DNA from: an uncultured Verrucomicrobiota bacterium
GTDB taxonomy: Bacteria > Verrucomicrobiota > Kiritimatiellia > CAIKKV01
DNA length: 64,000 bases
Direction of reading: 5' to 3'
NCBI GenBank assembly: GCA_964609905.1
Contig: CAZSUH010000004.1
Coordinates: 971-64,970, forward strand
Part shown: positions 1-64,000 of the stretch, piece by piece
Position numbering within the stretch: position 1 is the stretch's first letter
How the letters are laid out: each line of letters opens with the position of its first letter
Translations under genes and position numbers: made by a program
The notes under the pieces: model-generated
Told to the model about the DNA's origin: nothing
The model's database searches: none
The model's input: the letters and a program-made list of their open reading frames with translations, nothing else

Positions 1-1190
1 TTGGCGGTCATGGCGCCGTCGGCCACCTCCTTGAGATTGCGCAACGGCTCCGGCGCGCCTTGCTCCAGCGCCTCGGGCGGACGATGGGAACTGAACCGTG
101 CCGTGTCGAGGATATTGAACAGCAGCACCGAATGGTAGGCGATCAGGGCGCGGCCGGATTCGCTGAGGATGATCGGATGGGGCACGCCGGCGGGATCGGT
201 GATCCGCATGACCCCCTCGAGCACGTCGGAACAATATTCGGAAATGTCGTAGTTGCTGCTGCTCGGGAAATTCGTGTGGGAGCCGTCGTAGTCCACAGCC
301 AGGCCGCCGCCGATATCCAGGATGCCCATGGCCGCGCCTTCCTTGGCCAGGTCCACATAGAACCGGGCCGCCTCGGCGATCGCCACGCGGATGTGATCGA
401 TGTTCGGAATCTGGGAACCCAGGTGATAATGGAGCATCTGAAGACAGTCGAGCATGTTCCGTTTGCGCAACTCGTCCACCACGTCGATGATCTGCGCCGT
501 GTTCAGCCCGAATACGCTGCGGTCGCCGCCGGACTCGGTCCACTTTCCGCCCGCCCGGGAGGACAGCTTGACACGCACGCCGATCATGGGCCGCACACCC
601 ACTTCGGCCGCCACCTTGAGGATCAGCTCCAGTTCGCCGGGCATTTCAACCACGAGCAGCGGACGCAGCCCCATTTTCTGGCCATACAAGGCCAGCCGGA
701 TGAACTCCTCGTCCTTGTACCCGTTGCACACCAGATAGGCCTCGGGATCCTCCAGATAGGCCAGCGCGGCGATCAACTCCGCCTTGCTGCCGGCCTCCAG
801 CCCGTGGTGCCACGCCCGACCGTGGCGGACAATCTCCTCCACCACCTGCTGCTGCTGGTTGACCTTGATGGGAAACACGCCGCGGTATTGGCCCTTGTAA
901 GACAACGCCTCGATGGCCTTGCCGAAGGTCTCGTTGATCAGCCGGATGCGATCCCCCAGTATCCCGGCAAACCGCAGCACCACGGGCAGCATCATGCCGC
1001 GATCGCGCAACCCCTCGACAATGTCGCACAGCTTGACCGTCACCCCCGAGCCGTTGCGCCCGGGCAGGCGGGCCACGACGTCGCCCTCCGGCGACACGTC
1101 GAAATACCCGCTTCCCCACGTCCGGATGCCGTACAACTCGATCGACTGGTCCACGGTCCATCGTTCCAGCGAATCGACTTTCATATTCAT
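1..1190 (-). CDS. speA: Biosynthetic arginine decarboxylase, N-terminal ~396 aa (3' end runs off the left edge)
   Basis: Own translation of the third minus frame, which is absent from the ORF track because it has no stop in the window. It reads MNMKVDSLERWTVDQSIELYGIRTWGSGYFDVSPEGDVV ... VDELRKRNMLDCLQMLHYHLGSQIPNIDHIRVAIAEAARF ... QGAPEPLRNLKEVADGAMTA and is open from ATG 1188-1190 to nt 1. The 706-aa plus ORF is its antisense shadow. Confidence 0.85.
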   Translation of the reverse strand, partial: MNMKVDSLERWTVDQSIELYGIRTWGSGYFDVSPEGDVVARLPGRNGSGVTVKLCDIVEGLRDRGMMLPVVLRFAGILGDRIRLINETFGKAIEALSYKGQYRGVFPIKVNQQQQVVEEIVRHGRAWHHGLEAGSKAELIAALAYLEDPEAYLVCNGYKDEEFIRLALYGQKMGLRPLLVVEMPGELELILKVAAEVGVRPMIGVRVKLSSRAGGKWTESGGDRSVFGLNTAQIIDVVDELRKRNMLDCLQMLHYHLGSQIPNIDHIRVAIAEAARFYVDLAKEGAAMGILDIGGGLAVDYDGSHTNFPSSSNYDISEYCSDVLEGVMRITDPAGVPHPIILSESGRALIAYHSVLLFNILDTARFSSHRPPEALEQGAPEPLRNLKEVADGAMTA

Positions 1191-1229
1191 GCCGCCACCT
1201 GCCGCTTGCGGATTGACGTCCGCGTGTTC

Positions 1230-2009
1230 CTACCAGACCCGCCGGACGGGGAGCCCCGCTTCCGCCATGGCCGTTTTAATGGCGCGGATCGTGACCTGCC
1301 CCGTGTGAATCATGCCCGCCACGATCGCCGCGTCCGCCGCCGCGTCGCGGAACACCTCCACCACGTGCGCCGGCGTGCCCGCCCCGCCCGAGGCCACCAC
1401 CGGAATCCGCACGGCCCGCGCGATCAACCGCGTCAGGGTCAGTTCGAATCCCTCGCGAGTCCCGTCCGCGTCCACCGAGTTGACCACGATTTCGCCCGCG
1501 CCCAGTTCTTCGGCCCGTTTTGCCCACGCCAGGGCGTCCAGCCCCGTGCGCTCGCGATTGCCGCGGATCGTCACCTCGTAGCCGCTCGGGAACCGGACCG
1601 GATCCGAGGCCCGCACCGGATCCATGCCCAGCACGATGCACTGGCGTCCGAAGGCCTTCGCGCCCTCCGCGATGATCGCCGGCTGAAGCACGGCCAGCGA
1701 GTTGACCGACACCTTTTCGGCGCCCGCCAGCAGCACGCGCGACATGTCCGCCAGGCTCGAGATGCCGCCGCCCACGGCGAATGGAATATGAATCGCGCGC
1801 GCCACCTCGCCGACCATCTCGATGTCGATCGGCCGCCGTTCGGCCGAGGCCGTGATGTCGTAAAAAACCAGTTCGTCGCAGCCGTCCGCGCAATACGCCG
1901 CCGCCATGGCCACCGGATCACCCAGTTCCGCATTGTTCTGGAACTTCACGCCCTTGGTCACGCGCTTGTTCCTTATATCGAGACATGGAATGACCCGTTT
2001 CGTCAGCAT
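1230..2009 (-). CDS. hisF: Imidazole glycerol phosphate synthase, cyclase subunit
   Basis: MLTKRVIPCLDIRNKRVTKGVKF...VGGGISSLADM...ASGGAGTPAHV is a typical HisF (beta/alpha)8 sequence. An alternative upstream ATG lies at 2021. The gene overlaps the hisH stop. Confidence 0.93.
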   Translation of the reverse strand: MLTKRVIPCLDIRNKRVTKGVKFQNNAELGDPVAMAAAYCADGCDELVFYDITASAERRPIDIEMVGEVARAIHIPFAVGGGISSLADMSRVLLAGAEKVSVNSLAVLQPAIIAEGAKAFGRQCIVLGMDPVRASDPVRFPSGYEVTIRGNRERTGLDALAWAKRAEELGAGEIVVNSVDADGTREGFELTLTRLIARAVRIPVVASGGAGTPAHVVEVFRDAAADAAIVAGMIHTGQVTIRAIKTAMAEAGLPVRRVW

Positions 2010-2626
2010 GTCCCGCTCCACCGCGCAAAGTTGTCCAGCAGACGCAACCCGATCCGCCCCGACTTTTCGGGATGGAACTGGGTGGCCACGATGTTGCCCC
2101 GGGCCAGCGCGGAGGCAAAGGTGAAGCCCCCGTATTCCGTCTCGCCCAACTGGTCCGGCGCCGATGCCGGAACCGGGTAGAAGCTGTGCACGAAATAGAA
2201 CTCGGCGCCGTCGTCGATGCCCTCGAAAACGGGGTGCGCCCGAAGGCGACGCACGGCGTTCCAGCCCATCTGCGGCACCTTGACGCGCGGATTGCCGAAC
2301 CGGAATTCGCGGCAGGTTCCGGGAATCAGGCCCAGGCAGGCGACGCCCTTGTCCTCGTCGGACTTCTCCAGGATAATCTGGGCGCCCAGACAGATCCCCA
2401 GGAAAGGAATGCCCTGGCCGGCCGCCTCCCGAAGCGCGTCGGCGAGACCGCTCCCGCGCAGCGTGGCCATGGCGGAAGCCGCCGCCCCGACACCGGGAAA
2501 GACGACCCGGTCCGCGGCGCGGATGACGGCGGGATCGTCCGTCACCCGGACCGGCAGGCCGAGGTATTCGAAGGCCAGCCTGACGCTCGTCAGGTTGCCC
2601 GCTTTGTAATCGACAAGGGTAATCAT
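2003..2626 (-). CDS. hisH: Imidazole glycerol phosphate synthase, glutamine amidotransferase subunit
   Basis: MITLVDYKAGNLTSVRLAFEYLG...FLGICLGAQIL...FHPEKSG carries the class-I GATase Cys-His-Glu signature. The gene sits adjacent to hisF. Confidence 0.93.
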   Translation of the reverse strand: MITLVDYKAGNLTSVRLAFEYLGLPVRVTDDPAVIRAADRVVFPGVGAAASAMATLRGSGLADALREAAGQGIPFLGICLGAQIILEKSDEDKGVACLGLIPGTCREFRFGNPRVKVPQMGWNAVRRLRAHPVFEGIDDGAEFYFVHSFYPVPASAPDQLGETEYGGFTFASALARGNIVATQFHPEKSGRIGLRLLDNFARWSGTC

Positions 2627-2785
2627 GGCAAGGGTGTAAAGGATATCACCCCCCTGCCAAACTGCAAGCCCCGGCGTGGGCTTTTTTTGTACCCGACCGC
2701 TTTCGGAATTCCTCCCGTCTCAAGCCGGTCATCGTTCAATTTAACTTGAACGGCAAGCCGCGATCGCGCACACTTTCATCTCCTT

Positions 2786-3529
2786 ATGATCCAGGGAACT
2801 GAACAGCCATTGACACGGCGGATCCTCCCGGACGTTTTCGCGTTCGGAGCCGGATTGGGCATGGCTTATTTCCTGAAATGGGAAACGACGGATCTGGTCT
2901 GGAGCCTGTGGCTGAGCAGCCTAACCCTTGGATACCTGACCATCCTTTCGGCAATCGGCGGAGGCGCTTATCTCGGGATTCGCGCGATAACGCACAAGGA
3001 TTTCAAGAAACCGCTGCGCCTGCCGGCGGCCCTGATCGGCATCGCCATCGGCCTGTTTTTTCTGGGCTTCTTCTCAATTCATTTCTGCGGTTTCCATGCG
3101 GGGCATTCCGCATTCCTGAGCCACTTCTTCCCACTCAAGGGCCTGCCGAATGACGGGTTTGGCGCCGCCTTTATGAATCCACCGCTTCTCTGGCTGTTGG
3201 TATTCCGGCATCTCATGAAACCGTATGGCCTGTTTCTGATCCCCATGATCCTGGCGGAGCGGCGCCCTGTGTTTCAGCCTTTCATTCAAGCCGTGAACAC
3301 CGTCCGCGGGGAGAAGCGGCAGGAGCAGAATACCCGGACGACGTTGGAATTGTTTATGAAAGCCTCATTCAGCCGGCCATACGTCAACGTCGTGCGCATG
3401 CACCTGCTCATTTTCTTCTTCGCCTTCAGCCAGGCCCTGAAGGTCAATTCCTTCCTTGTCTATGCCGTTGTTTACTCCGTCTACTTTTTCCCTTGGAGTG
3501 AAGTCAGGAAACTGACGGGGAAGCGGTAG
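2786..3529 (+). CDS. Hypothetical polytopic membrane protein
   Basis: 247-aa ORF with several hydrophobic segments (LWLSSLTLGYLTILSAIGGGAYLGI, IGIAIGLFFLGFFSIHFCGF, LLIFFFAFSQALKV). GC is visibly lower than in the neighbouring genes. No family was recognised. Confidence 0.6.
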   Translation: MIQGTEQPLTRRILPDVFAFGAGLGMAYFLKWETTDLVWSLWLSSLTLGYLTILSAIGGGAYLGIRAITHKDFKKPLRLPAALIGIAIGLFFLGFFSIHFCGFHAGHSAFLSHFFPLKGLPNDGFGAAFMNPPLLWLLVFRHLMKPYGLFLIPMILAERRPVFQPFIQAVNTVRGEKRQEQNTRTTLELFMKASFSRPYVNVVRMHLLIFFFAFSQALKVNSFLVYAVVYSVYFFPWSEVRKLTGKR

Positions 3530-3843
3530 TGCTTGTTGCGGGAGCGTGCGGAGCGCCAGTCGGTCTGGCACCCCCAGCCTATCCATTCTTCCGGTCAAAA
3601 TCTCCGCCTTGTCAATGGCCCGAACACGGCCATCCGCGGGGGCGGGAATAACCTCGGCCTTCTCGCTCACGCTCCGGTTGATAAAAACAAGCGTTCCTGG
3701 CCAGTATGCAACCACGGCTCCCACATGCAAATCGTATTTTGTGACAGCGGTTCACGGAGCCGCTTCGCATTCCGTGATTGAGTTCGGCCACGTCTTTATT
3801 TATACTTCTCCCTTCATTTGTCCAAAAAGGAACTGGATCCGCT

Positions 3844-5433
3844 ATGTCGCACCGAAAAAAACTGCTTCTGGGCGATGAGGCCATCGCGCAAGGCGCGTTG
3901 GATGCCGGCATCAGCGGCGTCTACGCCTACCCCGGCACGCCCTCCACCGAAATCACCGAATACATCCAGCATGACCGCGAGGCGGCGGCCCGCAACGTGC
4001 ACCGCCGGTGGAGCGCCAACGAAAAGACGGCGATGGAAGAGGCGCTCGGCATGTCCTACGCGGGCAAGCGCGCCCTGGTCTGCATGAAACACGTCGGCCT
4101 CAACGTCGCCGCCGATCCCTTCATGAACGCCGCCGTGACCGGGGTCCACGGCGGGCTGGTGATCGTCGCCGCCGACGATCCCTCCATGCATTCCAGCCAG
4201 AACGAGCAGGATTCCCGCTTCTATGCCAAGTTCGCCTCCATCCCCCTTTGCGAGCCGGCCAGCCAGCAGGAGGCCTATGACATGACCCGGGCGGCCTTCG
4301 AGTTCGCCGAAAAAATCCGGCTTCCCGTGCTCCTCCGCATCACCACCCGCCTGGCCCACTCCCGCGCGGATGTCACCCCCGCCCCCACCCGCGCCGAGAG
4401 TCCGCTCAACCCCGCCTCGGACCTCAAGCAGTGGGTGCTCCTGCCCGCGCATGCCCGCCGCAATTGGGCGGCCCTGCTTGCCCGCTGGGCCGAGATTACC
4501 CGCATGACCGACGCCCTGCCCGGCAACCGGTTCATCCCCGGCTCCGATCGCACCCTCGGCATTCTCGCCGCCGGCGTCGCGTTCAACTACCTGAACGAAT
4601 GCTTCCGCGAGGGCGACTGCCCCTTCCCCATCCTCAAAATCGGACAGTACCCCTTCCCCGCGGCCCGGCTGGGCGAACTCCAGGCCGCCTGCGACGCCCT
4701 GCTCGTGCTGGAAGAAGGCGCGCCGTTCATCGAGGAGCAACTGGTCGGCCTGTTTCCCCGTTCGGCGATGCCCATCCGCGGCCGGCTGGACGGCACGCTC
4801 CCGCGCACCGGCGAACTCACTCCCGAAAGCGTGGCCGCCGCGCTGGGTCTCGCCCGGCCCGAAGGCCCGGCCGTCCCGGCGTTTGTCGCGCCGCGTCCGC
4901 CCGCCCTCTGCCGTGGCTGCCCTCATTCGGATACCTACCGCTTTCTCACCGAGGTCATGAAGGATTTTCCCGGCGGCCGCGTGTTCTCCGACATCGGGTG
5001 CTATACGCTCGGCGCGCTCCCGCCTTACGAGGCCATCCACTCCTGCGTGGACATGGGCGCTTCGATCACGATGGCCAAGGGCGCGGCCGATGCCGGCGTC
5101 TCTCCCGTCCTCGCCGTGATCGGCGATTCCACCTTCGCCCACTCCGGCATCACGGGCCTGCTGGACGCGGTCGCGGAGAAGAGTCCGGTCAAAATCCTGA
5201 TTCTCGACAACGAAACCACCGGCATGACGGGAGGACAGGATTCCCTGGCGATGGGCCGGCTGGAATCCATCTGCGCCGGGATCGGGGTGGAACCCGCGCA
5301 TATCCGCGTGCTGAATCCCCTCGCCAAGCACCATGACGAAAACGCGAGGATTCTGCGCGAGGAAATCGCCTGGTCCGGCGTCTCCGTCCTCATCGCCCGC
5401 CGCGCCTGCATCCAGATCCGGAGGAAAGGCTGA
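3844..5433 (+). CDS. iorA: Indolepyruvate/2-oxoacid:ferredoxin oxidoreductase, alpha (TPP-binding) subunit
   Basis: MSHRKKLLLGDEAIAQGALDAGISGVYAYPGTPSTEITEYI ... GDSTFAHSGITGLLDAV...LDNETTGMTGGQ (TPP motif). The start was moved from the track's 3778 to the ATG at 3844. Confidence 0.85.
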   Translation: MSHRKKLLLGDEAIAQGALDAGISGVYAYPGTPSTEITEYIQHDREAAARNVHRRWSANEKTAMEEALGMSYAGKRALVCMKHVGLNVAADPFMNAAVTGVHGGLVIVAADDPSMHSSQNEQDSRFYAKFASIPLCEPASQQEAYDMTRAAFEFAEKIRLPVLLRITTRLAHSRADVTPAPTRAESPLNPASDLKQWVLLPAHARRNWAALLARWAEITRMTDALPGNRFIPGSDRTLGILAAGVAFNYLNECFREGDCPFPILKIGQYPFPAARLGELQAACDALLVLEEGAPFIEEQLVGLFPRSAMPIRGRLDGTLPRTGELTPESVAAALGLARPEGPAVPAFVAPRPPALCRGCPHSDTYRFLTEVMKDFPGGRVFSDIGCYTLGALPPYEAIHSCVDMGASITMAKGAADAGVSPVLAVIGDSTFAHSGITGLLDAVAEKSPVKILILDNETTGMTGGQDSLAMGRLESICAGIGVEPAHIRVLNPLAKHHDENARILREEIAWSGVSVLIARRACIQIRRKG

Positions 5434-5434
5434 G

Positions 5435-6031
5435 ATGAACTACGACATGATCATCGCCGGCGTCGGGGGACAGGGCATTCTCTCCATCGCCACCGTGCTC
5501 GGCCGCGCCGCGATCGACCTGAACCTGCGTCTCAAGCAGTCCGAGGTACACGGCATGGCCCAGCGCGGCGGCGCCGTGCAGGCCCACCTGCGCCTGTCTG
5601 ACCGGCCCATCCATTCCGACCTGATCCCCCGCGGCGGCGCGGACATGATTCTATCCATGGAACCGCTCGAACTGCTGCGCTACCTGCCCTGGCTCGATGC
5701 CGGCGCCGGCTGGGCCGTGGCCAACACCGCGCCGATCCTAAACATCGAGACCTACCCGGAGCCCGAGACGATTTACGGCGAAATCCGCCGGCTGCCCCGT
5801 CACTTCCTGTTCGATGCCGATGCCCTCGCCCGCGACACGGGCGCGCCCCGCGCCGTCAACATGGCCATGCTGGGCGCCGCCTCCAGCTTCCTGCCCGTGC
5901 CCGGCCCCGCGATTGAAGCGGCCATCGCCGGCCAGTTCGCCCGCAAGGGCGAAGCGGTGGTGGCCGGCAACCTGGCCGTCTTCCAGGCCGGCCGCGCCGC
6001 AACCGCTCCCCTCCACCAGGCTCCGGCATGA
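5435..6031 (+). CDS. iorB: Indolepyruvate oxidoreductase, beta subunit
   Basis: MNYDMIIAGVGGQGILSIATVLGRAA...EVHGMAQRGGAV. The start lies 1 nt after the iorA stop, and the track ORF's N-terminal extension overlaps iorA. Confidence 0.85.
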   Translation: MNYDMIIAGVGGQGILSIATVLGRAAIDLNLRLKQSEVHGMAQRGGAVQAHLRLSDRPIHSDLIPRGGADMILSMEPLELLRYLPWLDAGAGWAVANTAPILNIETYPEPETIYGEIRRLPRHFLFDADALARDTGAPRAVNMAMLGAASSFLPVPGPAIEAAIAGQFARKGEAVVAGNLAVFQAGRAATAPLHQAPA

Positions 6032-6816
6032 TTATCGACTGCCACACCCACGCCTTCCCCGACGCCATCGCGGCGCGCGCGCTCGATGCGATCGGCACGC
6101 GGGGCGGATTCCGGCCCGTGCTCGACGGCACCGTGGGCAGCCTGCTGCGCTCCATGGACCGGGCCGGCGTGGACAAGTCGCTCCTGCTCAACATCGCCAC
6201 CAAACCCGACCAGTTCGTTCCCATCCTGAAGTTTTGCGCCGCCATCCGATCGGACCGTCTCATCCCCTTCCCCTCCGTACATCCCGACGATCCCGAGATG
6301 AAAAGCCGGCTTCGCACCATCAAGGCGGAAGGCTACAAGGGCGTCAAGCTCCACCCCTACTATCAGGGATTCACGCTCGACGAACCGCGGCTTGACCCCC
6401 TCTATGCCACGCTGGAGGAAGAAGGCCTGTTCCTGATCGCCCACACGGGGTACGACGTCTCCTACCCGTTCGACGACATCTGCGGCCCCCGCCGCATCGT
6501 GGCCGTGCTCGACCGGTTTCCCGGCCTCCAATTCATGACCTCCCATTTGGGCGCCTGGTACGACTACGACGAGGTGCGACGGTGGCTTGTGGGCCGCCCG
6601 GTCTATATGGACCTCGCCGTCACCTTCGGCTACCTGCCGGACGCCGAACTGAAGGCGCTGATCGAAAAACATGGCCCTCAGTATGTTTGCTTCGGCACCG
6701 ATTCGCCGTGGGTGAACCAAGCGGACGATCTCGCGAAATTACGCGCGCTCGGGCTGGACGCCGACGCGCTCGCCGGCATCGAGGGGGAAAACGCGCGGCG
6801 CTTCTTCGGCTTGTAA
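6028..6816 (+). CDS. Amidohydrolase-family (TIM-barrel metal-dependent) hydrolase
   Basis: MIIDCHTHAFPD...KGVKLHPYYQGF...IAHTG...FGTDSPW shows an Amidohydro_2-like pattern. ATGA overlap with the iorB stop. Confidence 0.75.
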   Translation: MIIDCHTHAFPDAIAARALDAIGTRGGFRPVLDGTVGSLLRSMDRAGVDKSLLLNIATKPDQFVPILKFCAAIRSDRLIPFPSVHPDDPEMKSRLRTIKAEGYKGVKLHPYYQGFTLDEPRLDPLYATLEEEGLFLIAHTGYDVSYPFDDICGPRRIVAVLDRFPGLQFMTSHLGAWYDYDEVRRWLVGRPVYMDLAVTFGYLPDAELKALIEKHGPQYVCFGTDSPWVNQADDLAKLRALGLDADALAGIEGENARRFFGL

Positions 6817-6843
6817 CCGGATCACGAAAAGGAACCAACGATC

Positions 6844-7707
6844 ATGCATCGAGTCCTGTTCAAAGAACAGCTTTCCGAGGAGGTTTTTCTCATGCGCGTC
6901 GAGGCGTCCCTCATCGCCGGGGAACGCCGACCCGGCCAGTTCGTCATCGTGCAGACGGACAACGAGTTCGGAGAGCGCATCCCCCTCACCATCGCGGACG
7001 CCGATCCGCGCGAGGGCTCCATCACGCTCGTCTTTCAGGCCGTCGGCAAAACCACGCACACGCTTTCGGAAAAAAAAGTCGGCGATTCCATTGCCAGTAT
7101 CCTCGGGCCGCTCGGGCGTCCGACCCACATCGAAAAATTCGGCACGGTGGTCTGCGTGGGCGGCGGCATTGGCGTGGCGCCGCTCCACCCCATCGTGCAG
7201 GGCATGAAAAAAGCCGGCAACAAACTGATCGTGATCATGGGCGCTCGCAACAAAAGCCTGGTCATCCTCGAGGATCGGATGCGCGCGCTGGCCGACGAAT
7301 TGATTCTCTGCACGGACGACGGCTCCGCCGGCCGCAAGGGCCTCGTTACCGAGCCGCTCAAGGAGGTTTGCGAGCGCGTCCCGAAACCCGACGCCTGCGT
7401 GGCCATCGGCCCGCCCATCATGATGAAGTTCTGCGCGGAAACCACCCGCCCGTTTGGCGTCAAAACCCTGGTCTCGCTCAACACGATCATGGTGGACGGC
7501 ACCGGCATGTGCGGCGGCTGCCGCGTGACGGTCGGGGGCCAAACCAAATTCGTGTGCGTGGACGGCCCGGAGTTCGACGGCCACCAGGTGGATTTCGACA
7601 ACATGATGCGCCGCCTGCGCGCCTACAAGAGCCAGGAAGACACCGCCCACCATCAATGCCACCTCGACCTGGAAGCCGCGCGGCTCCGGAAGGACGGGAA
7701 CGCATGA
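6844..7707 (+). CDS. nfnA: NfnA/SudB-like FAD/[2Fe-2S] subunit (ferredoxin-NADP+ reductase-like, dihydroorotate dehydrogenase electron-transfer-subunit fold)
   Basis: GQFVIVQ...ERIPLTIAD...VCVGGGIGVAPLHP...MVDGTGMCGGCRV...FVCVDGPEF. The gene is paired with the gltD-like gene that follows it. Confidence 0.75.
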   Translation: MHRVLFKEQLSEEVFLMRVEASLIAGERRPGQFVIVQTDNEFGERIPLTIADADPREGSITLVFQAVGKTTHTLSEKKVGDSIASILGPLGRPTHIEKFGTVVCVGGGIGVAPLHPIVQGMKKAGNKLIVIMGARNKSLVILEDRMRALADELILCTDDGSAGRKGLVTEPLKEVCERVPKPDACVAIGPPIMMKFCAETTRPFGVKTLVSLNTIMVDGTGMCGGCRVTVGGQTKFVCVDGPEFDGHQVDFDNMMRRLRAYKSQEDTAHHQCHLDLEAARLRKDGNA

Positions 7708-9224
7708 GCCACCCAACCCCCGACTCCCTGCGCGAGGAAGCCCGCAAGCGCCTGGTTGCGCTCCAGGGCAAAACGCTCACACCCCGCGACCGCATGGCGA
7801 TCCCTCCGCAGGAAATGCCCGCCCAGCCGCCCGACGAGCGGCGCGCGAACATGCGCGAGGTGGCGCTCGGTTATTCCGCCGAACAGGCCCGCCTGGAGGC
7901 GCTTCGCTGCCTTCAATGTAAAAACGCCCCCTGCATCAGCGGATGCCCCGTCCGCATCGACATCCCCGCCTTCGTCAAGACCATTGCCGAGGGACGCGAC
8001 GCCGACGCCATCGCCATTATCCGCCGGAACAGCCTGCTCCCCGCCGTCTGCGGACGCGTCTGCCCCCAGGAGGTCCAGTGCCAGGCGCCCTGCACGGTCG
8101 GCAAGGCCCTCAAGGATGTGAGCAAGGCCGTCTCCATCGGACGGCTCGAGCGATATGTCGCGGACGTGGAGCGCGAGTCCGGCGCCTTTCCCCCGCCGGC
8201 GGTCAAGCCGGAGACGGGTAAACGGGTGGCCGTGGTCGGCAGCGGCCCGGCCAGCATCACCGTGGCCGCCGACGTGCGACGCGAAGGACACGCCGTCACG
8301 CTCTTCGAGGCCTTCCATAAACCCGGCGGCGTGCTGATGTACGGCATCCCCGAGTTCCGTCTGCCCAAGGCGATTGTCCAAGCCGAAATCGACACCCTCC
8401 GCGGCATGGGCGTGGAGATCAAGACCAATTTCCTCGTCGGCCGCACCCGCAAGTTGCAGGACCTGATCGCCAAGGATGGCTTCGACGCCGTCTTTGTCGG
8501 CACCGGCGCCGGCCTGCCCAAATTCATGGGGATCGAGGGGGAAAACCTGGTTGGCGTCTTTTCGGCCAACGAATACCTGACCCGGGCCAACCTGATGCGC
8601 GCCTACGACACCGGCCACGCCGACACGCCCCTTTTCAACTCCCGCAAGGTCGCCGTACTCGGCGGCGGCAACGTGGCCATGGATGCCGCCCGCATGGCGG
8701 TCCGGCTCGGCGCCCAGGAGGTTCACCTGGTGTACCGCCGGACGGAGGTCGAGATGCCGGCCCGCGTGGAAGAAGTCGCCCACGCCAAGGAGGAAGGCGT
8801 CCTCTTCCACCTGCTTCAGAACCCGCGTCGAATCCTGGGCAATGACTTCGGGCTCGTGACCGGCATGGAATGTTTACGCTACGAACTCGGCGAACCCGAC
8901 GCCTCTGGCCGCCGCCGGCCCGTGGAAATCCCGGGCAGCGAGTTCGTGATGGAGGTCGACACGGTCATTGTGGCCATCGGCAACGAATCCAATCCGCTGA
9001 TCAAGCAGACAACGCCCGACCTGGCCGTCAACAAGTGGGGCAACCTGATCGTTGATCCCGAAACAGGCAAAACATCCCTGGACCGGGTCTACGCGGGCGG
9101 CGACATCGTGCTGGGCGCGGCCACGGTCATTCTCGCCATGGGCGAGGGACGGCGAGCCGCCGCCTCCATCCATGCGCTCCTGGCGTCGGACGTTTCCGAA
9201 AAACCCGCGTCCGCTCCCGGATGA
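7704..9224 (+). CDS. nfnB: NfnB / glutamate synthase small-chain-like NADPH oxidoreductase (2x[4Fe-4S] + FAD)
   Basis: MSHPTPDSL...CLQCKNAPCISGCPVRIDIPAF...CGRVCPQEVQCQAPC...VAVVGSGPASITVAADVRREGH...VLGGGNVAMDAAR. ATGA overlap with nfnA. The track's 880-aa version is an out-of-context N-terminal extension. Confidence 0.85.
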   Translation: MSHPTPDSLREEARKRLVALQGKTLTPRDRMAIPPQEMPAQPPDERRANMREVALGYSAEQARLEALRCLQCKNAPCISGCPVRIDIPAFVKTIAEGRDADAIAIIRRNSLLPAVCGRVCPQEVQCQAPCTVGKALKDVSKAVSIGRLERYVADVERESGAFPPPAVKPETGKRVAVVGSGPASITVAADVRREGHAVTLFEAFHKPGGVLMYGIPEFRLPKAIVQAEIDTLRGMGVEIKTNFLVGRTRKLQDLIAKDGFDAVFVGTGAGLPKFMGIEGENLVGVFSANEYLTRANLMRAYDTGHADTPLFNSRKVAVLGGGNVAMDAARMAVRLGAQEVHLVYRRTEVEMPARVEEVAHAKEEGVLFHLLQNPRRILGNDFGLVTGMECLRYELGEPDASGRRRPVEIPGSEFVMEVDTVIVAIGNESNPLIKQTTPDLAVNKWGNLIVDPETGKTSLDRVYAGGDIVLGAATVILAMGEGRRAAASIHALLASDVSEKPASAPG

Positions 9225-9805
9225 ACCGCCTCGCTTCCATCCGCGGCGTGATCTTCGACATGGACGGCACGCTGACCCTGCCGGTGATTGACTTTGCTCT
9301 CATGCGGGCCCGCCTGGGCATTCCAGAGGGCGACATGCTGGCGGCCATCCGGTCCTGGCCCCCCGACAAACAGGCCTGGGCATTCGCCGAGGTGGAAGCG
9401 CTCGAGGAAGAGGCCAGCCGCCAGTTGAAACTGCAGCCCGGCGCGGAGGCGTTGATGCAGGCGCTCGACAGGCGCGGCCTACCCAAGGCCATCCTGACCC
9501 GGAACACGGAAAAATCGGTATTGCACCTGCAGCGGTTCCTGCACTCCCGCTTTTCGGTCATCGTCACGCGCGACTTCCCCACCTGCAAGCCGGACCCGGC
9601 GCCGGCCCTGCACATCTGCCGGGAATGGAAACTCGATCCGGCCCGGGTGTTGCTCGTGGGCGATTACCGGGACGACATCCTCTGCGGCAAACGGGCCGGC
9701 AACCTGACCTGCCTGCTCCTGAACGGACGCAATGCCGCCTTTGCCGAACTGGCGGACTTCACGGTGGAGAGTTTGGAGCAGTTGGCGGTCCGTTTTTCGG
9801 ATTAA
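9221..9805 (+). CDS. HAD-superfamily hydrolase (intact copy)
   Basis: GVIFDMDGTLT (motif I), ILTRNT (motif II), K...VGDYRDD (motifs III/IV). ATGA overlap with the nfnB stop. Confidence 0.85.
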   Translation: MNRLASIRGVIFDMDGTLTLPVIDFALMRARLGIPEGDMLAAIRSWPPDKQAWAFAEVEALEEEASRQLKLQPGAEALMQALDRRGLPKAILTRNTEKSVLHLQRFLHSRFSVIVTRDFPTCKPDPAPALHICREWKLDPARVLLVGDYRDDILCGKRAGNLTCLLLNGRNAAFAELADFTVESLEQLAVRFSD

Positions 9806-9847
9806 GAGATCCGACCGATCCGTCGGATCCGACCGATCGGTCCGATT
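9243..9847 (+). repeat. Segmental duplication, copy 1 (605 bp)
   Basis: 9243-9568 and 9743-9847 are letter-for-letter identical to 19167-19492 and 19493-19597 when compared by eye. The translated ORFs on both strands are identical as well. Confidence 0.9.
9808..9846. repeat. 39-nt GATC-rich repeat, copy a (about 2.2 x an 18-nt unit)
   Basis: gatccgaccgatccgtcggatccgaccgatcggtccgat. It contains 4 GATC sites, 2 GGATCC sites and the palindrome gaccgatcggtc. The same 39-mer is found at 19558 and 20344, and a 32-nt version at 19938. Confidence 0.9.
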
Positions 9848-9974
9848 TCCTAAACTTTTCCTGTTCCAGGACATGTCCTTTTGGCCGGAGTTTGCCGTCC
9901 CGTGTAAGGCGGGTTCGGCCCGGAAATGTCAGGAGTTCCGTTAGACCGAATCCCGCAAAAAAGCAGGAATTCCG
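9808..9974 (-). other. Solo scar of the four-helix-bundle gene cassette (5' region + repeat + 3' tail, gene body missing)
   Basis: Colinear with 20344-20511 (about 80% identity past the repeat: ccggaaatgtcaggagtt...aaaaagca.gaattccg). The minus frame reads LEQEKFRKSDRSVGSDGSVGSLNPKNGPPTAPNSPP*. That is the N-terminus (MEQEDFKK-) joined directly to the C-terminal tail of the intact protein at 19509-20405, with the ATG changed to CTG. Confidence 0.7.
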
Positions 9975-9982
9975 GTTCCGGT

Positions 9983-10165
9983 TCACTGCATCAGGATCAC
10001 GCCCGTCTTTCCCGCGGGAATGTTAACGCGCCAAACCAGCCTGTCGAGCGTTTGGCCGTCGCAGGCGAGCGCCGTCAGGCCGAGATTCGAGTTGTATTCG
10101 ATCAGCCAGCCGGACGGCACGGCGTCCTTTGCCACGGTCCGGTCAAGTGTATAGAGCGGATTCAC
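9983..10165 (-). CDS. 60-aa ORF. Either the frameshifted C-terminal beta-sandwich tail of the upstream 791-aa protein or a separate coupled small gene.
   Basis: VNPLYTLDRTVAKDAVPSGWLIEYNSNLGLTALACDGQTLDRLVWRVNIPAGKTGVILMQ*. The GTG start overlaps the TGA stop of the 10162-12534 gene (GTGA), and the frame stays open upstream of the GTG. A paralogous tail remnant lies at 18975-19166. Confidence 0.45.
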   Translation of the reverse strand: MNPLYTLDRTVAKDAVPSGWLIEYNSNLGLTALACDGQTLDRLVWRVNIPAGKTGVILMQ

Positions 10166-12534
10166 TCCGATTTTCTCTTTATGGCGATTCGCTCCACATC
10201 GTGATAGACCTTTGCATACGGCTGAAGCGTGTTGCCCACGGACGCTCGCCAGTGGATATCCGCGCTCGACAGCGTGCCGCCGATCGTATAAGGCCTTCCG
10301 ACGCCCTCGATCGTCTCCATGAGCCTGTAATCGGAATCCCGGTGTTCGAGCGTTGTTCCGCCGCCATAGACGAGATAATCGCCGCCCTTTGCCTCAAAGC
10401 CGGCAAAGGCGATGACAGGGTCGAAACCGCCCCAACCGTTATGAATGGCGAGATAATTCATCGTGCCGAGGTTATCGGGGTCGCCGACGCGCAGGCGGAA
10501 TTGAAGCCATTCGGAACAGCCCGCTTCGCGGTCGAATACGAGTATTTCCCTCAGCTCTGTTTCCGTCTCGCATTGATACTCCCGATAGTGAAACCTGAAT
10601 TCGTTGCGATGAAGCCTGTGCAGCATCCAGCCGTCCGCGGTTTCCTCGAGGCGCCAGTCGGCGTGCTCGTTTCCGAGCTTTTCGCGGACGTAACCGGGGA
10701 TGTCGCCGTTGAAGCGAAGATCTTCCCATTTTTTGATCGCGTTCAGAAAAAACGGCGTCAGGCCGTGCTTTTCAAGCGTTTCCTGGCCGCAGTCAAAGCC
10801 GAACCCCGCCTGATGCGCCACGGTCTGGCCAAGCATGAATTCGAAATCCTCGGGGCTTGTCGCTTCGGTTTTAATGCTTGCGGGATTCGGCGCGCTGAGC
10901 CTGATGTTGTATTGCCCAAGCATGTGCGGCATCAGGTTTCTTTCGAAAAACGCCTGGTTATCCGCGCGGTAGTGGAACATCCCGCCCCGCCCCTGCCAGT
11001 CCCAGTACGGCTCGCCCCAGTTGAAATAGCTGTGCGCGTGCCAGCGGTAGTGCGACGGCGTGCTCGCGTCGCAAAGCAGGTCCGGACCGGAAAACGAGAA
11101 GCAGGTCCGAACGAATTCCGAACAGGCATATTCGCCTCGGCCCGCATACAGGCAGCCCTCCATGCCGTCAAACGAGATTCGCCCGATCCCCGTGTGTTTG
11201 ATCAGTTCGCCCACGCGCCGGGCCATTTCTTTCTGCAGATCGAGATTCGGAAAGAGCGTCAGGTAAGCGTGATCCCAAAGCCTCAGAACGGCGTCTCCGG
11301 CCTTGTGCGGCGACGCGGTTGTGCCAAAAGCGCCCCGCACACAATCAATAAGGGCGTTTTCGTCGCCTGAAACAGACAGGCTTTTGTATTGAATCAGCTC
11401 CGTTCCGATTCTTATGACGTTGAGATGGGAACGCGCCCGGAAATTATTGACATCCATGACCCCAACCCTGGTGTCATTTTCGCCGATATCGGATGAAAGC
11501 GCCGTCCTGTCCATGACCAGAAGATTTTCGTCCGGAACCGGAGTCACATAGGGATCGCTTGTATGGATGAAATTGCTGAGCGTGTGGAAACCCAGGGCGA
11601 TGCCGTCTTTTCCCGCCTCAAGCACAGCCTGTTTCAATCCGTCGTCACCGCCCGCGTAGAGCTTGCCGTCAATCTCGAAATGCCCCCAGCTTACGAACGG
11701 ACCCCAACTGTAGAGGCAGCGTAACCCCGCTTCTTTCGCCCACTCGATTGCGGCGCTTCGCCCTTCCGCGGTCTGCTGGCTGAGCATGAAATACGAACGC
11801 GTCGTTTCCCGCGATTTCTTTGTCCATTCGCCGTTGATCATCGGGTGCGGCAAGCCTTCCCTGAGTTCCACTTCGCCGATCGTGTCGAGCAGGCTCTCGA
11901 ACGGGGTCATGATCAGGGCAATTGCCGCGCCTTTTATGAATGCGTCGTGGCCTTTAACCTCGCACGCTTCGCAGTTCGTCATGCCGGAAAAATCGAACCT
12001 TGCGGGTTTCGACATGTCTCTCGCGTGGCATTGCAACGCCGTGCCATGCGTGCAGGGCAGGGCCGCGCACTCGGCAAATTTGACGCGGTCAAACCCGCCC
12101 ACAAGGGCGGCGCCGCGATATTGATGACGGGCCTCGTGTTCCGCGGGAAAGCCGCCGACGACCTTCGGCATAAGCGACTGAATACACACGGCGGAATCGT
12201 CGTCCCAGGCCGCGCCCACGAGTTCGCCGTAATGTTTCTTCTCCGTGAAATACGGGCCGAAAACAAAGGCCGTGGCAGTGTCCGCGATATCCTCGACAAC
12301 CATCCTGTAATATTTACCGAGATCGGCGATTGAAAGCGAAACGAACCCCCGTTCATACGTTACCATCGCCGAAATCGCCCCGTCGGATTCCGAAACCTCG
12401 GCGCTGACCGGCTCGTATAGTTCGCCGGCCGCAACCAGGAGCCCGACGGGCGAAGAAAACACCCGCGCGCCCCCGAATTCGGCGGTTAAAAAACCCCTGT
12501 CGTCAAGCGACAATCCGCATAGGCTGTTTTTCAT
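10162..12534 (-). CDS. Large hypothetical protein (791 aa, no signal peptide). Possibly carbohydrate-active, but the family was not recognised.
   Basis: Long ORF with normal, non-shadow composition: MKNSLCGLSLDDRGF...GIALGFHTLSNFIHTSDPYVTP...ISFDGMEGCLYAG...NWGEPYWDWQGRGG. The start was moved from 12588 to the ATG at 12534. Its context is with beta-helix proteins. Confidence 0.75.
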   Translation of the reverse strand: MKNSLCGLSLDDRGFLTAEFGGARVFSSPVGLLVAAGELYEPVSAEVSESDGAISAMVTYERGFVSLSIADLGKYYRMVVEDIADTATAFVFGPYFTEKKHYGELVGAAWDDDSAVCIQSLMPKVVGGFPAEHEARHQYRGAALVGGFDRVKFAECAALPCTHGTALQCHARDMSKPARFDFSGMTNCEACEVKGHDAFIKGAAIALIMTPFESLLDTIGEVELREGLPHPMINGEWTKKSRETTRSYFMLSQQTAEGRSAAIEWAKEAGLRCLYSWGPFVSWGHFEIDGKLYAGGDDGLKQAVLEAGKDGIALGFHTLSNFIHTSDPYVTPVPDENLLVMDRTALSSDIGENDTRVGVMDVNNFRARSHLNVIRIGTELIQYKSLSVSGDENALIDCVRGAFGTTASPHKAGDAVLRLWDHAYLTLFPNLDLQKEMARRVGELIKHTGIGRISFDGMEGCLYAGRGEYACSEFVRTCFSFSGPDLLCDASTPSHYRWHAHSYFNWGEPYWDWQGRGGMFHYRADNQAFFERNLMPHMLGQYNIRLSAPNPASIKTEATSPEDFEFMLGQTVAHQAGFGFDCGQETLEKHGLTPFFLNAIKKWEDLRFNGDIPGYVREKLGNEHADWRLEETADGWMLHRLHRNEFRFHYREYQCETETELREILVFDREAGCSEWLQFRLRVGDPDNLGTMNYLAIHNGWGGFDPVIAFAGFEAKGGDYLVYGGGTTLEHRDSDYRLMETIEGVGRPYTIGGTLSSADIHWRASVGNTLQPYAKVYHDVERIAIKRKSE

Positions 12535-12538
12535 GGCT

Positions 12539-12655
12539 TTATTTCCGGCCTCGCAGAGCCTCGGCGACGGCCTGAGCGCCGGGCGCACCGAATAGACCGG
12601 CCAGGATTATCGGGATAAGCGACAACAACTCACTCGATACGAACCGCATTTTCAT
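12539..12655 (-). CDS. Possible 38-aa hydrophobic micro-ORF
   Basis: Own translation: MKMRFVSSELLSLIPIILAGLFGAPGAQAVAEALRGRK*. It has one TM-like segment. Its stop lies 4 nt upstream of the ATG of the 791-aa gene. It falls below the ORF-track size cutoff. Confidence 0.25.
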   Translation of the reverse strand: MKMRFVSSELLSLIPIILAGLFGAPGAQAVAEALRGRK

Positions 12656-12739
12656 GGACACTCCTCTTTCCTGTCACCGTTCACGTCCCGCGTTCAGCAC
12701 ACCCAAAAGACAGTTCCACGCAACGGCGGGCGTGACGCC

Positions 12740-13960
12740 TCAGAACGTCGGCTCGAACTCCGCCGGCTGGCCGCGGCGGTCGACGATCGCGCCGTCGCCG
12801 GCCGGGTCGATGCGATTGCCGGATAGTTCCAGCTCGACGATCTCGGGGTTGATCACGATGCCGGGCTTGCCGGGCCGGCGGCGGATCGAGTTGCCGATCA
12901 ACCGCGTGCCGGCGGTCTCGCCCTGAACGACCACCTCCGCCTCGCCGTCGGCGGCGCCGTTTTCCTCGATGGCACAGGCCTCGACGAGGTTGTGGTGCGG
13001 CCCGTCGGGGCCCGAGCAGCGACGGAAGTAAACGCCCGCCCCGCCGTTGCCGCGGATCGTCAGCCGGCGATTGACGTGGCCGGTGTCACGGGTTCCGATC
13101 GACACGCCGTGCTGGCCGTTGGCCTCGAACAGGCAGTCTTCCAGCACGCTGTCGCGGACGCGGAGGCAGTAGAACAGGCCGCAGCCGGTGTTCCCGCGCA
13201 CAGTGCAGTGGTGAATGTGGAACCGGTTGGACCCGCTGCCGGGGTGAATGCCGCTGCCGCGGCAGCGCTCGATGCGGCAGCCGCCGATCTCGACGTCGTC
13301 ACACGTCTGGAAGCTGATGCCTTCGCCGTGGAAGTCGCGAATGACCAGGTCGCGGAAGGCCACCTCGCGACAGCGGTGGGCGAAGACCCCGCCGCCCCGA
13401 CAGCCGTTCAGCGGCAAGTTCTCGGCCGCGTTGCCGTCGATGGCCAAAGACTCGACGGCAGCCCCCGTCACGTCGCGGGCGCTGACGGCCGAGAAGAGCG
13501 TCTGCGCGACGGCCCTATCCCGCGGGGTGTAGTCGCCGCTGTGGCGCTGGTCGTAGAACCAGGTGTCGCCCCGGCGGCTGATGAGCGTGCCGACCGTGGC
13601 GTAGAAGCCCCCGGCAGCGGCGTCCCAGATGTAGACGCCGTCGCCCATGGCGAAGGCGTCGGGGTTGTCGACCAGGATATCGTCGTGGCCGAAGCCCAGA
13701 AAGCAGATCACGTTGGCGGTCTTGACGGGGTTCTTGCGGAGGATGGTCGTCTCGCCGGCGCCGCGCAGGATGACGCCCGAGCGCAGGTGCACCGAGTCGG
13801 CCAGCGAGTAAACGCCAGGGGCCAGTTCCACCTCGCCCCCGCCGGCGGACGCCACCCGGTCTATCGCGCACTGCGCCTGCACGTTGGTAAACCCCGGCAC
13901 GTCGCACGACGGCGCGCCGACGGTCAGTCGTAAAGCCCCGCCGTGTCGATTCGTTTGCAT
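12740..13960 (-). CDS. Right-handed parallel beta-helix repeat protein (pectate-lyase-superfamily-like), 406 aa
   Basis: MQTNRHGGALRLTVGAPSCDVPGFTNVQAQCAIDRVASAGGGEVELAPGVYSL..., followed by repeated beta-helix coil motifs (IDGNAAEN, VIRDFHGEGISF, IERCRGSGIH, VRGNTGCGLF, FEANGQHGVSI, IRGNGGAGVYF). The start was moved from 14158 to the ATG at 13960. Confidence 0.8.
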   Translation of the reverse strand: MQTNRHGGALRLTVGAPSCDVPGFTNVQAQCAIDRVASAGGGEVELAPGVYSLADSVHLRSGVILRGAGETTILRKNPVKTANVICFLGFGHDDILVDNPDAFAMGDGVYIWDAAAGGFYATVGTLISRRGDTWFYDQRHSGDYTPRDRAVAQTLFSAVSARDVTGAAVESLAIDGNAAENLPLNGCRGGGVFAHRCREVAFRDLVIRDFHGEGISFQTCDDVEIGGCRIERCRGSGIHPGSGSNRFHIHHCTVRGNTGCGLFYCLRVRDSVLEDCLFEANGQHGVSIGTRDTGHVNRRLTIRGNGGAGVYFRRCSGPDGPHHNLVEACAIEENGAADGEAEVVVQGETAGTRLIGNSIRRRPGKPGIVINPEIVELELSGNRIDPAGDGAIVDRRGQPAEFEPTF

Positions 13961-14021
13961 AGTAACGACCCCCCTGTCACGGATGAACAACCCGCCGGAC
14001 GATCTCGGGCTGCCGTTTCTT

Positions 14022-17000
14022 CTACCGTACCAGAATGAGCGAGCCTCTCGGCGCCGAGAGCGAGGCCTGGATCGTGCCGCCGTAGGCGCCCATGTTGATG
14101 ACGCCGCCATTCGGTCGCGGCTCCAGGCCAACGGAGTCGGCCGGATCGCCGGCGTCAATGCAGGGGCTCGTCACGGCGTCACGCACCCACGAAGATGCCT
14201 CGGGGTCCCGGCGGCCACCCCTGCTCCTGAGATGCGCGTCCGTCGCGCTCGCGAACTGCGGGTCCGCGCTGATCACCCCGTTCAGGTACTCGACCACGGC
14301 GCCGCCGCCCGTCACCACGTGCGGCACGTTCGAACCCGTGAGATCGCTGTACGAAACCGTTGCGCGGCTGACCGCGTTGGTCGCGAAAATCTCGCTCCCG
14401 GTGAAGACCGCCGCCACGGCATTGGTCCAGAGGATCGAGTTTTTCAGAACCAGCGTTCCCCCGTCCAGATAGATCGCGCCGCCATTCCCATTGCTGTTGA
14501 TATTGTCTTTAAACGTGCAGTTCACCACGCGGGCCGTCGAAGCCGCCGGCAGGTTCAGCCACATCGCGCCTCCGTAGCCGGGGGTCGTGGGGGCGTTCAG
14601 CAGGGCCACGTTGTCGCGGAACACGCAGTTGCTGAAGGAGGCGGCCGTGCCCGCGGTGTTCCCGACATAGACCCCCGCCCCACCGCCGGTGTTGTTGGCC
14701 CCGGCCTTGTTGCCGATGAAATCCGTGCGGAGGACATTCAGCGTCCCGTTGTTGAAGGCTAACCCCACGCCCACAGTGCCTCGGGTGCCGACTCCGTCCT
14801 CGTTGGAATTGCTCGCGAAGACGCAATCCACAATCTGCAGTTGGGCGCCCGAGGACCAGATGCCGAAACCCCTCTTGTGATACGTGGTTGCCCTGTTGCC
14901 GGTCACGACGCAGTTCGTCATCAACACCGACCCCGCCGTAAAATACCCGCCCACGCCGTCGGTGACGCCGGAGTTCCCCTCGATCCGGCAGTTGGCCATC
15001 GTCAACGCGCCGCCGCCGGACTTGCTTAGTGCCTGACTGATGGGACAGTTCGAGAACACCAGACTGTCCAGCAACACGTCGCCCGCCGTGACCGACAGAC
15101 ACCGGTGGCTGGCCTCTCCGCTGATGACCGTATAGTTCGTCACCACGCCGAACGCATTAATCAAGGCGCGTTCCGCTACCGCCGTTTCCGTGCCCGCAAA
15201 GCCGCCGACCAGCGCCGCACTCTTGGACAGCGTCAGCAGCGCGCCTTCGCCGTATGTGACGCCCGTGATCCAGAGGTTGGTACGCGTTCCGCTGATGGCC
15301 GAAATGCCATCCACGATCTTGGTGTACGCGTTGGCCCAGTCGCTGCCGTCCCCCGCGCCGGTGGCCAGGCGATCCACGTGGATCACGTCCGCCCCGCCGC
15401 CCGGTCCCGCGACACCGGTTTCGAAACTCGCCGCCGCCGTCCAGTTGCTGCCCGCGTTGTTCACGGCGTGCCAGCGATAGTAGTAGGTCGTCTCCGGGAG
15501 CAGCGCGGGAGTCCAGGTCGAGAAGACCGCGCCGTTCTGTTTCTCGCCCACGTCCTTGACCCCATCCCAGCCGTTGGTCGTGTCTCCCGGAATGCGGGTT
15601 GTGCCGTAGCACAGGTAGATCTGCGCGGACACGAAGGTGTCGTTGATCAACTCGCCGCTGATGCTGGCTCGATTGTAGAGGACACTGCAGTCGCGGTTCG
15701 CCGGCAACGGGGGGGTTGCCGGCGGGCTCTTGCCGGCCTCGGCCGTGCCGCCATAGGCGCCCATGTTGATCCGGATGTTGCCGTTGTCCGTCGGCTCGTC
15801 GCCGATCGAGTCCGTCGGGTCGCCCGCGTCAATGCAGGGGCTGAACTCCGCATCCGTGGTGATGAAATCGCCGGCGGCCGGATCCCAGCGTCCGGCCTTG
15901 CTCTGAAGATGCAGATCGGTCGCGCTCGCGAACAGCGGGTCGCCCTCTCGGCAGTTGGAGAAGTTGACCATGCCGTAGATCTGCGGAATGCCGAACGCCG
16001 TCAGGGAGGAGTAGCTCGCGTTCACCGTGCCGACGGCGTTGGCGAGATCGTCTCCCGACGCGCTTGTGCCGGTGCACCGATTCGCCCACAGGATGCAGTT
16101 CTTCAGGTTCAGCGTGCCCTCGGAGAGGTGGATGGCGCCGCCCAAGCCAATGTTGTTCGCATTGGTATTGGCCGTGAACGTGCAGTTGACGAACGACGCC
16201 GAGCGGGAAGCGTTCAGTTGCGCGTAGACCGCCCCGCCGTAGCCATTGTTGCCGTTTGCATGCGGCACGTAGTTGGCCCGGAAGAGGCAGTTGCTGAACG
16301 TGGCGGAGAGGGCCGTGCCATTCCCGAGATACACGGCTCCCCCGCCCCCGTTGTTGTCCGAGGCGGAATTGCCGACGAATTCGGTGCGTATGACTTGAAG
16401 CGTGCCGTCCTGGAACCCGAGACCGGCTCCCCTCAGCGTGCGTGCGCGGTACGGATCTCCGTCCTGGCCGCTGAACGCCGAATCCACGATGGTGAGCGTG
16501 ACGCCGGAACCGTACAGGCCGAGGCCGATCCAACTGTAGGAATCCACCGTCGTGGAGGGAAGCTGGTTGTCGCGGAAAACGCAGTTGGTGATCAGGACCG
16601 TGCCGCCGCTGAAGTAGGCGCCCAGGCCCAAACTCCCGGGCCACCCGACGACCTGGTTTTCCTCGATCCGGCAGTTGTTGAGGACCAGGTTGCCCGTCCC
16701 GGACTTCTCGAGCGCGCGCGGCCGGTCTGTCTTGGTGACGGAGAGCGTATCCAGCCAGACGTTGCCGCCCGTCACCAGCAGGCACTGGTTGGATTCATTT
16801 CCGTTGATGACCGTGTAGTTCGTGACCACGCCGGCCGCGTTGGTGGCCGCGCGCCCGGACACCGCCGTCTCGGTCCCGGCAAAGCCGCCGACGAGGGTCG
16901 CGGAGTTGGTCAGCAGCAGGCGGACGCCTTCGCTGTACGTGCCGCTCGTGATCCAGATGTTGGTGCGCGAACCCCGGATCGCGGGGATCGCGTCGGCGAT

Positions 17001-18818
17001 GCGGGTGAAAGCGCTGTTCCAGTCGGTTCCGTCCGCCGCACCCGTGGCGCCGGCGCGCACGTGGATGACGTCCGCGCCCCCGCCGACGCCGTGCAGCAGC
17101 GGATAAGCCGGCCCGGTGGCGAACGACGCGACCGGCGCCCAGCTCATGCCCGCGGCGTTGCTGGCGAAACATCGGTAGTAGTACGTGGTGTTCGTCATGA
17201 GGTATGGCGTTGTGACGGAAAAGACCATTCCCCCCGCCTGCCGCTGCGGATAAAGAATCTGCACCGCATCCCAGCCGTTGGTGGTCTCACCGGCGATGCT
17301 GGTCGTGCCGTAGCAGAAACCGACGGCAGCCAGGACGGGAACGCGGTTGGTCAGTTCGCCGCGCAGCACCATCCGCGTGTAGTCGTTGGTGAGCGGGTCG
17401 TGGCTGGCCACCTGCGGCGCCGCGGCGCCGCTCTTGGATGCCTGCGCCGTGCCTCCGTAGGCGCCCAGGTTGATCCGGTCGTCATTCGGAGCAGGCTCCA
17501 ACCCCACCGAATCGGCCGGGTTCCCGGCGTCAATGTACGGACTGAACGTCGTGTCGGTGGTCACAAAATCGCCCAGGGCCGGGTCCCAGCGTCCTATCGG
17601 GCTTTGCAGGCGCAGGTCGGTGGCGCTTGCGAAGAGCGGATCGTTGGTCATGCAGTTCGAGAAGGTGGCGGACCCGCCGACCACGTAAACGTGCTGCAAC
17701 CCCAGGCCGGTCAGCGCGCAGTGATCGGCCGACAGGCTGCCGCCCGTCATGTAGATTTCCTTTCCTGTCCAGAGGCTGCGCACGGAGTTGTTCCACAGAA
17801 TGGAGTTCTTCAGGACCACCGCGCCGCTGCTCACGCGAATCGCACCGCCGTTCCCGGTGTCGTTGAGGTTGTCGTAGAACGTGCAGTTGGCAAGCGTGGC
17901 GGTGCTGGCAGCGGCCATGTTCACCCACAGCGCCGCCCCCGCCTGATCGGTGTTATTTTGCCACAAACCCTGGTTGCCCCGGAACAGGCAGTTGCTGAAA
18001 GAGGCAGCGGTGGTCCCGGCGAGACAAACGGCCGCCCCGCCGCCGTAGTTGTTGGCTCCGGCGCGGTTGTCAATGAAATCCGTGCGGAGGACACTCAGCG
18101 TCCCGTTGTTGAAGTACAGCCCCACGCCGCATGCCGTGCGCGTGTCATTGTAAACTCCATACTGGTTCGAGAACACGCAGTCCACGACCCGCAGGTTCGC
18201 GTTCAGGGAATAGATGCCGAAACCGGATCCGCTGTAGGCGGTGGAACCGCTAATGGTGTTGTTGGCCACCACGCAGTTGGTGAGCAGGATGGACTGGACG
18301 GCCCCGACGCTGGGGGCGAAATACCCGCCCAGCCCTTTCATGCTTTTGGTTCGGCCTTCGTGATTCACGATCCGGCAGTTGGCCAGCGTCAACGAGCCGG
18401 CCGTCGTTTTCGTGATGCCGCCCGCGGCCGAGCCATAGCTGTTGCTGATCACCAATCCGTCGAGCGTGACGTTCGTGCCGGTCACCGTCACCACGCGCAG
18501 GTTCTGGCCGTTGCCGTCCAGGATCGTCGGATAGGCTTTCCCGTCGCGCTCGTTCCGCGCGGCCATGCCGTTGGTGAAACCGCCATAGAGCGCGCAGTTG
18601 GTCTGGACGGTGAAAGTGGCCGCGCTCGAGTAGATGCCCTGCGCGAGCCAGATTTCATCGTTGTTCGAGGCGTTGGCCAGCGCGTTGACGAGCGAGGCGG
18701 GGGTATCCCAACTGGCCCCGGCGGGGTCCGTGCCGGTGGGGGTGACGCGGATGATATCGGCGCCGGCGACGCGGCCCGCGGTCAGGATGCATAGAAACAA
18801 AACGGCCCATCGCGTCAT
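14022..18818 (-). CDS. Giant secreted beta-helix repeat protein (1598 aa), three tandem modules
   Basis: Signal peptide MTRWAVLFLCILTAGRVAGA. Each module has PbH1-like coils (xxNCxFxxN), then DPLFASATDLxLQSxxGRWDP...SPxIDAGxPxDS...GAYGG, then an Fn3-like TTYYYR..A.N.AG segment. There is no beta-barrel and no PEP-CTERM tail (the protein ends ...APRGSLILVR). Confidence 0.85.
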   Translation of the reverse strand: MTRWAVLFLCILTAGRVAGADIIRVTPTGTDPAGASWDTPASLVNALANASNNDEIWLAQGIYSSAATFTVQTNCALYGGFTNGMAARNERDGKAYPTILDGNGQNLRVVTVTGTNVTLDGLVISNSYGSAAGGITKTTAGSLTLANCRIVNHEGRTKSMKGLGGYFAPSVGAVQSILLTNCVVANNTISGSTAYSGSGFGIYSLNANLRVVDCVFSNQYGVYNDTRTACGVGLYFNNGTLSVLRTDFIDNRAGANNYGGGAAVCLAGTTAASFSNCLFRGNQGLWQNNTDQAGAALWVNMAAASTATLANCTFYDNLNDTGNGGAIRVSSGAVVLKNSILWNNSVRSLWTGKEIYMTGGSLSADHCALTGLGLQHVYVVGGSATFSNCMTNDPLFASATDLRLQSPIGRWDPALGDFVTTDTTFSPYIDAGNPADSVGLEPAPNDDRINLGAYGGTAQASKSGAAAPQVASHDPLTNDYTRMVLRGELTNRVPVLAAVGFCYGTTSIAGETTNGWDAVQILYPQRQAGGMVFSVTTPYLMTNTTYYYRCFASNAAGMSWAPVASFATGPAYPLLHGVGGGADVIHVRAGATGAADGTDWNSAFTRIADAIPAIRGSRTNIWITSGTYSEGVRLLLTNSATLVGGFAGTETAVSGRAATNAAGVVTNYTVINGNESNQCLLVTGGNVWLDTLSVTKTDRPRALEKSGTGNLVLNNCRIEENQVVGWPGSLGLGAYFSGGTVLITNCVFRDNQLPSTTVDSYSWIGLGLYGSGVTLTIVDSAFSGQDGDPYRARTLRGAGLGFQDGTLQVIRTEFVGNSASDNNGGGGAVYLGNGTALSATFSNCLFRANYVPHANGNNGYGGAVYAQLNASRSASFVNCTFTANTNANNIGLGGAIHLSEGTLNLKNCILWANRCTGTSASGDDLANAVGTVNASYSSLTAFGIPQIYGMVNFSNCREGDPLFASATDLHLQSKAGRWDPAAGDFITTDAEFSPCIDAGDPTDSIGDEPTDNGNIRINMGAYGGTAEAGKSPPATPPLPANRDCSVLYNRASISGELINDTFVSAQIYLCYGTTRIPGDTTNGWDGVKDVGEKQNGAVFSTWTPALLPETTYYYRWHAVNNAGSNWTAAASFETGVAGPGGGADVIHVDRLATGAGDGSDWANAYTKIVDGISAISGTRTNLWITGVTYGEGALLTLSKSAALVGGFAGTETAVAERALINAFGVVTNYTVISGEASHRCLSVTAGDVLLDSLVFSNCPISQALSKSGGGALTMANCRIEGNSGVTDGVGGYFTAGSVLMTNCVVTGNRATTYHKRGFGIWSSGAQLQIVDCVFASNSNEDGVGTRGTVGVGLAFNNGTLNVLRTDFIGNKAGANNTGGGAGVYVGNTAGTAASFSNCVFRDNVALLNAPTTPGYGGAMWLNLPAASTARVVNCTFKDNINSNGNGGAIYLDGGTLVLKNSILWTNAVAAVFTGSEIFATNAVSRATVSYSDLTGSNVPHVVTGGGAVVEYLNGVISADPQFASATDAHLRSRGGRRDPEASSWVRDAVTSPCIDAGDPADSVGLEPRPNGGVINMGAYGGTIQASLSAPRGSLILVR
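14025..18758 (-). repeat. Three intragenic tandem modules (about 17073-18758, 15393-17072, 14025-15392)
   Basis: Module starts: DIIRVTPTGTDPAGASWDTPA / DVIHVRAGATGAADGTDWNSAF / DVIHVDRLATGAGDGSDWANAY. Each is about 560 aa, and the third lacks the trailing Fn3-like part. The repeats are divergent at protein level, not identical DNA. Confidence 0.8.
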
Positions 18819-18974
18819 GATCAGCTCTTGGTGTCGGCATGCGGAGATTTCAGGAAGCGCGATACGCATGTTTACTATAAAAAGAGAAGCCGTCAAACAA
18901 TTTTAATGATTTTGTTTTGCTCGCTACAGGTCTCCTGTTTTGAAAATCCCGCGACAGAATCATTTTATTGCACC

Positions 18975-19166
18975 CGGATCACCGCGGCCTCTTCCGCGGG
19001 AAGGTTAACCTGAATGCGTCAGTTTCGAGCCCGCAACCGGCGCCGCTGCGGCAACCGTCATCTCGACATTGAACGCTTCCGGCGCCGCTTCCGGTCGGAT
19101 CACAACGCCCGGATGCTCGCCGCCATGATCCGTTCCGGCCAGGGTGGTGTCCAACAACGCTTCCGT
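18975..19166 (-). pseudogene. Truncated, frameshifted 3' remnant of a gene paralogous to the 9983-10165 tail
   Basis: Own translation: ...EALLDTTLAGTDHGGEHPGVVIRPEAAPEAFNVEMTVAAAAPVAGSKL, then a frame change to RIQVNLPAEEAAVIRVQ*. Compare ...RLVWRVNIPAGKTGVILMQ* at 9983. The remnant is cut off exactly at the duplication junction 19166/19167. Confidence 0.4.
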
Positions 19167-19171
19167 GCGGC

Positions 19172-19555
19172 GTGATCTTCGACATGGACGGCACGCTGAC
19201 CCTGCCGGTGATTGACTTTGCTCTCATGCGGGCCCGCCTGGGCATTCCAGAGGGCGACATGCTGGCGGCCATCCGGTCCTGGCCCCCCGACAAACAGGCC
19301 TGGGCATTCGCCGAGGTGGAAGCGCTCGAGGAAGAGGCCAGCCGCCAGTTGAAACTGCAGCCCGGCGCGGAGGCGTTGATGCAGGCGCTCGACAGGCGCG
19401 GCCTACCCAAGGCCATCCTGACCCGGAACACGGAAAAATCGGTATTGCACCTGCAGCGGTTCCTGCACTCCCGCTTTTCGGTCATCGTCACGGCCGAACT
19501 GGCGGACTTCACGGTGGAGAGTTTGGAGCAGTTGGCGGTCCGTTTTTCGGATTAA
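19172..19555 (+). pseudogene. HAD hydrolase remnant (lacks the first 9 codons/ATG and 58 internal codons)
   Basis: (V)IFDMDGTLT...RFSVIVT|AELADFTVESLEQLAVRFSD. The in-frame deletion removes RDFPTCKPD...VGDYRDD...NGRNAAF, i.e. HAD motifs III/IV. Confidence 0.8.
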
Positions 19556-20405
19556 GAGATCCGACCGATCCGTCGGATCCGACCGATCGGTCCGATTCTT
19601 CAACCTCCCGAAGCCCTTTGCAGCCGGGATAGCCTGTGCAGCCCCAAAAAGGCGTTCCGGCGCGGGCCCCTTTCCGTGCCATTCGCATGGCCATTGCTTT
19701 TCCGCAAACTGGGCAAACGGGAGCGTTGACCGCGGCGATAGTCTGCTTTTGCCTTTCATCCATTCGCGCGGCGGCCAAGCGTTCGGTATAGCCGCCATCC
19801 TGGATGAACTGGCGTTCCAAGCCCTCAATTTGCCGGTCCAGCAGATAATTGGCCTGATGAACCAGGCAAATGATCGCATTGGCCACCACGGCGGGATCCG
19901 GATTTTCCAGCCACTGTGTATAGGCCTGCCAATCGGGCCGATCCGTCGGATCCGACCGATCGGTCCGATTTTCTCTTCGGTTCCCCCCGATCGCCCGCAC
20001 CTGCCGGGCCCGCGAATCCTCTTTCCCCCACTGCGCAATGTTTCTTTGCCGCAGGAAGTCCTCGTAGTCCAGCAACAGTTCGTCGAGACTGGCGCGCGCA
20101 ACATTCACCAGACGCAATTCGGTTTGGCTGGACGCCGCCGAGGCCCGGCTTCCTTCGGCAATATTCTGGCGTCCACTTCGTGCAGCCTGCACCATCTGGT
20201 CCACCGTGCGGGAGCGTTTGTCCACGAATCGCTCACAAAAAGAAACGGTGGCATCGTAGATAATGGAGGTTACCTGAAAACTGCGCAACCGGCGATAGCC
20301 ACCGCTGGGGCGCAAGCGTGCGAGCCGGTTCTTTTCTTCTGGCGATCCGACCGATCCGTCGGATCCGACCGATCGGTCCGATTTCTTAAAATCTTCCTGT
20401 TCCAT
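19509..20405 (-). CDS. Four-helix-bundle protein (23S rRNA-IVS / Avd family) + 'suffix' domain + C-terminal topoisomerase-type zinc ribbon
   Basis: YRRLRSFQVTSIIYDATVSFCERFV...QMVQAARSGRQNIAEGS...ELRLVNVARASLDELLLDYEDFL. This is followed by ...VVANAIICLVHQANYLLDRQIEGLERQFIQDGGYTERL and then CPVCGKAMAMRMARKGARAGTPFWGCTGYPGC. The 3' end reads antisense through the HAD remnant. Confidence 0.85.
   Translation of the reverse strand: MEQEDFKKSDRSVGSDGSVGSPEEKNRLARLRPSGGYRRLRSFQVTSIIYDATVSFCERFVDKRSRTVDQMVQAARSGRQNIAEGSRASAASSQTELRLVNVARASLDELLLDYEDFLRQRNIAQWGKEDSRARQVRAIGGNRRENRTDRSDPTDRPDWQAYTQWLENPDPAVVANAIICLVHQANYLLDRQIEGLERQFIQDGGYTERLAAARMDERQKQTIAAVNAPVCPVCGKAMAMRMARKGARAGTPFWGCTGYPGCKGLREVEESDRSVGSDGSVGSLNPKNGPPTAPNSPP
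19558..19596. repeat. 39-nt GATC-rich repeat, copy b
   Basis: Identical 39-mer. On the minus strand it encodes SDRSVGSDGSVGS near the C-terminus of the four-helix-bundle protein. Confidence 0.9.
19938..19969. repeat. GATC-rich repeat, copy c (32 of 39 nt), internal to the four-helix-bundle gene
   Basis: ccgatccgtcggatccgaccgatcggtccgat. Here it is translated in a different frame (NRTDRSDPTDRPD) from copies b and d (SDRSVGSDGSVGS). Confidence 0.85.
20344..20382. repeat. 39-nt GATC-rich repeat, copy d
   Basis: Identical 39-mer encoding residues 9-21 (SDRSVGSDGSVGS) of the four-helix-bundle protein. Confidence 0.9.
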
Positions 20406-20474
20406 GACATTTCCTTATTACCGTGCATAAGTCGGCAATCGCTACGCAGGATCGTTCCGGAAATGTCAGGAGTT

Positions 20475-20503
20475 ACATTAGGCCAACCTCCGCGAAAAAG
20501 CAA
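20475..20503 (-). promoter_or_regulatory. Putative sigma70-type promoter of the four-helix-bundle gene
   Basis: The minus strand reads TTGCTT-17 nt-TAATGT (-35 at 20498-20503, -10 at 20475-20480), about 70 nt upstream of the ATG. The scar copy at 9930-9965 has a degenerate version, CTGCTT-17-TAACGG. Confidence 0.35.
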
Positions 20504-20535
20504 GAATTCCGCGACAGAATGCCGATTCACCGCGT

Positions 20536-21627
20536 TTACGAAGCCGCCTTCCACCGCTTCACCTCGGCCATCAGCGCATCCACAATCTTCGACTCCGGTA
20601 CGCGGTCGCCCGGTTTGCCCCGCACGTAAATCGTCCCCTGCCCTTCGCCCCCCGCCACGGCGATGTCCGCTTCGCGCGCTTCGCCCGGGCCGTTGACCAC
20701 GCACCCCATCACCGCCACGCGGGGATACGGGCCGGGATGTTCGCGGCAATAGGCTTCCAGTTCCACCTCGAGCCGTTGCGCAATGCCGGCCACGTCGATC
20801 CGCGTCCGTCCACAGGTTGGGCAGGAGGTCACGCTCGGGCCCGGAGGACGCAGCCCGAGGCTGCGCAGCAGTTCCATCCCCACCCGTACCTCCTGCAGCG
20901 GCGAATCGGTCAGGGACACGCGGATCGTGTCCCCAATGCCTTCCGCCAACAGAATGCCCATGGCCACGCTCGATCGCACCGTGCCGGCCAGAAAGGTGCC
21001 GGCCTCGGTCACGCCGAGGTGCAACGCATAATCGCATCGCGACGCGAGCAACCGGTAGGCCGCCACGGTCCGCTCCACGTCCGACGCCTTGACGGAGATC
21101 TTGATCTCCCGGTAATCGGCATCCTCCAGCAACCGCACGTGACCCATCGCGCTCTCGACCAGCGCTTCCGGCGTGGGGCCCCCGAACCGGGCCAGGATAT
21201 CCTTCTCCAGCGAACCGCCGTTCACGCCGATGCGAATCGGAACCCGCCGCTCGCGCGCCGCGCGCACCACCTCTCGAACCCGCTCCGCGCTTCCGATGTT
21301 GCCGGGATTGATCCGTAATCCGTCCACGCCCGCCTCCAGCGCCATCAGCGCGAGGGTGTGCCGGAAATGGATGTCTGCCACAACCGGGATGGGGCTTCCC
21401 TTTCGAATCGCGCCCAGGGCAAGGGCGGCCGTCTCGTCGGGCACCGCCACACGAACGATATCGCACCCCAGCGCCGCCGCCTCGCCGATCTGCGCGATCG
21501 TGGCGGCACTGTCGCGGGTGTCGGTCTTGGTCATCGTCTGGACGGTCACCGGAGACCGGCCGCCCACGGGAACTGTCCCGACCTGTATCCGTCGCGTGGT
21601 GTGTCGCGGATCCGGGAAGGCGGTCAT
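20536..21627 (-). CDS. ispG: 4-hydroxy-3-methylbut-2-en-1-yl diphosphate synthase
   Basis: TRRIQVGTVPVGGRSPVTVQTMTKTDT...DIVRVAVPD...VADIHF...LRINPGNIG...VTSCPTCGRT...VMGCVVNGPGEA. Confidence 0.93.
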   Translation of the reverse strand: MTAFPDPRHTTRRIQVGTVPVGGRSPVTVQTMTKTDTRDSAATIAQIGEAAALGCDIVRVAVPDETAALALGAIRKGSPIPVVADIHFRHTLALMALEAGVDGLRINPGNIGSAERVREVVRAARERRVPIRIGVNGGSLEKDILARFGGPTPEALVESAMGHVRLLEDADYREIKISVKASDVERTVAAYRLLASRCDYALHLGVTEAGTFLAGTVRSSVAMGILLAEGIGDTIRVSLTDSPLQEVRVGMELLRSLGLRPPGPSVTSCPTCGRTRIDVAGIAQRLEVELEAYCREHPGPYPRVAVMGCVVNGPGEAREADIAVAGGEGQGTIYVRGKPGDRVPESKIVDALMAEVKRWKAAS

Positions 21628-23036
21628 GGCGTCTTCTCCGATGGTGGCGCCGCGGCGCCCGGCTCGGCCGGCGCGTCGGCGCTGGGCGCCTCCTTGATCA
21701 GGCCGGCAAAACGGCTCCAGATTTTCAGATCCCGGAAAGACAGGAATACCATCAGGGAAATCAGGAGGACGGCAAATCCGTTGATCAGGGCGTTCACCAC
21801 CCGTTCGCCCACGGGCCGCCGAAAGATCCCCTCATACAGGGAAAAGAGAATATGGCCGCCGTCGAGCACGGGGATCGGGAGCAGATTGAGAATCGCCAGG
21901 TTGACGTTCAGAAAACGCGCAAAACCGAGAACCAGCAGGATTCCCGCCTTGGCATAGAGCCAGAAGGCCACGAAAATACTGACCGGCCCCCCCACGCTCT
22001 TGGCGGCATGGCCCGATTGTTTGGGCGTGACCAGCGCCTTGAGAAACCGCAACACGCCGGTGGCATCCTGCTTGATCTGCTCCAGCGGAGTTTGCACCAT
22101 GGCGTCGAAGACGATACCCATGCGGACCATGTTATGCTCGGGGTCCCGCACCGGCGTCACGTTCAAGCCCAGCGTTCCGCCATTCCGCTCCACCGTCATG
22201 GGCGTGGCCTGGCCCTCGCGCGCCTGGACCATGGCGATCAAATGACCCCGTCCGGCCACGATAGCGCCATTGAAGGTTTTGATGATGTCTCCCGGTTGGA
22301 CCCCGGCTTGCTCGGCCATCGAACCCGCCGCCACCAGCCCCACCTTGCAGACCGAGCCCTGCTCGACTCCTTCGAGCATCCGGATTTCGAAGACGTTCGC
22401 GTTCGTGCTGGTGGCCAGGGTCATCGACGCGTCGTTCCCGTCCGGACGGCGCACCTTCAATTCCACTATTTCGCTGAGCGAACAGACCTGAACCAGTTCG
22501 TTCCAGGTGCTGACGGAATGGCCGTTCGCCTCGATCACGGTGTCGCCGGGCCGGAGACCTTCGGCATACGCCACGGTGTTGGTCTCCACATATCCCACCA
22601 CGGCGCCGTCCTGGCCTGGCATCATGGGCTTGTCGGCCGCGTACACGATCCAGGCCAGAAGCAGGGCCAACGCCAAGTTGCCCCCGGCCCCGGCTACGGA
22701 TACCGCGATTTTTTTCCAGACCGCCGGACGCGGCAGCGTCCGCGACGCCTGGTCGCCGTCGCCCTGCACGGCATCCATCCCCGAGGGGTCCAACTGGGGC
22801 AGCGCCACGTAGCCGCCAAAGGGGATGCAACCGATCTTGAGCAACACCCCGCCGACGCGCCGCTTCCAGATGGCGGGTCCGAAGCCGATCGAAAACACAT
22901 CCACCACCATTCCGCACAACCGGGCGGCCAAAAAATGCCCGAACTCGTGCACGAACACGCTGACGCCGAACAGCAGGATCACCGCCACAACGGCGTAGAC
23001 ATTCGAAAAAATCGCCTTGATCGTGATTCCGTCCAT
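21624..23036 (-). CDS. rseP: RIP (site-2) zinc metalloprotease with PDZ domains
   Basis: VFVHEFGHFLAARLCGM (HExxH)...NLLPIPVLDGGH. ATGA overlap with the ispG start. Confidence 0.9.
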   Translation of the reverse strand: MDGITIKAIFSNVYAVVAVILLFGVSVFVHEFGHFLAARLCGMVVDVFSIGFGPAIWKRRVGGVLLKIGCIPFGGYVALPQLDPSGMDAVQGDGDQASRTLPRPAVWKKIAVSVAGAGGNLALALLLAWIVYAADKPMMPGQDGAVVGYVETNTVAYAEGLRPGDTVIEANGHSVSTWNELVQVCSLSEIVELKVRRPDGNDASMTLATSTNANVFEIRMLEGVEQGSVCKVGLVAAGSMAEQAGVQPGDIIKTFNGAIVAGRGHLIAMVQAREGQATPMTVERNGGTLGLNVTPVRDPEHNMVRMGIVFDAMVQTPLEQIKQDATGVLRFLKALVTPKQSGHAAKSVGGPVSIFVAFWLYAKAGILLVLGFARFLNVNLAILNLLPIPVLDGGHILFSLYEGIFRRPVGERVVNALINGFAVLLISLMVFLSFRDLKIWSRFAGLIKEAPSADAPAEPGAAAPPSEKTP

Positions 23037-23062
23037 CTTCGAACACTCGCTTTCCGGCCCGG

Positions 23063-24229
23063 TCAGGGCCGCGGTTGACCGATTGCGCCGATGCGTTCCG
23101 CTTCGCGGCGCGCCCAGGCGTCCGCTTCCAGGACCCCGTCCAGGGAGGGCTGTTTGTCGTTCGTGTGCCGGGCCATAACCGACTCGATGATCCGCCAGAT
23201 GGAAGAGAACCGTATTTTCTCTTCCAGGAACAGATGCACGGCCACCTCGTTGGCCGCGTTCATAACCGCGGGCAGGGTGCCGCCCGTGCGGCCCGCCGCG
23301 CGGGCGAGGCCCAGGCAGGGGAACCGGTCCGGCTCCGGCTCATGAAAGTGGAGGGTGCCGAGTTTTCCCAGATCCAGCGGCTTCAATCCGCCATCCATCC
23401 GACGGGGCCACGTGAGGGCGTATTGAATCGCGAAACGCATGTCCGTGGGCCCCATCTGGGCCAGCAGGCTGCCGTCCACGAATTCCACCAGCGAATGAAC
23501 CACACTTTCGGGGTGCACCACCACATCCATCCGTTCCAGCGGCACGTCAAAGAGCCACCGGGCCTCGATCAGTTCCAGCCCCTTGTTCATCAGTGTCGCC
23601 GAGTCGATCGTCACTTTCTTCCCCATGTTCCAGCGCGGATGCTGGAGCGCCTCCTCGCGGGTGACGCGGTCGAAATCGACCTCCGGCCGGGAGGCGAACG
23701 GCCCGCCGGATGCGGTCAGGACCAGTTTGCGCACCTCCGCGGGCTGGGCGCCCGAGAGGCACTGAAAGATGGCGCTGTGCTCGCTGTCCACGGGCAACAG
23801 GCGCGCGCCCGTGCGGCGGCAGGTGTCGGTCACGATCGCGCCGCCGCCCACCAGCACCTCTTTGGTGGCCAGGGCCACCGGGGTCCCGCGGGAAACGGCG
23901 GCCATCACGGGCCGGAACCCGGCCATGCCCACCACCGCGCAGAGCACGAGGTCCACCCCATCCATGCCGGCCAGTTCGGCCATGCCTTCGGGGCCGGACC
24001 CGACCGTGATGCCGGCCGGCGCGGCGGCCGCGCAGTCGCGCGCGGCGGCGGGATCCTCCACCGCCAGGTGGCGCGCCTTCAGCCGAAGGGCGGCATCCAG
24101 CGCCCGGCGCCAGTTGGTCCGAACCGCCAGTCCGACCACTTCGATCGACTCCGGAAGCGCCTCGGCCACCCGCAGCGCGTTTTCGCCGATGGAGCCGGTG
24201 CAGCCCAGGATGACCACTCTTCGTTTCAA
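23063..24229 (-). CDS. dxr: 1-deoxy-D-xylulose-5-phosphate reductoisomerase
   Basis: (L/M)KRRVVILGCTGSIGENAL...LPVDSEHSAIFQC...NKGLELIEA. The proposed TTG start at 24229 overlaps the cdsA TGA. The track's 466-aa form is an Arg/Pro-rich extension. Confidence 0.88.
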   Translation of the reverse strand: MKRRVVILGCTGSIGENALRVAEALPESIEVVGLAVRTNWRRALDAALRLKARHLAVEDPAAARDCAAAAPAGITVGSGPEGMAELAGMDGVDLVLCAVVGMAGFRPVMAAVSRGTPVALATKEVLVGGGAIVTDTCRRTGARLLPVDSEHSAIFQCLSGAQPAEVRKLVLTASGGPFASRPEVDFDRVTREEALQHPRWNMGKKVTIDSATLMNKGLELIEARWLFDVPLERMDVVVHPESVVHSLVEFVDGSLLAQMGPTDMRFAIQYALTWPRRMDGGLKPLDLGKLGTLHFHEPEPDRFPCLGLARAAGRTGGTLPAVMNAANEVAVHLFLEEKIRFSSIWRIIESVMARHTNDKQPSLDGVLEADAWARREAERIGAIGQPRP

Positions 24230-25137
24230 GTCCCGAATGCCTTTACGTAGAAATAGAGGACCGGCGCCGTATAGAGCAGGCTGTCGAACATATCGAGGAG
24301 GCCGCCCAGCCCTGGAAGCGCGTGCCCGGAATCCTTGGCTTCCACCGCCCGTTTGATCAGGGACTCCACCAGGTCGCCCACCGCGCCCAGCACCGTGAGC
24401 AGGAATCCGAGAATGAGTATGTCCCAGAGGCCGAGGTGCACATCCCCGAACGCGCGGCACCACCAGACCGATTCCGGCCGGCCCATGACCCGATAGACGC
24501 CCAGCCCGACCAGCATGCCGGTTACCACTCCGCCCAGCAATCCCTCCCAGCTTTTCTTGGGCGAAATGCGGGGGAACAACCGATGCTTACCATATCGGCA
24601 CCCCACAAACAGGGCACCGGCATCCGAAAACTTGACCGTGCAGAGCAGGTACAGAAGAAGGAATCGGCCGGTGGGGCCGACCGGCACACGCAGTCCCGCG
24701 CCCGGGTCGAAGCTCACCGCGAGCCGGAGCATGAAGGTGAGCAGATAGGCCACGTAAAACACGCCAAACAGCGTGCCCGCGATGGTCATGATCGGCTGGG
24801 TATTGAACTTCTGCGGGAACTGCCGGATCATCACCACGGCGATGGTCATGAATACGACAAACCGCTCCCAGTTGCCCAAGTCCGCCCGCGCGAGGCAGGG
24901 CCAATTCGGCAGCGCATCCAAGAACACCACCAGGAGAAGCGCCAGCCCGCAGGCGATGCCGAACCGGTCAAAAATGGGAAACGGCGGATCGGCTGCCCGG
25001 AACAGCGCGTAAAATTCCGCCATCAGCAGGCTTGTCAGGATCAGCATCAGGCCAAACGCCACCCAGAGCGGCAGATAAAAGATGGCCGCTATCGCGAGCA
25101 TCCCGCTCCCGATTCCGTAGACCAGCCGCAGTTTCAC
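24226..25137 (-). CDS. cdsA: Phosphatidate cytidylyltransferase
   Basis: Polytopic membrane protein with the ...SDAGALFVGCRYGKHRLFPRISPKKSWEG...GDLVESLIKR signature. GTG start at 25137 in a GTGA overlap with the uppS stop. Confidence 0.88.
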   Translation of the reverse strand: MKLRLVYGIGSGMLAIAAIFYLPLWVAFGLMLILTSLLMAEFYALFRAADPPFPIFDRFGIACGLALLLVVFLDALPNWPCLARADLGNWERFVVFMTIAVVMIRQFPQKFNTQPIMTIAGTLFGVFYVAYLLTFMLRLAVSFDPGAGLRVPVGPTGRFLLLYLLCTVKFSDAGALFVGCRYGKHRLFPRISPKKSWEGLLGGVVTGMLVGLGVYRVMGRPESVWWCRAFGDVHLGLWDILILGFLLTVLGAVGDLVESLIKRAVEAKDSGHALPGLGGLLDMFDSLLYTAPVLYFYVKAFGT

Positions 25138-25874
25138 GTCTGCTCCTCCCGCGCCGGCGGTTCCACGCCGCCGTACCGGCGGCGGCGGCGCCCATAGTCC
25201 CGGATCGCCTCGGCAAACTGTTCTTCCCGAAAGTCCGGCCACAGCACCGGCGTGAAATAAAATTCCGCATAGGCGGCCTGCCAGAGCAGGAAATTGCTGA
25301 CACGAAGCTCTCCGCTCGTGCGGATCACCAAGTCGGGATCCGGCACATCCGGCAAATAGAGATAGCGCGCAAACAAGGCCTCGTTCACCAAGCCGGGATC
25401 GAGTTTGCCGGTTTTGACCTCCTCGGCAATCCGTCGGGCCGCGGCGGCGATCTCCGTCCGCCCCCCGTAGCTGAGCGCCAGGATCAGTTGCCCCTCGCCA
25501 TAGGAGGCCGTGGCCGCCATTACGCGGTTCAGCCCTGCCCGGACCTCGACCGGCAGGTCCTCCAGCCGGCCCATGATCCGCAGCCGGATCTTTTTTTCGT
25601 GCAACACCGGCTCCTCGCGGGTCAGAAAGCGGACCAGCAGCGACATGAGCCCCGCCACCTCTTCCCGGGGTCGTGACCAGTTTTCCACGCTGAAGGCATA
25701 GAGGGTCAGATAGCGGATCCCCGCTTCCCGGCAGGCACGGACGGCGGCTCGCACCGACTCCGCGCCGGCGTCATGGCCCTTCCCCCGCGGAAGACCGCGT
25801 TGGACGGCCCACCGGCCGTTGCCATCCATGATGATGGCCACGTGCCGCGGGATGTTGACTACCGTTTCCGACAT
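25134..25874 (-). CDS. uppS: Isoprenyl (undecaprenyl) diphosphate synthase
   Basis: PRHVAIIMDGNGRWA...LTLYAFSVENWSRP...IRTSGELRVSNFLLWQAAYAEF. Confidence 0.93.
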   Translation of the reverse strand: MSETVVNIPRHVAIIMDGNGRWAVQRGLPRGKGHDAGAESVRAAVRACREAGIRYLTLYAFSVENWSRPREEVAGLMSLLVRFLTREEPVLHEKKIRLRIMGRLEDLPVEVRAGLNRVMAATASYGEGQLILALSYGGRTEIAAAARRIAEEVKTGKLDPGLVNEALFARYLYLPDVPDPDLVIRTSGELRVSNFLLWQAAYAEFYFTPVLWPDFREEQFAEAIRDYGRRRRRYGGVEPPAREEQT

Positions 25875-25895
25875 GGGCTCTTTCTTCCAGGCCGA

Positions 25896-27149
25896 TCAGA
25901 TCGCGATGCGGAACGTGCTTGCCCGGTTAGGCCCCACCGACAGGATCCCGAGCGGCACGCCCGTCAGGCGGCACAATTCGGACACATAATGGCGGGCCTG
26001 TTCCGGAAGGTCCTCGTACCGGGTGAGCGCGCTGGTTGGGCGCTTCCATCCCGGGTACTCCACGTAGACCGGCTTGCAGGCGGCCAGTACGCGGGCGTCG
26101 GAAGGGATCGTCTCGTACCGCGCGGTCCCGCACGCGTAGGCCACGCAGACCTTGATCGTGTCGCAGTCGTCCAACACATCGAGCTTGGTAAGCGCCCAGA
26201 AATCCACGCCGTTGACCCGAGCGGCATAGCGCCCGATCACGGCATCGAACCAGCCGCACCGGCGCGGCCGGCCGGTGGTGGCGCCGAACTCCCGCCCCCG
26301 CTGACGGAGCTGCTCGCCGACTTCATCCACAAGCTCGGTGGGAAAGGGGCCCTCGCCCACCCGCGTGGTATAGGCCTTAATGACGCCCACGACGCGCTCG
26401 AGCGCCTTGGGCGGCAGGCCGGACCCGGTGCTGGCCCCGCCGGCCGTGGAGTTCGAGGAGGTGACAAAGGGATAGGTGCCGTGATCGATATCCAACAGCG
26501 TGCCCTGCGCGCCTTCGAAAAGAATGGATTTCCCGGTCTTCCAAGCGTCATAGAGCAGGCAGGTCGTATCGGCAATGTACGGCGTGAGCGCGGCGGCGGC
26601 GGCGGCCAAGTCCCGGATGATCGGCTCGGGATCGACCCCTTCGCCCATGTCGCCCGCACGCGCCCGGACCCGCTCCTGCCAGCCTTTCACCAGAAGTTCG
26701 CCCATCCGGATGCCGGTGCGATGCGCCTTGTCGGCATAGGTCGGCCCGATTCCGCGCTGGGTGGTCCCGATCTTGCGGCCCGCCTCGGCGCGCCCCTCGC
26801 GCGCGGAATCCAGCCGGCGGTGCAACGGCAACACGATATGCGCGCGGTCGCTCACGAAAAACCGGCCCGCCAGCCGGATGCCGCGCGCCTCGAGTTCCTT
26901 CATCTCCCGGACCAGTTCCAGGGGATCCACGACCAGCCCGTTCCCGATCACGCAGAGCTTGTCCGGATACATCACGCCCGAGGGCACCAGGTGCAAAACA
27001 TAACGCTCGGAGCCGATTTCCAGCGTGTGCCCCGCGTTGCTGCCGCCCTGGTAGCGGACCACAACGTCGGCATCGCGGCTCAGAACGTCCACGATTTTGC
27101 CCTTGCCTTCATCGCCCCACTGGGCACCAATTAAAACCGTATTCGGCAT
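25896..27149 (-). CDS. purA: Adenylosuccinate synthase
   Basis: MPNTVLIGAQWGDEGKGKIVD...GTTQRGIGPTY...GPFPTE...TTGRPRRCGW. The start was moved to the ATG at 27149. Confidence 0.93.
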   Translation of the reverse strand: MPNTVLIGAQWGDEGKGKIVDVLSRDADVVVRYQGGSNAGHTLEIGSERYVLHLVPSGVMYPDKLCVIGNGLVVDPLELVREMKELEARGIRLAGRFFVSDRAHIVLPLHRRLDSAREGRAEAGRKIGTTQRGIGPTYADKAHRTGIRMGELLVKGWQERVRARAGDMGEGVDPEPIIRDLAAAAAALTPYIADTTCLLYDAWKTGKSILFEGAQGTLLDIDHGTYPFVTSSNSTAGGASTGSGLPPKALERVVGVIKAYTTRVGEGPFPTELVDEVGEQLRQRGREFGATTGRPRRCGWFDAVIGRYAARVNGVDFWALTKLDVLDDCDTIKVCVAYACGTARYETIPSDARVLAACKPVYVEYPGWKRPTSALTRYEDLPEQARHYVSELCRLTGVPLGILSVGPNRASTFRIAI

Positions 27150-27184
27150 CTCTCTCTCCTTGCGCACGCCGGGGGGGGCGGCCC

Positions 27185-28339
27185 TCAACCGGCGACCGCC
27201 TGCTTGACCGCGGCCGCCACGGCCGCTCGTTGCGCCTCGGTCAATTCGGGGAAAATCGGAAGCGCCAGCGTCTCCAAGGCCGCCCGCTCACTCTCCGGAA
27301 AATCGCCCGCCTGATACCCCAACGCCCGGAAACATTCCTGCAGGTGCAGGGGCACGGGATAATAGACGTCGTGCCCGATTCCCGCCGCGGTCAATTTTTC
27401 GCGCACCGTGTCGCGATTCGGCACGCGAATCACATACTGGTTGTAAATGTGCGGCTGAGCCAACCCCGCCTTCCCATACACACAGGCCGGCGTCCGGATC
27501 GCGGTGCCCTGGAACGCGGCGTCGTAAAACGAGGCATTCGCCCGGCGTCGGGCGTGCCAGCGGTCAAGGTGCGGCAGTTTGACCGACAGGACCGCCGCCT
27601 GCAACGCATCGAGCCGGAAATTTCCGCCGACCATGGGGTGATAATATTTCACCTGCGAGCCATGGTTGCGCAGGGCCTTGATCCGGGCGGCAAAAGTCTC
27701 GTCGGAAGTTGTCACCAACCCGCCATCGCCGAAACAGCCCAGGTTCTTGGAGGGAAAAAAGCTGAAACATCCCGCCAGCCCCATGGCCCCCACTTTGCGA
27801 GTTCCCGCGGCGGAGGGGTATTCGGCCCCGATCGCCTGGCAGGCATCCTCGATCACCGCCGCGCCATACTCCCGGCCCAGCGCCAGAATCGGATCCATGT
27901 CCGCCGCTTGCCCATAAAGATGAACCGGCAGGATCGCCTTGATCCGCAGGTTCCGGAACCGCTCTGGCGGATTCGCCAGCACCCGTCGCGCCTGGCCCGG
28001 GTCCAGGTTGAAGGTGACGGGATCGAGATCGGCGAAAATCGGAACCGCACCGAGCCGGGCCACACAACCGGCCGTGGCAAAAAAGGTGTAAGGCGTTGTC
28101 AGAACGGCATCTCCGGGGCCGATCCCCATTCCCATAAGAGCCGCCAGAATGGCATCCGTTCCCGAGGATACCCCGACGGCAAAACCCGAGCCGCAATAGG
28201 CGGCAGCCTGTTTTTCAAAGGCTTCAACACGGGGTCCCAGGATAAAATACTGGGAGTCGCACACCTCGTCGAGGACCTTGCGGAGTTCCTCGCGAAGCGG
28301 CGCATATTGGGGTTTCAAATCCAGCAGGGGTACCTTCAT
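27185..28339 (-). CDS. DegT/DnrJ/EryC1/StrS-family PLP-dependent sugar aminotransferase
   Basis: MKVPLLDLKPQYAPLREEL...YFILGPRVEAFE...SSGTDAI...FFPSKNLGCFGDGG. Confidence 0.88.
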   Translation of the reverse strand: MKVPLLDLKPQYAPLREELRKVLDEVCDSQYFILGPRVEAFEKQAAAYCGSGFAVGVSSGTDAILAALMGMGIGPGDAVLTTPYTFFATAGCVARLGAVPIFADLDPVTFNLDPGQARRVLANPPERFRNLRIKAILPVHLYGQAADMDPILALGREYGAAVIEDACQAIGAEYPSAAGTRKVGAMGLAGCFSFFPSKNLGCFGDGGLVTTSDETFAARIKALRNHGSQVKYYHPMVGGNFRLDALQAAVLSVKLPHLDRWHARRRANASFYDAAFQGTAIRTPACVYGKAGLAQPHIYNQYVIRVPNRDTVREKLTAAGIGHDVYYPVPLHLQECFRALGYQAGDFPESERAALETLALPIFPELTEAQRAAVAAAVKQAVAG

Positions 28340-28417
28340 ACGCTCCGTTCTCCAAAAGGGTGATATGTATCACCTTCACAAGCCGGAGTCAATCACGGTC
28401 ACGCACCACGGATAACA

Positions 28418-28446
28418 TTGCGCCTGTCGTCTGGCTTGCCTATAAT
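28418..28446 (+). promoter_or_regulatory. Putative sigma70-type promoter of the glycan operon
   Basis: TTGCGC (28418-28423), 17 nt, TATAAT (28441-28446). It lies in the AT-richer divergent intergenic region, about 83 nt upstream of the ATG at 28529. Confidence 0.45.
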
Positions 28447-28458
28447 GTGCCAAATTTT

Positions 28459-28495
28459 GCCCGTGGTGGGTTAAGCCATTGCATAATCCACGGGC
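28459..28495 (+). promoter_or_regulatory. 5'-leader hairpin (8-bp perfect stem, 21-nt loop)
   Basis: gcccgtgg-(21 nt)-ccacgggc, located between the putative -10 element and the flippase start. Confidence 0.3.
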
Positions 28496-28528
28496 ACGGA
28501 GTGTGTTGAATATGCAAGTTGAAATGAC

Positions 28529-29914
28529 ATGATATCATCTCTGCGGTCCCTGGCGGCCATGATTTACCGTTCGCCGGTGTCATGGATGTTCCTGACCACC
28601 GCTCTGAGGGTTGGCGGTTTCTTCTTGGTTATGGGTTTTGCCTTGCGCACGCTCGCCACAGAGGATATGGGGCTCTGGTTTGTGCTGACGAATATGACCA
28701 GCCTGGTCTGTGCGGTAGAGATCGGATTTCATACCGCTATCTCCCGAACGGCGAGTTATCTGTCCGGGGGAATGTCCCAGGTCCCGCCGGTCGGGGGATT
28801 GAACATCGTGCCCCGTCCGGGACAACCCAACGTCGCGGCGCTGGCAGGACTGGTCGATATGTCACGCAAGCTATATCGGTGGTTTGCCGTTCTGGTGGGC
28901 TGTCTCTTTTTCGGTGCGGGAGGGGTGTGGCTGATTTTTGTCAAGCCAGGGTATGTGCAAAGCCCGTCCCAGTGGCTAACCTTCCTATTGATCGGACTTG
29001 CAACGACCGTCAACATGGCGAGTCTCTTCTGGTGGCCGTTGTTGTTCGGCCTTAACCGCGTGCGGCAATACAACCAGCTACAGATCGGCGGGTTGCTCGC
29101 TAGTTACGGAGTATCCTTCGCCGGGTTGCGCCTCGGGTGGGGGTTGCCCGTCCTCGCCGTGGGGAACTTTCTGCTGAATTTCGTTCCCCGCCAGGCGTCC
29201 CGCAGATTAGTGACGCGCCTCATCCCGGCTGACGCATTTCCAGCGGCCACGGCGATTTCATGGCGGCTTCTCTGGCCCATCACTTGGCGCACGGGCGTCG
29301 TCACGCTGGCGTCCCTCATGATGGTGAACGCGACCACCTTGGTCTGCGCGCAGGTGTTCGACCTACGGACGGCGGCCAGCTATGGTCTCTCCATGCAACT
29401 CGGCCTGATGCTGCACGGACTGTCACAGAGCTGGCTGGTCGTCAAATACCCCGAGCTCAGCATGTTACGGGCGCGGGGCGAAAGCCGACTGTTCAACCGG
29501 ATCGTCCGGCGCAGAATCCTGCTTTCCCTGGCTTCTTACGGCATCGGGGCCATCACCCTGGTGGCCGTGTTGTCCCCAGTTATGCGGTTGATCCGCTCCA
29601 ATACGCTGCCACTGGAGCCCGCCGCTTTTTCGTGGCTCCTGCTGGCGCTCGGGCTGGACCTGTTCGTGAACCTGCACGCCGCCGTGCTCATCACCTCGGA
29701 AAACGCCACCCCCCACCTGCGCGCCTATGTGCTGACTGGCGGGATCGCGGTGACGCTGGCTTTTCTCTTGAGCCGGGCGTGGGGTGTCGGGGGCTTGATC
29801 GCAGCCCCGTTGATCGCGCTGATGCCCGTGCTGATCTGGTGGGTTCCGTGGAGATGCTGGAAGAGCCTGGCTGCGGCAGCCCGGTGCGACATGGCAACAA
29901 GCCCCGTATGTTAA
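28529..29914 (+). CDS. Polysaccharide-biosynthesis / oligosaccharide flippase-like membrane protein (Wzx/MOP-like)
   Basis: 461 aa with about 12 hydrophobic segments. It is the first gene of the glycan operon. The family call rests on topology and context only. Confidence 0.6.
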   Translation: MISSLRSLAAMIYRSPVSWMFLTTALRVGGFFLVMGFALRTLATEDMGLWFVLTNMTSLVCAVEIGFHTAISRTASYLSGGMSQVPPVGGLNIVPRPGQPNVAALAGLVDMSRKLYRWFAVLVGCLFFGAGGVWLIFVKPGYVQSPSQWLTFLLIGLATTVNMASLFWWPLLFGLNRVRQYNQLQIGGLLASYGVSFAGLRLGWGLPVLAVGNFLLNFVPRQASRRLVTRLIPADAFPAATAISWRLLWPITWRTGVVTLASLMMVNATTLVCAQVFDLRTAASYGLSMQLGLMLHGLSQSWLVVKYPELSMLRARGESRLFNRIVRRRILLSLASYGIGAITLVAVLSPVMRLIRSNTLPLEPAAFSWLLLALGLDLFVNLHAAVLITSENATPHLRAYVLTGGIAVTLAFLLSRAWGVGGLIAAPLIALMPVLIWWVPWRCWKSLAAAARCDMATSPVC

Positions 29915-29923
29915 AGGTGATCC

Positions 29924-30646
29924 ATGGATAGAGGCGACGCCACTCAACGAACGAATTATTTCCGATTCCGGCAGGCTATCCCTGAAACCGAAAAGATCGG
30001 CCCTCTACAGCCGTCGCTCATGAAGATTCTGCCACCCTCCAGGGAGGCCGCGATCCTCGATATCGGGTGCGGGTTCGGGGGGTTCCTCAACAGGGTCGGG
30101 AAACTGGGATATGCTCGCGCGCAGGGCATCGACATTTCGGAGGAATCGGTTTCCGCCTGCACGGCCGCTGGATTGGATGTCCGGGCGATCCGCGACATCC
30201 CCGCATTCGCCCGGGAGTCGGATCGTCGGTATGACTTCATCATGATGAGCCACGTGCTCGAGCATATTCCCAAACCGGCGGTCATTGAAACGCTGGCGGC
30301 GATTCGGGAGGGCCTTCTTAACGAGAAGGGGTCACTCTGCGTCATCGTGCCAAACGCGCAATCGGAAACAGGCTGTTATTGGGCTTACGAGGACTTCACC
30401 CACCAGACCATGTTCACGTCCGGAAGTTTGTTCTACGTCCTGAAAGCGGCCGGCTTCGCATCCGTACGGTTCGTCAATCCGGACGGATATGAGGATTATT
30501 CCGGAATACGCGCCTTCGTAAAAAAATGCTTGTTGAAGGCCTACATCGCCAACGCGCATTTCTGGCGGAAAATCACCTTGACTCAGATCCACACGCCAAG
30601 CCTCGAAACCTATACCTATGAACTCCGAGCCGTCGCCTCGAACTGA
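29924..30646 (+). CDS. Class I SAM-dependent methyltransferase
   Basis: ILDIGCGFGGFL...GIDISEE...DFIMMSHVLEHI. Confidence 0.8.
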   Translation: MDRGDATQRTNYFRFRQAIPETEKIGPLQPSLMKILPPSREAAILDIGCGFGGFLNRVGKLGYARAQGIDISEESVSACTAAGLDVRAIRDIPAFARESDRRYDFIMMSHVLEHIPKPAVIETLAAIREGLLNEKGSLCVIVPNAQSETGCYWAYEDFTHQTMFTSGSLFYVLKAAGFASVRFVNPDGYEDYSGIRAFVKKCLLKAYIANAHFWRKITLTQIHTPSLETYTYELRAVASN

Positions 30647-30739
30647 AAAGCGTTCCGCGGATTCCGCCCGTTCCGGCAACGCCTCGGCGGGAACAGGAGT
30701 TCCAATGGAAAAACGGCACCCAAAATCCGGAGTCCAGGC

Positions 30740-31417
30740 ATGAATGCAACGGACGGTCAGGACTATCTCCAGCGGTATGGGTTCAACCCGTTCGCGTCCA
30801 GCGCGCCGGAATGGTGGCTTCGCGATTTTCATCGCCGCCACGTGTCCTATTTCGCGGGTTGCACGCAAATCCTTGATCTGGGGGCGGGACCCGGTCTGTT
30901 TTTGGAAGAACTTCGGGAGGCGGGTCTTCACGGCGTGGGGGTCGAATCGTACGGGCCGGCCGTCCATCAAGGACGGGCGCGCGGCCTCACCTATTTAGAA
31001 AGCGACATCTTTTCCTTCTTCGCCTCGCCCGAGGGCCAAGCCGCGGCGGCCACGTGCGATGGCGTGTACTGCTGCCATGTTCTAGAGCATCTGGACCCGC
31101 CGCGCGTGTTTGAACTGTTCGACCGCATCCGGCGCCACTGCCATGCGGGGGTCCGCCTGAGGATGATCACCAACAATCCGGAAGACATTGGCGTGCTGGG
31201 CGGGGTGTTCTGGGGGGATCTCACGCATCGCCGTCTCTACCCGCTGGCGTTGCTGAAACGTATCGCGGAAAACCGCGGATTCCGGGTGGTTCAGGGCCGA
31301 ACGTTTCTGGGCGTCACGCTGGGAAAGCGGGATCGCATGCGCCGGCTTTTTGACCGTCTGTTCTGGGGACAACACAAATGGCGCCCGAACCTGCTTCTGG
31401 ATGCCGTGGCTGAATGA
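30740..31417 (+). CDS. Class I SAM-dependent methyltransferase
   Basis: ILDLGAGPGLFLEEL...GVYCCHVLEHL. Confidence 0.8.
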   Translation: MNATDGQDYLQRYGFNPFASSAPEWWLRDFHRRHVSYFAGCTQILDLGAGPGLFLEELREAGLHGVGVESYGPAVHQGRARGLTYLESDIFSFFASPEGQAAAATCDGVYCCHVLEHLDPPRVFELFDRIRRHCHAGVRLRMITNNPEDIGVLGGVFWGDLTHRRLYPLALLKRIAENRGFRVVQGRTFLGVTLGKRDRMRRLFDRLFWGQHKWRPNLLLDAVAE

Positions 31418-32481
31418 ACCGGCCGGCTGCCAATCTTGTTATCCGCCCCGAAAAGATCGGGGATCTGGTGGTGGCGACGCCCGCCATTCGGGCAATCAAG
31501 ACAACTTTCCCGAATGTGCCTTTGCATGTTTTGACAGATGAGATCAGCGCTGAACTGTTGCGACACGATCCCCACGTGGATCGACTGATAGCCGTGCCGT
31601 GGCGCGGTCCCCGACGGGGTGAACGGCCGTCCTGGAGGACAATTGGCGAGCAACTGGCAGGAACGCGATATGAACGCGCGGCCATCCTATATCCGAATTG
31701 CGAAGGATGGAATTTCCTGTGTGCCCGGCTTCGTATCCCCCAGGTGGCTCAACTCGGCGGAACCTGGTCATCGTGGATATTTCACCACCGCCGCGTGATG
31801 CGAGGTCACTACCGCAACCCCCACCACTACAGCGAATACTACCTGGAAGTGGCGCGTCAGGTGGGGGCCGCCATGCCCGCCGATTCCCTGCCGCACCTGT
31901 ATGTCCAGCCGGACGAACGAGCGGCTTTACGCACCCGGTTCCCCGCCTATTTCCAGGAATCGCCTCGGATTGTGATTCATCCTTTTGGGCTGACAACCCG
32001 CTTCAACCTGGGTTTGGAAGCCTACCAAAAGTTGGCGGTCGGACTTTCCGAGCGCTTTGGCGTCAAGGTGTACCTGATGGGCACACGACAAGAACGGCCT
32101 CAGGTGAAGGCTTTCCCCGCCGACCGAGTCGACAACGCCTTTCTGGACGGGCTAACCTTGCGCGAGGTGATGGGTGTTCTCAGCCTGGCGGACATCGTGA
32201 TCGGGGGGTCCTCCGGCATCGTGCATATAGCGGCTGCATTGGGTGTGGCAACGATCGGCCTGTTCTGTCCCTCCTACAACCACCATCTCGTTTGGGGGCC
32301 GAGAGGCCCTCTCGCGGAAACGCTGACGGTTGATCCCACCGTGTGCAAATGTCTCAAACACAGTGTTGAAACTTGCGCGAACCGCAAGTTTTGCGATATT
32401 TCCTTCGGTATTTCGGTGGCCAGAATCGCGGACCGGGTTGAGGCGCGATTGACGCAGAGTGAAAAACGCCGGCTGGATTGA
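31414..32481 (+). CDS. Glycosyltransferase family 9 (heptosyltransferase-like)
   Basis: LVIRPEKIGDLVVATPAIRAIK...VIGGSSGIVHIAAALGV. ATGA overlap with the upstream gene. Confidence 0.8.
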   Translation: MNRPAANLVIRPEKIGDLVVATPAIRAIKTTFPNVPLHVLTDEISAELLRHDPHVDRLIAVPWRGPRRGERPSWRTIGEQLAGTRYERAAILYPNCEGWNFLCARLRIPQVAQLGGTWSSWIFHHRRVMRGHYRNPHHYSEYYLEVARQVGAAMPADSLPHLYVQPDERAALRTRFPAYFQESPRIVIHPFGLTTRFNLGLEAYQKLAVGLSERFGVKVYLMGTRQERPQVKAFPADRVDNAFLDGLTLREVMGVLSLADIVIGGSSGIVHIAAALGVATIGLFCPSYNHHLVWGPRGPLAETLTVDPTVCKCLKHSVETCANRKFCDISFGISVARIADRVEARLTQSEKRRLD

Positions 32482-32485
32482 AACG

Positions 32486-33532
32486 ATGCGTGTCCTGATC
32501 ATCCGAGTTGACCATCTGGGGGACCTGATCTTGACCACACCGTTGATACGCAGCCTCGCCAAAGCCGGGCACGCGGTGGAGGTCATGGCGCGCCAAGCTG
32601 TTTTACCGGCCGTTCAATACAGCCCCTATGTGAAAGCGTGCTGGCCCCTGGAAAAAGCCGCACCCCAGTTTCCGAGACATTGGCTTCCTCTGGGCCGCTG
32701 GTTGAGAACGCGCCGCTACGATGCAATCCTGATCCCGCATGGCCGGCCCAAAGAGTTGTTGCTTGCCTCCGCCTGTTCGGGGGCACCCATTCGAGTGACT
32801 AGCTGGGCCGGCATCTGGGGGCGACTCACCCTCCACCGTTGCCTGCGATCCAATTTTCACAAGCAAACCGACCATGTCAGCCGTGTCATTCTGCGTTGCG
32901 GCGAAGCGCTGGGGGCGGCGCCGGACGGCCTGACGCCGGACATTATCGTCCCTCCAGAGGCACAGGAATGGGCACAACAGGAATGCCGCCGCCGGTTTTC
33001 CGGGTTGCGCCTTGTGGGCATTCACCCGGGGTGCGCCGGAAACACGTGCAACCTGCCCGCCTCCGAGTATGGACGACTGGCCGGCATGCTCATTCACCAC
33101 GGCAATCTGGCCTTGATCGCCACGGGAACAGCCTCGGAGAACGCTTTGCTGAAAGACTGGCCGGCCGCGGTTGTGAATGCGCCGCGTTTTTGGAACACCA
33201 TGGGCGAATTGGATCTGCTCAAACTGGCCGCGCTGATTCAGTGCCTGTCCCTGCTGGTGGTGACTGGCACGGGGCCTTTGCATATGGCCAGTGCTTTGCG
33301 GATAGCGACTGTTTCGCCTTTTTGCAGATTCCCTCCGCTGTCGGCGCCGGTGTGGGGAAACGTGGGCGGTCGAGGTATTGCGGTGGAACCACCGCGGGGT
33401 TTTTGCGAATCGGTGCGAACACGGGACAACCGCCATTGCGATTTCCGGGGAACGGTCAGGGCTGACGATCTATATCGGGCCGCATGCCGCGTGCTGAAGG
33501 AGGAACCGAATGCCGCGTATTATACAAAATAA
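32486..33532 (+). CDS. Glycosyltransferase family 9 (heptosyltransferase-like)
   Basis: MRVLIIRVDHLGDLILTTPLIRSLAKAGH...VVTGTGPLHMASALRI. The start was moved to the ATG at 32486. Confidence 0.8.
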   Translation: MRVLIIRVDHLGDLILTTPLIRSLAKAGHAVEVMARQAVLPAVQYSPYVKACWPLEKAAPQFPRHWLPLGRWLRTRRYDAILIPHGRPKELLLASACSGAPIRVTSWAGIWGRLTLHRCLRSNFHKQTDHVSRVILRCGEALGAAPDGLTPDIIVPPEAQEWAQQECRRRFSGLRLVGIHPGCAGNTCNLPASEYGRLAGMLIHHGNLALIATGTASENALLKDWPAAVVNAPRFWNTMGELDLLKLAALIQCLSLLVVTGTGPLHMASALRIATVSPFCRFPPLSAPVWGNVGGRGIAVEPPRGFCESVRTRDNRHCDFRGTVRADDLYRAACRVLKEEPNAAYYTK

Positions 33533-34013
33533 GATTTTGGACTGGAAACAACTCCTCGCCCTGCGTTCAGGCTGGAGAGATGAGAAGCGCGTGGTTGTCT
33601 GGACCAATGGCTGTTTCGACCTCATCCATGTTGGCCATATCCGGAGCTTGGAGGTGGCGCGCAGTTTCGGGGATGTTCTTGTTGTTGGGGTCAACAGCGA
33701 CGCTTCAGTCCGAAGGCTCAAGGGACCCCAGCGCCCGATCGTTCCAGCAAGCGAAAGAACCTTTGTCCTGGCGGCGCTGGAGTGTGTCGACTGCGTGATC
33801 GTTTTTGACGAGGATACCCCTGAAGAAGCCATTGCCCGGTTGAGGCCCGATATTCACTGCAAGGGGGCCGACTACGCGCCGCCGACGGGCAAACCGATTC
33901 CAGAAGCCGCCTTGGTACGCTCCTATGGCGGACAGATCCGATTCGTTCCGATGGTTGACGCGCGATCCACCAGTAAATTGATCGAGCGCATTCAGGCAAC
34001 GGAAAAGCGCTAA
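33510..34013 (+). CDS. hldC: D-glycero-beta-D-manno-heptose-1-phosphate adenylyltransferase (stand-alone RfaE domain II / cytidylyltransferase fold)
   Basis: VVWTNGCFDLIHVGHIRSLEVARSFGDVLVVGVNSD...LKGPQRPI...VIVFDEDTP. Confidence 0.8.
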   Translation: MPRIIQNKILDWKQLLALRSGWRDEKRVVVWTNGCFDLIHVGHIRSLEVARSFGDVLVVGVNSDASVRRLKGPQRPIVPASERTFVLAALECVDCVIVFDEDTPEEAIARLRPDIHCKGADYAPPTGKPIPEAALVRSYGGQIRFVPMVDARSTSKLIERIQATEKR

Positions 34014-34025
34014 TGGAGTGGGAGG

Positions 34026-34481
34026 ATGGATTCGCGGCGTATGCTGGGCGGGTTGTCTCGCACCGCCGATACGCCTGTTTATCTGGTTGTGCAACGGCCG
34101 TGTGGCGGGCAAACTATTGACGGGCATTTTTCTGGCGGCCGCCGGCGCACGATACGAAAGGAAACGGGCGTGCGGAACTGCATGGGTCAATGGGGCATTC
34201 ACGAGTTGGTGGCGCTGGTGAGCCGAATGACGGTTTATGTGGTGTCCGGCACGGGCCCCCCGCATGTGGCGGCCTGGGCGAGAATCAAGACGATTTCGCC
34301 GTTCTGTGCCACGCCCGGCCTCTCGCCTGCCATCTGGGGCAACACCAGCGGGAACGGCGTGACGCGGATGCCACCCGCGGCCTATTGCGCGGCAGTCCGG
34401 AAGCGGCGCCACGGCCATTGCGATTTCGGAGGGCATGTGACGGCGGAGACCCTGTGGCAAACGGTGAGTGGCGTCCTGTGA
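34026..34481 (+). pseudogene. C-terminal GT9 fragment (truncated, probably frameshifted paralogue of 32486-33532)
   Basis: ...VVSGTGPPHVAAWARIKTISPFCATPGLSPAIWGN...RRHGHCDFGGHVTAETLWQ matches ...VVTGTGPLHMASALRIATVSPFCRFPPLSAPVWGN...NRHCDFRGTVRADDLYR. The N-terminal Rossmann half is absent. An adjacent frame (34018-34221) holds a further weak GT9-like stretch. Confidence 0.5.
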
Positions 34482-35638
34482 GCGAACGCCCCCAGTATTC
34501 CGCCTTCCACAGAAAAACCAACTGGCTGGCCGCCCTCGTTTGCGAATGCCTGGCACCGTTGCTCCGGGCGTATGCCCATCGCCGCTGCGGAAAGACGGTC
34601 TCGGATCCGCGGTCCTGGGAAAAGGCGCTCCTGCTGGGGGACAACCATATCGGGGACATTCTGTACCGGACCTGTTCCCTGGATGCGCTCAAACGGGGTT
34701 TGCCGCAGTGCGATTTCTATTATCTGACGGACCCGAATACCGCCGTGTTGCTGGAAGGAAATCCGGCCATCCGGTCGGTGCTGCCCTGGGCGCGTTCGGA
34801 TTCGACAAGGGATCTCCTGCCGTGCCATCTGACCGAGTTGAAAGCCTTCCGTTTCGATGCGGTGCTGTCGACCAATCCCATCCGGTATTGGCCAGAATTG
34901 GCGTTGGCCGTATCGTTGGGGGCGCCGAATCGCGCCGGGTATACGCATAAAGGGTTTTCCGGCTGGGTGACACACCCCATGCCCATCCGCTATCCGCAGC
35001 CCTTTCCAGCCTATTTTCGGGACTACGTGGCAGCCCTGACCGGGCAAGCGCCGGTTTGGCCGTTGCGCCCACGCCTGTATCCGCGCGCCTCCGATCAAGA
35101 GGCGGCCCGTGTTGCCTGGGAGAAGCTCGAACCGGATTCCCGGCGTCCGGTGCTGGCCTGTTTCATGACCACCCGGCAACCCCTGGGCGCCCTTCCGATG
35201 GAATTGATCGGCCCGATCCTCCAGGAGATTAAACGACAAGCCAATGCCCAGCTTCTCCTGATGGGAACAACGGCCGATGCCTCCCTTTTGGAGCAGGTCA
35301 ACCGGCGGTATGGCTTGGATGCCCAAGTGCTGGCGGGAACGCTCGGGTTGGGCGCGCTTTCCGCTTTCCTGGGGCATTGCGACGCAGTCTTGACAACGGA
35401 TTCGGGGCCCCGTCACCTGGCGAATGCGGCCGGGGTTCCGGTGTTCTTTTTCCGGAATCTTTGGTCTTCCTGCGTCGAGACGGGATGTTATACAGTCACG
35501 GAAACGGACCTGTGTCCCAGGGGGCTCGAACGTCTGAGCGATGCGGAGCAGAGGCGGGTGTTGTCCGGGATTTCACCCGGCGTTCCCGCCGGCCAGGTCG
35601 TACAGAAGCTGAGGAGACAAGATGCGACGGGTGATTAA
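34478..35638 (+). CDS. Glycosyltransferase family 9-like
   Basis: (V/M)SERPQY...LLLGDNHIGDILYRTCSLDALK...VLTTDSGPRHLANAAGVP. The proposed GTG start is in a GTGA overlap with the preceding ORF. The track's 482-aa form begins inside the fragment. Confidence 0.72.
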   Translation: MSERPQYSAFHRKTNWLAALVCECLAPLLRAYAHRRCGKTVSDPRSWEKALLLGDNHIGDILYRTCSLDALKRGLPQCDFYYLTDPNTAVLLEGNPAIRSVLPWARSDSTRDLLPCHLTELKAFRFDAVLSTNPIRYWPELALAVSLGAPNRAGYTHKGFSGWVTHPMPIRYPQPFPAYFRDYVAALTGQAPVWPLRPRLYPRASDQEAARVAWEKLEPDSRRPVLACFMTTRQPLGALPMELIGPILQEIKRQANAQLLLMGTTADASLLEQVNRRYGLDAQVLAGTLGLGALSAFLGHCDAVLTTDSGPRHLANAAGVPVFFFRNLWSSCVETGCYTVTETDLCPRGLERLSDAEQRRVLSGISPGVPAGQVVQKLRRQDATGD

Positions 35639-35818
35639 TTCGTGCGTCCAGCATTTAAGGCCGATTCGCCGGGCGCTGTTCCCCCATTTCCAGATGTCAT
35701 CCATGGCGACATCGTTTGCGTGCGGGAGAAGGAGCGGGTGGGCTCAATCTTGTCCCGCAAGGATGGCGGGAGTAACCGGACATGAAGCCGGTGTTTACCG
35801 GCCAGGAGCGTTCGTAAC

Positions 35819-36565
35819 ATGCAGGCGCTGGAAAAGCTGAAGCAAACCGCGCGTCTTCTGGAGGCGCGGGTCACGCCCCGACGAAGCCGCATCGAATGGG
35901 CCGGCCAGACCTTGCGGGTGGTGCGATCCCTGTGGTGGGACGAAACCCCACAGCGGAACTTCCGCGAGGAGATTGTCCTCTATCTCAACGCATTGCCGAA
36001 AAACGCGGATTACCGTGTGATCGTGGACGCCGGTGCGGCCACCGGTCTGTTTTCCATGGCGGCGGCGATTTCGTTTCCGGATGCGTCTGTCTTTGCGTTC
36101 GAACCGTCAGCGAGGCAGGGCGTCTTATTGCGAAGGAATATCCGGCTCAACGCGTTGGATCGGCGAATCACGGTTATTAACATGGGCTTGTGGGAACGCA
36201 ACGATGTGCTGGCCTTCCGGACGCATGGCGCGATCAGCTCCCTGCAATCCGTTTCCCAACTTCCCCCGGGATATCCTTTTCTCGAAAAAATCCGCGTGAT
36301 CCCCCTGGACCAATGGGCCATTGAAGCCGGGGTGGGCCCTGTCGCGCTGATCAAAATGGATATCGAGGGAGCGGAAATCGAGGCGCTGCGGGGTGCTGAG
36401 AAAATCCTGCGAAGCCACCATCCGGATCTTCTGGTGCAAGCCTATCACCTGCGGGACGGGAAACGGACGTTGGAGACCTGTGCCGCATTTCTGAACACAT
36501 GCGGGTATGCCTGCCAGGAGCTGGAAGGTCAGCCGGGAATGCTCCGCGCTACCCATGGTCGTTGA
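35819..36565 (+). CDS. FkbM-family methyltransferase
   Basis: VIVDAGAATGLFSMAAA...VFAFEPS...IKMDIEGAEIEALRGA. Confidence 0.8.
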   Translation: MQALEKLKQTARLLEARVTPRRSRIEWAGQTLRVVRSLWWDETPQRNFREEIVLYLNALPKNADYRVIVDAGAATGLFSMAAAISFPDASVFAFEPSARQGVLLRRNIRLNALDRRITVINMGLWERNDVLAFRTHGAISSLQSVSQLPPGYPFLEKIRVIPLDQWAIEAGVGPVALIKMDIEGAEIEALRGAEKILRSHHPDLLVQAYHLRDGKRTLETCAAFLNTCGYACQELEGQPGMLRATHGR

Positions 36566-36622
36566 GGAAAAAATGCGTCACTCTCGCACGGAGCGCCAGA
36601 AACTAAACGGAATGAGCGTGCC

Positions 36623-38086
36623 ATGAACGTGCCGGCCCTCAAACGCCGAATCTTGCAGGCTTCCCTTACGCTGGGCTGCGCTTTACTCGCCCTGTCGTTC
36701 ATCAAACGGAGCGCCGAACAGGGTTTGATGAACGTGACCGCAACCCTGACGAAATACCTGGTCCTGGCCTGGGCCGTCGTCGCGGGCGACAAGTGGTGGG
36801 TGATCATGCCGGTTTCCGTGGCTGTGGGAGGGACCTTTTTTTACGAATACAAGCTCTACCCCCATGAACTCGCTTTGCTTCTATGCGCGCTGGCCCTGTT
36901 GCCGGTGATTGCGCTGAAACGCAAGCCCTTTCCGGATCGGGCCCCGTTACCCCTCTCCTGTTATGGGTTGCTGGGGCTTTTCGCGATCAACTGGGCCGTA
37001 AGCGTCTATGCGGCCGACTTTCGGGATTTCGGTCGTGTGGGAAGTCTGACACGCCCTTACTTGCAGGGGCTTTGGGCGCTTTTGTTCGGGATCCTGTTTT
37101 ATAGGTACGGCTTACTCAAACCCCGTTTGCTGCTGGGCCTCTTGTATGCGGCCTTTCTGGTGCGTGCCCTTCTATCGGTCGGGGCTTTCTTCTTTGCTGA
37201 TGTTGTCACAAACCCGAAATTCGGTTTCGCTTTCATGAGCGAAACGCTGGGTGTTCACGATTTGCGGCAGGCCGGCATCCAGACGGTCCTGTTGGGGTTC
37301 ATGTTCGCGAAATTGGCGAAGGGGAACATCTGGAAGGCCGTCAACTATGGAATCATGGGGATGGCCGCAATCCTCGTCGCTTTAGGCGGGGGACGGGTGA
37401 GTGTCGTGATGGTCTGCGTTATTCCGTTGATTTGGGGATTCATCCGGAAAAAATGGGGCCTGATGACGGGGATCAGCGCGGTTGGGCTGGGCCTGGTTAT
37501 CTTCATCAATCAAAACACCCATATGTTGTATAAGCTTCCGCCCACGGCGCGACGCGCGCTTTCCGTTTTGGTCGCCGAAACATCGACGTCGTGGGTGGAC
37601 TGGCACATCTCCAATCAATCCAGCAATTACTGGCATCGCTATCTGGCCGAGATGGGATGGAAGCGATGGACCCGCAATCCCGCAACCTTTTTGTTCGGCG
37701 ATCGGGTGAAGCCGTTCGATGAGGCGTACCACGCCTATTCCACCAGTCTGGAAACCCGAGCCGAAATCGCCGCCCAACTCGGGTCCTATGAATCCGGGTT
37801 ATGGAGCATTCTGGGAGTCCTGGGCGCGGTGGGAGCCGGCCTTTATATCGCCCTCTTCAGGCACTTTCTTGGCCCGGTCCTGAGCGCGGTGCGAAAGGAA
37901 GGCGTTCGCGACGCGGCGCACGCGTTGGGGTGTTTGGCCATTATTCAATTCGCGCTCTGGTCCCTCTTCTGCTGGACGGCGGGAGGGCTCCCCAGTTATG
38001 AACTCATGATGGCTTTCTTCGCCCATGTGGCCTGTTCCGATGACCTGTCCCGGCGAGCGGATTCGATGGAGCACAACCCGTCGTGA
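36623..38086 (+). CDS. O-antigen ligase/polymerase-like (Wzy/WaaL-type) polytopic membrane protein
   Basis: 487 aa with at least 10 hydrophobic segments and a large late loop (...WHRYLAEMGWKRW...YHAYSTSLE...). Located in a glycan operon. The family call is tentative. Confidence 0.55.
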   Translation: MNVPALKRRILQASLTLGCALLALSFIKRSAEQGLMNVTATLTKYLVLAWAVVAGDKWWVIMPVSVAVGGTFFYEYKLYPHELALLLCALALLPVIALKRKPFPDRAPLPLSCYGLLGLFAINWAVSVYAADFRDFGRVGSLTRPYLQGLWALLFGILFYRYGLLKPRLLLGLLYAAFLVRALLSVGAFFFADVVTNPKFGFAFMSETLGVHDLRQAGIQTVLLGFMFAKLAKGNIWKAVNYGIMGMAAILVALGGGRVSVVMVCVIPLIWGFIRKKWGLMTGISAVGLGLVIFINQNTHMLYKLPPTARRALSVLVAETSTSWVDWHISNQSSNYWHRYLAEMGWKRWTRNPATFLFGDRVKPFDEAYHAYSTSLETRAEIAAQLGSYESGLWSILGVLGAVGAGLYIALFRHFLGPVLSAVRKEGVRDAAHALGCLAIIQFALWSLFCWTAGGLPSYELMMAFFAHVACSDDLSRRADSMEHNPS

Positions 38087-39216
38087 ACAACCGGCTGACC
38101 GTTTTCATAGACGCGCATATGGTCGGTGCGCGTGAATCGGGGAATGAACGATACGCGCTCAATCTGGTTGGCGCGTTGCAGGCCCTCGATCTGCCGGCGG
38201 ATTTTCTCGTGGCGGTGACCAATCCGGCGGCTTTTGACGGCATACTCAGGCCGTCTCCGCATTGGCGGTTCATGCCCGTTTCCCCATCGCCCTGGCGCAG
38301 GCTGTTTGTCGACCTGCCTCGCTTGGTCCAACAGGAAAAGCCATCGGTGCTCCACGTCACCTATGCCGGACCGGTCCGCTGCACGTGCCCGATCGTGTCC
38401 ACGGTCCACGACGTCTCATTCCTGGCGCATCCGGAGTGGTTTTCGTTCCGCGATCGGGTTGTGCTCCGCGCCGGGGTGGGCGCCACCCTTGCACGGGGTG
38501 CGTCGGTCCTGACCGTCAGCGATTTCTCGAAAGTGGAAATCGGCGACTATTACCGAGTGCCGGCGGACCGGATTCAGGTGACCAAGGAGGCTGCCGATCC
38601 GCGTTTCCGTGTCTTGACGCCCGGTGAATCCGGCGTGGATCGCCTCCTCGAAATGGGGATCCGCCTCCCCTACGTGCTGGCGGTCGGCAATCTTCAACCC
38701 CGAAAAAATTTGGCCCGCCTCGTCGAATCGTTTGTGCGGTTGAAACAGGAGTCCCCCATCCCCCATCAACTGGTTCTGGCGGGGAAAGCCCAATGGAAAC
38801 AATCCGACCTGTACGAGGCGATCCGCCGTTCCGGCGTCGAAAAGGACGTTCTCGCCACCGGCTACATCACGGACGATGCGCTCGTGAGCCTCTATAACGC
38901 GGCCGATGTCTTTGTGTATCCGTCCTTGTACGAGGGCTTTGGCCTCCCCGTGCTGGAGGCCATGGCGTGCGGCGTTCCCGTGGTGGCCTCCCAGACCACG
39001 TCGATTCCCGAGGTTGCCGGCGACGCCGCGCTCCTCGTCGATCCGCTGGACACACGCGAGCTTGCCAAGGCCATCGGCCGCGTCCTGCTGGACCGGCCGC
39101 TTCATGAAACATTGCGCGCCAAAGGGCTGAAACAGGCCGCAACTTTTTCCTGGGCGAAGACGGCTCGGGAGACGTGGGACTGGTATTGCCGCGTGGCGGC
39201 GGGCGGTCCGCCATGA
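38083..39216 (+). CDS. Glycosyltransferase family 4 (GT-B)
   Basis: ...VGNLQPRKN...PSLYEGFGLPVLEAMACGVPVVAS...EVAGDAALLVDP (EX7E region). ATGA overlap with the upstream gene. Confidence 0.85.
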   Translation: MNNRLTVFIDAHMVGARESGNERYALNLVGALQALDLPADFLVAVTNPAAFDGILRPSPHWRFMPVSPSPWRRLFVDLPRLVQQEKPSVLHVTYAGPVRCTCPIVSTVHDVSFLAHPEWFSFRDRVVLRAGVGATLARGASVLTVSDFSKVEIGDYYRVPADRIQVTKEAADPRFRVLTPGESGVDRLLEMGIRLPYVLAVGNLQPRKNLARLVESFVRLKQESPIPHQLVLAGKAQWKQSDLYEAIRRSGVEKDVLATGYITDDALVSLYNAADVFVYPSLYEGFGLPVLEAMACGVPVVASQTTSIPEVAGDAALLVDPLDTRELAKAIGRVLLDRPLHETLRAKGLKQAATFSWAKTARETWDWYCRVAAGGPP

Positions 39217-40385
39217 AAATAGCCTTTCTCGGCTCCCGCGGCGTTCCCGCCCGGTACAGCGGATTCGAAACATTTTACGAGCAACTGGGCGCGCGGCTGG
39301 CGGCGCGCGGCCATACCGTGACCGTCTATAACCGGAGCCATTTCATCCGGGATGTTCGGGGGGATTACCGGGGCATGCGCCTGGTCTCCCTGCCGGCCAT
39401 CCGGACCAAGCACCTGGAAACGCTCTCCCACACGTTCCTCTCCACGCTTCATGCGCTGACCCGGAATTACGATATCGTCTACTACTGCATCGCCGGCAAC
39501 AGCCCCCTGGTCTGGCTCCCGCGCCTGACCGGCGCCCGCGTGCTGCTGAACGTGGACGGCCAGGATTGGGCCCGCGAGAAATGGGGGCCTCTCGCCCGGG
39601 CCTACCAGCGCGGGTGCGAACGCGTCGCCATCCGGACCGCCCAGGTGCTGATTGCCGATTCCAAGGTCATCCAGCGGCGCTACCGGGAACAGTACAACGC
39701 CGCAACCGTGTTTGTCCCGTACGGCGCCAATGCCGCCCGTGACGAGGGCACGGAGGCGCTTCGAAAATGGGGACTTCAGCCCCGCCGTTATCTCTTTTAC
39801 GTCGGCCGTTTTGTCCCCGAAAACTGCATCGACCTGCTGATCCGGGCGTTCCTCCAACTGCGGACGGACATGCGGCTTGTCCTGGTCGGCGACGCGCCGT
39901 ATGCCGACGCCTACAAAAAGAGGTTGCTGGACATGGCCGACGACCGGGTTGTGTTCACGGGTTACGCCTTCGGCCGGGACTACGCCCAGTTGAGCAGCCA
40001 CGCCTACGCCGCCATCCAGCCGTCCGCCGTGGACGGCACGCGACCCGCCCTCCTGGATCAACTGGGATTCGGCAACTGCGTGCTGGTTCGAAACTCGCCG
40101 GCCAATGCCGAGGTGGTGGCGGATTGCGGCGCTTATTTCGACACGGCTCGGGCCGAGGCGGATCTGCCCGTCAAGCTGCAACACCTCCTTGACCAACCCG
40201 ACACCGTCGAGGCCTACCGCGCCCGCGCGGTCTTGCGCATCCGCACCTATTACCAGTGGGACTGGATCGCGGCTTTCTACGAGGATCTCTTCCTGCGCAT
40301 GAAGTCGGGCGTGCCGTTGGTGTCCTATGACGACGACCCGAGGCGTTCCGAACCCTTTCCGATTGTCAAAAACGAACGACTCTGA
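39213..40385 (+). CDS. Glycosyltransferase family 4 with a DUF1972-type N-terminus
   Basis: MKIAFLGSRGVPARYSGFETFYEQLGARLAARGH...YLFYVGRFVPENCIDLL. ATGA overlap. The start was moved to 39213. Confidence 0.8.
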   Translation: MKIAFLGSRGVPARYSGFETFYEQLGARLAARGHTVTVYNRSHFIRDVRGDYRGMRLVSLPAIRTKHLETLSHTFLSTLHALTRNYDIVYYCIAGNSPLVWLPRLTGARVLLNVDGQDWAREKWGPLARAYQRGCERVAIRTAQVLIADSKVIQRRYREQYNAATVFVPYGANAARDEGTEALRKWGLQPRRYLFYVGRFVPENCIDLLIRAFLQLRTDMRLVLVGDAPYADAYKKRLLDMADDRVVFTGYAFGRDYAQLSSHAYAAIQPSAVDGTRPALLDQLGFGNCVLVRNSPANAEVVADCGAYFDTARAEADLPVKLQHLLDQPDTVEAYRARAVLRIRTYYQWDWIAAFYEDLFLRMKSGVPLVSYDDDPRRSEPFPIVKNERL

Positions 40386-40399
40386 TTTAATCGAAAAGC

Positions 40400-41407
40400 A
40401 TGAACATTCTCGTCACAGGGTCCGCCGGTTTCATCGGGTTCCACCTTTCCAAGCGCCTGCTCGAAAACGGACATTCGGTCGTGGGCCTCGACAACCTGAA
40501 CGCCTACTACGACCCTCGGCTCAAGGAAGCCCGTCTGGCGATTCTGAACCGACAACCTGGTTTTTCATTCACCCGGACCGACCTGGCGGACGAGTCCGGC
40601 ATGGCCCGCCTGTTTGCGGATCATGCGTTCGACCGTGTCCTGCATCTCGCGGCCCAGGCAGGCGTGCGCTACTCGCTCGAAAAACCGCTCGTCTATGCCG
40701 CCAGCAACCTGACGGGATTCGCCCACATCCTGGAAGGCTGCCGCCGCCAGCAGACGCCCCACCTGGTCTACGCCTCAAGCAGTTCGGTCTACGGGCTCAA
40801 CCGGTCGCTTCCCTTCTCGGTTCATCAGAATGTGGATCACCCCATTTCGCTCTACGCGGCCACCAAAAAGGCCAACGAACTGATGGCCCACGCCTACGCC
40901 CACTTGTACAAACGGCCCGCCACGGGATTGCGGTTCTTCACCGTGTACGGGCCCTGGGGCCGGCCCGATATGGCGCCTTTCAAATTCACCAAGGCCATTC
41001 TCGAGGGAAAACCCATTGACGTTTACAACCATGGCGACATGGAACGCGACTTCACCTATATCGACGACATCGTCGAGGGGATCGTCCGGGTGATGGACCG
41101 CATCCCCGCCGGCGATCCCGCCTGGTCCGCGGAACACCCCGATCCCGCCACGTCGCAAGCGCCCTATCGCCTCTATAACATCGGGAACCACAGCCCCGTC
41201 AAGCTCGGTTATTTCATCGCCTGCATCGAAAAGGCCACCGGCCGCAAAGCCGTGAAAAACTACCTGCCCATGCAACCCGGCGATCTTCCCGCCACCTGCG
41301 CCGATGTCTCCGACCTGGCGCGGGACGTGGGGTTCAACCCCGCCACCCCGATTGAAGTCGGCATCCAGCGCTTTGTGGACTGGTATCGGGGCTTTTACCG
41401 AACATGA
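40400..41407 (+). CDS. NAD-dependent epimerase (UDP-glucuronate 4-epimerase-like SDR)
   Basis: MNILVTGSAGFIGFHL...ASSSSVYG...YAATKKANELMAHAY...RFFTVYGPWGRPDMA. Confidence 0.85.
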   Translation: MNILVTGSAGFIGFHLSKRLLENGHSVVGLDNLNAYYDPRLKEARLAILNRQPGFSFTRTDLADESGMARLFADHAFDRVLHLAAQAGVRYSLEKPLVYAASNLTGFAHILEGCRRQQTPHLVYASSSSVYGLNRSLPFSVHQNVDHPISLYAATKKANELMAHAYAHLYKRPATGLRFFTVYGPWGRPDMAPFKFTKAILEGKPIDVYNHGDMERDFTYIDDIVEGIVRVMDRIPAGDPAWSAEHPDPATSQAPYRLYNIGNHSPVKLGYFIACIEKATGRKAVKNYLPMQPGDLPATCADVSDLARDVGFNPATPIEVGIQRFVDWYRGFYRT

Positions 41408-42930
41408 CGGAGTCGCACCATACCACCCTGACGCGACTGGGCGCCATCGCCGGACTCGTCGGAGTGTTCCTTCTGGCCTGTCTGATGCCGACCTCGGACA
41501 GTTTCTGGATTGACGAGACCTCGACCCGCCTATATGCGTCAGAACCGACCCTATCCGCGCTGCAGGCGCGGATACTGGCGGACAGGGGATCGGAGGCCCA
41601 GATGCCGTTGGGGATGCTCGCGTTTTGGATGTGGGATAAAGCGGCCGGTTCTTCCGAATGGAGTTTTCGAGCCCTGAACATCGTGTGGGTTCTGGTCGCC
41701 GCCGCCGCGCTATTTCTGACCGGCCGCCGCCTGGAACTGCCGACGCTTCCGTTTTGGCTGATCCTCCAACCCTTCGTCTGGTTTTACGCCAACGAGGCGC
41801 GGCCCTATCTCATGCAGATCGCGGGCGCCGCCTGGTTACTCCATGGCATGATCGTGTGCCTCCAGACACGCGCCTCGGGATCGTTCTGGGCGGTCGCATG
41901 GATATCCGGAGCGCTCCTCGTCACAGGCGCGTCCATGCTCGGCGCCGTCGCGCTACTTGCCGCCGCTGCCATCACCGGGGGATTCCTGGCCGTCAACCGC
42001 CTGCGTCCCACAGGGCCGGCCCTCCTGATCCTCGGGGCGGGCTTCCTGCTGTTGGCGCCGCTCGGGCTGTATTTCCTTCATACCCTCAGGCTCGGCGCCG
42101 GTGGCGCAAAGCTCTGGTCGGTGGGCGGGCACAACGTGGCGTTCGCCGGATATGAACTGGCCGGTTTTCTCGGACTGGGCCCCGGCCGGCTGGAAATCCG
42201 GGAGGCGGCGCGAGCCGGCCTGCCAGCCCTGGCCGTTCTGTTCACGCCCTACTGCATCGGCTTGGGCCTCCTGGCCCTTCTATATATCCTGCTCGTCCTT
42301 TCCCGGCCGCGGGCGCTGGGGCGTGAACACCGGCCCGCGATCGCCCTTGTCGCCGGGCATGCCGCCCTGACCGCCGCGCTGCTGCTGGTTGCCGGGCACG
42401 CTGCTGGTTTCCCTTTTTGGGGCCGGCATGCGGCGCCCCTGTTACCGGCCTGGGCCCTCCTGGTAGGCTGGACCGCCGACCGTTCGTCTGGAGGATCGCC
42501 TGTCCGGCCGGCGGCGTTTCTGCCCCCCCTCGCTCTGGCTCTCATCCTCCTCGCCTCTTCGCTTAGCATCCGGTTCGCGGAACGGCACCGCAAGGACGAT
42601 TACCGGCGTGCCGCGGCGATCGCCCGGAAAGCCGCCGGTCTCGGCGCACGGGTAGGATGGGCCGCGGACAGCCGAACTGCCCGTTATTACGGCGTGCCGT
42701 TCGTCGCCTCCCCCGGTCACGCGGGCGTCTTCGAGATTCCCGCGAATCTGGCCGAACGCTTCGATTCCGCCATGGCGGATCCCCTCCCAGACCCGATCAT
42801 CCTGTCCAAGCCGGATCTATTCGATCCCGCCGGTCGCCTGGACCGCTGGCTGGACGCCCACCGTTACCAACGCCGACAAACCTTCCCGGGCTTCTCCGTC
42901 TGGGTTCGCCCGGCGGTACCGCACTCCTGA
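41404..42930 (+). CDS. GT-C-fold (ArnT/PMT-like, GT39/83-type) membrane glycosyltransferase
   Basis: 508 aa and polytopic. The first-loop motif SFWIDETSTRLYA resembles a DE motif. ATGA overlap with the epimerase. Confidence 0.6.
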   Translation: MTESHHTTLTRLGAIAGLVGVFLLACLMPTSDSFWIDETSTRLYASEPTLSALQARILADRGSEAQMPLGMLAFWMWDKAAGSSEWSFRALNIVWVLVAAAALFLTGRRLELPTLPFWLILQPFVWFYANEARPYLMQIAGAAWLLHGMIVCLQTRASGSFWAVAWISGALLVTGASMLGAVALLAAAAITGGFLAVNRLRPTGPALLILGAGFLLLAPLGLYFLHTLRLGAGGAKLWSVGGHNVAFAGYELAGFLGLGPGRLEIREAARAGLPALAVLFTPYCIGLGLLALLYILLVLSRPRALGREHRPAIALVAGHAALTAALLLVAGHAAGFPFWGRHAAPLLPAWALLVGWTADRSSGGSPVRPAAFLPPLALALILLASSLSIRFAERHRKDDYRRAAAIARKAAGLGARVGWAADSRTARYYGVPFVASPGHAGVFEIPANLAERFDSAMADPLPDPIILSKPDLFDPAGRLDRWLDAHRYQRRQTFPGFSVWVRPAVPHS

Positions 42931-42944
42931 GGTTCACGCATCCC

Positions 42945-44078
42945 ATGCCCACCATCCTCATTATCGGGTCCGGCCTGTTCGGCGCCACGGTGGCCGAGCA
43001 GTGCGCTTCCCGGCAGGGATGCCGCGTGATCGTGCTCGAAAAGCGCGACCATCCCGGCGGCAACTGCTACTCCGCACCCTGCCCGAAAACGGGCATCGAA
43101 GTGCACCGATACGGGTCCCACATTTTTCACACCCACCAACCGGAAGTCTGGCGCTATGCCACTCGCTTCACCACTTTCAACGACTACCGACACACCGTCT
43201 GGATCCGGCGCGGCAATCGCATCTACCCCATGCCCGTCACACTCGCTACGCTCAATGCGTTTTACGGCACTGCATTCTCCCCGGCGGAAGCCCGCGCCCA
43301 TCTCGCGCGGGAAGCCGCCGCCACTGGCATCACCGAACCCCGCAACCTCGAGGAAAAGGCCTTGTCTCTCGTCGGGCGTCCCCTGTACGAGGCCTTCATC
43401 CGCGATTATACCTTCAAGCAGTGGGGAGTTCCATCCTCCCGACTTCCTTCCGACATCATTACCCGCCTTCCTGTGCGCTACACTTACGACCTCCGCTACT
43501 ATGACGATCCGCTACAGGGAATCCCCGCCGATGGCTACGGCAGCCTGATTGCCCGCATGCTGGCGCACCCGGCCATCGAGCTGCGCCTGAAAACCGACTT
43601 CTTCAACGTCCGGAACGACCTCCCGCCTCATGACTGCCTGGTCTACACCGGGGCGATCGACCGCTATTTCAATTGCGCCTTCGGACCACTGGGGTGGCGC
43701 AGCGTCCGGTTCGACCGTCAAACGCTCGATCTCGAGGACTTTCAAGGCACGGCCGTCATGAACATGGGGGATCCTGAGGTCCCCGCCACCCGTGTGCACG
43801 AATATAAACACTTCACGCCGGAACGCCGATTCCCCGGTCACACGGTCGTGGATCACGAATATGCCGGCTCCTGCGGTCCGGATGTGGACCCTTATTATCC
43901 AATGCGAACGGAAGACGATCGGCGGCGCATCGAGCGCTATCGGGCCGAAGCCCAACGGCTGGCCCCCCGCATCCTGTTCGGAGGACGGCTTGGCTCCTAC
44001 CAGTACCTGGACATGGACGACGCCATCGCAGCCGGTCTCGCCTGCGCCGACCAAATCGGGAACAGCCTGCGTGCCTGA
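42945..44078 (+). CDS. glf: UDP-galactopyranose mutase
   Basis: MPTILIIGSGLFGATVAEQCA...VLEKRDHPGGNCYS...HRYGSHIFHT...YTFKQWG...EYAGSCGPDVDPYYP...GRLGSYQYLDMD. The start was moved to the ATG at 42945. Confidence 0.9.
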   Translation: MPTILIIGSGLFGATVAEQCASRQGCRVIVLEKRDHPGGNCYSAPCPKTGIEVHRYGSHIFHTHQPEVWRYATRFTTFNDYRHTVWIRRGNRIYPMPVTLATLNAFYGTAFSPAEARAHLAREAAATGITEPRNLEEKALSLVGRPLYEAFIRDYTFKQWGVPSSRLPSDIITRLPVRYTYDLRYYDDPLQGIPADGYGSLIARMLAHPAIELRLKTDFFNVRNDLPPHDCLVYTGAIDRYFNCAFGPLGWRSVRFDRQTLDLEDFQGTAVMNMGDPEVPATRVHEYKHFTPERRFPGHTVVDHEYAGSCGPDVDPYYPMRTEDDRRRIERYRAEAQRLAPRILFGGRLGSYQYLDMDDAIAAGLACADQIGNSLRA

Positions 44079-44817
44079 TGCCCCTCCATCGTCACCGCTC
44101 GTTGAACTGGCCGTGGTGATGCCGGTCTACAACGAGGAGTCCTGCATCGCCCGCGTCCTCAACGACTGGCGCGAGGCGCTGGCCGTCATCCCGGTCCGGT
44201 TCCTGATTATCGTGGTCAACGACGGCTCGCAAGATGGCACGCCTCGGGCGCTCGAGCCCTTCGAAACCGATCGCCGGTTCCGTATCATCCACCAGCCCAA
44301 CGCCGGTCATGGCCCCGCGATTCTCACGGGCTACAACCTGGCGATCCGGGAGGCCGATTGGATTTTCCAATGCGACAGCGACGACGAAATCTCCTCGTCA
44401 AACTTCGCCCAGTTCTGGGCAATTCGTGAACACTATGACGCCCTTTTCGGGGTGCGTACCCGCCGCCGCCAGAACTGGGACCGCTGGCTGATCACACGTG
44501 CCGCGGGCCTGTTTGTCAGGCTCCTGTTCGGCAAGGGTGTCCTGGATGTTAATGTGCCGTTCCGTCTGTTCCGCGGAAGCCTTCTCAAGCCCCTGCTGCC
44601 CATGATCCCGCCGGGCTCGTTCACGCCCAACTTGATCCTTGCGGGGGCCGTGACGCAAACCGGCGGGCGCATTGCCAATATTCCGGTCTGTCACGTCAAC
44701 CGGCGAACCGGCAAGCCGTCGTTGGCCAACGTGAAATTGTGGAAAACCGCTCTCCGCTCCCTGTGGCAAATCTGGGTTCTGGCCCATCTGTTCCGGAAGC
44801 GGATACAAAAAACCTGA
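44071..44817 (+). CDS. Glycosyltransferase family 2 (candidate galactofuranosyltransferase, by context)
   Basis: LAVVMPVYNEESCI...IIVVNDGSQDGT...CDSDDE. The start is uncertain. An in-frame GTG at 44071 overlaps the glf end, while the ATG at 44119 would truncate the first beta-strand. Confidence 0.75.
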   Translation: MPDAPPSSPLVELAVVMPVYNEESCIARVLNDWREALAVIPVRFLIIVVNDGSQDGTPRALEPFETDRRFRIIHQPNAGHGPAILTGYNLAIREADWIFQCDSDDEISSSNFAQFWAIREHYDALFGVRTRRRQNWDRWLITRAAGLFVRLLFGKGVLDVNVPFRLFRGSLLKPLLPMIPPGSFTPNLILAGAVTQTGGRIANIPVCHVNRRTGKPSLANVKLWKTALRSLWQIWVLAHLFRKRIQKT

Positions 44818-44929
44818 ATCGACGCGGAATACTTTCCGGTCCGTCCTCTCGCCGGGCCCTCGTCACTGCCCTGCCTGTCGGATTACCTTTAGGCTTTTCT
44901 TTTCCCGCTTTTTAAGGCATCGTCAACAT

Positions 44930-45880
44930 ATGAATGGTTTATGGTCAGGCTGGATGGTCTGGCTGCGTCGGCCGGCCTTTTACAGCTTGGCGTTGCTGGC
45001 GGTCTTGTCCCTCTACCTCTACGGCTTCAACGGCAACACGGAGCAGACCGCCGTCTACGGCCGTTCCGCGATCCGGTGGATGGTCGCCCGCTGGTTTGGC
45101 GATGTGGCGGCCGATCTGTCCCACGGCTGGTTGATTCCCCTGGTCTCGCTGTATGCGGTCTGGCGGCGCCGGCATATCCTGGTCGAGGCAGCCGCTCAGC
45201 CCGACTGGCGCGGCCTGTTCCTGACGATCGCGTCTTTCGCGCTGTATTGGATCGGCGTGCAGGGGCAACAGACCCGGCTCACCCTCCTGTCCCTCATCCT
45301 GTTGCTCTGGAGCATCCCCTTTGCCTTTTGGGGCTGGCCCGCGGCGCGCCAGTTGGTGTTCCCGGCCGGTTATCTGATCTTCTGCGTGCCCCTCAGTTTT
45401 CTGGATTCGCTCACCTTTCCCCTGCGCCTGTTCGCCTCCACGCTCTCCACGGGTATTCTGAACGGGCTCGGCATCGCCACGTTTCGCACGGGCACCGCCA
45501 TCCATTCCGCGGTCGAGGGAGGCTTCAGTTTCGAAGTGGCCGATCCCTGCTCGGGGCTGCGTTCCGTGCTGGCCATGACCGCGCTCGCCGCCGCCTACGC
45601 GCATTTCTTCCAGCACGGCCGGCTCCGTCAATGGGCGCTCTTCCTGGCGGCCTTTCCCCTCGCCGTGGCCGGCAACATCGTCCGCATCGTCATGATCGGC
45701 GTGGTGGCTCAACAACTCGGCCAGCAGCACGCCACGGGCTTCTACCACAACTATTCCGGTTATGTTTTCTTCATCTCGGCCTCCGCCCTCATGGTGGGAG
45801 TGGCCGCGATGATCAACCGCGATTGGAAATCCACATGGGCAACGCTCCTTACCAGGCTCCGCGCTGGGCCCCCGGCCTGA
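44930..45880 (+). CDS. Exosortase (EpsH/Xrt family)
   Basis: Polytopic, with the catalytic-region motifs ...FEVADPCSGLRS... and ...AVAGNIVRI.... Confidence 0.82.
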   Translation: MNGLWSGWMVWLRRPAFYSLALLAVLSLYLYGFNGNTEQTAVYGRSAIRWMVARWFGDVAADLSHGWLIPLVSLYAVWRRRHILVEAAAQPDWRGLFLTIASFALYWIGVQGQQTRLTLLSLILLLWSIPFAFWGWPAARQLVFPAGYLIFCVPLSFLDSLTFPLRLFASTLSTGILNGLGIATFRTGTAIHSAVEGGFSFEVADPCSGLRSVLAMTALAAAYAHFFQHGRLRQWALFLAAFPLAVAGNIVRIVMIGVVAQQLGQQHATGFYHNYSGYVFFISASALMVGVAAMINRDWKSTWATLLTRLRAGPPA

Positions 45881-46599
45881 TCGTTCCGCTCCTCGCGGGA
45901 CTCATGGCCCTCTGGGTCCGGTTCGCGCCTCCGTCGCATACGGCGGGCGCCTCCCGCCTGCGGATGGACCTGCCCGCCGAACTCGGAGCTTTTTCCGGCC
46001 AGCGCTATCTGTATTGCCAGAACGAACAGTGCTTGAAAGCCATTCCCGTTCCGGAAGGCGCCACGATGAGCCGATGCCCCGTCTGCGCCGGTCCCCTGCA
46101 CCCCATGGCGCTGGGCGAACGCACCAGCCTGCCGGTCGATACTCAAATCGCGCGCCGCATCTATCACGGAGCCGGCCTCCAGTCCTACACGGTCACCATC
46201 GTGTTGGCCGGCGCCGATCCCCGCAGCATCCACCGGCCCCAACAGTGCCTGTCCGGCCAGGGCTACACCATCGATCGGGAGCAAGTCCGCACCCTCAGGC
46301 TCGCGCCCGACCGCACCCTCTCCCTGGCCGTTATCGATACCCGAAGAGGCTCCGATCCCCGCAACCGCTTCGGCTTCGCCTACTGGTTCGTGGGTCCAGA
46401 TCGCGAAACCCATTCCCACTGGGTCCGGCTGTTCCGAACCACCACGGACCGTCTCTTCCGCAACATCGTCTCGCGCTGGGCCTATGTCGCCATCACGTCC
46501 AGCGAACCTCTCGACAGCCCCGAAAGCCTGGACCGGTTGGCCGCCTTCATCCGGCTCCTCCTGCCCGCCATCGAATCCAACCCCGATTTCCACTCATGA
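45835..46599 (+). CDS. EpsI-family exosortase-associated protein with an inserted Cys4 zinc-ribbon
   Basis: N-terminal TM helix. ...IHRPQQCLSGQGYTI... is equivalent to the EpsI core. The insertion is YCQNEQC-x14-CPVC. The gene overlaps the exosortase 3' end by 46 nt. Confidence 0.7.
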   Translation: MGNAPYQAPRWAPGLIVPLLAGLMALWVRFAPPSHTAGASRLRMDLPAELGAFSGQRYLYCQNEQCLKAIPVPEGATMSRCPVCAGPLHPMALGERTSLPVDTQIARRIYHGAGLQSYTVTIVLAGADPRSIHRPQQCLSGQGYTIDREQVRTLRLAPDRTLSLAVIDTRRGSDPRNRFGFAYWFVGPDRETHSHWVRLFRTTTDRLFRNIVSRWAYVAITSSEPLDSPESLDRLAAFIRLLLPAIESNPDFHS

Positions 46600-47735
46600 G
46601 CGCACCCGTCGCTTTCGCTGTTTGCCGGTCATACGCCGATTCCGCCGCCGCCGTGCGCCGCGCTCTCGATGCGCTCGGTGGGCCGGCCCGGTTCTTCAAA
46701 CCCGGCTGCCGGGTGCTCATCAAGCCCAATCTCCTGACCGACGCCGAACCCGCACGCGCCGTCACCACACACCCGGAAATCGTTCGTGCCCTCATCCGCC
46801 TGGCCCGCGAGGCCGGCGCTTCGCCCTGCGTCGCGGATAGCCCGGCCGGCGCTTTGCGCGTTTCCGAAGTGTGGGAAAAAACCGGATTCCGGGCGCTTTG
46901 CGAACAGGAACACACCCCCCTGCTCAACCTTGAAAAAACCGACTCGGTCGCCTTCCTCTGCGACGGCGTCCGCTTCACGATCGCCAAGCCCGTTCTGGAA
47001 GCCGACCTTGTCGTGAATGCGCCCAAAGTTAAAACGCACTCCCTGACCCTGTTTACCGGCGCCATCAAAAACCTGTACGGAACGATTCCCGGCTTCCAAA
47101 AGGCCAATCTTCACACCGCGTTCCCAACGCCACAGGACATGGGCCGTCTGCTCGCCACGATCGCCGACACGATCCGGCCCGGCCTCTCCGTTGCCGACGG
47201 CGTGGTGGGCATGGACGGCAACGGCCCCTCCGCCGGCCATCCCATCCCCCTGGGATTCGTGGCTGCATCGCCCGATCCCGTGGCGCTGGATGCGGCCCTG
47301 TGCGGATGCCTCGGCATTCCCCTGAACCGGGTGTCCGGCTTCCGTCATGTCGAAAGAGCTCGCCATCAGGACATCGCGCTTCTCGGCGAGCCGCCTGCCC
47401 CGGGCGCCCTTCGCGTCCGCCTGCCCAACACGTGGAAATATCGCCTGATCATCCCCCGCCCTCTGGCGCGCGCGCTGAAACGGCTGATCTGGATCCGGCC
47501 CACGCTCGATCCCGCCCGTTGCACGCGTTGCGGCCGATGCGCCGCCGCCTGCCCGGCCAAGGCATTGGAATACCCGGGCAAGCAGATCCCCCGCCTGATC
47601 GGTCCGCGCTGCATCGGTTGCTGCTGCTGCCACGAACTCTGCCCCGTTAACGCCATCCGTATGACGGAAAGCCCGCTTATGCGGTTGGTCACCAAGGGAA
47701 ATCTGACCGCCCTCGCGAAACAGAATCCCACATGA
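46596..47735 (+). CDS. DUF362-domain protein with a C-terminal 2x[4Fe-4S] ferredoxin domain
   Basis: ...VLIKPNLL...THPEIVRALI...VNAPKVKTHS...GMDGNGP...CTRCGRCAAACP...CIGCCCCHELCP. ATGA overlap with epsI. Confidence 0.75.
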   Translation: MSAPVAFAVCRSYADSAAAVRRALDALGGPARFFKPGCRVLIKPNLLTDAEPARAVTTHPEIVRALIRLAREAGASPCVADSPAGALRVSEVWEKTGFRALCEQEHTPLLNLEKTDSVAFLCDGVRFTIAKPVLEADLVVNAPKVKTHSLTLFTGAIKNLYGTIPGFQKANLHTAFPTPQDMGRLLATIADTIRPGLSVADGVVGMDGNGPSAGHPIPLGFVAASPDPVALDAALCGCLGIPLNRVSGFRHVERARHQDIALLGEPPAPGALRVRLPNTWKYRLIIPRPLARALKRLIWIRPTLDPARCTRCGRCAAACPAKALEYPGKQIPRLIGPRCIGCCCCHELCPVNAIRMTESPLMRLVTKGNLTALAKQNPT

Positions 47736-48664
47736 GCATCCGCTTCAAACACCGCCTCGAATTCGCCGCGCTTCTCGCCGTCAAGGCGATCGCAAGCCGT
47801 TTGCCCTACCGCGCCGCGCTCGGCCTCGGCTGGCTCCTGGCCGTTCTGGGCTTTTCCCTCTTTCGCTACCGACGTGCCGAGGCGGTCCGACGCATCCGGA
47901 AGGTGTTCGGAGAATCCTGCGCGCGGGACCGAGCCGAGCGGATTGCCTGGGCCGCCTTTCGAAATTTCTGTTTCACGGCCATCGAATCCATGCGCGGCAA
48001 CCAAATCACCCCCGCCTGGGTGGCCCGTCATGTCTCCGATGAACATGTGTTCGCGGTGTTGGCCGCGCGGAGTCGCGACCAGGGCGGCGCCGTTTTCGCC
48101 CTGCCCCACATGGGATCCTGGGAACTCGCGGGATCCGCCTGCCAAGCGATGGGCATTCCCCTTTTCTCGATTGCCGCCCGGCAGAAAAATCCGCTTTTTA
48201 CCGACTACCTGAATCGGCAGCGCGATGGGTCGGGAATCGAAATCCTGGTGCGAGGCGAAATCTCGTTCAAAACCGTGCTGCGTAATATCCAGTCCGGCAA
48301 ATATTTCGCCATCCTCCCGGATGTGCGTTGCCCGACACCCGCCTTGGCCGTGCCGTTCCTCGGGGGCATCGCCAATATCGCGGCGGGCATGGCCCTTTTC
48401 GCCCGTCAGAGCCAGGCGCCCATCTTCCCCTGTATCCTGCTCCGGCACGGCTGGACACGCCATACCTTCAAACTGTTCGATCCGATCACGCCCGATCACG
48501 CCCGCCCGCGCGACGAGGAACTGCTCCGGATGACCCGCGCCGTCTTCGCCTGTTTCGACAAGGCTATCCGGGAGTATCCCGACCAGTGGTTCTGGTTCAA
48601 CAAACGCTGGATTCTGGACCCCGTGGAGCCGCCCGCCGCGTCTATTTCCCGCCCCCCTCCATGA
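47732..48664 (+). CDS. LpxL/HtrB-family (lysophospholipid/lipid A) acyltransferase
   Basis: ...VFALPHMGSWELAG... (HX4E/D-type motif)...YFAILPDV...FLGGIANIAAGMALFA. ATGA overlap with the DUF362 gene. Confidence 0.75.
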   Translation: MSIRFKHRLEFAALLAVKAIASRLPYRAALGLGWLLAVLGFSLFRYRRAEAVRRIRKVFGESCARDRAERIAWAAFRNFCFTAIESMRGNQITPAWVARHVSDEHVFAVLAARSRDQGGAVFALPHMGSWELAGSACQAMGIPLFSIAARQKNPLFTDYLNRQRDGSGIEILVRGEISFKTVLRNIQSGKYFAILPDVRCPTPALAVPFLGGIANIAAGMALFARQSQAPIFPCILLRHGWTRHTFKLFDPITPDHARPRDEELLRMTRAVFACFDKAIREYPDQWFWFNKRWILDPVEPPAASISRPPP

Positions 48665-50249
48665 CCTGCCGTTCCAGCATCGCGTAACGCGGCAGCAACT
48701 CCGTATAAATCCGGTGCGCCGCAAGATCGGGCTCCAGGGACTTCTTCATCCCGGATGGCGCCCGCCACACCTCGGCATACGGCACAAAGGCCCCCGCGCG
48801 ACCGCAACGCCAGCCGTGCAGGGCCCGGCAGGCGGCGCCTAGGGCGGCCGAATTCGGCGCCTCCCCCGTCAAGACCGGCACGCCGAACACATCCGCGATC
48901 ACGCGCAACACCGCCGGATCTACCGACGCCCCGCCCGTGGCCAAAATGCCGGCCGGCTGAATGCCCACGGCCGCCGCATGCAACCGCATTGAAAGGAATT
49001 GGCCCTCCAGCACGGCGCGCGCCTCCACGTCCGGTGGAAATGACGACACCGGCGACCCCTCCGGGCCAAATCGGAACGTGCCGGTCCGCAGGATGGGAGG
49101 CGTAATCTCCGGTTCCCGGATGTAGAAACCCAGGTTCCCGCCATTACCGGGTCGCGACTGCGCCACCCGCGCGCCAAATGCCCGCCAGTTCCCGGCCTTT
49201 ATTTCTCGACGCACCGCATCCCGCGTGAGGGAGCCATTCTTGAAACAGATCAGCGCCATGTAGCCGTCGGGATCCACGGGATTCACGAACACGTGCCCCT
49301 CACGCCCGGACGGTTTCGGCGCCTTCAACGCCCCGAACACCGTGTCGCTCGTGCCCAGGCTGATCGCAATGTCGCCCGGCTTTCTCAAGCCCAGCCCCGC
49401 CAGACTGCACGGATTGTCGCCCGACGCCGCGACCACCTGGCACGCCGCGGTAAACCCGTAATCCTGGCGCAAGGCCGGCGCCAACCGCCCCACGAGCGTG
49501 TGCGAGGCCACCGGCGCTCCCAACCGTGCCGCCAGTTCCGGTGCCGTCACCTCCAGCGATTTCGCATCCCAGGCATGCCCCCGGATATCCAGCAGGTTCA
49601 TGCCGGAGCCGTCACTCCAGTCAATCGGCGCGTAATCGCCGGTCAACAGGCTGGCGGCAAAGGAACTGACCAGGCTGATCCGCTCGGTGGCCGCATAGGC
49701 CACCGGCTGGCATCGCGCAATCCTGGCGATCTGGTTGCCGGTGAACCGTTCGTAGGCGCGCGAGCCCGTGATGTCCGCCACGGCCTGCGGCCCCCCGAGC
49801 GCCACCTCACGGGCCCGGCACTCGGCGGTCGTGCTGGAGTCCATCCAGACCGGCGACGCCGCCACCGCAAAGGCGCCGGCCAACTGGTCCTGCAGCAACT
49901 GACCCGCTTTCAAACCCTTCAGTCGTCGGCGCGCGCCTTTCTTCCAGTACACGCTGCCATGTTGTTGCCCGGAAACGGACACCGCCGACACCCTGGCAAA
50001 GGGAAACCGATCCGCCTTCATACGGGACAGCAGCAAATCGAGCGCCGCCACCCACAGAAGCGGAGGCGCCGTGACGGTCAACCCGTCCGCCCCCTTGTGT
50101 ACCCCCCCCCGGGTCTCGAACGCCGGAAGCTCGGCATCGAAATTGACGTTCCGCTCGACCGCAACCCGCAGCGTCTCGTCCACCGCCAGGGCCTTGATCC
50201 CCTGCGTGCTGAAATCCAATCCCAAAAACAAACGCGCCTCTTTCGCCAT
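48642..50249 (-). CDS. xylB: Xylulokinase, eukaryote-like FGGY family
   Basis: LFLGLDFSTQGIKALAVDE...ELPAFETRGGVHKGADGLTVTAPPLLWVAALDLLL...VSVSGQQHGSVYW closely parallels animal/fungal XYLB. The start was moved to the ATG at 50249. The 3' end overlaps the acyltransferase convergently by 23 nt. Confidence 0.85.
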   Translation of the reverse strand: MAKEARLFLGLDFSTQGIKALAVDETLRVAVERNVNFDAELPAFETRGGVHKGADGLTVTAPPLLWVAALDLLLSRMKADRFPFARVSAVSVSGQQHGSVYWKKGARRRLKGLKAGQLLQDQLAGAFAVAASPVWMDSSTTAECRAREVALGGPQAVADITGSRAYERFTGNQIARIARCQPVAYAATERISLVSSFAASLLTGDYAPIDWSDGSGMNLLDIRGHAWDAKSLEVTAPELAARLGAPVASHTLVGRLAPALRQDYGFTAACQVVAASGDNPCSLAGLGLRKPGDIAISLGTSDTVFGALKAPKPSGREGHVFVNPVDPDGYMALICFKNGSLTRDAVRREIKAGNWRAFGARVAQSRPGNGGNLGFYIREPEITPPILRTGTFRFGPEGSPVSSFPPDVEARAVLEGQFLSMRLHAAAVGIQPAGILATGGASVDPAVLRVIADVFGVPVLTGEAPNSAALGAACRALHGWRCGRAGAFVPYAEVWRAPSGMKKSLEPDLAAHRIYTELLPRYAMLERQVMEGGGK

Positions 50250-50287
50250 AGCGATGCTTCCCGGCCGCGCCAAATCCTTCCGCGCGA

Positions 50288-52003
50288 TCAGCGTAACAAC
50301 CACTCCTGCGCCCGCAACTCCTTGGAAGAGGCGAACGACCACTCCTCCCGGCCGGCCTTCAACACGGCCCGTGACGGCTCCACGATCAGGCGCATCGGCT
50401 CGTCCGGCTTGCGCGCCGCCCACAGGTTCGCCAGGAGCAGCGCCTTCTCCACTCCATCGCCCCGCCGGAAATTCCAGACCTCGTCCGGTTGGGCCAACCG
50501 GCCGGTCCCGTCATAAATGGACTCCTCGGCAAGCCCCTGAACCGTCTGGACCAGTCCCCCATCGCACAGGTCGCGGGCCATCCCGACGGAAACCGGGTTG
50601 CGTTCCATCGCCGCTTTCACGAACGGCGCCGCCTCGGTCCGGTTCAAATCCCGGTAGGCGTAAAACGCCATGTCCGCTATACTGTTTTTCCCGCGCAGGC
50701 TGTCCAGCCGCTCCAGCACCTCTTCCCGCCGCATCGCGCCGGTCAGATCGAGCGGAGTTTCGGACGGTAGAAATATTTTCTCGGCTTCGACGGGAAGCCG
50801 CGGTTCGATGCAACAAAACCGAATCAGCGCTTCGATGGCCGTCTGCGCGTTCAGACAGTTGCACGAAAACTGTGTCCGCAGGTTCTCCACATCCCCGGGA
50901 TCGGACAGGTCGATCTCGCGGCTCTTGGCAAAGGACTCCAGTTCATTCAGCACAATCCGGTCGGGCAGGGGCGAGGGTTGGAACAACTCGGCGTCCACTT
51001 CCGCCATCAGTTTCTCTCGGGTTTGATCCGTGAACGAATAGCTGCTCCCCTGCTCATACGGGAACACCGCTTCAACCCCGATATAGCGGTCCGCACCCCG
51101 GATCGGCCACCGGAGTTGGAAACATTTCTGGAAGTCCCGGACATGCCGCAGAAAGTTTCCCAGCAGTTCGGATCCGAACGGCGCCCTCAAAAACGAGGCC
51201 AGCCGACCCTGGAACCGCGCATATGCCCCGCGATCGATCGTCGCCTCGCGGTAAAGCGTGTGGACATAGCCGCTCTCATGGCAGACAATCGTGACCCGCT
51301 CATTCTCGAGCGCACGCCGCGCCTGAGCGGACAACGCCGTGCCGTTGAACCACATGGTCTTGGTCACCAGCCGCCGGTTGTTGGTGAGAATGCCGTCGTC
51401 CACATCGATGAAATTCTGCGAGTGCAACGGCGTGGCCATCAGGTAAAGGTCCCGCAACGGAATCTCGGCCACCAGGAACAGCGCGGCGGCATACAGCCCC
51501 GCCAGCGAAACGCACTCCCCCGCCCCGGTGACGTACCCGGGCTTATGCCGGAAGGCGTCCATCGCCTCAACCGTCTCCGTCTTCCAATACGGAATGACGT
51601 CGCCCCCGTATTTGTCGAGCCCGAAATGGGTCCGGATATCGATGTCGAAGTAATACTTGTCGCCCTCATACCCGAACAGGGCGTTGGATTGGCGCAGCGC
51701 GTCCTCGTCCAGAAAGCCGCGAAATCGAGCCAGTTCCCGCTCCTTGGTGGTCAACCCCCAGGTGTCCAGGTCCAGGTTGAACGTGTAGTGGTCCATGATG
51801 TACTGCTTGAGCCGCGAAATGCGGCGATAGACCTTTTTTTCCCGCTTCGCAAACCAGGCGTCCTCCCGCCACTTCCAGATGCGGGGGGACAGAATGTTGG
51901 CGAGCACCAGCGCGTACATCAGGTCCGGAAACAAAAACAGCTCCATGTCCGACAACGTGACGGCGGACGATTTCTTCTCGAGCAGCCAGGCGTCATGATT
52001 CAT
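50288..52003 (-). CDS. Hypothetical protein (571 aa), possible transglutaminase-like Cys/His/Asp core
   Basis: MNHDAWLLEKK...GYVTGAGECVSLAGLYAAALFLVAEIP...ATPLHSQNFIDVDDG.... Composition is normal. The start was moved to the ATG at 52003. The functional guess rests on a local motif only. Confidence 0.7.
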   Translation of the reverse strand: MNHDAWLLEKKSSAVTLSDMELFLFPDLMYALVLANILSPRIWKWREDAWFAKREKKVYRRISRLKQYIMDHYTFNLDLDTWGLTTKERELARFRGFLDEDALRQSNALFGYEGDKYYFDIDIRTHFGLDKYGGDVIPYWKTETVEAMDAFRHKPGYVTGAGECVSLAGLYAAALFLVAEIPLRDLYLMATPLHSQNFIDVDDGILTNNRRLVTKTMWFNGTALSAQARRALENERVTIVCHESGYVHTLYREATIDRGAYARFQGRLASFLRAPFGSELLGNFLRHVRDFQKCFQLRWPIRGADRYIGVEAVFPYEQGSSYSFTDQTREKLMAEVDAELFQPSPLPDRIVLNELESFAKSREIDLSDPGDVENLRTQFSCNCLNAQTAIEALIRFCCIEPRLPVEAEKIFLPSETPLDLTGAMRREEVLERLDSLRGKNSIADMAFYAYRDLNRTEAAPFVKAAMERNPVSVGMARDLCDGGLVQTVQGLAEESIYDGTGRLAQPDEVWNFRRGDGVEKALLLANLWAARKPDEPMRLIVEPSRAVLKAGREEWSFASSKELRAQEWLLR

Positions 52004-52070
52004 ACGGGCATAGTACGCGGATCGCGCCCCAGCCGCAATGGGAATTGGCGGGCCGGGATGAGCGTTTCGA

Positions 52071-52913
52071 TCAGCGGCCCGAGAGGGTGAAATAGGCGTT
52101 AAAACAGATTTCGCCCCCGGTTTGCTCCAGGAACTGCCGTTCCGGCGACACATAACCGGCCTCCTCGAGCAGCGTGAATACGTCCACCGGTCTTTTCCCA
52201 AAGAAGTTCAACGTATACGGATTGATCTCGATCATCAGTCCGGCGAAGGCGTGAGCGTGGAGCGTCCTCCGCATTCCCCTCAGAACGTGGCACTCGAATC
52301 CCTCCACGTCAATTTTGGCAATCCAGGTTGGGGCGAATGGCAGCCGCAATCCGGCGCGGGCCAGCCAGTCATCGAAAGTCACAACGGGCACATCGACGGT
52401 CTGCCCCTTCAGCTCCGGATGATTGCCCAAGGTGGAATGGCCGGTGTCGTCGCCGCCGGTATGCAACCCCCGGGTGGTCTCGTCATCGCCCAGTGCGCAT
52501 CCGGCCACGGAAAAACGACGCTCCAAACCATTTCTCCTCCGAGCCCTCTCCATGCGCGCCGCATTTTCGGGAAGCGGATCGAACGCATACACATCAACCG
52601 GCTTCTTTTGGGTCAACATCCAGTAGGAGAAGAAACCGTAATTGGCGCCGATGTCGAAAAAAACGGAACCCTCCCGGATCCAGCCTGCCAGAATCCGTGC
52701 GGCGGGATGCTCGAATCGCACCCCCTGCCAATAGGTGACTTTTTGAGTGGCGTCGCGCAGGTTCAGGTCGACACGCAAACAGGGAAAGAGTTCGACTTCC
52801 TGCTCGGCCGGCGCGCTTCGATAAAAGGCGTCAAATGCGCGCCTTCCCAAGGGTGGAAAGCGGTAGCCCATCCACGCGCGCAGGCGATCCGCCAATTGCC
52901 ATCGTGTCAGCAT
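52071..52913 (-). CDS. FkbM-family methyltransferase
   Basis: ...VFFDIGANYGFFSYW...VYAFDPLPEN...AKIDVEGFECHVLRGM. The start was moved to the ATG at 52913. Confidence 0.8.
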   Translation of the reverse strand: MLTRWQLADRLRAWMGYRFPPLGRRAFDAFYRSAPAEQEVELFPCLRVDLNLRDATQKVTYWQGVRFEHPAARILAGWIREGSVFFDIGANYGFFSYWMLTQKKPVDVYAFDPLPENAARMERARRRNGLERRFSVAGCALGDDETTRGLHTGGDDTGHSTLGNHPELKGQTVDVPVVTFDDWLARAGLRLPFAPTWIAKIDVEGFECHVLRGMRRTLHAHAFAGLMIEINPYTLNFFGKRPVDVFTLLEEAGYVSPERQFLEQTGGEICFNAYFTLSGR

Positions 52914-53101
52914 GATCGTCCCCCGTCCGTGAGACTGGTTTTTCGTAAAATAGGCCAACTGATTCGCTTTGTCCACCTCCGTTTTCCGATTGATTTGACA
53001 GATCGCGCCCGACACGGCCCATGGCCTCGAATGCCCTGGCCGCGGAAGGATTGCTTTTCGAAAAAGGGCCTGCTATTCTGGCGGAACAAGAGGAGGCATT
53101 T

Positions 53102-53974
53102 ATGCGCATTCCCCGATTCTGGGTCAAGGCCACCTGCACCGAGGCCTCCCATGACGGCAAGCCGCTCCGCTTCCAGGCCTGGGGCTGGTCCCACGAAAGT
53201 CCGGAAGCCGCCGCCGCCATGGGGCAGGACAGGGCGAGGCAACTCATGGAACGCTATCAAAAGGCCGATTCAAGCCGCCCTCATTCGGAATACGACTACC
53301 TGGACCAGCCCCTGCGCGAAGAGATCGTGGACGAAATCGGACCGGCTGGCGAATCAATCGCCGTCATCACCCGCAACCGTTACGGTTCGCTCATCCTCAA
53401 CGCGTCGTCCGTCCTGTTCGCGGATATCGATTTCCCCCCGCCGCGTTCCCGCGGATTGCTCGATGCCATTCGCCTCTCTTTTTCCGCCGCGCATCGCGCC
53501 GACCGGGTCGAAGAGGCCCGCCAAGCCACCCTGACAACCGTCAAAGGCTGGATCAGCCGCCATCCCGAACGCCCGGTCCGCCTGTACCGCACCGCAGCCG
53601 GACTGCGCCTGCTCTTCACGGATAAAACCTACGACCCCGCATCCCCCCAAACGCTTCAGTTTCTTCAGGAACTGGGAAGCGACCCGCTCTACATCCGCCT
53701 GACACTCAAGCAGGAATCCTTCCGCGCGCGGTTGACGCCCAAACCCTGGCGCTGCGGCGCACCCCGCTATCCCGTCCGATTTCCCTTCCAGAATGAGAGC
53801 GACACCGAAACGGCCCGTCACTGGAAGGAGCAATACGCTCGGCTCTCCGCCTCCTGCCGCGTCTGCGATCTCGTGTCCGTCTCCGGGCGGGACTCCGCCG
53901 ACCCGACCATCCAGACCACGGTCGAGCTCCACGATCGCTACGCCTGCAATCCCAAGGCCGGCAAGCTGGCGTGA
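53102..53974 (+). CDS. Hypothetical protein (290 aa)
   Basis: MRIPRFWVKATCTEASHDGKPLRFQAWGWS...VLFADIDFPPP...LYRTAAGLRLLFTD.... No family was recognised. The start was moved to the ATG at 53102. Confidence 0.65.
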   Translation: MRIPRFWVKATCTEASHDGKPLRFQAWGWSHESPEAAAAMGQDRARQLMERYQKADSSRPHSEYDYLDQPLREEIVDEIGPAGESIAVITRNRYGSLILNASSVLFADIDFPPPRSRGLLDAIRLSFSAAHRADRVEEARQATLTTVKGWISRHPERPVRLYRTAAGLRLLFTDKTYDPASPQTLQFLQELGSDPLYIRLTLKQESFRARLTPKPWRCGAPRYPVRFPFQNESDTETARHWKEQYARLSASCRVCDLVSVSGRDSADPTIQTTVELHDRYACNPKAGKLA

Positions 53975-53984
53975 GCCGTTTTAT

Positions 53985-54563
53985 TCACTTCCAGCAGCCG
54001 CTGGCCGTGGTTTCCTGAACGGGTATCGGGGACCGGTTGTCCCCCGGCTCGGGCGCCGTTTTGGCGTTTCTGAAGCCCAGGGCCAGCGTCACCGCCACCA
54101 GAAGCGCGCAGGCGCCGATCAACCCCGTCAGCCGGGCAACGTGTCCTTCCGGTTCGGGCGGATCGGCCTCGACTTCCATTCGGGCAAGGGGCGCATCCGG
54201 CTCCAACAGGCATTTCAGAATACAAGCGCCGACCGCCACGTAGGATCCGTCCCGCAACTCGTTCTCCGCCCCCAGCAACCCCTCGTCCACCCCTTCCGCC
54301 GAGGGCGCAACTGGAACGGATTTCGAAACCAGATCGCCCCCCCGCACCCGGTGCAGCCGGGTCCCGTTCCGGCTGCCCAGGTCCACCACGTAATACCGGC
54401 TGTCCCGCCGGACGATCTCCGCATGCAGGCGCGAGACACCGTCATGCGCGACCGAAACTTCCGCATCGCACCGGTTGCCGATCAGGGCCGGAAATCGCTT
54501 CACCCGGAACACCCGGCTGGCCGCCGAATCCGTCACATCCACCACGACCAGGTTCATGGTCAA
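53985..54563 (-). CDS. FHA-domain protein with a C-terminal TM segment
   Basis: FPALIGNRCDAEVSVAHDGVSRLHAEIVRRDSRYYVVDLGSRNGTRL (FHA core), followed by LTGLIGACALLVAVTLALGF (TM). Confidence 0.85.
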   Translation of the reverse strand: MTMNLVVVDVTDSAASRVFRVKRFPALIGNRCDAEVSVAHDGVSRLHAEIVRRDSRYYVVDLGSRNGTRLHRVRGGDLVSKSVPVAPSAEGVDEGLLGAENELRDGSYVAVGACILKCLLEPDAPLARMEVEADPPEPEGHVARLTGLIGACALLVAVTLALGFRNAKTAPEPGDNRSPIPVQETTASGCWK

Positions 54564-54573
54564 CTCCTCTGTC

Positions 54574-55341
54574 TTAAGGCCGCAATTCCACCAATTGCCG
54601 GCTGATTCGCGCTACGCAGCCCGTCTCCACCCAGAGCCGCAGGGGATCGCCCTCCGGCATGCTCAAGGCCAACCGCATCCAGGCATCCCGCGCCTCGTCC
54701 AGCCGTAACGATTCTTCCAGCCGCCGGGGCTCCTCGAACCGTTTCGCATAACGCCGGCAATCCCGCTCGAACGCTTCCACTTCCCCAGGGTTGCCTCCTC
54801 CGTGGCGGGAATCCCCGAGAAGACGCATGGCATCCTGCAAGTCGCCTCCACAACGCGCCGTCCATGCCTTTTCCATTCCGTTGTTTTCGGAATCGGCACC
54901 TGTTCCCCCGGTTAATCCCCGGCTTACCGCGGTCCCCGCCATCAGCAACGACAGGAACAGGCCCACGCCGGCCCATCGCCGCATCGCGGGCGAAAGCTTG
55001 ATCCGAAACCGCCGGGAGACGGAAGCCGTGAGACGGAAGACAAGCACCGTGTGTCCCAACGTAACCGAGTCGCCATCGCTCAACACCGCCGTATCCACGC
55101 GTTTTCCCTGCACGATCACACCCGCTTTGCTGGGTTGTTCCGGCCAATCCTCGATCACCAGTCGAGTGCCGGTCACATGGCCCCGGGCGTGATGCCGCGA
55201 GACGCTCATGTCCCGCACCAGGGCACAGTCCACGGCATCCTCCCGAACCGCCCGCCCGATTGAAAATCCGCCGGACGGAACCTCGAACACCCGGCCCTGC
55301 TCGGGCCCTTTCACCACTTCAATCCGGATTGTCGGATTCAT
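54574..55341 (-). CDS. FHA-domain protein with a central TM segment and a C-terminal helical domain
   Basis: FSIGRAV...DMSVSRHHARGHV...VIEDW..PSKAGVIVQGKRV (FHA), followed by WAGVGLFLSLLMAGTAV (TM). Confidence 0.8.
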   Translation of the reverse strand: MNPTIRIEVVKGPEQGRVFEVPSGGFSIGRAVREDAVDCALVRDMSVSRHHARGHVTGTRLVIEDWPEQPSKAGVIVQGKRVDTAVLSDGDSVTLGHTVLVFRLTASVSRRFRIKLSPAMRRWAGVGLFLSLLMAGTAVSRGLTGGTGADSENNGMEKAWTARCGGDLQDAMRLLGDSRHGGGNPGEVEAFERDCRRYAKRFEEPRRLEESLRLDEARDAWMRLALSMPEGDPLRLWVETGCVARISRQLVELRP

Positions 55342-55359
55342 CCGATTCCCTTTCTGTTT

Positions 55360-56235
55360 TTACAGGCCGCCAAAACCGTTCAGATACATTTTGGCCTGGC
55401 TGACCAGGAGCGGAATGAACACCAGGCAGGCAAACGCCGGCACCATGAGAAGCAACAGGGGCAGGAGAATTTTTTGTTGCGCCTGGGCCCCCGAGCGTTC
55501 CGCCTTTTCCATCCGTTCCAGCCGCATCTTCTCGGCTTGTGCGGCCAATACATTCGCGACGCCGGCGCCCAGGTCAAGGCCCTGGCAGAGGATCGCCACA
55601 AAACTGGTCATCTCCGCCATCCGGATGCGGCGGGCCATCTCTTGCAACGACCCCGACAGAGAACGGCCCAGCGCCATGTCACGACGCGTCAGTTTCAACT
55701 CCTCGCGCAACGGACCGGCCCCGATTTTCTCCAGGACCCGATCGATGGACGCGCCGAACTCGAGCCCCGCCAGCGTGCATAACGCCAGCAGATCCACCAC
55801 GTAGGGCATGCTCCTGCGGATGGAGGCATGCCGCTCCTGAATGGCGCCCATCACCCACAAATCGGGAAACACCAGCCCCAGCGCCACCAACCCGGCCTGC
55901 ACCGGCAAACGGAAGGGCATGCCGGCCAACAACAGGGCGACGGCCAGCACAAAACGCAAGGACATGTAGTCTTCTGCCCGGATGACATGCCCATATCCGG
56001 CCGCGGTCAAGTTCCCCTGTATCCAACGGCTCCACGCCGGAATCCACGACAAGACGCGGCGGGACAAACCGGAAAAGATCGGAAAGCCCGGCCGTAGAGC
56101 GGCAAATAGTCCCGGCATTTCCGCGATCTTCGTTCCGTCAGATCCGGTTGCCATGGCGCTCATGACCCAGAAGGCCGTCGCGCCCGTGGCCGTTGTGACG
56201 CACAGCACGGATAGTTCTAAAAAAAGATTCTGCAT
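55360..56235 (-). CDS. tadC: Tad/T2SS-F family inner-membrane platform protein (TadC-like)
   Basis: ...MPYVVDLLALCTLAGLEFGASIDRVLEKIG.GPLREEL...LGRSLSGSLQEMARRI... is a T2SSF-domain pattern. Adjacent to the tadB-like gene. Confidence 0.8.
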   Translation of the reverse strand: MQNLFLELSVLCVTTATGATAFWVMSAMATGSDGTKIAEMPGLFAALRPGFPIFSGLSRRVLSWIPAWSRWIQGNLTAAGYGHVIRAEDYMSLRFVLAVALLLAGMPFRLPVQAGLVALGLVFPDLWVMGAIQERHASIRRSMPYVVDLLALCTLAGLEFGASIDRVLEKIGAGPLREELKLTRRDMALGRSLSGSLQEMARRIRMAEMTSFVAILCQGLDLGAGVANVLAAQAEKMRLERMEKAERSGAQAQQKILLPLLLLMVPAFACLVFIPLLVSQAKMYLNGFGGL

Positions 56236-56248
56236 GGTTGACCTCCCG

Positions 56249-57085
56249 TTATACTTTCACCGACGCCATGTTCCGGATGACCACCAACGCCAATCCGTTA
56301 AAAACAGATCCGATCGCCAACAGGCACTTTCCCCACCCCGTCGCAAACACGCCCCGCACGCCTTCCGGATCCAGACAGAGCCAGCCGACCAACAGTAGAT
56401 ACGGAAGGGCGGCCAGTGTATATCCCTGGAACCGGGTCTCCGAGGTCATGGTTCTCACGCGATCCTCGACGCGTTCCCGTTCGCGGATCATCTGGACCAG
56501 TCCGTCCAGAATACGGGTCAAATCCCCGCCTGTCTGCCGGCCCACCTGAACGGCCGTCACAAAAATCCGCACGCTTTCTCCTTTCATGCGCGCGGCCAGC
56601 CGTTCAAGTCCCTCGTCCAGGGATACACCCAGATCGCGGTCCCTGACCACCCGACCGAATTCAGGGCCGGCTGGTGCGGGCATCTCCCGGGCCACAATAT
56701 CCACGGCCTGGCTCAAGTTAAAACCGGCTCTCATGGAGTTGGCGATCATCAACAGCACATCCATGAATTGCCGTTGAAAGAGACGGCACCGCCAGCCCTG
56801 GTAAGCCGACAACACCCAACCGGGCGCGAACAAACCCACGCCCATCGCCAGACCGGCCAACAACAGACTGCGAGTCAGCGCATACAAGGCAAATCCGGCG
56901 AACCCGGAAACCGCCGCAATCCCCGCCAGAATGACCCGCTGCCCCAAAGCCACCCGCTCCCGTCCGAACCCCTCGGCGGCGGAGACGGCCGTCTCCAAAA
57001 TCCGCTTCCAAACGAGGGGCGCCAACAACCAGGCAGCCGAGAAACTCAATCCCCAAACTCCAAGATCCCAAATGGTCGCTCGCAT
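56249..57085 (-). CDS. tadB: Tad/T2SS-F family inner-membrane platform protein (TadB-like)
   Basis: ...FMDVLLMIANSMRAGFNLSQAVDIVAREMP.PAGPEF...LGVSLDEGLERLAARM... Confidence 0.8.
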   Translation of the reverse strand: MRATIWDLGVWGLSFSAAWLLAPLVWKRILETAVSAAEGFGRERVALGQRVILAGIAAVSGFAGFALYALTRSLLLAGLAMGVGLFAPGWVLSAYQGWRCRLFQRQFMDVLLMIANSMRAGFNLSQAVDIVAREMPAPAGPEFGRVVRDRDLGVSLDEGLERLAARMKGESVRIFVTAVQVGRQTGGDLTRILDGLVQMIRERERVEDRVRTMTSETRFQGYTLAALPYLLLVGWLCLDPEGVRGVFATGWGKCLLAIGSVFNGLALVVIRNMASVKV

Positions 57086-57107
57086 GGGTCTCCCCCTTTC
57101 TTTTCTC

Positions 57108-58529
57108 CTACAGACTCGGCCACTGAAAAGGAGCCGGCCAGTCGAACGGAAACCAGCCGTAAAAATCGATCCCTTCCCACTCGTTCAAACCCGTCAACGC
57201 GTTGATGCCTTCTGCCAGGCAGACGGGAAATTCAGTCGAACGGCGTCCGATGCTGGAGTCAGGCAGGTCCATCTGATGTGCCACGGCCTGCTGCAAACAG
57301 GTGTCCACCGCCGCGTTCGCCCGTTCACTGGCCGGCGCCTTGATCAATCGGCCCAGAAAGGCCAGTCCCTTGCCCACTCCGTCTTGGATGACGCGGCGCG
57401 CTGAGCGCAGGGGTTTCATCACCTCGTTCTCAAAGATTTTTGCCGCATCCTGACCTAATTTTCGGATCACGCCATATCCGGCCTCATGCACCTTCCGGAG
57501 CGCCTGGATTCCGAGCTGGGCGAGGTAGGCTTTGGGATTTTCCTGGAACGCCTTCAACCAGGCCAGCAACTGACTCAGATCCGTCAAGTTCAGACGCTTC
57601 ATCAGTTCTTCCGCGTCCATCTCGAATTCCACGGCAAATCCACAGCCAAGCCCCAGCGAGGCGCCAATGCTGGCCATGAAACTGACTTTCCCGTTCCATC
57701 CAAGGGTAGCCACCGCTTTGCCCTCAGCCAGCGCTCCCGCATACCCCGAGGCAATCAGATTAACGTTTGTTTTCACCCCAAACACATGCGCTTCGAAGTT
57801 CAGCTTGACCTCCCCCTTGGCGTAAACGCCCGCGGAACCCTGTGCGCCGAAGGTAATGCCCTTCTCGTCCACATAGGCGCCCATTTTCCCTTTGGCCACG
57901 GCCGCCACCTCAAGTTTTGCCGTGCCTTTGAAACTTGCGCCCACCTTTTTATCGCCGATCGCCATCTTGACTGTGTTGGCTTTCAACGACGCCTCCACCC
58001 CGATTTTTCCCTGGGCTTCGACCCCGTTGTCCCCCAACCGCACCTTGCCGTCCGCGCCGGCGTCGGCCTTGACCGCCAGCGTGCCAAGATCACCGCGTAC
58101 CGTTTTACGGTAAGAGGGACCCGTCTCGCCGGTCCAAACGGTCTCCCCGTTTTTAAGCCGGGTCCCGCCTATTTCGCGGGTCGTGGAATTGCCGATTTTG
58201 GCCTCCACGCCGGTTTTCGTGTCCACGAACCGGCCGGCTTCGCCCTCCCAAGTCGTCTCTCCGGTTTCGCCATGCCAACCGATCTCACGGGTCTTGACTT
58301 GCGTGCCCGATTTGCATGTCGCCCACTGGCCGCCGTCGGAAACGGTCCGGGACTGAATCTGCCGGGTTTCGGTAGTGACCTTAACCGCGCGTTCCGGTTG
58401 ACGAACCGTGGTTTTATCCGTCGTCGTGACGCGCGTTTTCGTTTCCGCCCCGGCGTTCAAACCGATTCCCAGAAGAACCGCCAAGAGGCAGCGTAAACCT
58501 GTTTTTCCCGCAACTAGCGTGACGTTCAT
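57108..58529 (-). CDS. Unknown secreted protein (473 aa) embedded in the Tad-like operon
   Basis: Signal peptide MNVTLVAGKTGLRCLLAVLLGIGLNAGA. Then a Thr/Gly/Lys/Glu-rich beta-like repeat region (GETGETTWEGEAG, GVEAQGKIGVEASLKANTVK, GASFKGTAKLEVAAVAKGKMGAY, AKGEVKLNFEAHVFGVKTNVNL). Then a helical C-terminal part ending in the aromatic tail FYGWFPFDWPAPFQWPSL. Confidence 0.75.
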   Translation of the reverse strand: MNVTLVAGKTGLRCLLAVLLGIGLNAGAETKTRVTTTDKTTVRQPERAVKVTTETRQIQSRTVSDGGQWATCKSGTQVKTREIGWHGETGETTWEGEAGRFVDTKTGVEAKIGNSTTREIGGTRLKNGETVWTGETGPSYRKTVRGDLGTLAVKADAGADGKVRLGDNGVEAQGKIGVEASLKANTVKMAIGDKKVGASFKGTAKLEVAAVAKGKMGAYVDEKGITFGAQGSAGVYAKGEVKLNFEAHVFGVKTNVNLIASGYAGALAEGKAVATLGWNGKVSFMASIGASLGLGCGFAVEFEMDAEELMKRLNLTDLSQLLAWLKAFQENPKAYLAQLGIQALRKVHEAGYGVIRKLGQDAAKIFENEVMKPLRSARRVIQDGVGKGLAFLGRLIKAPASERANAAVDTCLQQAVAHQMDLPDSSIGRRSTEFPVCLAEGINALTGLNEWEGIDFYGWFPFDWPAPFQWPSL

Positions 58530-58545
58530 GGTTCGTTCCTTTCCG

Positions 58546-59895
58546 TTACGGTTTCTTGGCATGGGCGGTCCAACCCGGATCTTTGCCCTGTCCGATCAGG
58601 ATCAAATCATCGAGCATCTTCATCGCATGGGGCGCCCATGGGCTCGATCCGTCCGCCACGACCGCCAGCAGGCGAAGCCCCCGGTCGAAATCGATTTGGC
58701 TCAACACCAGAAAGCGTCCAAGGTTGTACTGCGCATCCGGGAAATAGGGATCGGCCGCAACCGCCTTCGAGAAGCAATCCAGGGCGCCGTCGGCATCCGA
58801 TCGCTGAGTGGCGATCACGCCCAGATCGTTCCACGCGCGGGCATAGGCCGGCTTCAACTCGACACATTTGCGAAAGGCGGCTTCCGCTCGGACCACATCC
58901 CCGGTCTTGTCGTAGCACAGACCGAGCACATACCAGTTTTCCGGCACGCCGGGAAAACGGCGGGTTCCTTCTTCCGCTTGGGAGATCGCCTCGCCCATGC
59001 GCCCCTGTTCCGCCAGAACGGCGGCCAGGTCGTTGCGCACGGCCGGATCGGCGGGATACGTTCGGATCAAATCCCGCAGAATGGCTTCGGATTCCCGCCA
59101 CTCACGCCGGCGGCCGTGCAGGCGTGCTAATTGAAGGCGGGCTTCGGGAAAATCGGGCCGGGCTTTCAGCATCTCGCGCAACACCCGGTCCGCCTGCTCC
59201 ACCATTCCCTCGCGCACATAATGCGTGGCCAGCATCAGTTTGCTTTCGGGCGTGTCCCCGGAAACCTCAACCAGTGCCTGCCACACGCTTTCCTGCTGCT
59301 CCCTCATGCCGGCCTGATCGTAAAGGCGGGCCAGCAAAAAAAGGGTTTCCGCGTCGCCGGGATTCAGGCGAAGGCTGACGATCAGGTATTCCGCGGCCAG
59401 TTTGAGATTGCCCGACTCGATCAACAGCCGCGCCAAATTGTTCAAGGGCATGGCCAACAGGGGATTTTCGCGGACCGATCGCTCAAACGCCTTCTGCGCG
59501 TCCGGAATCCGCCCCTCCTTCAACAACACCGCGCCCAGGTTGTTCCAGGCCAGCGCATTTTCCGAATCCCATTCCACGGCCTGGCGATAATAGAACTCGG
59601 ATCGACCCAGATTGTTGCGCTGCAGGTGAAGGTTGCCGGCGTTATTGGCCGCGCCGCTGTAAATACGGCGCACATCGGGATCCGCCCCGGACTTGGCCCC
59701 CGCCAGCACGTTCTGAAAGGCCGTCAGGGCCTCCTCCATGCGGCCCGCTTCCTGATGCGCCACCCCCCGGTTGTAGGTTTCCGCCACCGCTCTGTTTGTG
59801 TCCGGCACCGTCGCCTCCCGCTCCACGCGTTCATCCTGCGCCCGGCACACGCCCAGCGCCGCCATCATCAACCCGATCCCGATCACCCGTTTCAT
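58546..59895 (-). CDS. TPR-repeat protein (TadD-like, possible lipoprotein)
   Basis: MKRVIGIGLMMAALGVCRAQ (signal/lipobox-like), followed by multiple TPR units (A..Y.LG......G....A...F..A). The start was moved to the ATG at 59895. Confidence 0.75.
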   Translation of the reverse strand: MKRVIGIGLMMAALGVCRAQDERVEREATVPDTNRAVAETYNRGVAHQEAGRMEEALTAFQNVLAGAKSGADPDVRRIYSGAANNAGNLHLQRNNLGRSEFYYRQAVEWDSENALAWNNLGAVLLKEGRIPDAQKAFERSVRENPLLAMPLNNLARLLIESGNLKLAAEYLIVSLRLNPGDAETLFLLARLYDQAGMREQQESVWQALVEVSGDTPESKLMLATHYVREGMVEQADRVLREMLKARPDFPEARLQLARLHGRRREWRESEAILRDLIRTYPADPAVRNDLAAVLAEQGRMGEAISQAEEGTRRFPGVPENWYVLGLCYDKTGDVVRAEAAFRKCVELKPAYARAWNDLGVIATQRSDADGALDCFSKAVAADPYFPDAQYNLGRFLVLSQIDFDRGLRLLAVVADGSSPWAPHAMKMLDDLILIGQGKDPGWTAHAKKP

Positions 59896-59975
59896 GCGTT
59901 TCTCCTTGCTTCTTCGATTCCCCGGCATCCCGGCCGCACCCGCGGCCGCAGGAGTCCGGATCGTTCCATCCGTGG

Positions 59976-61415
59976 TCAGGCCGCACCCTGGCGTGTCTGC
60001 CGCTCGTCGCCCGACGCCGAAACCGGCTCCGCCGGCCCTTCCGCAAACAACGCCCTATCGACCTCCAAGCCTCCCGCGCGCAGGCGGTCAATACAGGCGG
60101 GCACATACCCGGTGGCCCTGAACGCCCCTTCCACCCGCCCGTCTTTCGCGACGCCCGTCTGCTCGAACACGAAAATGTCCCGCGTCGTGATTTCGCCCGA
60201 TTCGATCCCCAGCACCTCGGAAATACGATCGATCTTCCGCGACCCATCGCTTAGGCGCGCGATCTGGACCACCAGTTGAACTGCGGAGGCGATGTTTCGT
60301 CGAATCACGGCAATCGGCATCTCCACGGCCATGAGCACCAACCCCTCGAGACGCGCCAACATGTCCCGGGGGGTATTGGCGTGCAGCGTCGTCATGGACC
60401 CCTCGTGCCCCGTGTTCATGGCCTGGAGCATGTCGAACGCCTCGGCGCCCCGGCACTCGCCCACAATAATCCGGTCGGGTCGCATGCGGAGCGCGTTGCG
60501 CACCAGATCGCGAATGGTCACCTCGCCCCGCCCTTCCACGTTGGCCCGGCGCGCTTCGAGCCGCACCAGGTTCAAATGGGTCAGCCGGAGTTCGGCCGAA
60601 TCCTCGATCGTGATCACCCGTTCATCCCCCGACACCGCCTGCGACAGCGCATTGAGCAAGGTGGTTTTCCCCGTTCCCGTGCCGCCCGATACGATCAGAT
60701 TGCGGCGGCCCCGCACGCACAACTCCAGGAACCGCATCATCGCCGGCGTGCAGGAACCGCGCGCGATCAGATCCGCCGCGCCCAGCCCCCGCTTGGCGAA
60801 CTTGCGAATGGTGATCGTGGCCCCGTCCACGGCCAGGGGCGGCAGAATGATGTGTACCCGGGAACCGTCTCGCTCCAGTCTCGCATCCACGTAGGGCATG
60901 CTTTCGTCCACCCGGCGGCCGATCGGCGCCACAATCCGGTCGATGATACTGGCGAGCTGCTTGGAGGTGGCGAAACGGCGGCTGGTCAGTTCCATCCGAC
61001 CATGCCGGGCCACAAAAATGCGCTCCGGTCCGTTGACCATGATCTCCTCGACGCTCTCGTCCTTGAGCAGGTCCTCCAACGGCCCCAGTTCCAACGCCTC
61101 GTCCAGCACCTCCTTGACCAGCGTCTCCCGCTCATGCGCGGAAATCGGCTCGCCCAGCCGGTCCATCTCGAATCGGATGATGTCCTCCGTGCGGGTTCGC
61201 AACGCGATCATGCGCATCGCTCCTTCCAGAACATCCAGATTCATCCGGCGCAGTTCCTCGTTCTCCTGCACCTGTGCCAGAAGCCGGGACTTAATCCCCT
61301 GGAGCCGGCCGCGCCGCTCTTTTTCGCGCTCCTCGATCACGGCCAAAACCGTTTTCATGTCGATGCATTTCGTCCCCCCCGAATCAACCGGGGCGTGTTC
61401 TCGTCGCTCGTTCAT
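59976..61415 (-). CDS. cpaF: CpaF/TadA-type secretion ATPase
   Basis: ...LIVSGGTGTGKTTLLNAL (Walker A)...RPDRIIVGECRGAEAFDMLQAMNTGHEGSMTTLHAN... Confidence 0.92.
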   Translation of the reverse strand: MNERREHAPVDSGGTKCIDMKTVLAVIEEREKERRGRLQGIKSRLLAQVQENEELRRMNLDVLEGAMRMIALRTRTEDIIRFEMDRLGEPISAHERETLVKEVLDEALELGPLEDLLKDESVEEIMVNGPERIFVARHGRMELTSRRFATSKQLASIIDRIVAPIGRRVDESMPYVDARLERDGSRVHIILPPLAVDGATITIRKFAKRGLGAADLIARGSCTPAMMRFLELCVRGRRNLIVSGGTGTGKTTLLNALSQAVSGDERVITIEDSAELRLTHLNLVRLEARRANVEGRGEVTIRDLVRNALRMRPDRIIVGECRGAEAFDMLQAMNTGHEGSMTTLHANTPRDMLARLEGLVLMAVEMPIAVIRRNIASAVQLVVQIARLSDGSRKIDRISEVLGIESGEITTRDIFVFEQTGVAKDGRVEGAFRATGYVPACIDRLRAGGLEVDRALFAEGPAEPVSASGDERQTRQGAA

Positions 61416-61417
61416 GA

Positions 61418-62911
61418 TTACTTCTCCTTATTCCGGCCGCCTTGCCCTTTTTCCGACAACTCCGCCCTGCTCCTCACGCCGTCCCGCAACGCCTCCTCCT
61501 CCGGCCCCCCCGGCACGATGCGCCGGGGCGTGATCAGGATGACCAGTTCGCTTTGTTTTTTTCGATAACGGTCGGACTTGAACAACTCGCCCAGCACGGG
61601 AATGTCGCCCAGGCCAGGAATCTTGGAAACGTCCTCGGTGGCCGTATGCCCAATGAGCGCGCCCAGGCTGAGCGTCTGGCCCTGTTTGACGTTGACCGAG
61701 GTGCGGACATAGCGCTTCAGAATCGACGGATATGACCCAATCACAGGCCCAAGACTGCTGAACTCGATGGCGACTTTGGTCTCCAGATTCCCCGCCTTGT
61801 CCATCCGGGGTTCCAGGTTCATTCCAATCCCGTATTCCACCTCCTTCACCTCCACGTCCCGATCGCCCGGTCCGGTGGCCACGATATGGAAGGAGCCGCC
61901 CGCGAAAAACCGGCTGTTCCCGCCGTCTTCGCAAACCAGGTTCTGGGTGTAGAGCACACGGGCCTCGCCAGACTGAACGTGCGGCAGAAGCAACTCAAAG
62001 AGTTTGGTCGTGCCCAGCGATACCGAGGAAACAGGATCAGCTCCGCGGGAGGCGGCTTTCCAGCCGGCCTGCAAACTGAGCGTCTGAACGCCCCCCCAAT
62101 CCACGCCCATCTCGCGCATCGTATCGAGGGTGATTTCCACCAGCTGGCACTCCAGCAGAAGCAGCGGTTTTTCAAGCACCACGTCCTGGGGCATGTCCGC
62201 GGCCTTCCAGGGCTTCACCGTCAGAAAACTTCGCACCTCGGGATAGATGGATCGGGCGGCCGCTTCGGTAAAAGCCTTCTCCGCTTCGCCAAACACCATC
62301 CCCTGCAAAAACAACTCCCGCCCGCAAAAGGAAACGTCGATGTTGCCGTTGGCGATCCGTTCCCGTACGGCGGCGACAACCGAAGCGCCGAAGGCGGAAT
62401 CCAGGCCGGTCAGGTCCACCACGGACTCGCCGTACACGGCCCGTATCCGGGCGACCGCGTCCAGTTCATGCCGGTTGGCAATCCGCCCCATGATCCGAAC
62501 CTTGTCCGAACCGGGGACGGGCGCCGCTGTCAGCGACTCCAGCGCCTTCCCCTCCGGGTCGACCAGCAACGATTGGACCGCGGCATCGAGAGGCCCCGAT
62601 CCCTCGCTCCGCCCCACAAACACTTCCAACCGATCCCGCTCCGTTTCCGCCTGGTCAAACACAAACACGGTGGCCCGCCCTTCCTGAAGCGGCGTCATCA
62701 CCAGCGTGTCGCCGGCAATTTCCACGCCCACCACCCGATCCCCCCCCGCGGCCAACTCAGCGCGCGAAACGGCATAGTCCGCCGAGAACGCGCCGGGTTT
62801 CCCGGATTTCACGTCCAGGGCAACCCGCACCACCGCTCCGGAGGTTTCCACGGCCATCCACGCCGCCGCCACAAGCCCCAGTTTCCAGTTTGTTTTGTTA
62901 TGCCGATACAT
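61418..62911 (-). CDS. cpaC: Tad/type II-III secretin (CpaC/RcpA-like)
   Basis: C-terminal secretin core ...VNVKQGQTLSLGALI...VSKIPGLGDIPVLGELFKS....SELVILITPRIV. The start was moved to the ATG at 62911 (MYRHNKTNWKLGLVAAAW). Confidence 0.88.
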   Translation of the reverse strand: MYRHNKTNWKLGLVAAAWMAVETSGAVVRVALDVKSGKPGAFSADYAVSRAELAAGGDRVVGVEIAGDTLVMTPLQEGRATVFVFDQAETERDRLEVFVGRSEGSGPLDAAVQSLLVDPEGKALESLTAAPVPGSDKVRIMGRIANRHELDAVARIRAVYGESVVDLTGLDSAFGASVVAAVRERIANGNIDVSFCGRELFLQGMVFGEAEKAFTEAAARSIYPEVRSFLTVKPWKAADMPQDVVLEKPLLLLECQLVEITLDTMREMGVDWGGVQTLSLQAGWKAASRGADPVSSVSLGTTKLFELLLPHVQSGEARVLYTQNLVCEDGGNSRFFAGGSFHIVATGPGDRDVEVKEVEYGIGMNLEPRMDKAGNLETKVAIEFSSLGPVIGSYPSILKRYVRTSVNVKQGQTLSLGALIGHTATEDVSKIPGLGDIPVLGELFKSDRYRKKQSELVILITPRRIVPGGPEEEALRDGVRSRAELSEKGQGGRNKEK

Positions 62912-62936
62912 ATCCGTCTCCTGATAAGGGTTCTGG

Positions 62937-63788
62937 TTAAAGGGTCCCGAAATCTTCCAACGCCTGGCGTGTCGCCGTGCGAATCTTGACCGGCACACGG
63001 GCGCCGAATGCTTCATCGCCCTTCAACGAGGGCAACCGTTCGGGAGGCGGTTGAAGCGGTTCGACCAGGTCGTTCCGGCGGTTGCGCAACACGCAGCGGA
63101 GATAGGCCATTGGGGAGGCCAGACTCAACCGCCAGGCCTCGGCCGATGTGACCTCCACCGTGACATACACGTTCATCGGCACGGAGGAAACGGGTCGGGC
63201 AAGGCCGCCGGCCGCCTCCGCCACAGAGTCCGCGCCTACCGCCCGTTCCCCCATCCGTTGATCCACGGCCAGCACCTTGACCGCTTGCACGAGCACGCTC
63301 GCATGACTGCGGGTCGTTTCGGCTGAACTGGCCGACGACTCGAACACGCCGATGATATCCACCCGGTCATTCGGCTGAAGCAGGCCGGCCAACCCCCCTT
63401 CGCCGTCGAATTTGATCGTCATCGCGCGGGTCGCCGTTCCGGCGCGCACGCGAAGCGACAACAGGCCGGCGCCGTCTTGCGCCAGCTTGGTGGCCAGAAT
63501 CTGCTCGCCCTTGCGCAACGGGATCTGAATCATAATCCCCTCCGCGTTCCAATCGAGATTGGTCAACGCGCCCGGTTGCACGAAGGCCGATGGTGTTTCG
63601 GCCGTCTCCACATCGCGTGCTTCCAGAACATGCCCCGCCAACATGTCCCGGGCCGCCACCCAGACCGGGGTGCGGCAACCGTAAACAGCCGTGATTTCGG
63701 CTGTTTTGCGCCCCACATGAATCCGATAAAACAGCCAGGCCAGCAGACTCATCCCCAACGCCACCCACACGGTCATCTTCCTGTTCAT
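62937..63788 (-). CDS. cpaB: CpaB/RcpC-like Flp pilus assembly protein (SAF domain)
   Basis: N-terminal TM helix, then VWVAARDMLAGHVLEARDVE...IPLRKGEQIL (SAF-like), then ...RVDIIGVFES...VQAVKVLAVDQ. Confidence 0.8.
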   Translation of the reverse strand: MNRKMTVWVALGMSLLAWLFYRIHVGRKTAEITAVYGCRTPVWVAARDMLAGHVLEARDVETAETPSAFVQPGALTNLDWNAEGIMIQIPLRKGEQILATKLAQDGAGLLSLRVRAGTATRAMTIKFDGEGGLAGLLQPNDRVDIIGVFESSASSAETTRSHASVLVQAVKVLAVDQRMGERAVGADSVAEAAGGLARPVSSVPMNVYVTVEVTSAEAWRLSLASPMAYLRCVLRNRRNDLVEPLQPPPERLPSLKGDEAFGARVPVKIRTATRQALEDFGTL

Positions 63789-63809
63789 CCCATTTCTCCT
63801 GTTGGTCGT

Positions 63810-64000
63810 TTAATCGTCCGTTTCGCCATGTCCGCTGCCCGTCGCGATCCAGTAGCATCGTCGCAACGTGACCGAAGCCCGTTTTCCGCCCAACACCGCG
63901 TGAATCTCCGGCCGCATCGAAACGCGAACCTGGGTTTCAATCGGAATCAGGCGAAAAGAGGGGTCGGCATTTTCCGCCATCGCCGTGGCGATCACCGGAC
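63810..64000 (-). CDS. Hypothetical protein, C-terminal fragment (ORF open to the right edge). Possibly a TadE/TadG-like accessory protein, by position only.
   Basis: ...VIATAMAENADPSFRLIPIETQVRVSMRPEIHAVLGGKRASVTLRRCYWIATGSGHGETDD*. It lies 21 nt upstream of cpaB on the same strand. Confidence 0.4.
   Translation of the reverse strand, partial: PVIATAMAENADPSFRLIPIETQVRVSMRPEIHAVLGGKRASVTLRRCYWIATGSGHGETDD

Follow-up and report, generated by a model that had tools for sequence, protein, structure and literature searches.

The window analysed here, a stretch of 64,000 nucleotides from contig C4 of an uncultured Verrucomicrobiota bacterium, contains a region bounded by the gene of a HAD-family hydrolase and by ispG. 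Its order is upstream genes (U)-HAD-R(a)-P_A-island (9980-19166)-HAD'-R(b)-4HB-R(d)-P_B-ispG (Table 1), in which R is a 39-nt repeat, 4HB a gene for a four-helix-bundle protein, and P_A and P_B are two related 5' regions of 4HB genes. The solo copy a of R, with P_A attached to it, is called the scar in what follows (9808-9979).

Table 1. Features at the HAD-ispG locus, in coordinates of the window
Feature	Position	Strand	Remarks
HAD-family hydrolase, full length, 194 aa	9221-9805	+	Pfam PF00702/PF13419; native left neighbour of the cassette
R copy a (solo)	9808-9846		39-nt imperfect palindrome of 9-nt GATC-core units; exact match; putative crossover somewhere inside
P_A, decayed 4HB 5' end	9847-9979	-	LEQEKFRK codons, CTG for ATG, leader, promoter-like region
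Glycan-degradation island, ~9.2 kb	9980-19166	-	L037 homology ends exactly at both borders
Fused remnant of 1139-aa gene, 60-aa ORF	9983-10165	-	identified by comparison with L037
808-aa gene	10162-12588	-	island
Beta-helix genes	12740-14158 and 14022-18896	-	island
Heparinase II/III-like gene, 123-nt 3' fragment	19044-19166	-	island
HAD' remnant	19167-19555	+	identical (100%) to 9243-9568 and 9743-9805; missing are the first 22 nt and, in frame, 174 nt (9569-9742)
4HB gene, intact, 298 aa	19509-20405	-	four-helix bundle, 4helix_suffix, topoisomerase-type zinc ribbon
R copy b, 3' end of cassette ORF	19558-19596		exact match; related arrays beside HAD in L034, L035, G005
R copy c, between bundle and suffix domain	19931-19969		36/39; read in another frame; homologs have TDRSD-type tracts there
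R copy d, codons 9-21 of 298-aa ORF	20344-20382		exact match
P_B	20383-20511	-	resident start codon, 8 codons, leader, promoter-like region
ispG (GcpE), native right neighbour of the cassette	20536-21627	-	PF04551, E = 1.9e-141

The HAD gene and the genes upstream of it are in synteny in eight relatives; a protein look-up returned no record of the exact HAD protein in other assemblies. The 3' two-thirds of the gene is present twice: positions 9243-9568 equal 19167-19492 and positions 9743-9847 equal 19493-19597, giving, with R included, 431 nt with 0 differences, the identity ending in R at 9847/19597. Since HAD' has neither the start of the gene nor its internal 174-nt piece, it is a dead remnant.

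The 4HB gene and repeat R

The 298-aa ORF scores 31.1 bits with TIGR02436 (cut-off 24) and 76.2 bits with TIGR04258 (cut-off 40), passing both family cut-offs, and matches PF01396; with Pfam PF05635 it reaches 27.9 bits, under the gathering score of 33.8. The exact ORF has no record in other assemblies in the protein look-up. The family is very large and conserved to an unusual degree: at least 8000 clusters share 62-78% identity with the query, and their names point to Deltaproteobacteria, Verrucomicrobia and Nitrospirota. The closest homologs of the 298-aa ORF, P0003 and P0004 (78% amino-acid identity), lie beside HAD in the Logan contigs L034 and L035. Every homolog inspected contains SD/TD-R-SD tracts at the N-terminus, at the boundary between bundle and suffix and at the C-terminus, and sometimes also before the zinc ribbon, which places copies d, c and b at family-typical array sites inside the ORF. 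Homologs elsewhere terminate within or shortly past their own terminal array. A sigma-70 scan returned no site in P_B; a TTGCTT-17-TAATGT arrangement was read by eye, and "promoter" denotes that by-eye reading. The intact cassette (19558-20511) sits 9.75 kb from the scar and adjoins the HAD remnant and ispG, the latter being syntenic in the relatives G004, G005, G006 and L035.

The scar was originally predicted to be this cassette minus its gene body, left by recombination between repeats d and b. The 39-mer on which the prediction was based, GATCCGACCGATCCGTCGGATCCGACCGATCGGTCCGAT, occurs exactly at 9808 (a), 19558 (b) and 20344 (d), with 0 matches expected from shuffles, and copy c at 19931 is the same sequence with three mismatches. 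Beyond the repeat, the alignment of 9847-9974 with 20383-20511 contains 94 identities in 128 positions (73.4%) and one gap. The homology foreseen there is real, with a local alignment score of 57 compared to 7.9 ± 1.3 (maximum 14) for 2000 shuffles, although the figure of about 80% was slightly high; by segment, the ends are 79-84% and the middle is 44% identical. The P-like module has only these two copies in the 3.2-Mb genome (blastn, E = 1e-13). The minus-strand translation of the scar, VLEQEKFRKSDRSVGSDGSVGSLNPKNGPPTAPNSPP followed by a stop, is as first given, and so is the loss of the start codon, the ATG at 20405-20403 being aligned in register (offset 10536) with the CTG at 9869-9867.

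On its other side, the scar does share the sequence that follows copy b, but this is more than a flank, being a partial copy of the HAD gene at 100% identity. The 16 C-terminal residues (LNPKNGPPTAPNSPP and a stop) that had been assigned to the cassette are instead HAD 3'-end sequence in antisense, reached by read-through past the repeat, and are not cassette-specific. Of 4HB coding sequence, the scar retains eight N-terminal codons and the repeat, and it shares the MEQExFKK motif with P_B and P0003 only. The scar is therefore composed of the left flank of b, one R, eight codons and a promoter-like 4HB 5' region: a single repeat with the outer flanks of both terminal repeats, the left one being that of b and the right one homologous to that of d. 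In this respect the prediction is supported, the anatomy being exactly what a crossover joining a b-type (3') to a d-type (5') copy of R would give.

R is 89% self-complementary, and each of its strands folds into a hairpin (z = -3.2 to -5.5); for copy a the values are -27 to -31 kcal/mol and z = -4.7 to -5.5. Searched against Rfam, the locus gave no family above threshold and no rRNA match. The genome contains 14 R-like arrays on 11 contigs, located mostly at gene ends or in in-frame linkers, and none of the 14 has a 4HB 5' end attached, so that the survey proposed with the original prediction yielded no further solo scar. Two of the arrays are on contig C6 (55948-55992 and 59213-59248), inside a 1671-aa membrane-protein ORF or where it ends, and one encodes an in-frame NPTDRSDPSDRSDP linker; R-like arrays are hence not confined to 4HB genes. 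Other 4HB genes of the genome are flanked by arrays that differ from R in sequence. At C76:13400-14200, a 4HB gene has GATTTCAGATT-type arrays on both sides, with the motif also encoded within the gene; the 4HB gene at C17:23700-24700 has GTCGGAC/GTCTGAC-type arrays upstream and a SDRSDKSDKSDRSD tract ahead of its zinc ribbon. A weak P-like match at C2:66888-66942 (E = 0.009), upstream of a YraN-like gene, extends over 56 nt with 75% identity to the promoter-proximal part of P_B and reads GATCGTTCCGGAA(A)TGTC...AAAAGCAAG. Being only a promoter-like motif, it was rejected as a third P-like module; it may be a promoter or leader motif shared within the organism.

The exact 39-mer is also found in unrelated high-GC contigs, namely those of a Myxococcales MAG and three metagenome contigs (L026-L029). 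In VFQQ010002427.1 (L027, 7023-7061), a 44-nt exact block is located inside another 4HB-suffix-zinc-ribbon gene that is otherwise 68% identical; there, R separates suffix from ribbon and is read in a frame other than that of the window's gene. In the other three (L026, L028 and L029; one Myxococcales MAG, two metagenome contigs), the 39-mer is solo and at gene ends, and solo copies of R are present in intergenic DNA. Compared with L034 and L035, only the present genome has identical 39-mers at all three terminal sites (9808, 19558 and 20344): L034 has 39 nt at b, with two differences, and 21 nt at d, where two 9-nt units are lost, and the arrays of L035 are unlike each other. This pattern suggests slippage of units together with homogenisation within the genome. 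Full-text literature searches found no description of these GATC-core arrays or of repeats in the suffix/zinc-ribbon subfamily.

The island and the gene order in relatives

The family relatives G005, G004 and G006 share one gene order, in which HAD follows the upstream genes and is separated from ispG and further genes by a variable spacer of 2-6 kb. In the closer relatives represented by L034 and L035, a full HAD gene is convergent with a 4HB gene, and an R-type array alone lies between them. Both have the order HAD-R-4HB-R-P; in L035, which contains a single cassette, a 190-nt region upstream of the 4HB gene leads to ispG. L034 is colinear with the window up to 9846 and again over 19597-20427, and both are without the island. 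In G005, the 4HB gene is lost, and an R-like array with the last ~14 zinc-ribbon codons remains beside HAD; the breakpoint is inside the zinc-ribbon coding region and outside the repeat. The HAD end is without an array in G003, G004 and G006, and an R x R excision product at the HAD locus was found in none of the relatives examined. From the gene orders, the ancestral arrangement is U-HAD-R-4HB-R-P-ispG, with one cassette. The long form (HAD-repeat-gene) is accordingly the ancestral one at the HAD flank, as the original prediction presupposed. The relatives hold one cassette between HAD and ispG and the present genome keeps the same one, so that a gene full in relatives and absent here is not what is seen; the cassette at 19558-20511 is the ancestral one, still next to ispG, displaced by the island and not missing.

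The spacer between HAD and ispG is a hot spot, with a cargo that differs by relative. It contains a NagB-like gene and an amidohydrolase in G005 (L018), genes for a GT39-like membrane protein, a cobalt/ECF-type transporter and methyltransferases in G004 (L019), and a GT39-like gene, a Fic/Doc-type toxin-antitoxin pair and a flavodoxin-like gene in G006 (L021). In G001 (L020), another array with a 9-nt period (AGGTTCCTTAGGTCCCTTTCGTCCCTT) follows the HAD stop at ~10474-10520, where there is no 4HB gene, and could be a solo array of a different kind.

The island resembles a gene cluster of Lentisphaerae. Its 808-aa gene is absent from eight relatives and has its nearest homolog in a Lentisphaerae MAG cluster (81% amino-acid, 84% nucleotide identity). 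With the Lentisphaerae MAG contig L037, identities are 83.8% over 12567-10044, 79% over 10046-9980, 94.8% over 13953-12740 and 94.3% over 19166-19044, and the homology stops at 9980 on one side and at 19166, the junction with HAD', on the other. The GC content is 57.7% at 10-12 kb and ~65% elsewhere. Absence from relatives, this identity and the composition together identify a horizontally acquired, internally rearranged island, whose identity to a distant lineage is above the genome average: housekeeping proteins of a sister Lentisphaerae contig (L036) are 50-64% identical to those of the present genome. Set against that value, the 94-95% nucleotide identity of 12740-13953 and 19044-19166 (beta-helix and heparinase-like pieces) to the Lentisphaerae MAG contig JAAZAB010000172.1 indicates a very recent horizontal transfer. 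The beta-helix gene is amplified here into a 1624-aa three-module ORF and a 472-aa ORF.

The ORF at 9983-10165 joins, in frame, ~40 codons from the start of the 1139-aa gene to ~21 codons from its end, corresponding to L037 2556-2677 and 5912-5975 with a 3-nt overlap at 10044-10046, and consequently does not represent a C-terminal domain split off from the 808-aa protein. An intact paralog of the 1139-aa gene lies at C67:7266-10682 (80% nucleotide identity); an assembly fork between C67 and C4 was considered and rejected, the pieces of this gene being only 80% identical. P_A is part of neither the island nor the resident flank and has no counterpart in the donor-like cluster. Its arrival together with the Lentisphaerae-like cluster was likewise rejected, because the L037 homology stops at 9980.

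The two halves of the scar and their origin

The left half of the scar is the resident HAD/R junction; P_A, which makes up the right half, is the 5' end of another 4HB cassette that diverged long ago. Measured against the intact copy, the HAD side differs at 0 of 431 positions and the promoter side at 34 of 128 (26.6%); the equal divergence on both flanks that a solo-repeat derivative would have was not found. P_B is 88.8% identical to its ortholog in L034, and P_A is 76.4% identical to P_B and 77.4% to the L034 ortholog. Of the sites that distinguish P_B from L034, P_A sides with P_B at four, with L034 at five and with neither at three, and it is an outgroup to both. Being less similar to these two than they are to each other, P_A is an old paralog or xenolog, while the HAD side is brand new; with such unlike histories, the scar cannot have arisen simply by deletion from the extant cassette or from a recent duplicate of it. 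Of the predicted recombination between d and b, it is the anatomy of the joint that stands and the derivation from that cassette that falls. The divergence of P_A is block-wise and concentrated in the middle block, which also varies between P_B and L034; this suggests that, for the greater part of its evolution, P_A served a paralog or another lineage as a functional 5' region. Gene conversion or a simple tandem duplication, which would need P_A to equal P_B at the start, was rejected as the main model in view of the outgroup position. P-like sequence beyond the two copies here was found in none of 60 relatives, and the searches revealed neither an intact cassette with P_A nor a donor with P_A beside the island.

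The scar is the left border of the horizontally acquired island. We read it as a recombination joint and not as a simple excision scar, with confidence about midway between doubt and certainty. The joint would be located within R, between the 3' repeat of the resident cassette and the 5' repeat of a different cassette, and would have formed during acquisition of the island, a proposal to which we give roughly an even chance. In this event, the ~9.2-kb foreign island would have come to separate the HAD gene from the 4HB cassette, its neighbour in the ancestral order, with crossover or annealing in the 39-40 identical bases of R, the resident copy b pairing with a copy d' of a non-resident cassette. 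As R forms hairpins and is identical between distant genomes, it was probably the sole perfect homology available as a crossover or annealing point. The other joints (P_A|island at ~9980, island|HAD' at 19166/19167 and the 174-nt skip) would have formed with minimal homology or none. Either a single replicative template-switching event or Campbell-type integration, with a circular intermediate recombining in the HAD'-R segment, could account for them, and each route would leave the insert between perfect direct copies of the HAD 3' end and R. Nothing would have been excised from the resident cassette. Besides the failure to find a cassette or donor with P_A, several points speak against a joint of this kind. 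A tract of 39 nt is close to the minimum that RecA-dependent exchange requires, and duplication of recipient sequence is not the classical result of one-sided homologous anchoring. P_A is outside the L037-like cluster, so that the P_A|island junction is an additional joint to be explained. The proposal is drawn from a single case, in a MAG of 208 contigs that is 89.6% complete.

Alternatively, a second 4HB cassette downstream of HAD might have lost its body long ago by R x R recombination or slippage, with P_A decaying afterwards and the island arriving later; the 100% duplication of HAD and R would then be a separate recent event, or be maintained by conversion. Such a deletion in place would give the observed b x d anatomy, in frame, and would fit the missing ATG and the weaker -10-like hexamer of P_A. 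A 4HB gene is present at the HAD flank in relatives, and hairpin-forming perfect 39-nt direct repeats 786 nt apart are good deletion substrates. However, L035 has one HAD-ispG cassette, L034 and G005 are consistent with one, and that cassette is intact here; an extra tandem cassette and at least three further events would be required. The block-wise divergence of P_A resembles that of a constrained functional 5' region and not a uniform decay, the R x R product is not seen in relatives, and conversion that holds HAD' at 0/431 yet never repairs the 174-nt gap is awkward. We regard this course of events as rather unlikely.

An artefact of assembly or population structure, by which the contig threads forms that co-exist, appears improbable. 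The forms could be, for example, the ancestral U-HAD-R-4HB-R-P_B-ispG and a circular or strain-specific HAD'-R-P_A-island of 9.75 kb. The fragmented state of the MAG and the perfect repeats of 326 nt and 105 nt would allow this, and re-pairing the paths gives exactly the ancestral order of L034 and L035. The decisive repeat (9743-9847), however, is just 105 nt long and would normally be spanned by single reads, and the bin has no alternative contig bearing HAD or the cassette. The scar would not be removed either, since the HAD'-R-P_A joint would still exist on some molecule. A dedicated site-specific system with R as its attachment site, which would have excised the 4HB cassette from the HAD flank and re-inserted it, leaving the scar as an empty site, would agree with the identity of R over 39-44 nt in unrelated genomes, in varied frames and positions, with the 65-78% identity of the 4HB family across phyla and with the solo copies of R in intergenic DNA, but is very improbable, because the contig has no recombinase (tyrosine recombinases and two Y1 transposase genes are on other contigs, not beside R), re-insertion through R cannot bring 431 nt of HAD, and P_A does not equal P_B.

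With the joint in R as the preferred reading, the account of the locus changes: the 4HB gene was not excised, and a glycan-degradation island was acquired beside it. By virtue of the 431-nt perfect duplication, the island would be precisely excisable. The excisable and possibly insertable 4HB cassette of the original prediction stays hypothetical, given that the scar is not a deletion of the extant cassette, that no R x R product is seen and that the contig lacks a recombinase. A long shot is that R is a functional recombination site, recognised by the 4HB-suffix-zinc-ribbon protein or by another partner, and that the 4HB gene is a self-contained mobile cassette. The terminal R copies would in that case be portable attachment sites that capture foreign islands, and the scar would be the first documented joint of the kind. 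To the question of the mobility of 4HB "IVS-protein" genes, the locus contributes a concrete joint and not a proof.

Comparison with known systems

With integron cassettes, which are bounded by attC and depend on IntI, the locus has in common a short gene between imperfect palindromes that was proposed to be excisable and insertable. R, however, is coding, there is neither a cassette array nor attI, and no PF00589 match (IntI/tyrosine recombinase) is found on contig C4.

The ORF-bearing intervening sequences (IVS) of 23S rRNA, among them that of Coxiella (PMC4990558), have an S23p/PF05635 ORF between complementary arms. The ORF family (PF05635/TIGR02436) and the presence of pairable bracketing sequences are similar here. 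Unlike them, the present locus is outside rRNA, between the protein genes HAD and ispG, its arms are inside the ORF and both direct and inverted, and the protein has extra suffix and zinc-ribbon domains; RNase III processing has no support at the window's locus. In a full-text search, PF05635 was also found mentioned in DGR reviews.

The resemblance to solo LTR formation is in the anatomy: one repeat is joined to the outer flanks of both, and the intact and solo forms can be aligned on both sides. Unlike an LTR, R is 39 nt long, palindromic and inside an ORF, and the locus has neither target-site duplication nor retroelement. The two sides differ by 0% and 27% from the intact copy, and hence are not derived from it, and the intact element is still at its ancestral site.

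Like REP/BIME sequences, R is a dispersed imperfect palindrome of ~35-40 nt, mostly at gene ends, that provides a short perfect homology at a rearrangement joint. It differs from them in being made of 9-nt GATC-core units, often translated into SD/TD-rich linkers, in being tied to one gene family and in being identical across phyla. REP sequences are associated with RAYT; two PF01797 (Y1 transposase) genes are present on contigs C18 and C14, and neither contig has an R-like array. Tandem duplications in Salmonella mediated by REP were reportedly described by Shyamala et al. in 1990.

Campbell-type integration and homology-facilitated illegitimate recombination, the latter said to have been described for foreign DNA by de Vries and Wackernagel in 2002, likewise combine foreign DNA with one homologous and at least one illegitimate joint. 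As in a Campbell-type product, a direct duplication of the homologous segment brackets the insert and would permit its precise loss. Here, the island has no integrase or replication genes, the decisive homologous tract is only 39 nt and the 133-nt P_A piece is extra. R travels with a widespread gene family and is identical even between phyla; if the joint was formed as proposed, a very short hairpin-forming repeat can anchor the insertion of foreign DNA between diverged genomes.

Follow-up and report, generated by a model that had tools for sequence, protein, structure and literature searches.

The 39-nt repeat and the gene that carries it

The window, i.e., the whole 64-kb stretch of DNA analysed here, contains a gene encoding a protein that combines a four-helix bundle (4HB), a suffix domain and a zinc ribbon. 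It also contains a HAD-family hydrolase gene, a truncated second copy of the latter and a group of genes for beta-helix surface proteins (Table 1). Three copies of a 39-nt repeat are embedded in the 4HB gene, and a solo copy lies beside the intact HAD gene.

Table 1. Features of the rearranged HAD/4HB locus in the 64-kb window.
Feature	Position	Strand	Evidence and remarks
Intact HAD-family hydrolase gene	9221..9805	+	Pfam, NCBIfam; convergent with the 4HB gene, its ancestral neighbour; syntenic in L085 and L086
Solo array	9808..9846	.	Exact copy; directly 3' of the intact HAD stop codon; left-hand junction of the 9.75-kb segment
Decayed remnant of the 4HB gene start and 5' region	9848..9974	-	ATG changed to CTG; 80-90% like 20383-20511
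Beta-helix surface-protein genes (about 9.2 kb)	9975..19166	.	Pfam Beta_helix/NosD, DUF5123
Truncated second HAD copy	19167..19555	+	100% identical to 9243-9568 and 9743-9805; the 174 nt between them missing
Gene for 4HB, suffix domain and Topo-type zinc-ribbon protein (298 aa)	19509..20405	-	Profile matches
C-terminal nonamer array	19558..19596	.	Exact copy; past the zinc ribbon; right-hand junction of the 9.75-kb segment
Internal (L1) nonamer array	19931..19969	.	Loop from helix 3 to the suffix helices; frame 0, RTDRSDPTDRPD; 36/39
N-terminal nonamer array (39-mer)	20344..20382	.	Exact copy; begins 24 nt past the 4HB ATG; read as SDRSVGSDGSVGS
First codons and 5' untranslated/promoter region of the intact 4HB gene	20383..20511	-	Alignment with L085 and site A

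The 39-mer GATCCGACCGATCCGTCGGATCCGACCGATCGGTCCGAT is exact in the solo, C-terminal and N-terminal copies, and the internal copy differs from it by 3 mismatches, its last 32 nt, from position 19938, being identical, as the initial annotation had reported. It found no match in 100 dinucleotide-preserving shuffles, and no array was found in the window beyond the rearranged HAD/4HB locus. TRF gave periods of 9 and 18 nt, and the 39-mer can be written as 4.3 tandem 9-bp units of the form GATC-N-G-W-C-N. Each copy holds, as annotated, four GATC sites and a 12-nt palindrome (GACCGATCGGTC, positions 24-35 of the 39-mer), whereas GGATCC occurs once per copy (position 18) and not twice. The earlier remark that all copies share one orientation carries little weight, because the 39-mer is nearly its own reverse complement (34/38 positions equal) and the 18-mer is found on the minus strand as well if 1-2 mismatches are allowed. 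Within the 4HB open reading frame (ORF), the N- and C-terminal copies begin in codon phase 2 and encode SDRSVGSDGSVGS, whereas the internal copy begins in codon phase 1 and encodes RTDRSDPTDRPD, confirming that the terminal and internal copies are read in different frames.

The product of the 4HB gene scores above the curated cut-offs of two NCBIfam models, TIGR04258 (76.2 bits, cut-off 40) and TIGR02436 (31.1 bits, cut-off 24), and under the Pfam cut-offs for PF01396 (30 bits) and PF05635 (27.9 bits, cut-off 33.8). The predicted structure has its best Foldseek matches, with weak E-values (at least 0.085), in 2gsc (probability 1.00, target TM-score 0.69) and 2rld, and the modelled fold thus resembles solved members of PF05635. 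In a sequence search of solved structures only the zinc ribbon found matches, to Topo III-alpha. Profile, structure and defence-family searches recognized no nuclease, recombinase or methylase domain in the protein, and PADLOC returned no match to known defence families. The pLDDT falls below 50 at residues 1-35, 145-156 and 274-298, which cover the three array-coded stretches, and the translated arrays are predicted to be disordered.

Rearrangement of the HAD-4HB neighbourhood

Two related genomes carry orthologous 4HB loci, L085 and L086, and in neither of them are the beta-helix genes present between HAD and 4HB. The contiguous order ispG-4HB-HAD-gltD of L086 represents the ancestral order. 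In the window, the stretch 9743-9847 is 100% identical to 19493-19597, and the identity stops one base beyond the array (9847 and 19597). The solo copy has the left flank of the C-terminal copy, and its right flank is 80-90% like that of the N-terminal copy. Since a 9.75-kb segment flanked by the copies at 9808 and 19558 interrupts the ancestral HAD-4HB neighbourhood, these copies would be the crossover points of a genome rearrangement, a conclusion supported by this comparison. Such a rearrangement explains the segment only in part, as the HAD copies are 100% identical, yet the two copies of the 5' region are only 80-90% identical.

A metagenome assembly could also produce such a picture if strains were mis-joined, giving rise to false repeats or to a false duplication of the HAD/array segment. 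The contig is apparently metagenomic, blocks of 300 and 105 nt are 100% identical, and the protein of the window was not found in the public assemblies searched, so that there is no second assembly for site A. However, a chimeric join would produce neither the 5' truncation peculiar to the second HAD copy nor its internal deletion of 174 nt, and the gene-resident arrays, all three, are seen again in independent assemblies as well as in 60 further loci. In L085 and L086, which were assembled independently, the same three sites are occupied by arrays, showing that the three gene-resident copies are real; this support covers those three copies and not the solo copy at 9808. We regard an artefact as very improbable.

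Arrays in homologous 4HB genes

More than 8000 homologues of the 4HB protein were scored. Of 63 close homologous 4HB loci, drawn from more than 15 phyla, 60 have arrays at one or more of the sites N, L1, L2 and C; within 4HB/suffix/zinc-ribbon genes these sites are the gene ends and the disordered loops that join folded parts. The N-terminal array has a counterpart at the equivalent place in 25 homologous loci. Forty homologous loci have an L1 array, which is in frame 0 in every one, and C-terminal arrays occur in 23 loci and in three frames. When the window is compared with L085 and L086, its L1 and C arrays are 85-95% identical to theirs; the N array matches that of L086 at 29/39 positions, whereas that of L085 has lost two units, the remainder being identical (21/21). 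The coding sequences are 73-82% identical to those of the same two loci, and their third codon positions 56-66%.

A nonamer array consists of 4-6 tandem units and spans 36-50 bp; it can be described equally well as tandem 8-bp palindromic boxes, CNGATCNG, with one A/T base between boxes. Conservation reaches 88-99% at G6, 89-99% at W7 and 93-100% at C8, and positions 5 and 9 are free. In internal arrays, position 6 is conserved though it is a synonymous site, whereas position 5, the second codon position, varies freely. Positions 5, 7 and 9 vary independently of each other (linkage equilibrium), leaving no trace of an origin of these variable positions by mixing of an ancestral unit with its own reverse complement, which we therefore discarded.

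Internal arrays are always read in frame 0 as D-x-S/T, the array-coded segments are predicted to be disordered and slippage clearly occurs, and all this would fit an ordinary low-complexity, acidic and hydroxyl-rich peptide linker, with the identity in the window due to recent duplication or slippage only. The codons argue otherwise. The variable residue is P, R, Q or L only, which are exactly the residues of CNG codons and have no common chemistry, and the synonymous sites T3 and G6 are fixed. The ratio of Asp codons GAT:GAC is 245:68 in the linker (78% GAT) versus 190:311 in the folded domains (38%; p = 2e-30). Furthermore, the terminal arrays keep the motif in other frames (frames 0/1/2: 10/13/4 for N-terminal and 3/11/10 for C-terminal arrays of homologous loci) and also outside the coding sequence. 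Sister clades carry other nonamers, GTC-N-GAC-NN and TATA-N-GWC-N, at the same gene places, and these encode S-D-x or Y-x-T/S peptides, unlike D-x-S/T. As far as sequence analysis can refute it, the peptide-linker reading is refuted by the codon evidence, and we judge it extremely unlikely.

A simple slippage microsatellite or minisatellite could be rejected too. Among 61 GATC/GWC arrays of viral contigs, 29 have at least three distinct units and keep the GATC/GWC motif, whereas none of the 35 arrays found using three control motifs had at least three distinct units; control 9-mers thus never yield heterogeneous arrays, which also speaks against a mere peptide linker. The main inference of the initial annotation, that constraint or homogenization acts on the nucleic acid and not on the peptide, therefore holds well beyond the window. 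It is borne out by the terminal arrays in all three frames, the conserved G-W-C, the preference for GAT and the different peptides of the other clades, and the comparison of orthologous 4HB genes that it called for showed arrays conserved independently of frame. These observations support the view that the nonamer arrays are a DNA-level repeat family and not a peptide motif.

Unit turnover

Adjacent units are identical in 22.8% of pairs versus the 5.7% expected, long unit runs (28, 21 and 19 units) exist, and the N-terminal array of L085 differs by an 18-nt indel. Units are common to different arrays of one locus in 11.2% of cases versus 4.8% between loci (permutation maximum 7.8%). In L086, derived units are common to the L1 and C arrays (35/38), and in the window the N and C arrays are identical (39/39). 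Taken at the level of sequence, these data show that arrays gain and lose whole units, as by slippage, and that their evolution is concerted, both among the arrays of a gene and among those of a locus. The role of recombination substrate, one of those listed in the initial annotation, gains support from this intragenic concerted evolution and from the structure of the window.

The repeat might instead be maintained as an RNA element, with mRNA hairpins or pairing of the 5' and 3' copies serving as terminators, stabilizers or RNase III sites in the manner of the stems at the ends of 23S rRNA intervening sequences (IVS) that encode this protein family. The copies of the window do fold at -26 to -30 kcal/mol (z-scores -3.1 to -4.3), and the protein family is named for rRNA intervening sequences. 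Nevertheless, across arrays, neighbouring spacers are reverse-complementary in 2.2% of pairs versus 5.0% expected, W does not alternate (44% versus 51%), and the folding of a homogeneous array such as (GATCCGACT)9 is poor (z = -1.2). Both cores are palindromic, a property for which recognition as RNA would have no need. Since the complementarity of neighbouring units is below expectation, and neither a terminator-like site at the arrays nor an Rfam match was found, a conserved hairpin or terminator was rejected, and an RNA element in general appears quite improbable.

Array types and protein clades

The array types (GATC-N-GWC-N, GTC-N-GAC-NN and TATA-N-GWC-N) are mutually exclusive across loci and follow protein relatedness in 75 of 76 cases. 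All 3-4 positions within one gene share one type.

These sister-clade arrays bear on a reading in which the repeat would be a dense cluster of Dam-type (G6mATC) sites, whose binding or nicking would depend on methylation, as with SeqA or MutH at GATC clusters. GATC is the best-conserved core, with 4-6 sites spaced by 9 bp; each unit also has one TCNGA, both cores being palindromic like methylase or restriction sites, and several arrays lie in or beside restriction-modification genes. On the other hand, the sister-clade arrays lack GATC at the same positions, GATC outside the arrays of the window is neither avoided nor enriched (O/E 1.03), and the scan of ten window ORFs found no methylase. Most of the array hosts, which span more than 15 phyla, are not known for Dam, SeqA or MutH. 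We consider this reading improbable.

Arrays outside the 4HB gene

Arrays are scattered over gene boundaries, in-frame loops of unrelated proteins and phage genomes. In-frame arrays were found in restriction-modification and CRISPR genes, among others, the products concerned being HsdM, Cmr, Cad1-like proteins, a DUF1156 methylase, NRPS and phage portal proteins. Such a scatter is possible because the 9-nt unit is usually free of stop codons and its translation gives a hydrophilic linker. The copies in other genes and in phages support the suggestion, also made from the window, of an interspersed repeat that tolerates being translated as a linker. The NRPS arrays recur in one variable loop ahead of the A2 core motif, with no clean insertion boundary. 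We found no MITE-like termini, target-site duplication or flank consensus, the flank profiles showing only a fading echo of the motif. Related phage contigs gave no case of filled versus empty sites, every related pair sharing the same arrays. Reference plasmids yielded one distant match and reference phages none. The idea that phage arrays are footprints of excised 4HB cassettes is unlikely, as array-rich viral contigs lack the 4HB gene, which is almost absent from viral contigs in general and essentially absent from those that carry arrays.

This distribution is best weighed against an explanation to which we give a small but real weight. It supposes that a pool of arrays is kept in the host genome by some other factor (restriction-modification, methylation or a DNA-binding protein), and that the linkers of a transferred, loop-rich 4HB gene are overwritten from it by gene conversion. 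In a metagenome sample, about 90% of the arrays lie away from the 4HB gene, many phage-contig arrays are likewise found without it, unit flavours are common within a locus, and the same type at all 3-4 positions of a gene needs homogenization. However, the array type goes with the protein and not with host taxonomy, as Terrimicrobiaceae and Akkermansiaceae each have both type 1 and type 2 genes. Besides, the 4HB gene is by far the commonest recurring neighbour (8 of 79 metagenome loci with heterogeneous arrays), and no candidate host factor was seen.

Comparison with known systems

The papers searched contain no description of the arrays, and neither the array sequences nor repeat peptides in this sense nor the term "four helix bundle suffix" appear in them; the GATC nonamer arrays are apparently an undescribed repeat family.

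They resemble REP/BIME sequences and their RAYT genes in being scattered short repeats, in flanking one conserved, usually single-copy gene, and in that repeat type and gene lineage go together. However, REPs are imperfect hairpins with a GTAG head that are only intergenic, whereas the arrays are tandem nonamers without a conserved hairpin and also lie in frame in 4HB, HsdM, Cmr, NRPS and portal genes. Moreover, RAYT is a Y1 HUH transposase, whereas the array-flanked gene has 4HB, suffix and Topo zinc-ribbon matches only.

Rickettsia palindromic elements (RPE) are likewise inserted in frame in coding genes and translated in tolerant surface regions. They are palindromic elements of 100-150 bp confined to Rickettsia, whereas the arrays are 36-50 bp of 9-bp units without a flank consensus, present in more than 15 phyla and in phage contigs. 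With the cyanobacterial HIP1, GCGATCGC, the arrays share a palindrome with a GATC core and a nucleotide-level constraint in coding and non-coding DNA. HIP1, an isolated 8-mer, is very dense and limited to a single phylum, unlike the arrays, which are periodic (9 bp, 4-6 units), of low density and tied to one gene family.

Like the arrays, the met boxes of MetJ (2-5 tandem copies of the 8-bp AGACGTCT) are short palindromic boxes in tandem with a fixed spacing just under one helical turn, the copy number being 2-6 for the two taken together. Such a layout would be expected if dimers bound cooperatively along the DNA, although we use this likeness as a working analogy only. Met boxes lie in the promoters of a regulon, whereas the arrays occupy gene ends and sites within coding sequence, and their reader is putative.

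In integrons, too, direct copies of a recombination site lie on either side of a small gene, a site stands alone where the gene is missing, and a circle that integrates at a single site gives the arrangement of the copies at 9808 and 19558. The arrays differ in having no paired-core/inverted-repeat structure of attC, and no IntI was found among the ten window ORFs scanned. Recombination at the arrays, unlike that of integrons, would rest on sequence identity and host homologous recombination.

The proteins of 23S rRNA intervening sequences and Avd (PF05635 family) belong to the 4HB family as well, and these members ride in sporadic inserted elements. The window has no match to an rRNA gene or to any further Rfam family, the neighbours of the 4HB gene being ispG and the HAD-family gene, and the ten window ORFs scanned include no reverse transcriptase. 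Where array copies are not identical, they differ at G and C positions, and this variation is not adenine-specific, unlike that of diversity-generating retroelements. The 4HB subfamily found here differs from the IVS and Avd proteins in its added suffix domain and zinc ribbon.

A proposed role for the arrays

The explanation that we favour, and hold to be on balance probable, is that the 39-mer is the homogenized nonamer array of this genome, providing portable homology and kept by a reader that binds double-stranded DNA. Identical arrays would serve as portable homology for the homologous recombination of the host, permitting gene conversion between copies as well as the excision or Campbell-type integration of DNA located between two copies; the 4HB gene would then be a cassette bounded by direct arrays. 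A length of 39 bp is close to the lower limit for RecA-type recombination, and arrays of different genomes are only about 80% alike.

The fixed bases, symmetric under reverse complementation, would be kept by a dimeric or oligomeric protein reading tandem boxes on double-stranded DNA, and a protein-binding array, another role listed in the initial annotation, is plausible. By analogy with REP sequences and the RAYT gene that they flank, the likeliest reader may be the 4HB-zinc-ribbon protein or else a partner that moves together with it, a suggestion that we make tentatively. As a counterpoint, the link between array type and protein clade could be due to co-inheritance together with homogenization from a host-specific pool of arrays.

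A bolder proposal, rather unlikely in our estimate, is that the arrays and the 4HB/suffix protein belong together as a repeat and its cognate protein, a pairing so far unrecognized. On double-stranded DNA, the protein of each clade would recognize the array type of that clade and promote its spread, homogenization or recombination. The arrays would then be translation-tolerant attachment sites that move cassettes and insert linkers without a known transposase or integrase.

REP, RPE and HIP1 are each confined to a narrow bacterial group, and REPs alone have a known partner protein. The arrays differ from them in being spread over more than 15 phyla, in lying inside coding sequence at the loops of folded proteins, and in falling into three or more motif classes, whose distribution parallels the clades of a single, very widespread and uncharacterized gene family. 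If they are recombination or protein-binding sites, this would provide a first testable function for the four-helix-bundle family. It would also explain why 4HB genes are found between housekeeping genes and inside defence operons, and the arrays would be one route by which bacterial and phage proteins acquire linkers in frame and exchange modules.

On the practical side, the arrays create spurious repeat-peptide ORFs (IGRIGRI, SDRSVGS) and lengthen gene calls. In the window, the array extends the 4HB gene call in such a way that the C-terminal tail of the ORF runs antisense into the HAD gene.

A 39-nt element read in two frames of one gene

The 39-mer GATCCGACCGATCCGTCGGATCCGACCGATCGGTCCGAT occurs exactly at the N and C positions of the four-helix-bundle (4HB) gene and in a solo array, as the initial annotation had it, with no match in 100 dinucleotide-preserving shuffles. 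The internal copy (L1) has three mismatches and, as had also been claimed, agrees fully with the 39-mer in its last 32 nt. The first and last of the three copies held by the 4HB ORF start in codon phase 2 and encode SDRSVGSDGSVGS, and the middle one starts in phase 1 and encodes RTDRSDPTDRPD, so the proposal that one gene reads the element in two frames stands. Each copy carries the four GATC sites and the palindrome GACCGATCGGTC that had been described, but one GGATCC site and not two. TRF assigned periods of 9 and 18 nt. The copies do share one orientation, but this tells little, since 34 of 38 positions stay the same when the 39-mer is reverse-complemented. In the rest of the window GATC is at expectation, neither in excess nor in deficit. 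CTAG is strongly under-represented in the whole window (5 observed, 32 expected, O/E 0.16).

The 4HB ORF matches the suffix domain TIGR04258 (76 bits), the family TIGR02436/PF05635, which takes in 23S rRNA intervening-sequence proteins and Avd, and a topoisomerase-type zinc ribbon; beyond these 4HB, suffix and zinc-ribbon matches, no catalytic domain was found. In the AlphaFold model the helices and the zinc ribbon are confident, and confidence falls below 50 only at residues 1-35, 145-156, and 274-298, ranges that cover the three array-coded stretches. The top structural matches were the solved PF05635 members 2gsc and 2rld, whose alignment spans the internal loop, which places the middle copy, in the model, in a loop within the bundle.

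The ORF passes through the C array into the antisense strand of the end of the convergent HAD-family hydrolase (HAD) gene, with the tail LNPKNGPPTAPNSPP. Where the stop codon lies varies among homologues, within or just past the C array, and therefore the tail is probably a read-through accident. The gene closes a conserved housekeeping run and stands outside any defence island in the window, a setting in which many homologues differ.

Coordinates of the arrays, genes, and rearranged segments
Feature	Locus	Position	Description
Array N	window	20344	before bundle
Array L1	window	19931	between helix 3 and suffix
Array L2	window		between suffix and zinc ribbon; absent in window
Array C	window	19558	after zinc ribbon
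Solo array	window	9808	after intact HAD gene
4HB ORF	window	19509-20405 (-)	three 39-mer copies
4HB tail	window	19509-19557 (-)	antisense to HAD gene end
cdsA-dxr-rseP(M50)-ispG	window	20536-25242 (-)	housekeeping run
Intact HAD gene	window	9221-9805	
HAD fragment	window	19167-19555	lacks 174 nt (9569-9742)
Bracketed segment	window	9848-19597	between identical arrays
Gene	window	10162-12588	no Pfam match
Gene	window	12740-14158	Beta_helix/NosD match
Beta-helix/DUF5123 surface-type protein gene	window	14022-18896 (-)	1624 aa; three ~1.7-kb internal repeats, 60-90% identity
Very long array	L061	4678-4924	28 units
Very long array	L026	4906-4981	9 units
Very long array	L030	5753-5837	10 units
Very long array	L068	1050-1224	19 units
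Very long array	L130 (viral)	12581-12764	21 units
Partial second 4HB copy	L046	5847-6079	behind first copy
DUF1156-type DNA methylase gene	L049	3283-6978	adjoins 4HB gene
Coiled-coil ORF	L001	6886-7065	59 aa; just downstream of 4HB gene
Flanking arrays	L001	6824, 7138	either side of coiled-coil ORF (region 6824-7177)
Third array	L001	5155	between two ABC ATPase genes; 45-aa ORF called there

Arrays at fixed places across the gene family

Scoring covered more than 8000 homologues, the best 120 of which are 62-78% identical, and 80 loci were drawn from species-representative genomes of Desulfobacterota, Planctomycetota, Verrucomicrobiota, Nitrospirota, Chloroflexota, Acidobacteriota, Armatimonadota, KSB1, and other phyla. 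In 60 of the 63 close loci GATC recurred every 9 nt exactly, at as many as four fixed positions. The unit consensus (type 1) is GATC-N-G-W-C-N: positions 6, 7, and 8, which the search criterion left out, are G in 88-99% of units, A or T in 89-99%, and C in 93-100%, and any base occurs at positions 5 and 9. Zinc-ribbon homologues at 44-50% identity carry GTC-N-GAC-NN arrays (type 2) at N, L1, L2, and C, and homologues without the zinc ribbon carry TATA-N-GWC-N arrays (type 3), chiefly at L1. Types 1, 2, and 3 were found in 45, 9, and 7 loci, never together in one locus. The peptides that they encode are entirely unlike (D-x-S/T, S-D-x, and Y-x-T/S); a 9-nt period and short palindromic cores are common to all three. 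An extra zinc ribbon ahead of the N-terminal array in two proteins (P0006 and P0019) and the partial second gene copy in L046 suggest module rearrangement at arrays.

Constraint on the nucleotides

Every internal array is read in frame 0 as GAT-CNG-WCN, which puts the fixed G6 at the third position of a codon and the free N5 at the second. Only P, R, Q, or L occurs as the variable residue, four amino acids with a common codon form and no common chemistry. Asp codons in the L1 linker are GAT 245 times and GAC 68 times, against 190 and 311 in the parts of these genes that encode folded blocks (p = 2e-30). Terminal arrays keep the motif in frames 0, 1, and 2 (10, 13, and 4 cases at N; 3, 11, and 10 at C) and often extend, intact, beyond the start or stop codon.

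The comparison of orthologous 4HB genes that had been recommended was made with the two closest loci (L085 and L086, independently assembled). Their L1 and C arrays have 85-95% identity to those of the window, as against 73-82% for the coding sequence and 56-66% for its third codon positions. The N array matches that of L086 at 29 of 39 positions; in L085 it has lost exactly two units and matches at all 21 remaining positions. These patterns uphold the earlier suggestion that selection or homogenisation acts on the nucleic acid and not on the peptide, and, judged from sequence, they place the constraint on the nucleotides.

Turnover and concerted evolution

Adjacent units are identical at four times the expected rate, and the longest runs reach 28, 21, and 19 units. 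Very long arrays consist of blocks of identical units, lie just up- or downstream of the gene or within a phage ORF, and look like recent slippage expansions. Units from different arrays of one locus are shared in 11.2% of comparisons, versus 4.8% between loci (maximum of 300 permutations, 7.8%). In the clade of the window all three gene arrays are versions of one 39-mer; L1 and C of L086 share derived units (35/38), and N and C of the window agree at 39/39. The arrays thus evolve in concert, and the simplest mechanism would be gene conversion among copies read in different frames.

A rearrangement bracketed by arrays

The order in L086 is ispG, 4HB, and then convergent HAD and gltD, and in L085 it is 4HB, HAD, and gltD. 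The window has gltD, the intact HAD gene, the solo array, and a decayed 4HB gene start (ATG to CTG; 80-90% like the live copy), followed by ~9.2 kb of beta-helix genes, a HAD fragment, the C array, the 4HB gene, the N array, and ispG. The 9.2-kb block, comprising three genes, is missing from the two related genomes. The HAD fragment is without ~22 nt at the start of the coding sequence and an internal stretch of 174 nt, is 100% identical to the intact gene elsewhere, and has the look of a pseudogene copy of very recent origin. This identity stops one base past the array on both sides, so that identical arrays bracket the segment. Integration of a circle with one array into the resident C-terminal array would be expected to give such an arrangement, as would an equivalent unequal exchange. 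The HAD copies are identical but the 5' regions diverged, a mismatch within this arrangement. On every path constructed we infer a crossover in the array.

Candidate readers of the motif

No conserved hairpins across arrays and no Rfam family or terminator match at arrays were found. The fixed bases amount to palindromic boxes in tandem, CNGATCNG, with one A/T base between neighbours, which points to recognition of double-stranded DNA by a symmetric protein. Tandem met boxes, which the arrays resemble in this respect, offer an analogy. By association, the leading candidate reader is the 4HB product itself, but it has no catalytic domain. In 75 of 76 proteins the array type matches that of the nearest relative, as judged from the four-helix block. 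A host-specific pool of arrays would account for this link between clade and type equally well, and we therefore regard the identity of the reader as tentative, hold the recombination role with moderate confidence, and have high confidence in the descriptive account of the arrays. Among the papers searched, none has the array sequences, the repeat peptides in this sense, or the suffix-domain name. The nearest known kinds are REP/RAYT, Rickettsia palindromic elements, and HIP1, and each differs from the arrays in defining features that were tested.

Arrays away from the gene

Among 2.9 million viral contigs, GATC/GWC units formed 61 arrays four or more units long, 29 with three or more different units. 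Three control motifs of like form, GTAC/GWC, TCGA/GWC, and GATC/CWG, gave 35 arrays, all plain slippage repeats of one or two unit types, and by this comparison the GATC/GWC motif is specific. Type 2 arrays scattered in viral contigs numbered 93 (36 heterogeneous). The 4HB gene is hardly ever present in viral contigs, reference phages, or plasmids. A metagenome scan gave at least 120 loci; among the matches listed, 79 have heterogeneous arrays, and the 4HB gene, carried by 8 of these, is the most recurrent neighbour family. The other arrays among these matches lie at gene edges or within large proteins, including NRPS adenylation domains. Neither a flank consensus nor a target duplication was found around arrays.

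The idea of an interspersed repeat translated as a linker gained support from in-frame arrays in several gene families. In the flanks of homologous 4HB loci they occur in HsdM and HsdM-HsdS fusion genes, Cmr/RAMP genes, one Cad1-like gene, and the DUF1156-type methylase gene of L049 (five arrays, two different frames). The Type I fusion genes of L020, L029, and L047 have one or two arrays each, and L029 and L047 differ in unit number between the methylase and specificity domains. A Mu-like phage contig holds six arrays within 7.5 kb, one in the portal gene. In NRPS genes (L205, L217, L261, and L287) arrays occupy the variable loop that immediately precedes the LAYxxYTSGSTG core motif of adenylation domains, recurring across several modules and contigs. 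In a Deltaproteobacteria MAG (L001), a small coiled-coil ORF has an array on either side.

What the first reader, a model, noticed from the sequence alone, without database searches (positions are those of the whole stretch)
53985..64000. Non-canonical Tad/Cpa-like secretion operon: no TadZ/CpaE, an embedded unknown exoprotein, and two terminal FHA-TM proteins
All ten minus-strand genes are packed with gaps of 10-80 nt. The order is (partial ORF)-cpaB-cpaC(secretin)-cpaF(ATPase)-TPR-473-aa unknown secreted protein-tadB-tadC-FHA-FHA.

Canonical Tad/Cpa loci place a ParA/MinD-like TadZ/CpaE between the secretin and the ATPase. Here cpaC and cpaF are 2 nt apart, and no such gene is present in the 10 kb visible. 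No Flp pilin, prepilin peptidase or pseudopilin is visible either, although pilins under 60 aa would be missed by the ORF track and could lie beyond 64000.

The two FHA/TM proteins occupy the operon end, where a localisation or regulatory factor would be expected. That suggests phospho-threonine-dependent control or an alternative docking module. Tad-derived machines repurposed for functions other than pili are known, so this architecture could represent a distinct secretion or contact apparatus.
Basis: partly seen in the sequence, partly recalled or inferred. Interest (0 to 1): 0.75.

Follow-up and report, generated by a model that had tools for sequence, protein, structure and literature searches.

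The report
TadZ-less Tad pilus operon with FHA membrane proteins
This is most of a Tad-type (type IVc) pilus operon from a Kiritimatiellia bacterium that lacks the usual TadZ positioning ATPase and instead ends with two FHA-domain membrane proteins. The same layout recurs across related PVC bacteria, where sister loci also carry Rhs toxin genes and a Ser/Thr kinase.

Summary
On the minus strand it reads: FHA2, FHA1, TadC, TadB, a 473-aa unknown, a TPR protein, CpaF, secretin, CpaB and a cut ORF.

The cut ORF is a TadE/F-like minor pilin. In relatives the operon starts with a Flp-like pilin, TadE and TadG, so this is a pilus machine.

The 12-gene core is syntenic in six Kiritimatiellia lineages with unrelated flanks. 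None has TadZ or a prepilin peptidase in the locus.

The 473-aa protein, the TPR protein and FHA1 are always present. FHA2 is missing from the other Kiritimatiellia loci but has an orthologue in sister locus L020.

The sister loci L019, L020 and L022 add a polymorphic Rhs protein between CpaF and TadB. They also have an adjacent giant Ser/Thr kinase and an FHA-sigma54 activator. All eight loci that include the pilin start share a sigma54 promoter and an enhancer palindrome.

By ATPase similarity the system is no closer to Myxococcus KilF than to Caulobacter CpaF.

Verdict: a new variant of a known kind. It is a PVC-lineage Tad machine resembling the Kil system in architecture. The idea that the FHA proteins replace TadZ is inferred, not shown.

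The parts
53985..54557 (-). FHA2: 190-aa protein with an N-terminal FHA domain, one predicted TM helix and a short tail. It is the last gene of the operon.
   Evidence: Pfam FHA E=2e-10. It is identical on Logan contigs L003 and L004. It is absent from the other Kiritimatiellia loci. The 409-aa FHA-TM protein at the same position in L020 is homologous (E=3.4e-15).
54574..55341 (-). FHA1: 255-aa bitopic protein. It has a cytoplasmic FHA/YscD-like domain (residues 1-104), a TM helix (about 118-142) and a periplasmic 5-helix domain (154-253) with three conserved cysteines.
   Evidence: Pfam PF16697 scores 40.3 bits (cut-off 33.2) and FHA scores E=3.5e-9. The AF2 model has pLDDT 78. Foldseek matches only FHA domains. 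It is conserved after tadC in every related locus that reaches that far, including L020 (E=1.5e-26).
55360..56235 (-). TadC-like inner-membrane platform protein (291 aa)
   Evidence: Pfam T2SSF E=3.3e-13. Orthologues are present in all related loci that reach that far.
56249..57085 (-). TadB-like inner-membrane platform protein (278 aa)
   Evidence: Pfam T2SSF E=1.2e-15. Orthologues are present in all related loci that reach that far.
57108..58529 (-). 473-aa secreted protein of a rare uncharacterised family. It has a signal peptide, about 14 long amphipathic beta strands (31-305), a helical C-terminal half and an invariant C-terminal motif (FDWPxP[FY]xWP).
   Evidence: No Pfam, NCBIfam or PDB sequence match. 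There are 16 clusters at 46-100% identity. An exhaustive search found only 60 representatives at E<=1e-3. The 584-aa protein in the same slot of Lentisphaerae locus L022 is homologous (hhalign 99.9%, E=7e-35). The AF2 model is poor (pLDDT 50).
58546..59895 (-). Periplasmic TPR protein (449 aa), a candidate TadD/PilW-like secretin assembly factor
   Evidence: Multiple TPR families match. The best NCBIfam match is PilW (TIGR02521), below its cut-off. It is 44% identical over its full length to the TPR protein of L022.
59976..61415 (-). CpaF/TadA motor ATPase (479 aa) with no N-terminal FHA domain
   Evidence: T2SSE E=7e-61. Caulobacter CpaF structures match at E=2e-108 and are 51% identical over the 365-column core alignment. 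The clade groups with ATPases from the Rhs-carrying loci at 85% NJ bootstrap.
61418..62911 (-). CpaC/RcpA-type secretin (497 aa from the likely start)
   Evidence: Pfam Secretin E=1.5e-29. The gene call on L001 is 497 aa.
62937..63788 (-). CpaB/RcpC (283 aa)
   Evidence: TIGR03177 scores 133.7 bits against a cut-off of 71. Pfam RcpC and SAF also match.
63810..64000 (-). C-terminal part of a TadE/F-like minor pilin. The gene is cut by the window edge.
   Evidence: The complete 97-122-aa ORF on L001 has the N-terminal 'VTVEMAVAALVILVPVLLAL' pilin-like helix. It matches the 119-aa minor pilin of L006 at E=6e-38.

Best explanation
The region is the distal ten genes of an operon of about 13 genes encoding a Tad/Flp-type (type IVc) pilus machine in a Kiritimatiellia (PVC) bacterium.

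Shown:
- The core machine is complete: Flp-like pilin and three minor pilins (upstream), CpaB, secretin, CpaF, TadB and TadC.
- It belongs to a PVC lineage of Tad systems that has no TadZ and no prepilin peptidase in the locus.
- Every locus that reaches past tadC places an SctD/YscD-like FHA-TM protein directly after the platform genes. A second FHA-TM gene follows in the window and in L020.
- The lineage carries a conserved TPR protein plus a beta-rich secreted protein between ATPase and platform genes.
- In relatives the operon has a sigma54 promoter and a conserved enhancer palindrome.
- In sister loci a giant Ser/Thr kinase and an FHA-sigma54 activator lie next door, and a polymorphic Rhs protein sits in the ATPase-platform slot.

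Inferred:
- The two bitopic FHA proteins form or nucleate an inner-membrane scaffold around TadB/TadC. This scaffold docks or gates CpaF, taking over the recruiting role TadZ plays elsewhere. It may couple assembly to Ser/Thr phosphorylation.
- The TPR protein assists secretin or outer-membrane assembly, possibly by binding the invariant Trp/Pro C-terminal tail of the 473-aa protein.
- The 473-aa protein is an envelope component of the machine rather than free cargo.
- Prepilin processing uses a peptidase encoded elsewhere.
- The pilus mediates surface or cell contact.
For: - Domain assignments.
- Minor pilins and pilin: the minor pilin and TadG on the same strain's contig L001; pilin, TadE, TadG and TadF in relatives, with a conserved KRG|LSTVET leader.
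- Synteny: the 12-gene core is conserved in six lineages with different flanks and no TadZ or A24 peptidase.
- Rest of the window: Pfam scans of the window's other ORFs found no TadZ, peptidase, kinase or sigma54 activator.
- FHA1: PF16697 above its cut-off, and an FHA-TM-helical model.
- Orthologues in L020: FHA1 and FHA2 both have orthologues. L022 has an FHA protein after TadC. Pontiella S94 has TadB-TadC-FHA447 plus an FHA-fused CpaF and no TadZ.
- TPR and the 473-aa family are present in the Lentisphaerae locus.
- Regulation: a sigma54 -24/-12 element lies at -79 to -105, and TGTCCG-N5-CGGACA lies at -163 to -227, in 8 of 8 loci against a background of 0.04 per 400 nt.
- ATPase tree: window clade plus Rhs-locus clade, 85% bootstrap.
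- Precedent: the Kil system has an FHA-rich, TadZ-free architecture with a PrgH-like FHA protein beside the platform genes (PMC8460266).
Against: - No experiment or interaction prediction links the FHA proteins to CpaF, TadB or TadC.
- TadZ could be encoded elsewhere in the genome. I could not scan whole genomes.
- FHA1 has Ala in place of the canonical peptide-binding Asn (invariant SKAG). FHA2 has a displaced Arg that is not conserved in the L020 orthologue. Phospho-dependence is therefore uncertain.
- FHA2 is dispensable in most Kiritimatiellia lineages.
- FHA1's periplasmic domain is a small helical bundle, not SctD ring-building motifs.
- The role of the 473-aa protein is open. Its model is poor, and one distant family member carries a CHAP hydrolase domain, which fits an effector-like reading.
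- The sigma54 promoter and regulators were seen only in relatives. The window ends before its own promoter.
Confidence: 0.6

Rival explanations
1. It is an ordinary Tad adhesion pilus. TadZ and the prepilin peptidase are simply encoded elsewhere. The FHA proteins are peripheral regulators and the 473-aa and TPR proteins are lineage-specific envelope accessories. Nothing is mechanistically different from Caulobacter or Aggregatibacter Tad.
For: All core Tad components are present. CpaF is 51% identical to Caulobacter CpaF in the core. The published Tad model allows the peptidase to be encoded apart (PMC6668835). FHA2 is lost in most relatives.
Against: TadZ is normally contiguous with TadA (PMC6668835). 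It is missing from all loci in at least three PVC sub-lineages, while an FHA-TM gene is invariably retained after tadC. The closest ATPase relatives outside the clade are mostly FHA-fused.
Confidence: 0.25
2. It is a Kil-like contact-dependent effector-delivery machine. The pilus brings the cell into contact with a target, and proteins encoded in the ATPase-platform slot are delivered or displayed. In sister loci that slot holds Rhs; here it holds the 473-aa beta-rich protein. Ser/Thr kinase and FHA signalling would trigger assembly.
For: Polymorphic Rhs proteins are embedded in the same slot in L019, L020 and L022. Their cores are 54% identical and their C-termini are unrelated. One member of the 473-aa family carries a C-terminal CHAP peptidoglycan hydrolase domain. 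Subfamilies have conserved extreme C-terminal tags. A giant Ser/Thr kinase and an FHA-sigma54 activator lie next to sister loci. The Kil system is a precedent (PMC8460266; PMC12075869).
Against: The window clade has no Rhs gene in the operon. The 473-aa protein is conserved along its whole length and is not polymorphic. No gene lies between the Rhs gene and the next operon gene where an immunity gene would be expected. The ATPase is no closer to M. xanthus KilF (51.6%) than to Caulobacter CpaF (48.4%) over the same 190 residues. Known cultured Kiritimatiellota are saccharolytic anaerobes, not known predators (my own knowledge).
Confidence: 0.15
3. It is a T2SS-like secretion device. The pilins form a short pseudopilus piston that pushes the 473-aa exoprotein (or Rhs in sister loci) through the secretin, and no extended pilus is made.
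For: Secreted proteins are encoded inside the operon. There is one ATPase, a secretin and minor pilins.
Against: The platform is the split TadB/TadC type and the ATPase is CpaF-type, not GspE/GspF. The pilin is a short Flp-like protein. No GspC/L/M-like genes are present.
Confidence: 0.07

Closest known systems
Canonical Tad/Flp (type IVc) pilus of Caulobacter crescentus (Cpa) and Aggregatibacter actinomycetemcomitans (Tad)
   Same: It shares the CpaF/TadA ATPase (51% identity to CcCpaF in the core), split TadB/TadC platform, CpaB/RcpC, CpaC/RcpA secretin, short Flp-like pilin, and TadE/F/G-type minor pilins. It also has a TPR protein that could act like TadD.
   Different: There is no TadZ/CpaE between secretin and ATPase and no TadV/CpaA in the locus. 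The TPR protein and an unknown 473-aa protein are inserted between ATPase and platform genes. Two FHA-TM genes sit at the 3' end. Relatives have a sigma54 promoter. The pilin has G|LSTVET rather than the EY motif.
Kil system of Myxococcus xanthus (Tad-like contact-dependent killing apparatus; PMC8460266, PMC12075869)
   Same: Both are Tad-derived with no TadZ described and an excess of FHA-domain proteins. In Kil, a PrgH/YscD-like FHA protein (MXAN_4649) and a second FHA protein (MXAN_4648) lie directly beside the platform genes KilH and KilG. That is the same local arrangement as TadB-TadC-FHA1-FHA2 here. Both have TadE/F/G-like minor pilins.
   Different: KilF carries a fused N-terminal FHA domain; the window CpaF does not. 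Kil genes are split into two clusters, whereas this is one operon. The ATPase shows no special affinity to KilF. The host is Kiritimatiellia, not a predatory deltaproteobacterium. The 473-aa protein has no listed Kil counterpart.
Class III (FHA-fused) CpaF ATPases (PMC12019362) and the Pontiella S94 Tad-like locus (L018)
   Same: After the ATPases of the Rhs-carrying sister loci and a set of ~800-aa double-domain proteins, these are the next most similar ATPases (54-58% identity). The Pontiella locus also lacks TadZ and has TadB-TadC followed by an FHA/YscD-like protein.
   Different: Here the FHA domains are on separate membrane proteins, not fused to the ATPase. The Pontiella locus has no secretin, TPR or 473-family gene in view.
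T3SS inner-ring protein SctD (YscD/PrgH)
   Same: FHA1 has the same topology: an N-terminal cytoplasmic FHA-like domain matching PF16697 above its cut-off, then a single TM helix and a periplasmic C-terminal domain.
   Different: The periplasmic part is a 100-aa helical bundle, not three ring-building motifs. No other T3SS genes are present.
Bdellovibrio bacteriovorus Tad with TadZ-TadA fusion (bioRxiv 10.64898/2026.07.08.737194)
   Same: It is another Tad lineage in which the TadZ function has been rearranged. A Bdellovibrionota TadZ-fused ATPase (P0144), of unnamed species, is 53-58% identical to the window's.
   Different: That system keeps a TadZ module fused to TadA. This one shows no ParA/MinD module at all.

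Membership tests
Tad/Flp type IVc pilus system (TXSScan/MacSyFinder definition) | CpaF/TadA-type ATPase | tested here: met
   T2SSE E=7e-61; TadA-family TIGR03819 at 318 bits; CcCpaF structures match at E=2e-108.
Tad/Flp type IVc pilus system (TXSScan/MacSyFinder definition) | Two separate single-domain platform proteins, TadB and TadC | tested here: met
   Two adjacent T2SSF proteins of 278 and 291 aa.
Tad/Flp type IVc pilus system (TXSScan/MacSyFinder definition) | RcpA/CpaC secretin and RcpC/CpaB | tested here: met
   Secretin E=1.5e-29; CpaB TIGR03177 at 133.7 bits against a cut-off of 71.
Tad/Flp type IVc pilus system (TXSScan/MacSyFinder definition) | Short Flp-type pilin with a class III leader (G/XXXXE), plus TadE/F/G minor pilins | tested here: met
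   A pilin of about 80 aa with KRG|LSTVET heads the operon in the relatives whose locus reaches the operon start. TadE (PF07811) and TadG (PF13400) are present in relatives. The TadF-like gene is partly inside the window, and TadG is on the same strain's contig L001. The window's own pilin lies beyond the edge and was not seen.
Tad/Flp type IVc pilus system (TXSScan/MacSyFinder definition) | TadZ/CpaE ParA/MinD-like ATPase, normally next to TadA. It is listed as a mandatory Tad gene (PMC6333679) and described as uniquely found in Tad systems (bioRxiv 10.64898/2026.07.08.737194). | tested here: not met
   No ParA/MinD-type (CbiA, AAA_31 or ParA) domain among the ORFs scanned in the window, nor among called genes of L006, L010-L012 and L018-L022. 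L013 and L014 were compared only with the window's own proteins. Secretin and ATPase genes abut or overlap. Presence elsewhere in the genome could not be tested.
Tad/Flp type IVc pilus system (TXSScan/MacSyFinder definition) | TadV/CpaA prepilin peptidase (may be encoded apart) | tested here: not met
   No Peptidase_A24 in the window or in any related locus (same calls). The published model allows it as a loner. Genome-wide presence is not testable here.
Kil system (Myxococcus-type Tad-like killing apparatus) | ATPase KilF with a fused N-terminal FHA domain | tested here: not met
   The window CpaF has only T2SSE and no FHA.
Kil system (Myxococcus-type Tad-like killing apparatus) | FHA-domain proteins, including a PrgH/YscD-like one, encoded beside the platform genes | tested here: met
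   FHA1 (PF16697 plus FHA) and FHA2 directly follow tadC. Compare MXAN_4649 and MXAN_4648 next to KilH and KilG.
Kil system (Myxococcus-type Tad-like killing apparatus) | Core proteins cluster phylogenetically with KilF/G/H/B of predatory deltaproteobacteria | tested here: not met
   Over the same 190 residues, KilF is 51.6% identical, Caulobacter CpaF 48.4%, the PVC FHA-CpaF 58% and L020 64%. Only part of KilF was available, taken from the paper's supermatrix.
Kil system (Myxococcus-type Tad-like killing apparatus) | Contact-dependent killing function | not testable with these tools
   This needs experiments. The only indirect hint is the Rhs genes in sister loci.
T3SS SctD (YscD/PrgH) | Cytoplasmic FHA-like domain, single TM helix and periplasmic ring-building motifs | tested here: not met
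   The first two features are met. The periplasmic domain is an all-helical bundle of about 100 aa with no alpha-beta-beta-alpha-beta motifs. Foldseek matches only the FHA part.
Canonical phosphothreonine-binding FHA domain | Conserved Arg (GR), Ser and His (SxxH), and Asn (NG) that contact the pThr peptide | tested here: inconclusive
   FHA1 has G29-R30 and S48-x-x-H51, but invariant S71-K72-A73-G74 replaces S-T-N-G. FHA2 has SRLH and SRNGT but 'GNR', and its L020 orthologue has no Arg there. The residue roles come from established FHA literature, not from a test here.

The most novel reading that the evidence does not exclude
The window belongs to an undescribed PVC-wide family of Tad-derived contact machines. 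In this reading, SctD-like FHA membrane proteins have replaced TadZ as the assembly hub. Expression and assembly would be driven by a giant Ser/Thr kinase acting through an FHA-sigma54 activator. The slot between ATPase and platform genes would encode what the pilus delivers or displays: polymorphic Rhs toxins in Lentisphaerota and relatives, and the beta-rich 473-aa family (a possible membrane-inserting translocator or effector) in Kiritimatiellia. That would be a second, independent lineage of Tad-based antagonism beyond the Myxococcus Kil system.
Probability: 0.2. Interest if true: 0.8.

Novelty: new variant of a known kind. Interest (0 to 1): 0.55.

Why it matters
TadZ is treated as the hallmark organiser of Tad pili. 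Here a whole lineage of complete Tad operons lacks it and always keeps an FHA-TM protein after the platform genes. That gives a concrete candidate for how such machines are positioned or triggered.

It may also bear on an open question in the Kil system, where the role of the many FHA proteins is still unknown (PMC12428579).

The sister loci link a Tad machine to a Ser/Thr kinase, an FHA-sigma54 activator and embedded polymorphic Rhs proteins. A search of the held literature returned no paper describing that combination. If the link is functional, Tad pili would join T6SS, T7SS and CDI as Rhs-associated delivery routes, in an environmentally abundant but little-studied phylum group.

Tried and rejected
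- Extending the window's own contig failed. Exact-protein look-ups returned only short Logan contigs, so the window strain's pilin, promoter and anything further upstream were not seen.
- The genome-contig scan with a CpaF alignment picked clade-specific N-terminal motifs and returned only 5 close relatives. The metagenome scan with the FHA1 alignment returned 2 fragments. A broad census was therefore not possible.
- The AF2 model of the 473-aa protein was poor (pLDDT 50). Its Foldseek hits to outer-membrane barrels (FapF, OmpC, NalP) and MACPF pores have TM-scores of about 0.1 and are not evidence. The PDB sequence profile search found nothing.
- Foldseek on the FHA1 model matched only FHA domains. 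The periplasmic domain stays unassigned.
- I considered filing the locus as a Kil system and rejected it. The ATPase is unfused, it shows no special similarity to KilF, and a Polyangia FHA-ATPase next to a weak FHA1 hit is only 35% identical.
- I tested whether L020's 318-aa and 356-aa slot proteins are homologues of the 473-aa protein. Only a 10-residue C-terminal motif (F.WP.P..W) is shared.
- The Rhs C-terminal domains have no Pfam match.
- No Rfam family or tRNA is present in the window.

Full report
**1. Observation**

ORF listing and translation confirm ten tightly packed minus-strand genes between 53985 and 64000. Pfam and NCBIfam assign the following:
- Two FHA proteins: 190 aa at 53985-54557 and 255 aa at 54574-55341. 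The second also matches the T3SS YscD cytoplasmic domain PF16697 above its cut-off.
- Two single-domain T2SSF platform proteins: 55360-56235 and 56249-57085.
- A 473-aa protein with a signal peptide and no family match: 57108-58529.
- A TPR protein: 58546-59895.
- A CpaF/TadA ATPase: 59976-61415.
- A secretin: 61418-62911.
- CpaB: 62937-63788.

Intergenic gaps are 2-80 nt. No sigma70-like promoter lies inside the operon, and terminator-like sites are at or below chance. The downstream boundary is a convergent gene ending at 53974.

The rest of the window is housekeeping, LPS/EPS and exosortase genes. Pfam scans of my calls of ORFs of at least 100 codons across the window (four got no hit) found no TadZ-type ATPase, A24 peptidase, Ser/Thr kinase, PP2C or sigma54 activator.

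**2. What lies upstream**

The partial ORF at the window edge is a minor pilin. Logan contig L001, which carries an identical cpaB gene, extends about 850 nt further. It shows the complete TadE/F-like protein, with the N-terminal helix 'VTVEMAVAALVILVPVLLAL', preceded by most of a TadG-like protein.

In relatives the operon begins with a pilin of about 80 aa bearing a class III leader (KRG|LSTVETIALTVVVVGAVVGA). TadE (PF07811), TadG-like (PF13400) and the TadE/F-like gene follow it. This is therefore a pilus-building machine.

**3. Conservation**

The 473-aa protein forms a small family of 16 clusters at 46-100% identity. FHA1 forms a parallel family. Source names place them in Kiritimatiellia or PVC-group MAGs.

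Six distinct lineages share the same 12-gene order: the window, L006/L016, L010/L015, L011/L017, L012/L014 and L013. The order is pilin, TadE, TadG, TadF, CpaB, secretin, CpaF, TPR, the 47x-aa unknown, TadB, TadC and FHA1. (L014 is cut inside the 47x-aa gene.) Flanking genes differ in every case, so the operon is a self-contained module.

None of these loci has TadZ or a prepilin peptidase. In L006 the secretin and ATPase genes overlap by 4 nt. FHA2 occurs only in the window strain among these lineages.

**4. Sister systems**

The ATPases most similar to the window's outside its clade fall into three groups:
- Unfused CpaFs of about 450-525 aa, at 57-63% identity.
- A large set of FHA-fused CpaFs, including cultured Kiritimatiellota (Pontiella S94 and Pontiellaceae).
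- TadZ-fused ATPases, one of them from Bdellovibrionota.

The contexts of the unfused group are revealing. L020 reads:
- a giant Ser/Thr kinase and an FHA-sigma54 activator, then
- pilin, three minor pilins, CpaB, secretin and CpaF,
- proteins of 356 aa and 318 aa, then Rhs (1303 aa),
- TadB, TadC, FHA(255) and FHA(409).

L022, a Lentisphaerae MAG, has the same frame. Its slot holds Rhs(1340), TPR(450) and a 584-aa protein. L019 is cut inside its Rhs gene.

The homology tests gave these results:
- L020's two FHA proteins are homologues of FHA1 (E=1.5e-26, including the periplasmic domain) and FHA2 (E=3.4e-15).
- L022's TPR protein is 44% identical over its full length to the window's.
- L022's 584-aa protein matches the 473-aa family (hhalign 99.9%, E=7e-35).
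- The Rhs cores are 54% identical up to the DPxGL motif and unrelated after it. This is the signature of polymorphic toxins. No gene lies between the Rhs gene and the next operon gene, where an immunity gene would be expected.

A neighbour-joining tree of the ATPase core groups the window clade with these Rhs-carrying loci at 85% bootstrap. The two terminal FHA-TM genes, the TPR protein and the 473-aa family are therefore ancestral parts of a wider PVC system. The window clade has lost, or never had, the in-operon Rhs gene and the adjacent regulators.

Pontiella S94 (L018) shows a third variant: CpaB, FHA-fused CpaF, TadB, TadC, FHA(447) and a PEGA protein, again without TadZ.

**5. Regulation**

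All eight loci that include the pilin start carry two elements upstream of the pilin start codon:
- A sigma54-type -24/-12 element (TGGCAC-N5-TGC) at 79-105 nt upstream.
- One or two copies of the palindrome TGTCCG-N5-CGGACA at -163 to -227, spaced about 22 nt apart. The background is 0.04 per 400 nt.

Neither element occurs in the window in a meaningful position. This fits a promoter lying beyond coordinate 64000.

Because the same enhancer motif is present where an FHA-sigma54 activator and kinase are adjacent, I infer that the window clade uses an orthologous activator encoded elsewhere. I did not see that activator.

**6. The FHA proteins**

The AF2 model of FHA1 (pLDDT 78) has three parts:
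- An FHA domain (1-104).
- A TM helix (118-142), preceded by basic residues.
- A well-predicted five-helix domain (154-253) with three conserved cysteines, consistent with a periplasmic location.

Foldseek and PDB profile searches match only FHA domains. The topology is that of T3SS SctD, but the periplasmic part is not made of ring-building motifs.

FHA1 keeps the GR arginine and the SxxH serine and histidine, but has an invariant Ala where the canonical Asn sits. FHA2 keeps SxxH and NGT but has a displaced arginine that is not conserved in L020. Phospho-threonine dependence is therefore plausible but not established.

**7. The 473-aa protein**

No family or structure match was found. The AF2 model is of low confidence. 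It predicts about 14 long amphipathic strands followed by helices, and its Foldseek hits are not usable.

An exhaustive profile search of 1.84 billion representatives finds only 60 proteins at E<=1e-3. They share a core equivalent to residues about 130-340. Many have signal peptides and subfamily-specific motifs at the extreme C-terminus: WPxPxxW, or YxRxxx[YF]xxWS[KE]. One carries a C-terminal CHAP domain.

In the window clade the protein is conserved end to end and always follows the TPR gene. I favour an envelope component that may be handled by the TPR protein. An effector or translocator role is not excluded.

**8. Comparison with known systems**

The published Tad model treats TadZ as a characteristic Tad component contiguous with TadA, and allows the peptidase to be encoded apart (PMC6668835; PMC6333679).

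- It is Tad-derived, with no TadZ described and many FHA proteins.
- A PrgH-like FHA protein and a second FHA protein lie beside the platform genes.
- Its ATPase is FHA-fused (PMC8460266).
- The role of its FHA proteins is still unknown (PMC12428579).

FHA-fused CpaFs are recognised as 'class III' (PMC12019362).

The window ATPase is unfused. Over the same 190 residues it is 51.6% identical to KilF, 48.4% to Caulobacter CpaF and 64% to L020. It is therefore not a Kil orthologue. It is a separate, PVC-specific Tad lineage with a convergent or anciently shared FHA theme.

Searches of the held papers returned no paper that mentions Kiritimatiellota together with 'Tad' and 'pilus', and none of the listed hits for Rhs with Tad, CpaF and FHA describes Rhs genes inside a Tad operon.

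**9. Verdict**

The best explanation is a complete Tad-type pilus machine of a TadZ-less PVC lineage. In it, bitopic FHA proteins are the likely inner-membrane organiser or regulator, with probable sigma54 and Ser/Thr-kinase control.

Both the scaffold role and any effector-delivery role are inferences. Novelty: a new variant of a known kind. Interest is moderate to fairly high, mainly because of the conserved FHA-for-TadZ pattern and the Rhs and kinase association in sister loci.

Noticed in passing
L006:2600-2795, L011, L012, L013, L015, L019, L020, L022 (upstream of the pilin gene; outside the window): A sigma54-type -24/-12 element (TGGCAC-N5-TGC) lies 79-105 nt upstream of the pilin start. 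One or two TGTCCG-N5-CGGACA palindromes, about 22 nt apart, lie at -163 to -227. Both occur in all eight loci (background 0.04 per 400 nt).
   Followed up: yes
L020:13650-17561, L022:11878-15900, L019:11694-14174: Polymorphic Rhs/YD-repeat proteins are embedded between CpaF and TadB in sister Tad-like operons. Their cores are 54% identical up to the DPxGL motif and their C-termini are unrelated with no Pfam match. No gene that could encode immunity lies between the Rhs gene and the next operon gene.
   Followed up: partly
L019:1-5314, L020:1-4651, L022:1-4560: A giant protein of about 1650 aa with two Ser/Thr kinase domains is followed by an FHA-sigma54 activator-HTH protein. Both lie immediately upstream of the pilin gene in the sister loci and are absent next to the Kiritimatiellia loci.
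   Followed up: partly
proteins P0154-P0212 (distant members of the 473-aa family): Subfamilies carry different conserved motifs at the extreme C-terminus: WPxPxxW, YxRxxx[YF]xxWS[KE], and GWFG[WF]. One member (P0160, 807 aa) has a C-terminal CHAP peptidoglycan hydrolase domain. L020's unrelated 318-aa slot protein also ends in FKWPKPIDW.
   Followed up: partly
proteins P0045-P0076 (hits to the window CpaF): Proteins of about 780-835 aa score very highly against CpaF, apparently because they contain more than one T2SSE-type ATPase region. One is named as Chloroflexota. They look like tandem or double CpaF ATPases.
   Followed up: no
L018:5460-16281 (Pontiella 'Verrucomicrobia bacterium S94', CP036201.1): A Tad-like locus with an FHA-fused CpaF, then TadB, TadC, an FHA(447 aa) protein and a PEGA-domain protein. 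No secretin or TadZ is in view.
   Followed up: partly
L019:5532-5780 and L022:5105-5344: The pilins of two sister loci read KRG-[ED]VNL[AV]S instead of KRG-LSTVE. They lack the Glu at +5 that the other loci have.
   Followed up: no
window 28500-46000: A large polysaccharide and LPS-type biosynthesis region sits just downstream of the Tad operon. It includes GT1, GT2, GT4 and GT9 glycosyltransferases, FkbM methyltransferases, UDP-galactopyranose mutase and an exosortase (EpsH, 44735-45880).
   Followed up: partly
window 14022-18902 (-) and 12740-14170 (-): A 1626-aa protein has weak DUF5123, disaggregatase-related and purple-acid-phosphatase-N matches. It lies next to a right-handed beta-helix protein. 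Both are probably secreted polysaccharide-active proteins.
   Followed up: no
window 50288-52201 (-), 53021-53974 (+), 10162-12606 (-): Three sizeable ORFs (637, 317 and 814 aa) have coding-like GC3 but no Pfam match. The 317-aa gene converges on the end of the Tad operon with only 10 nt between the stop codons. It is also present on L003.
   Followed up: no
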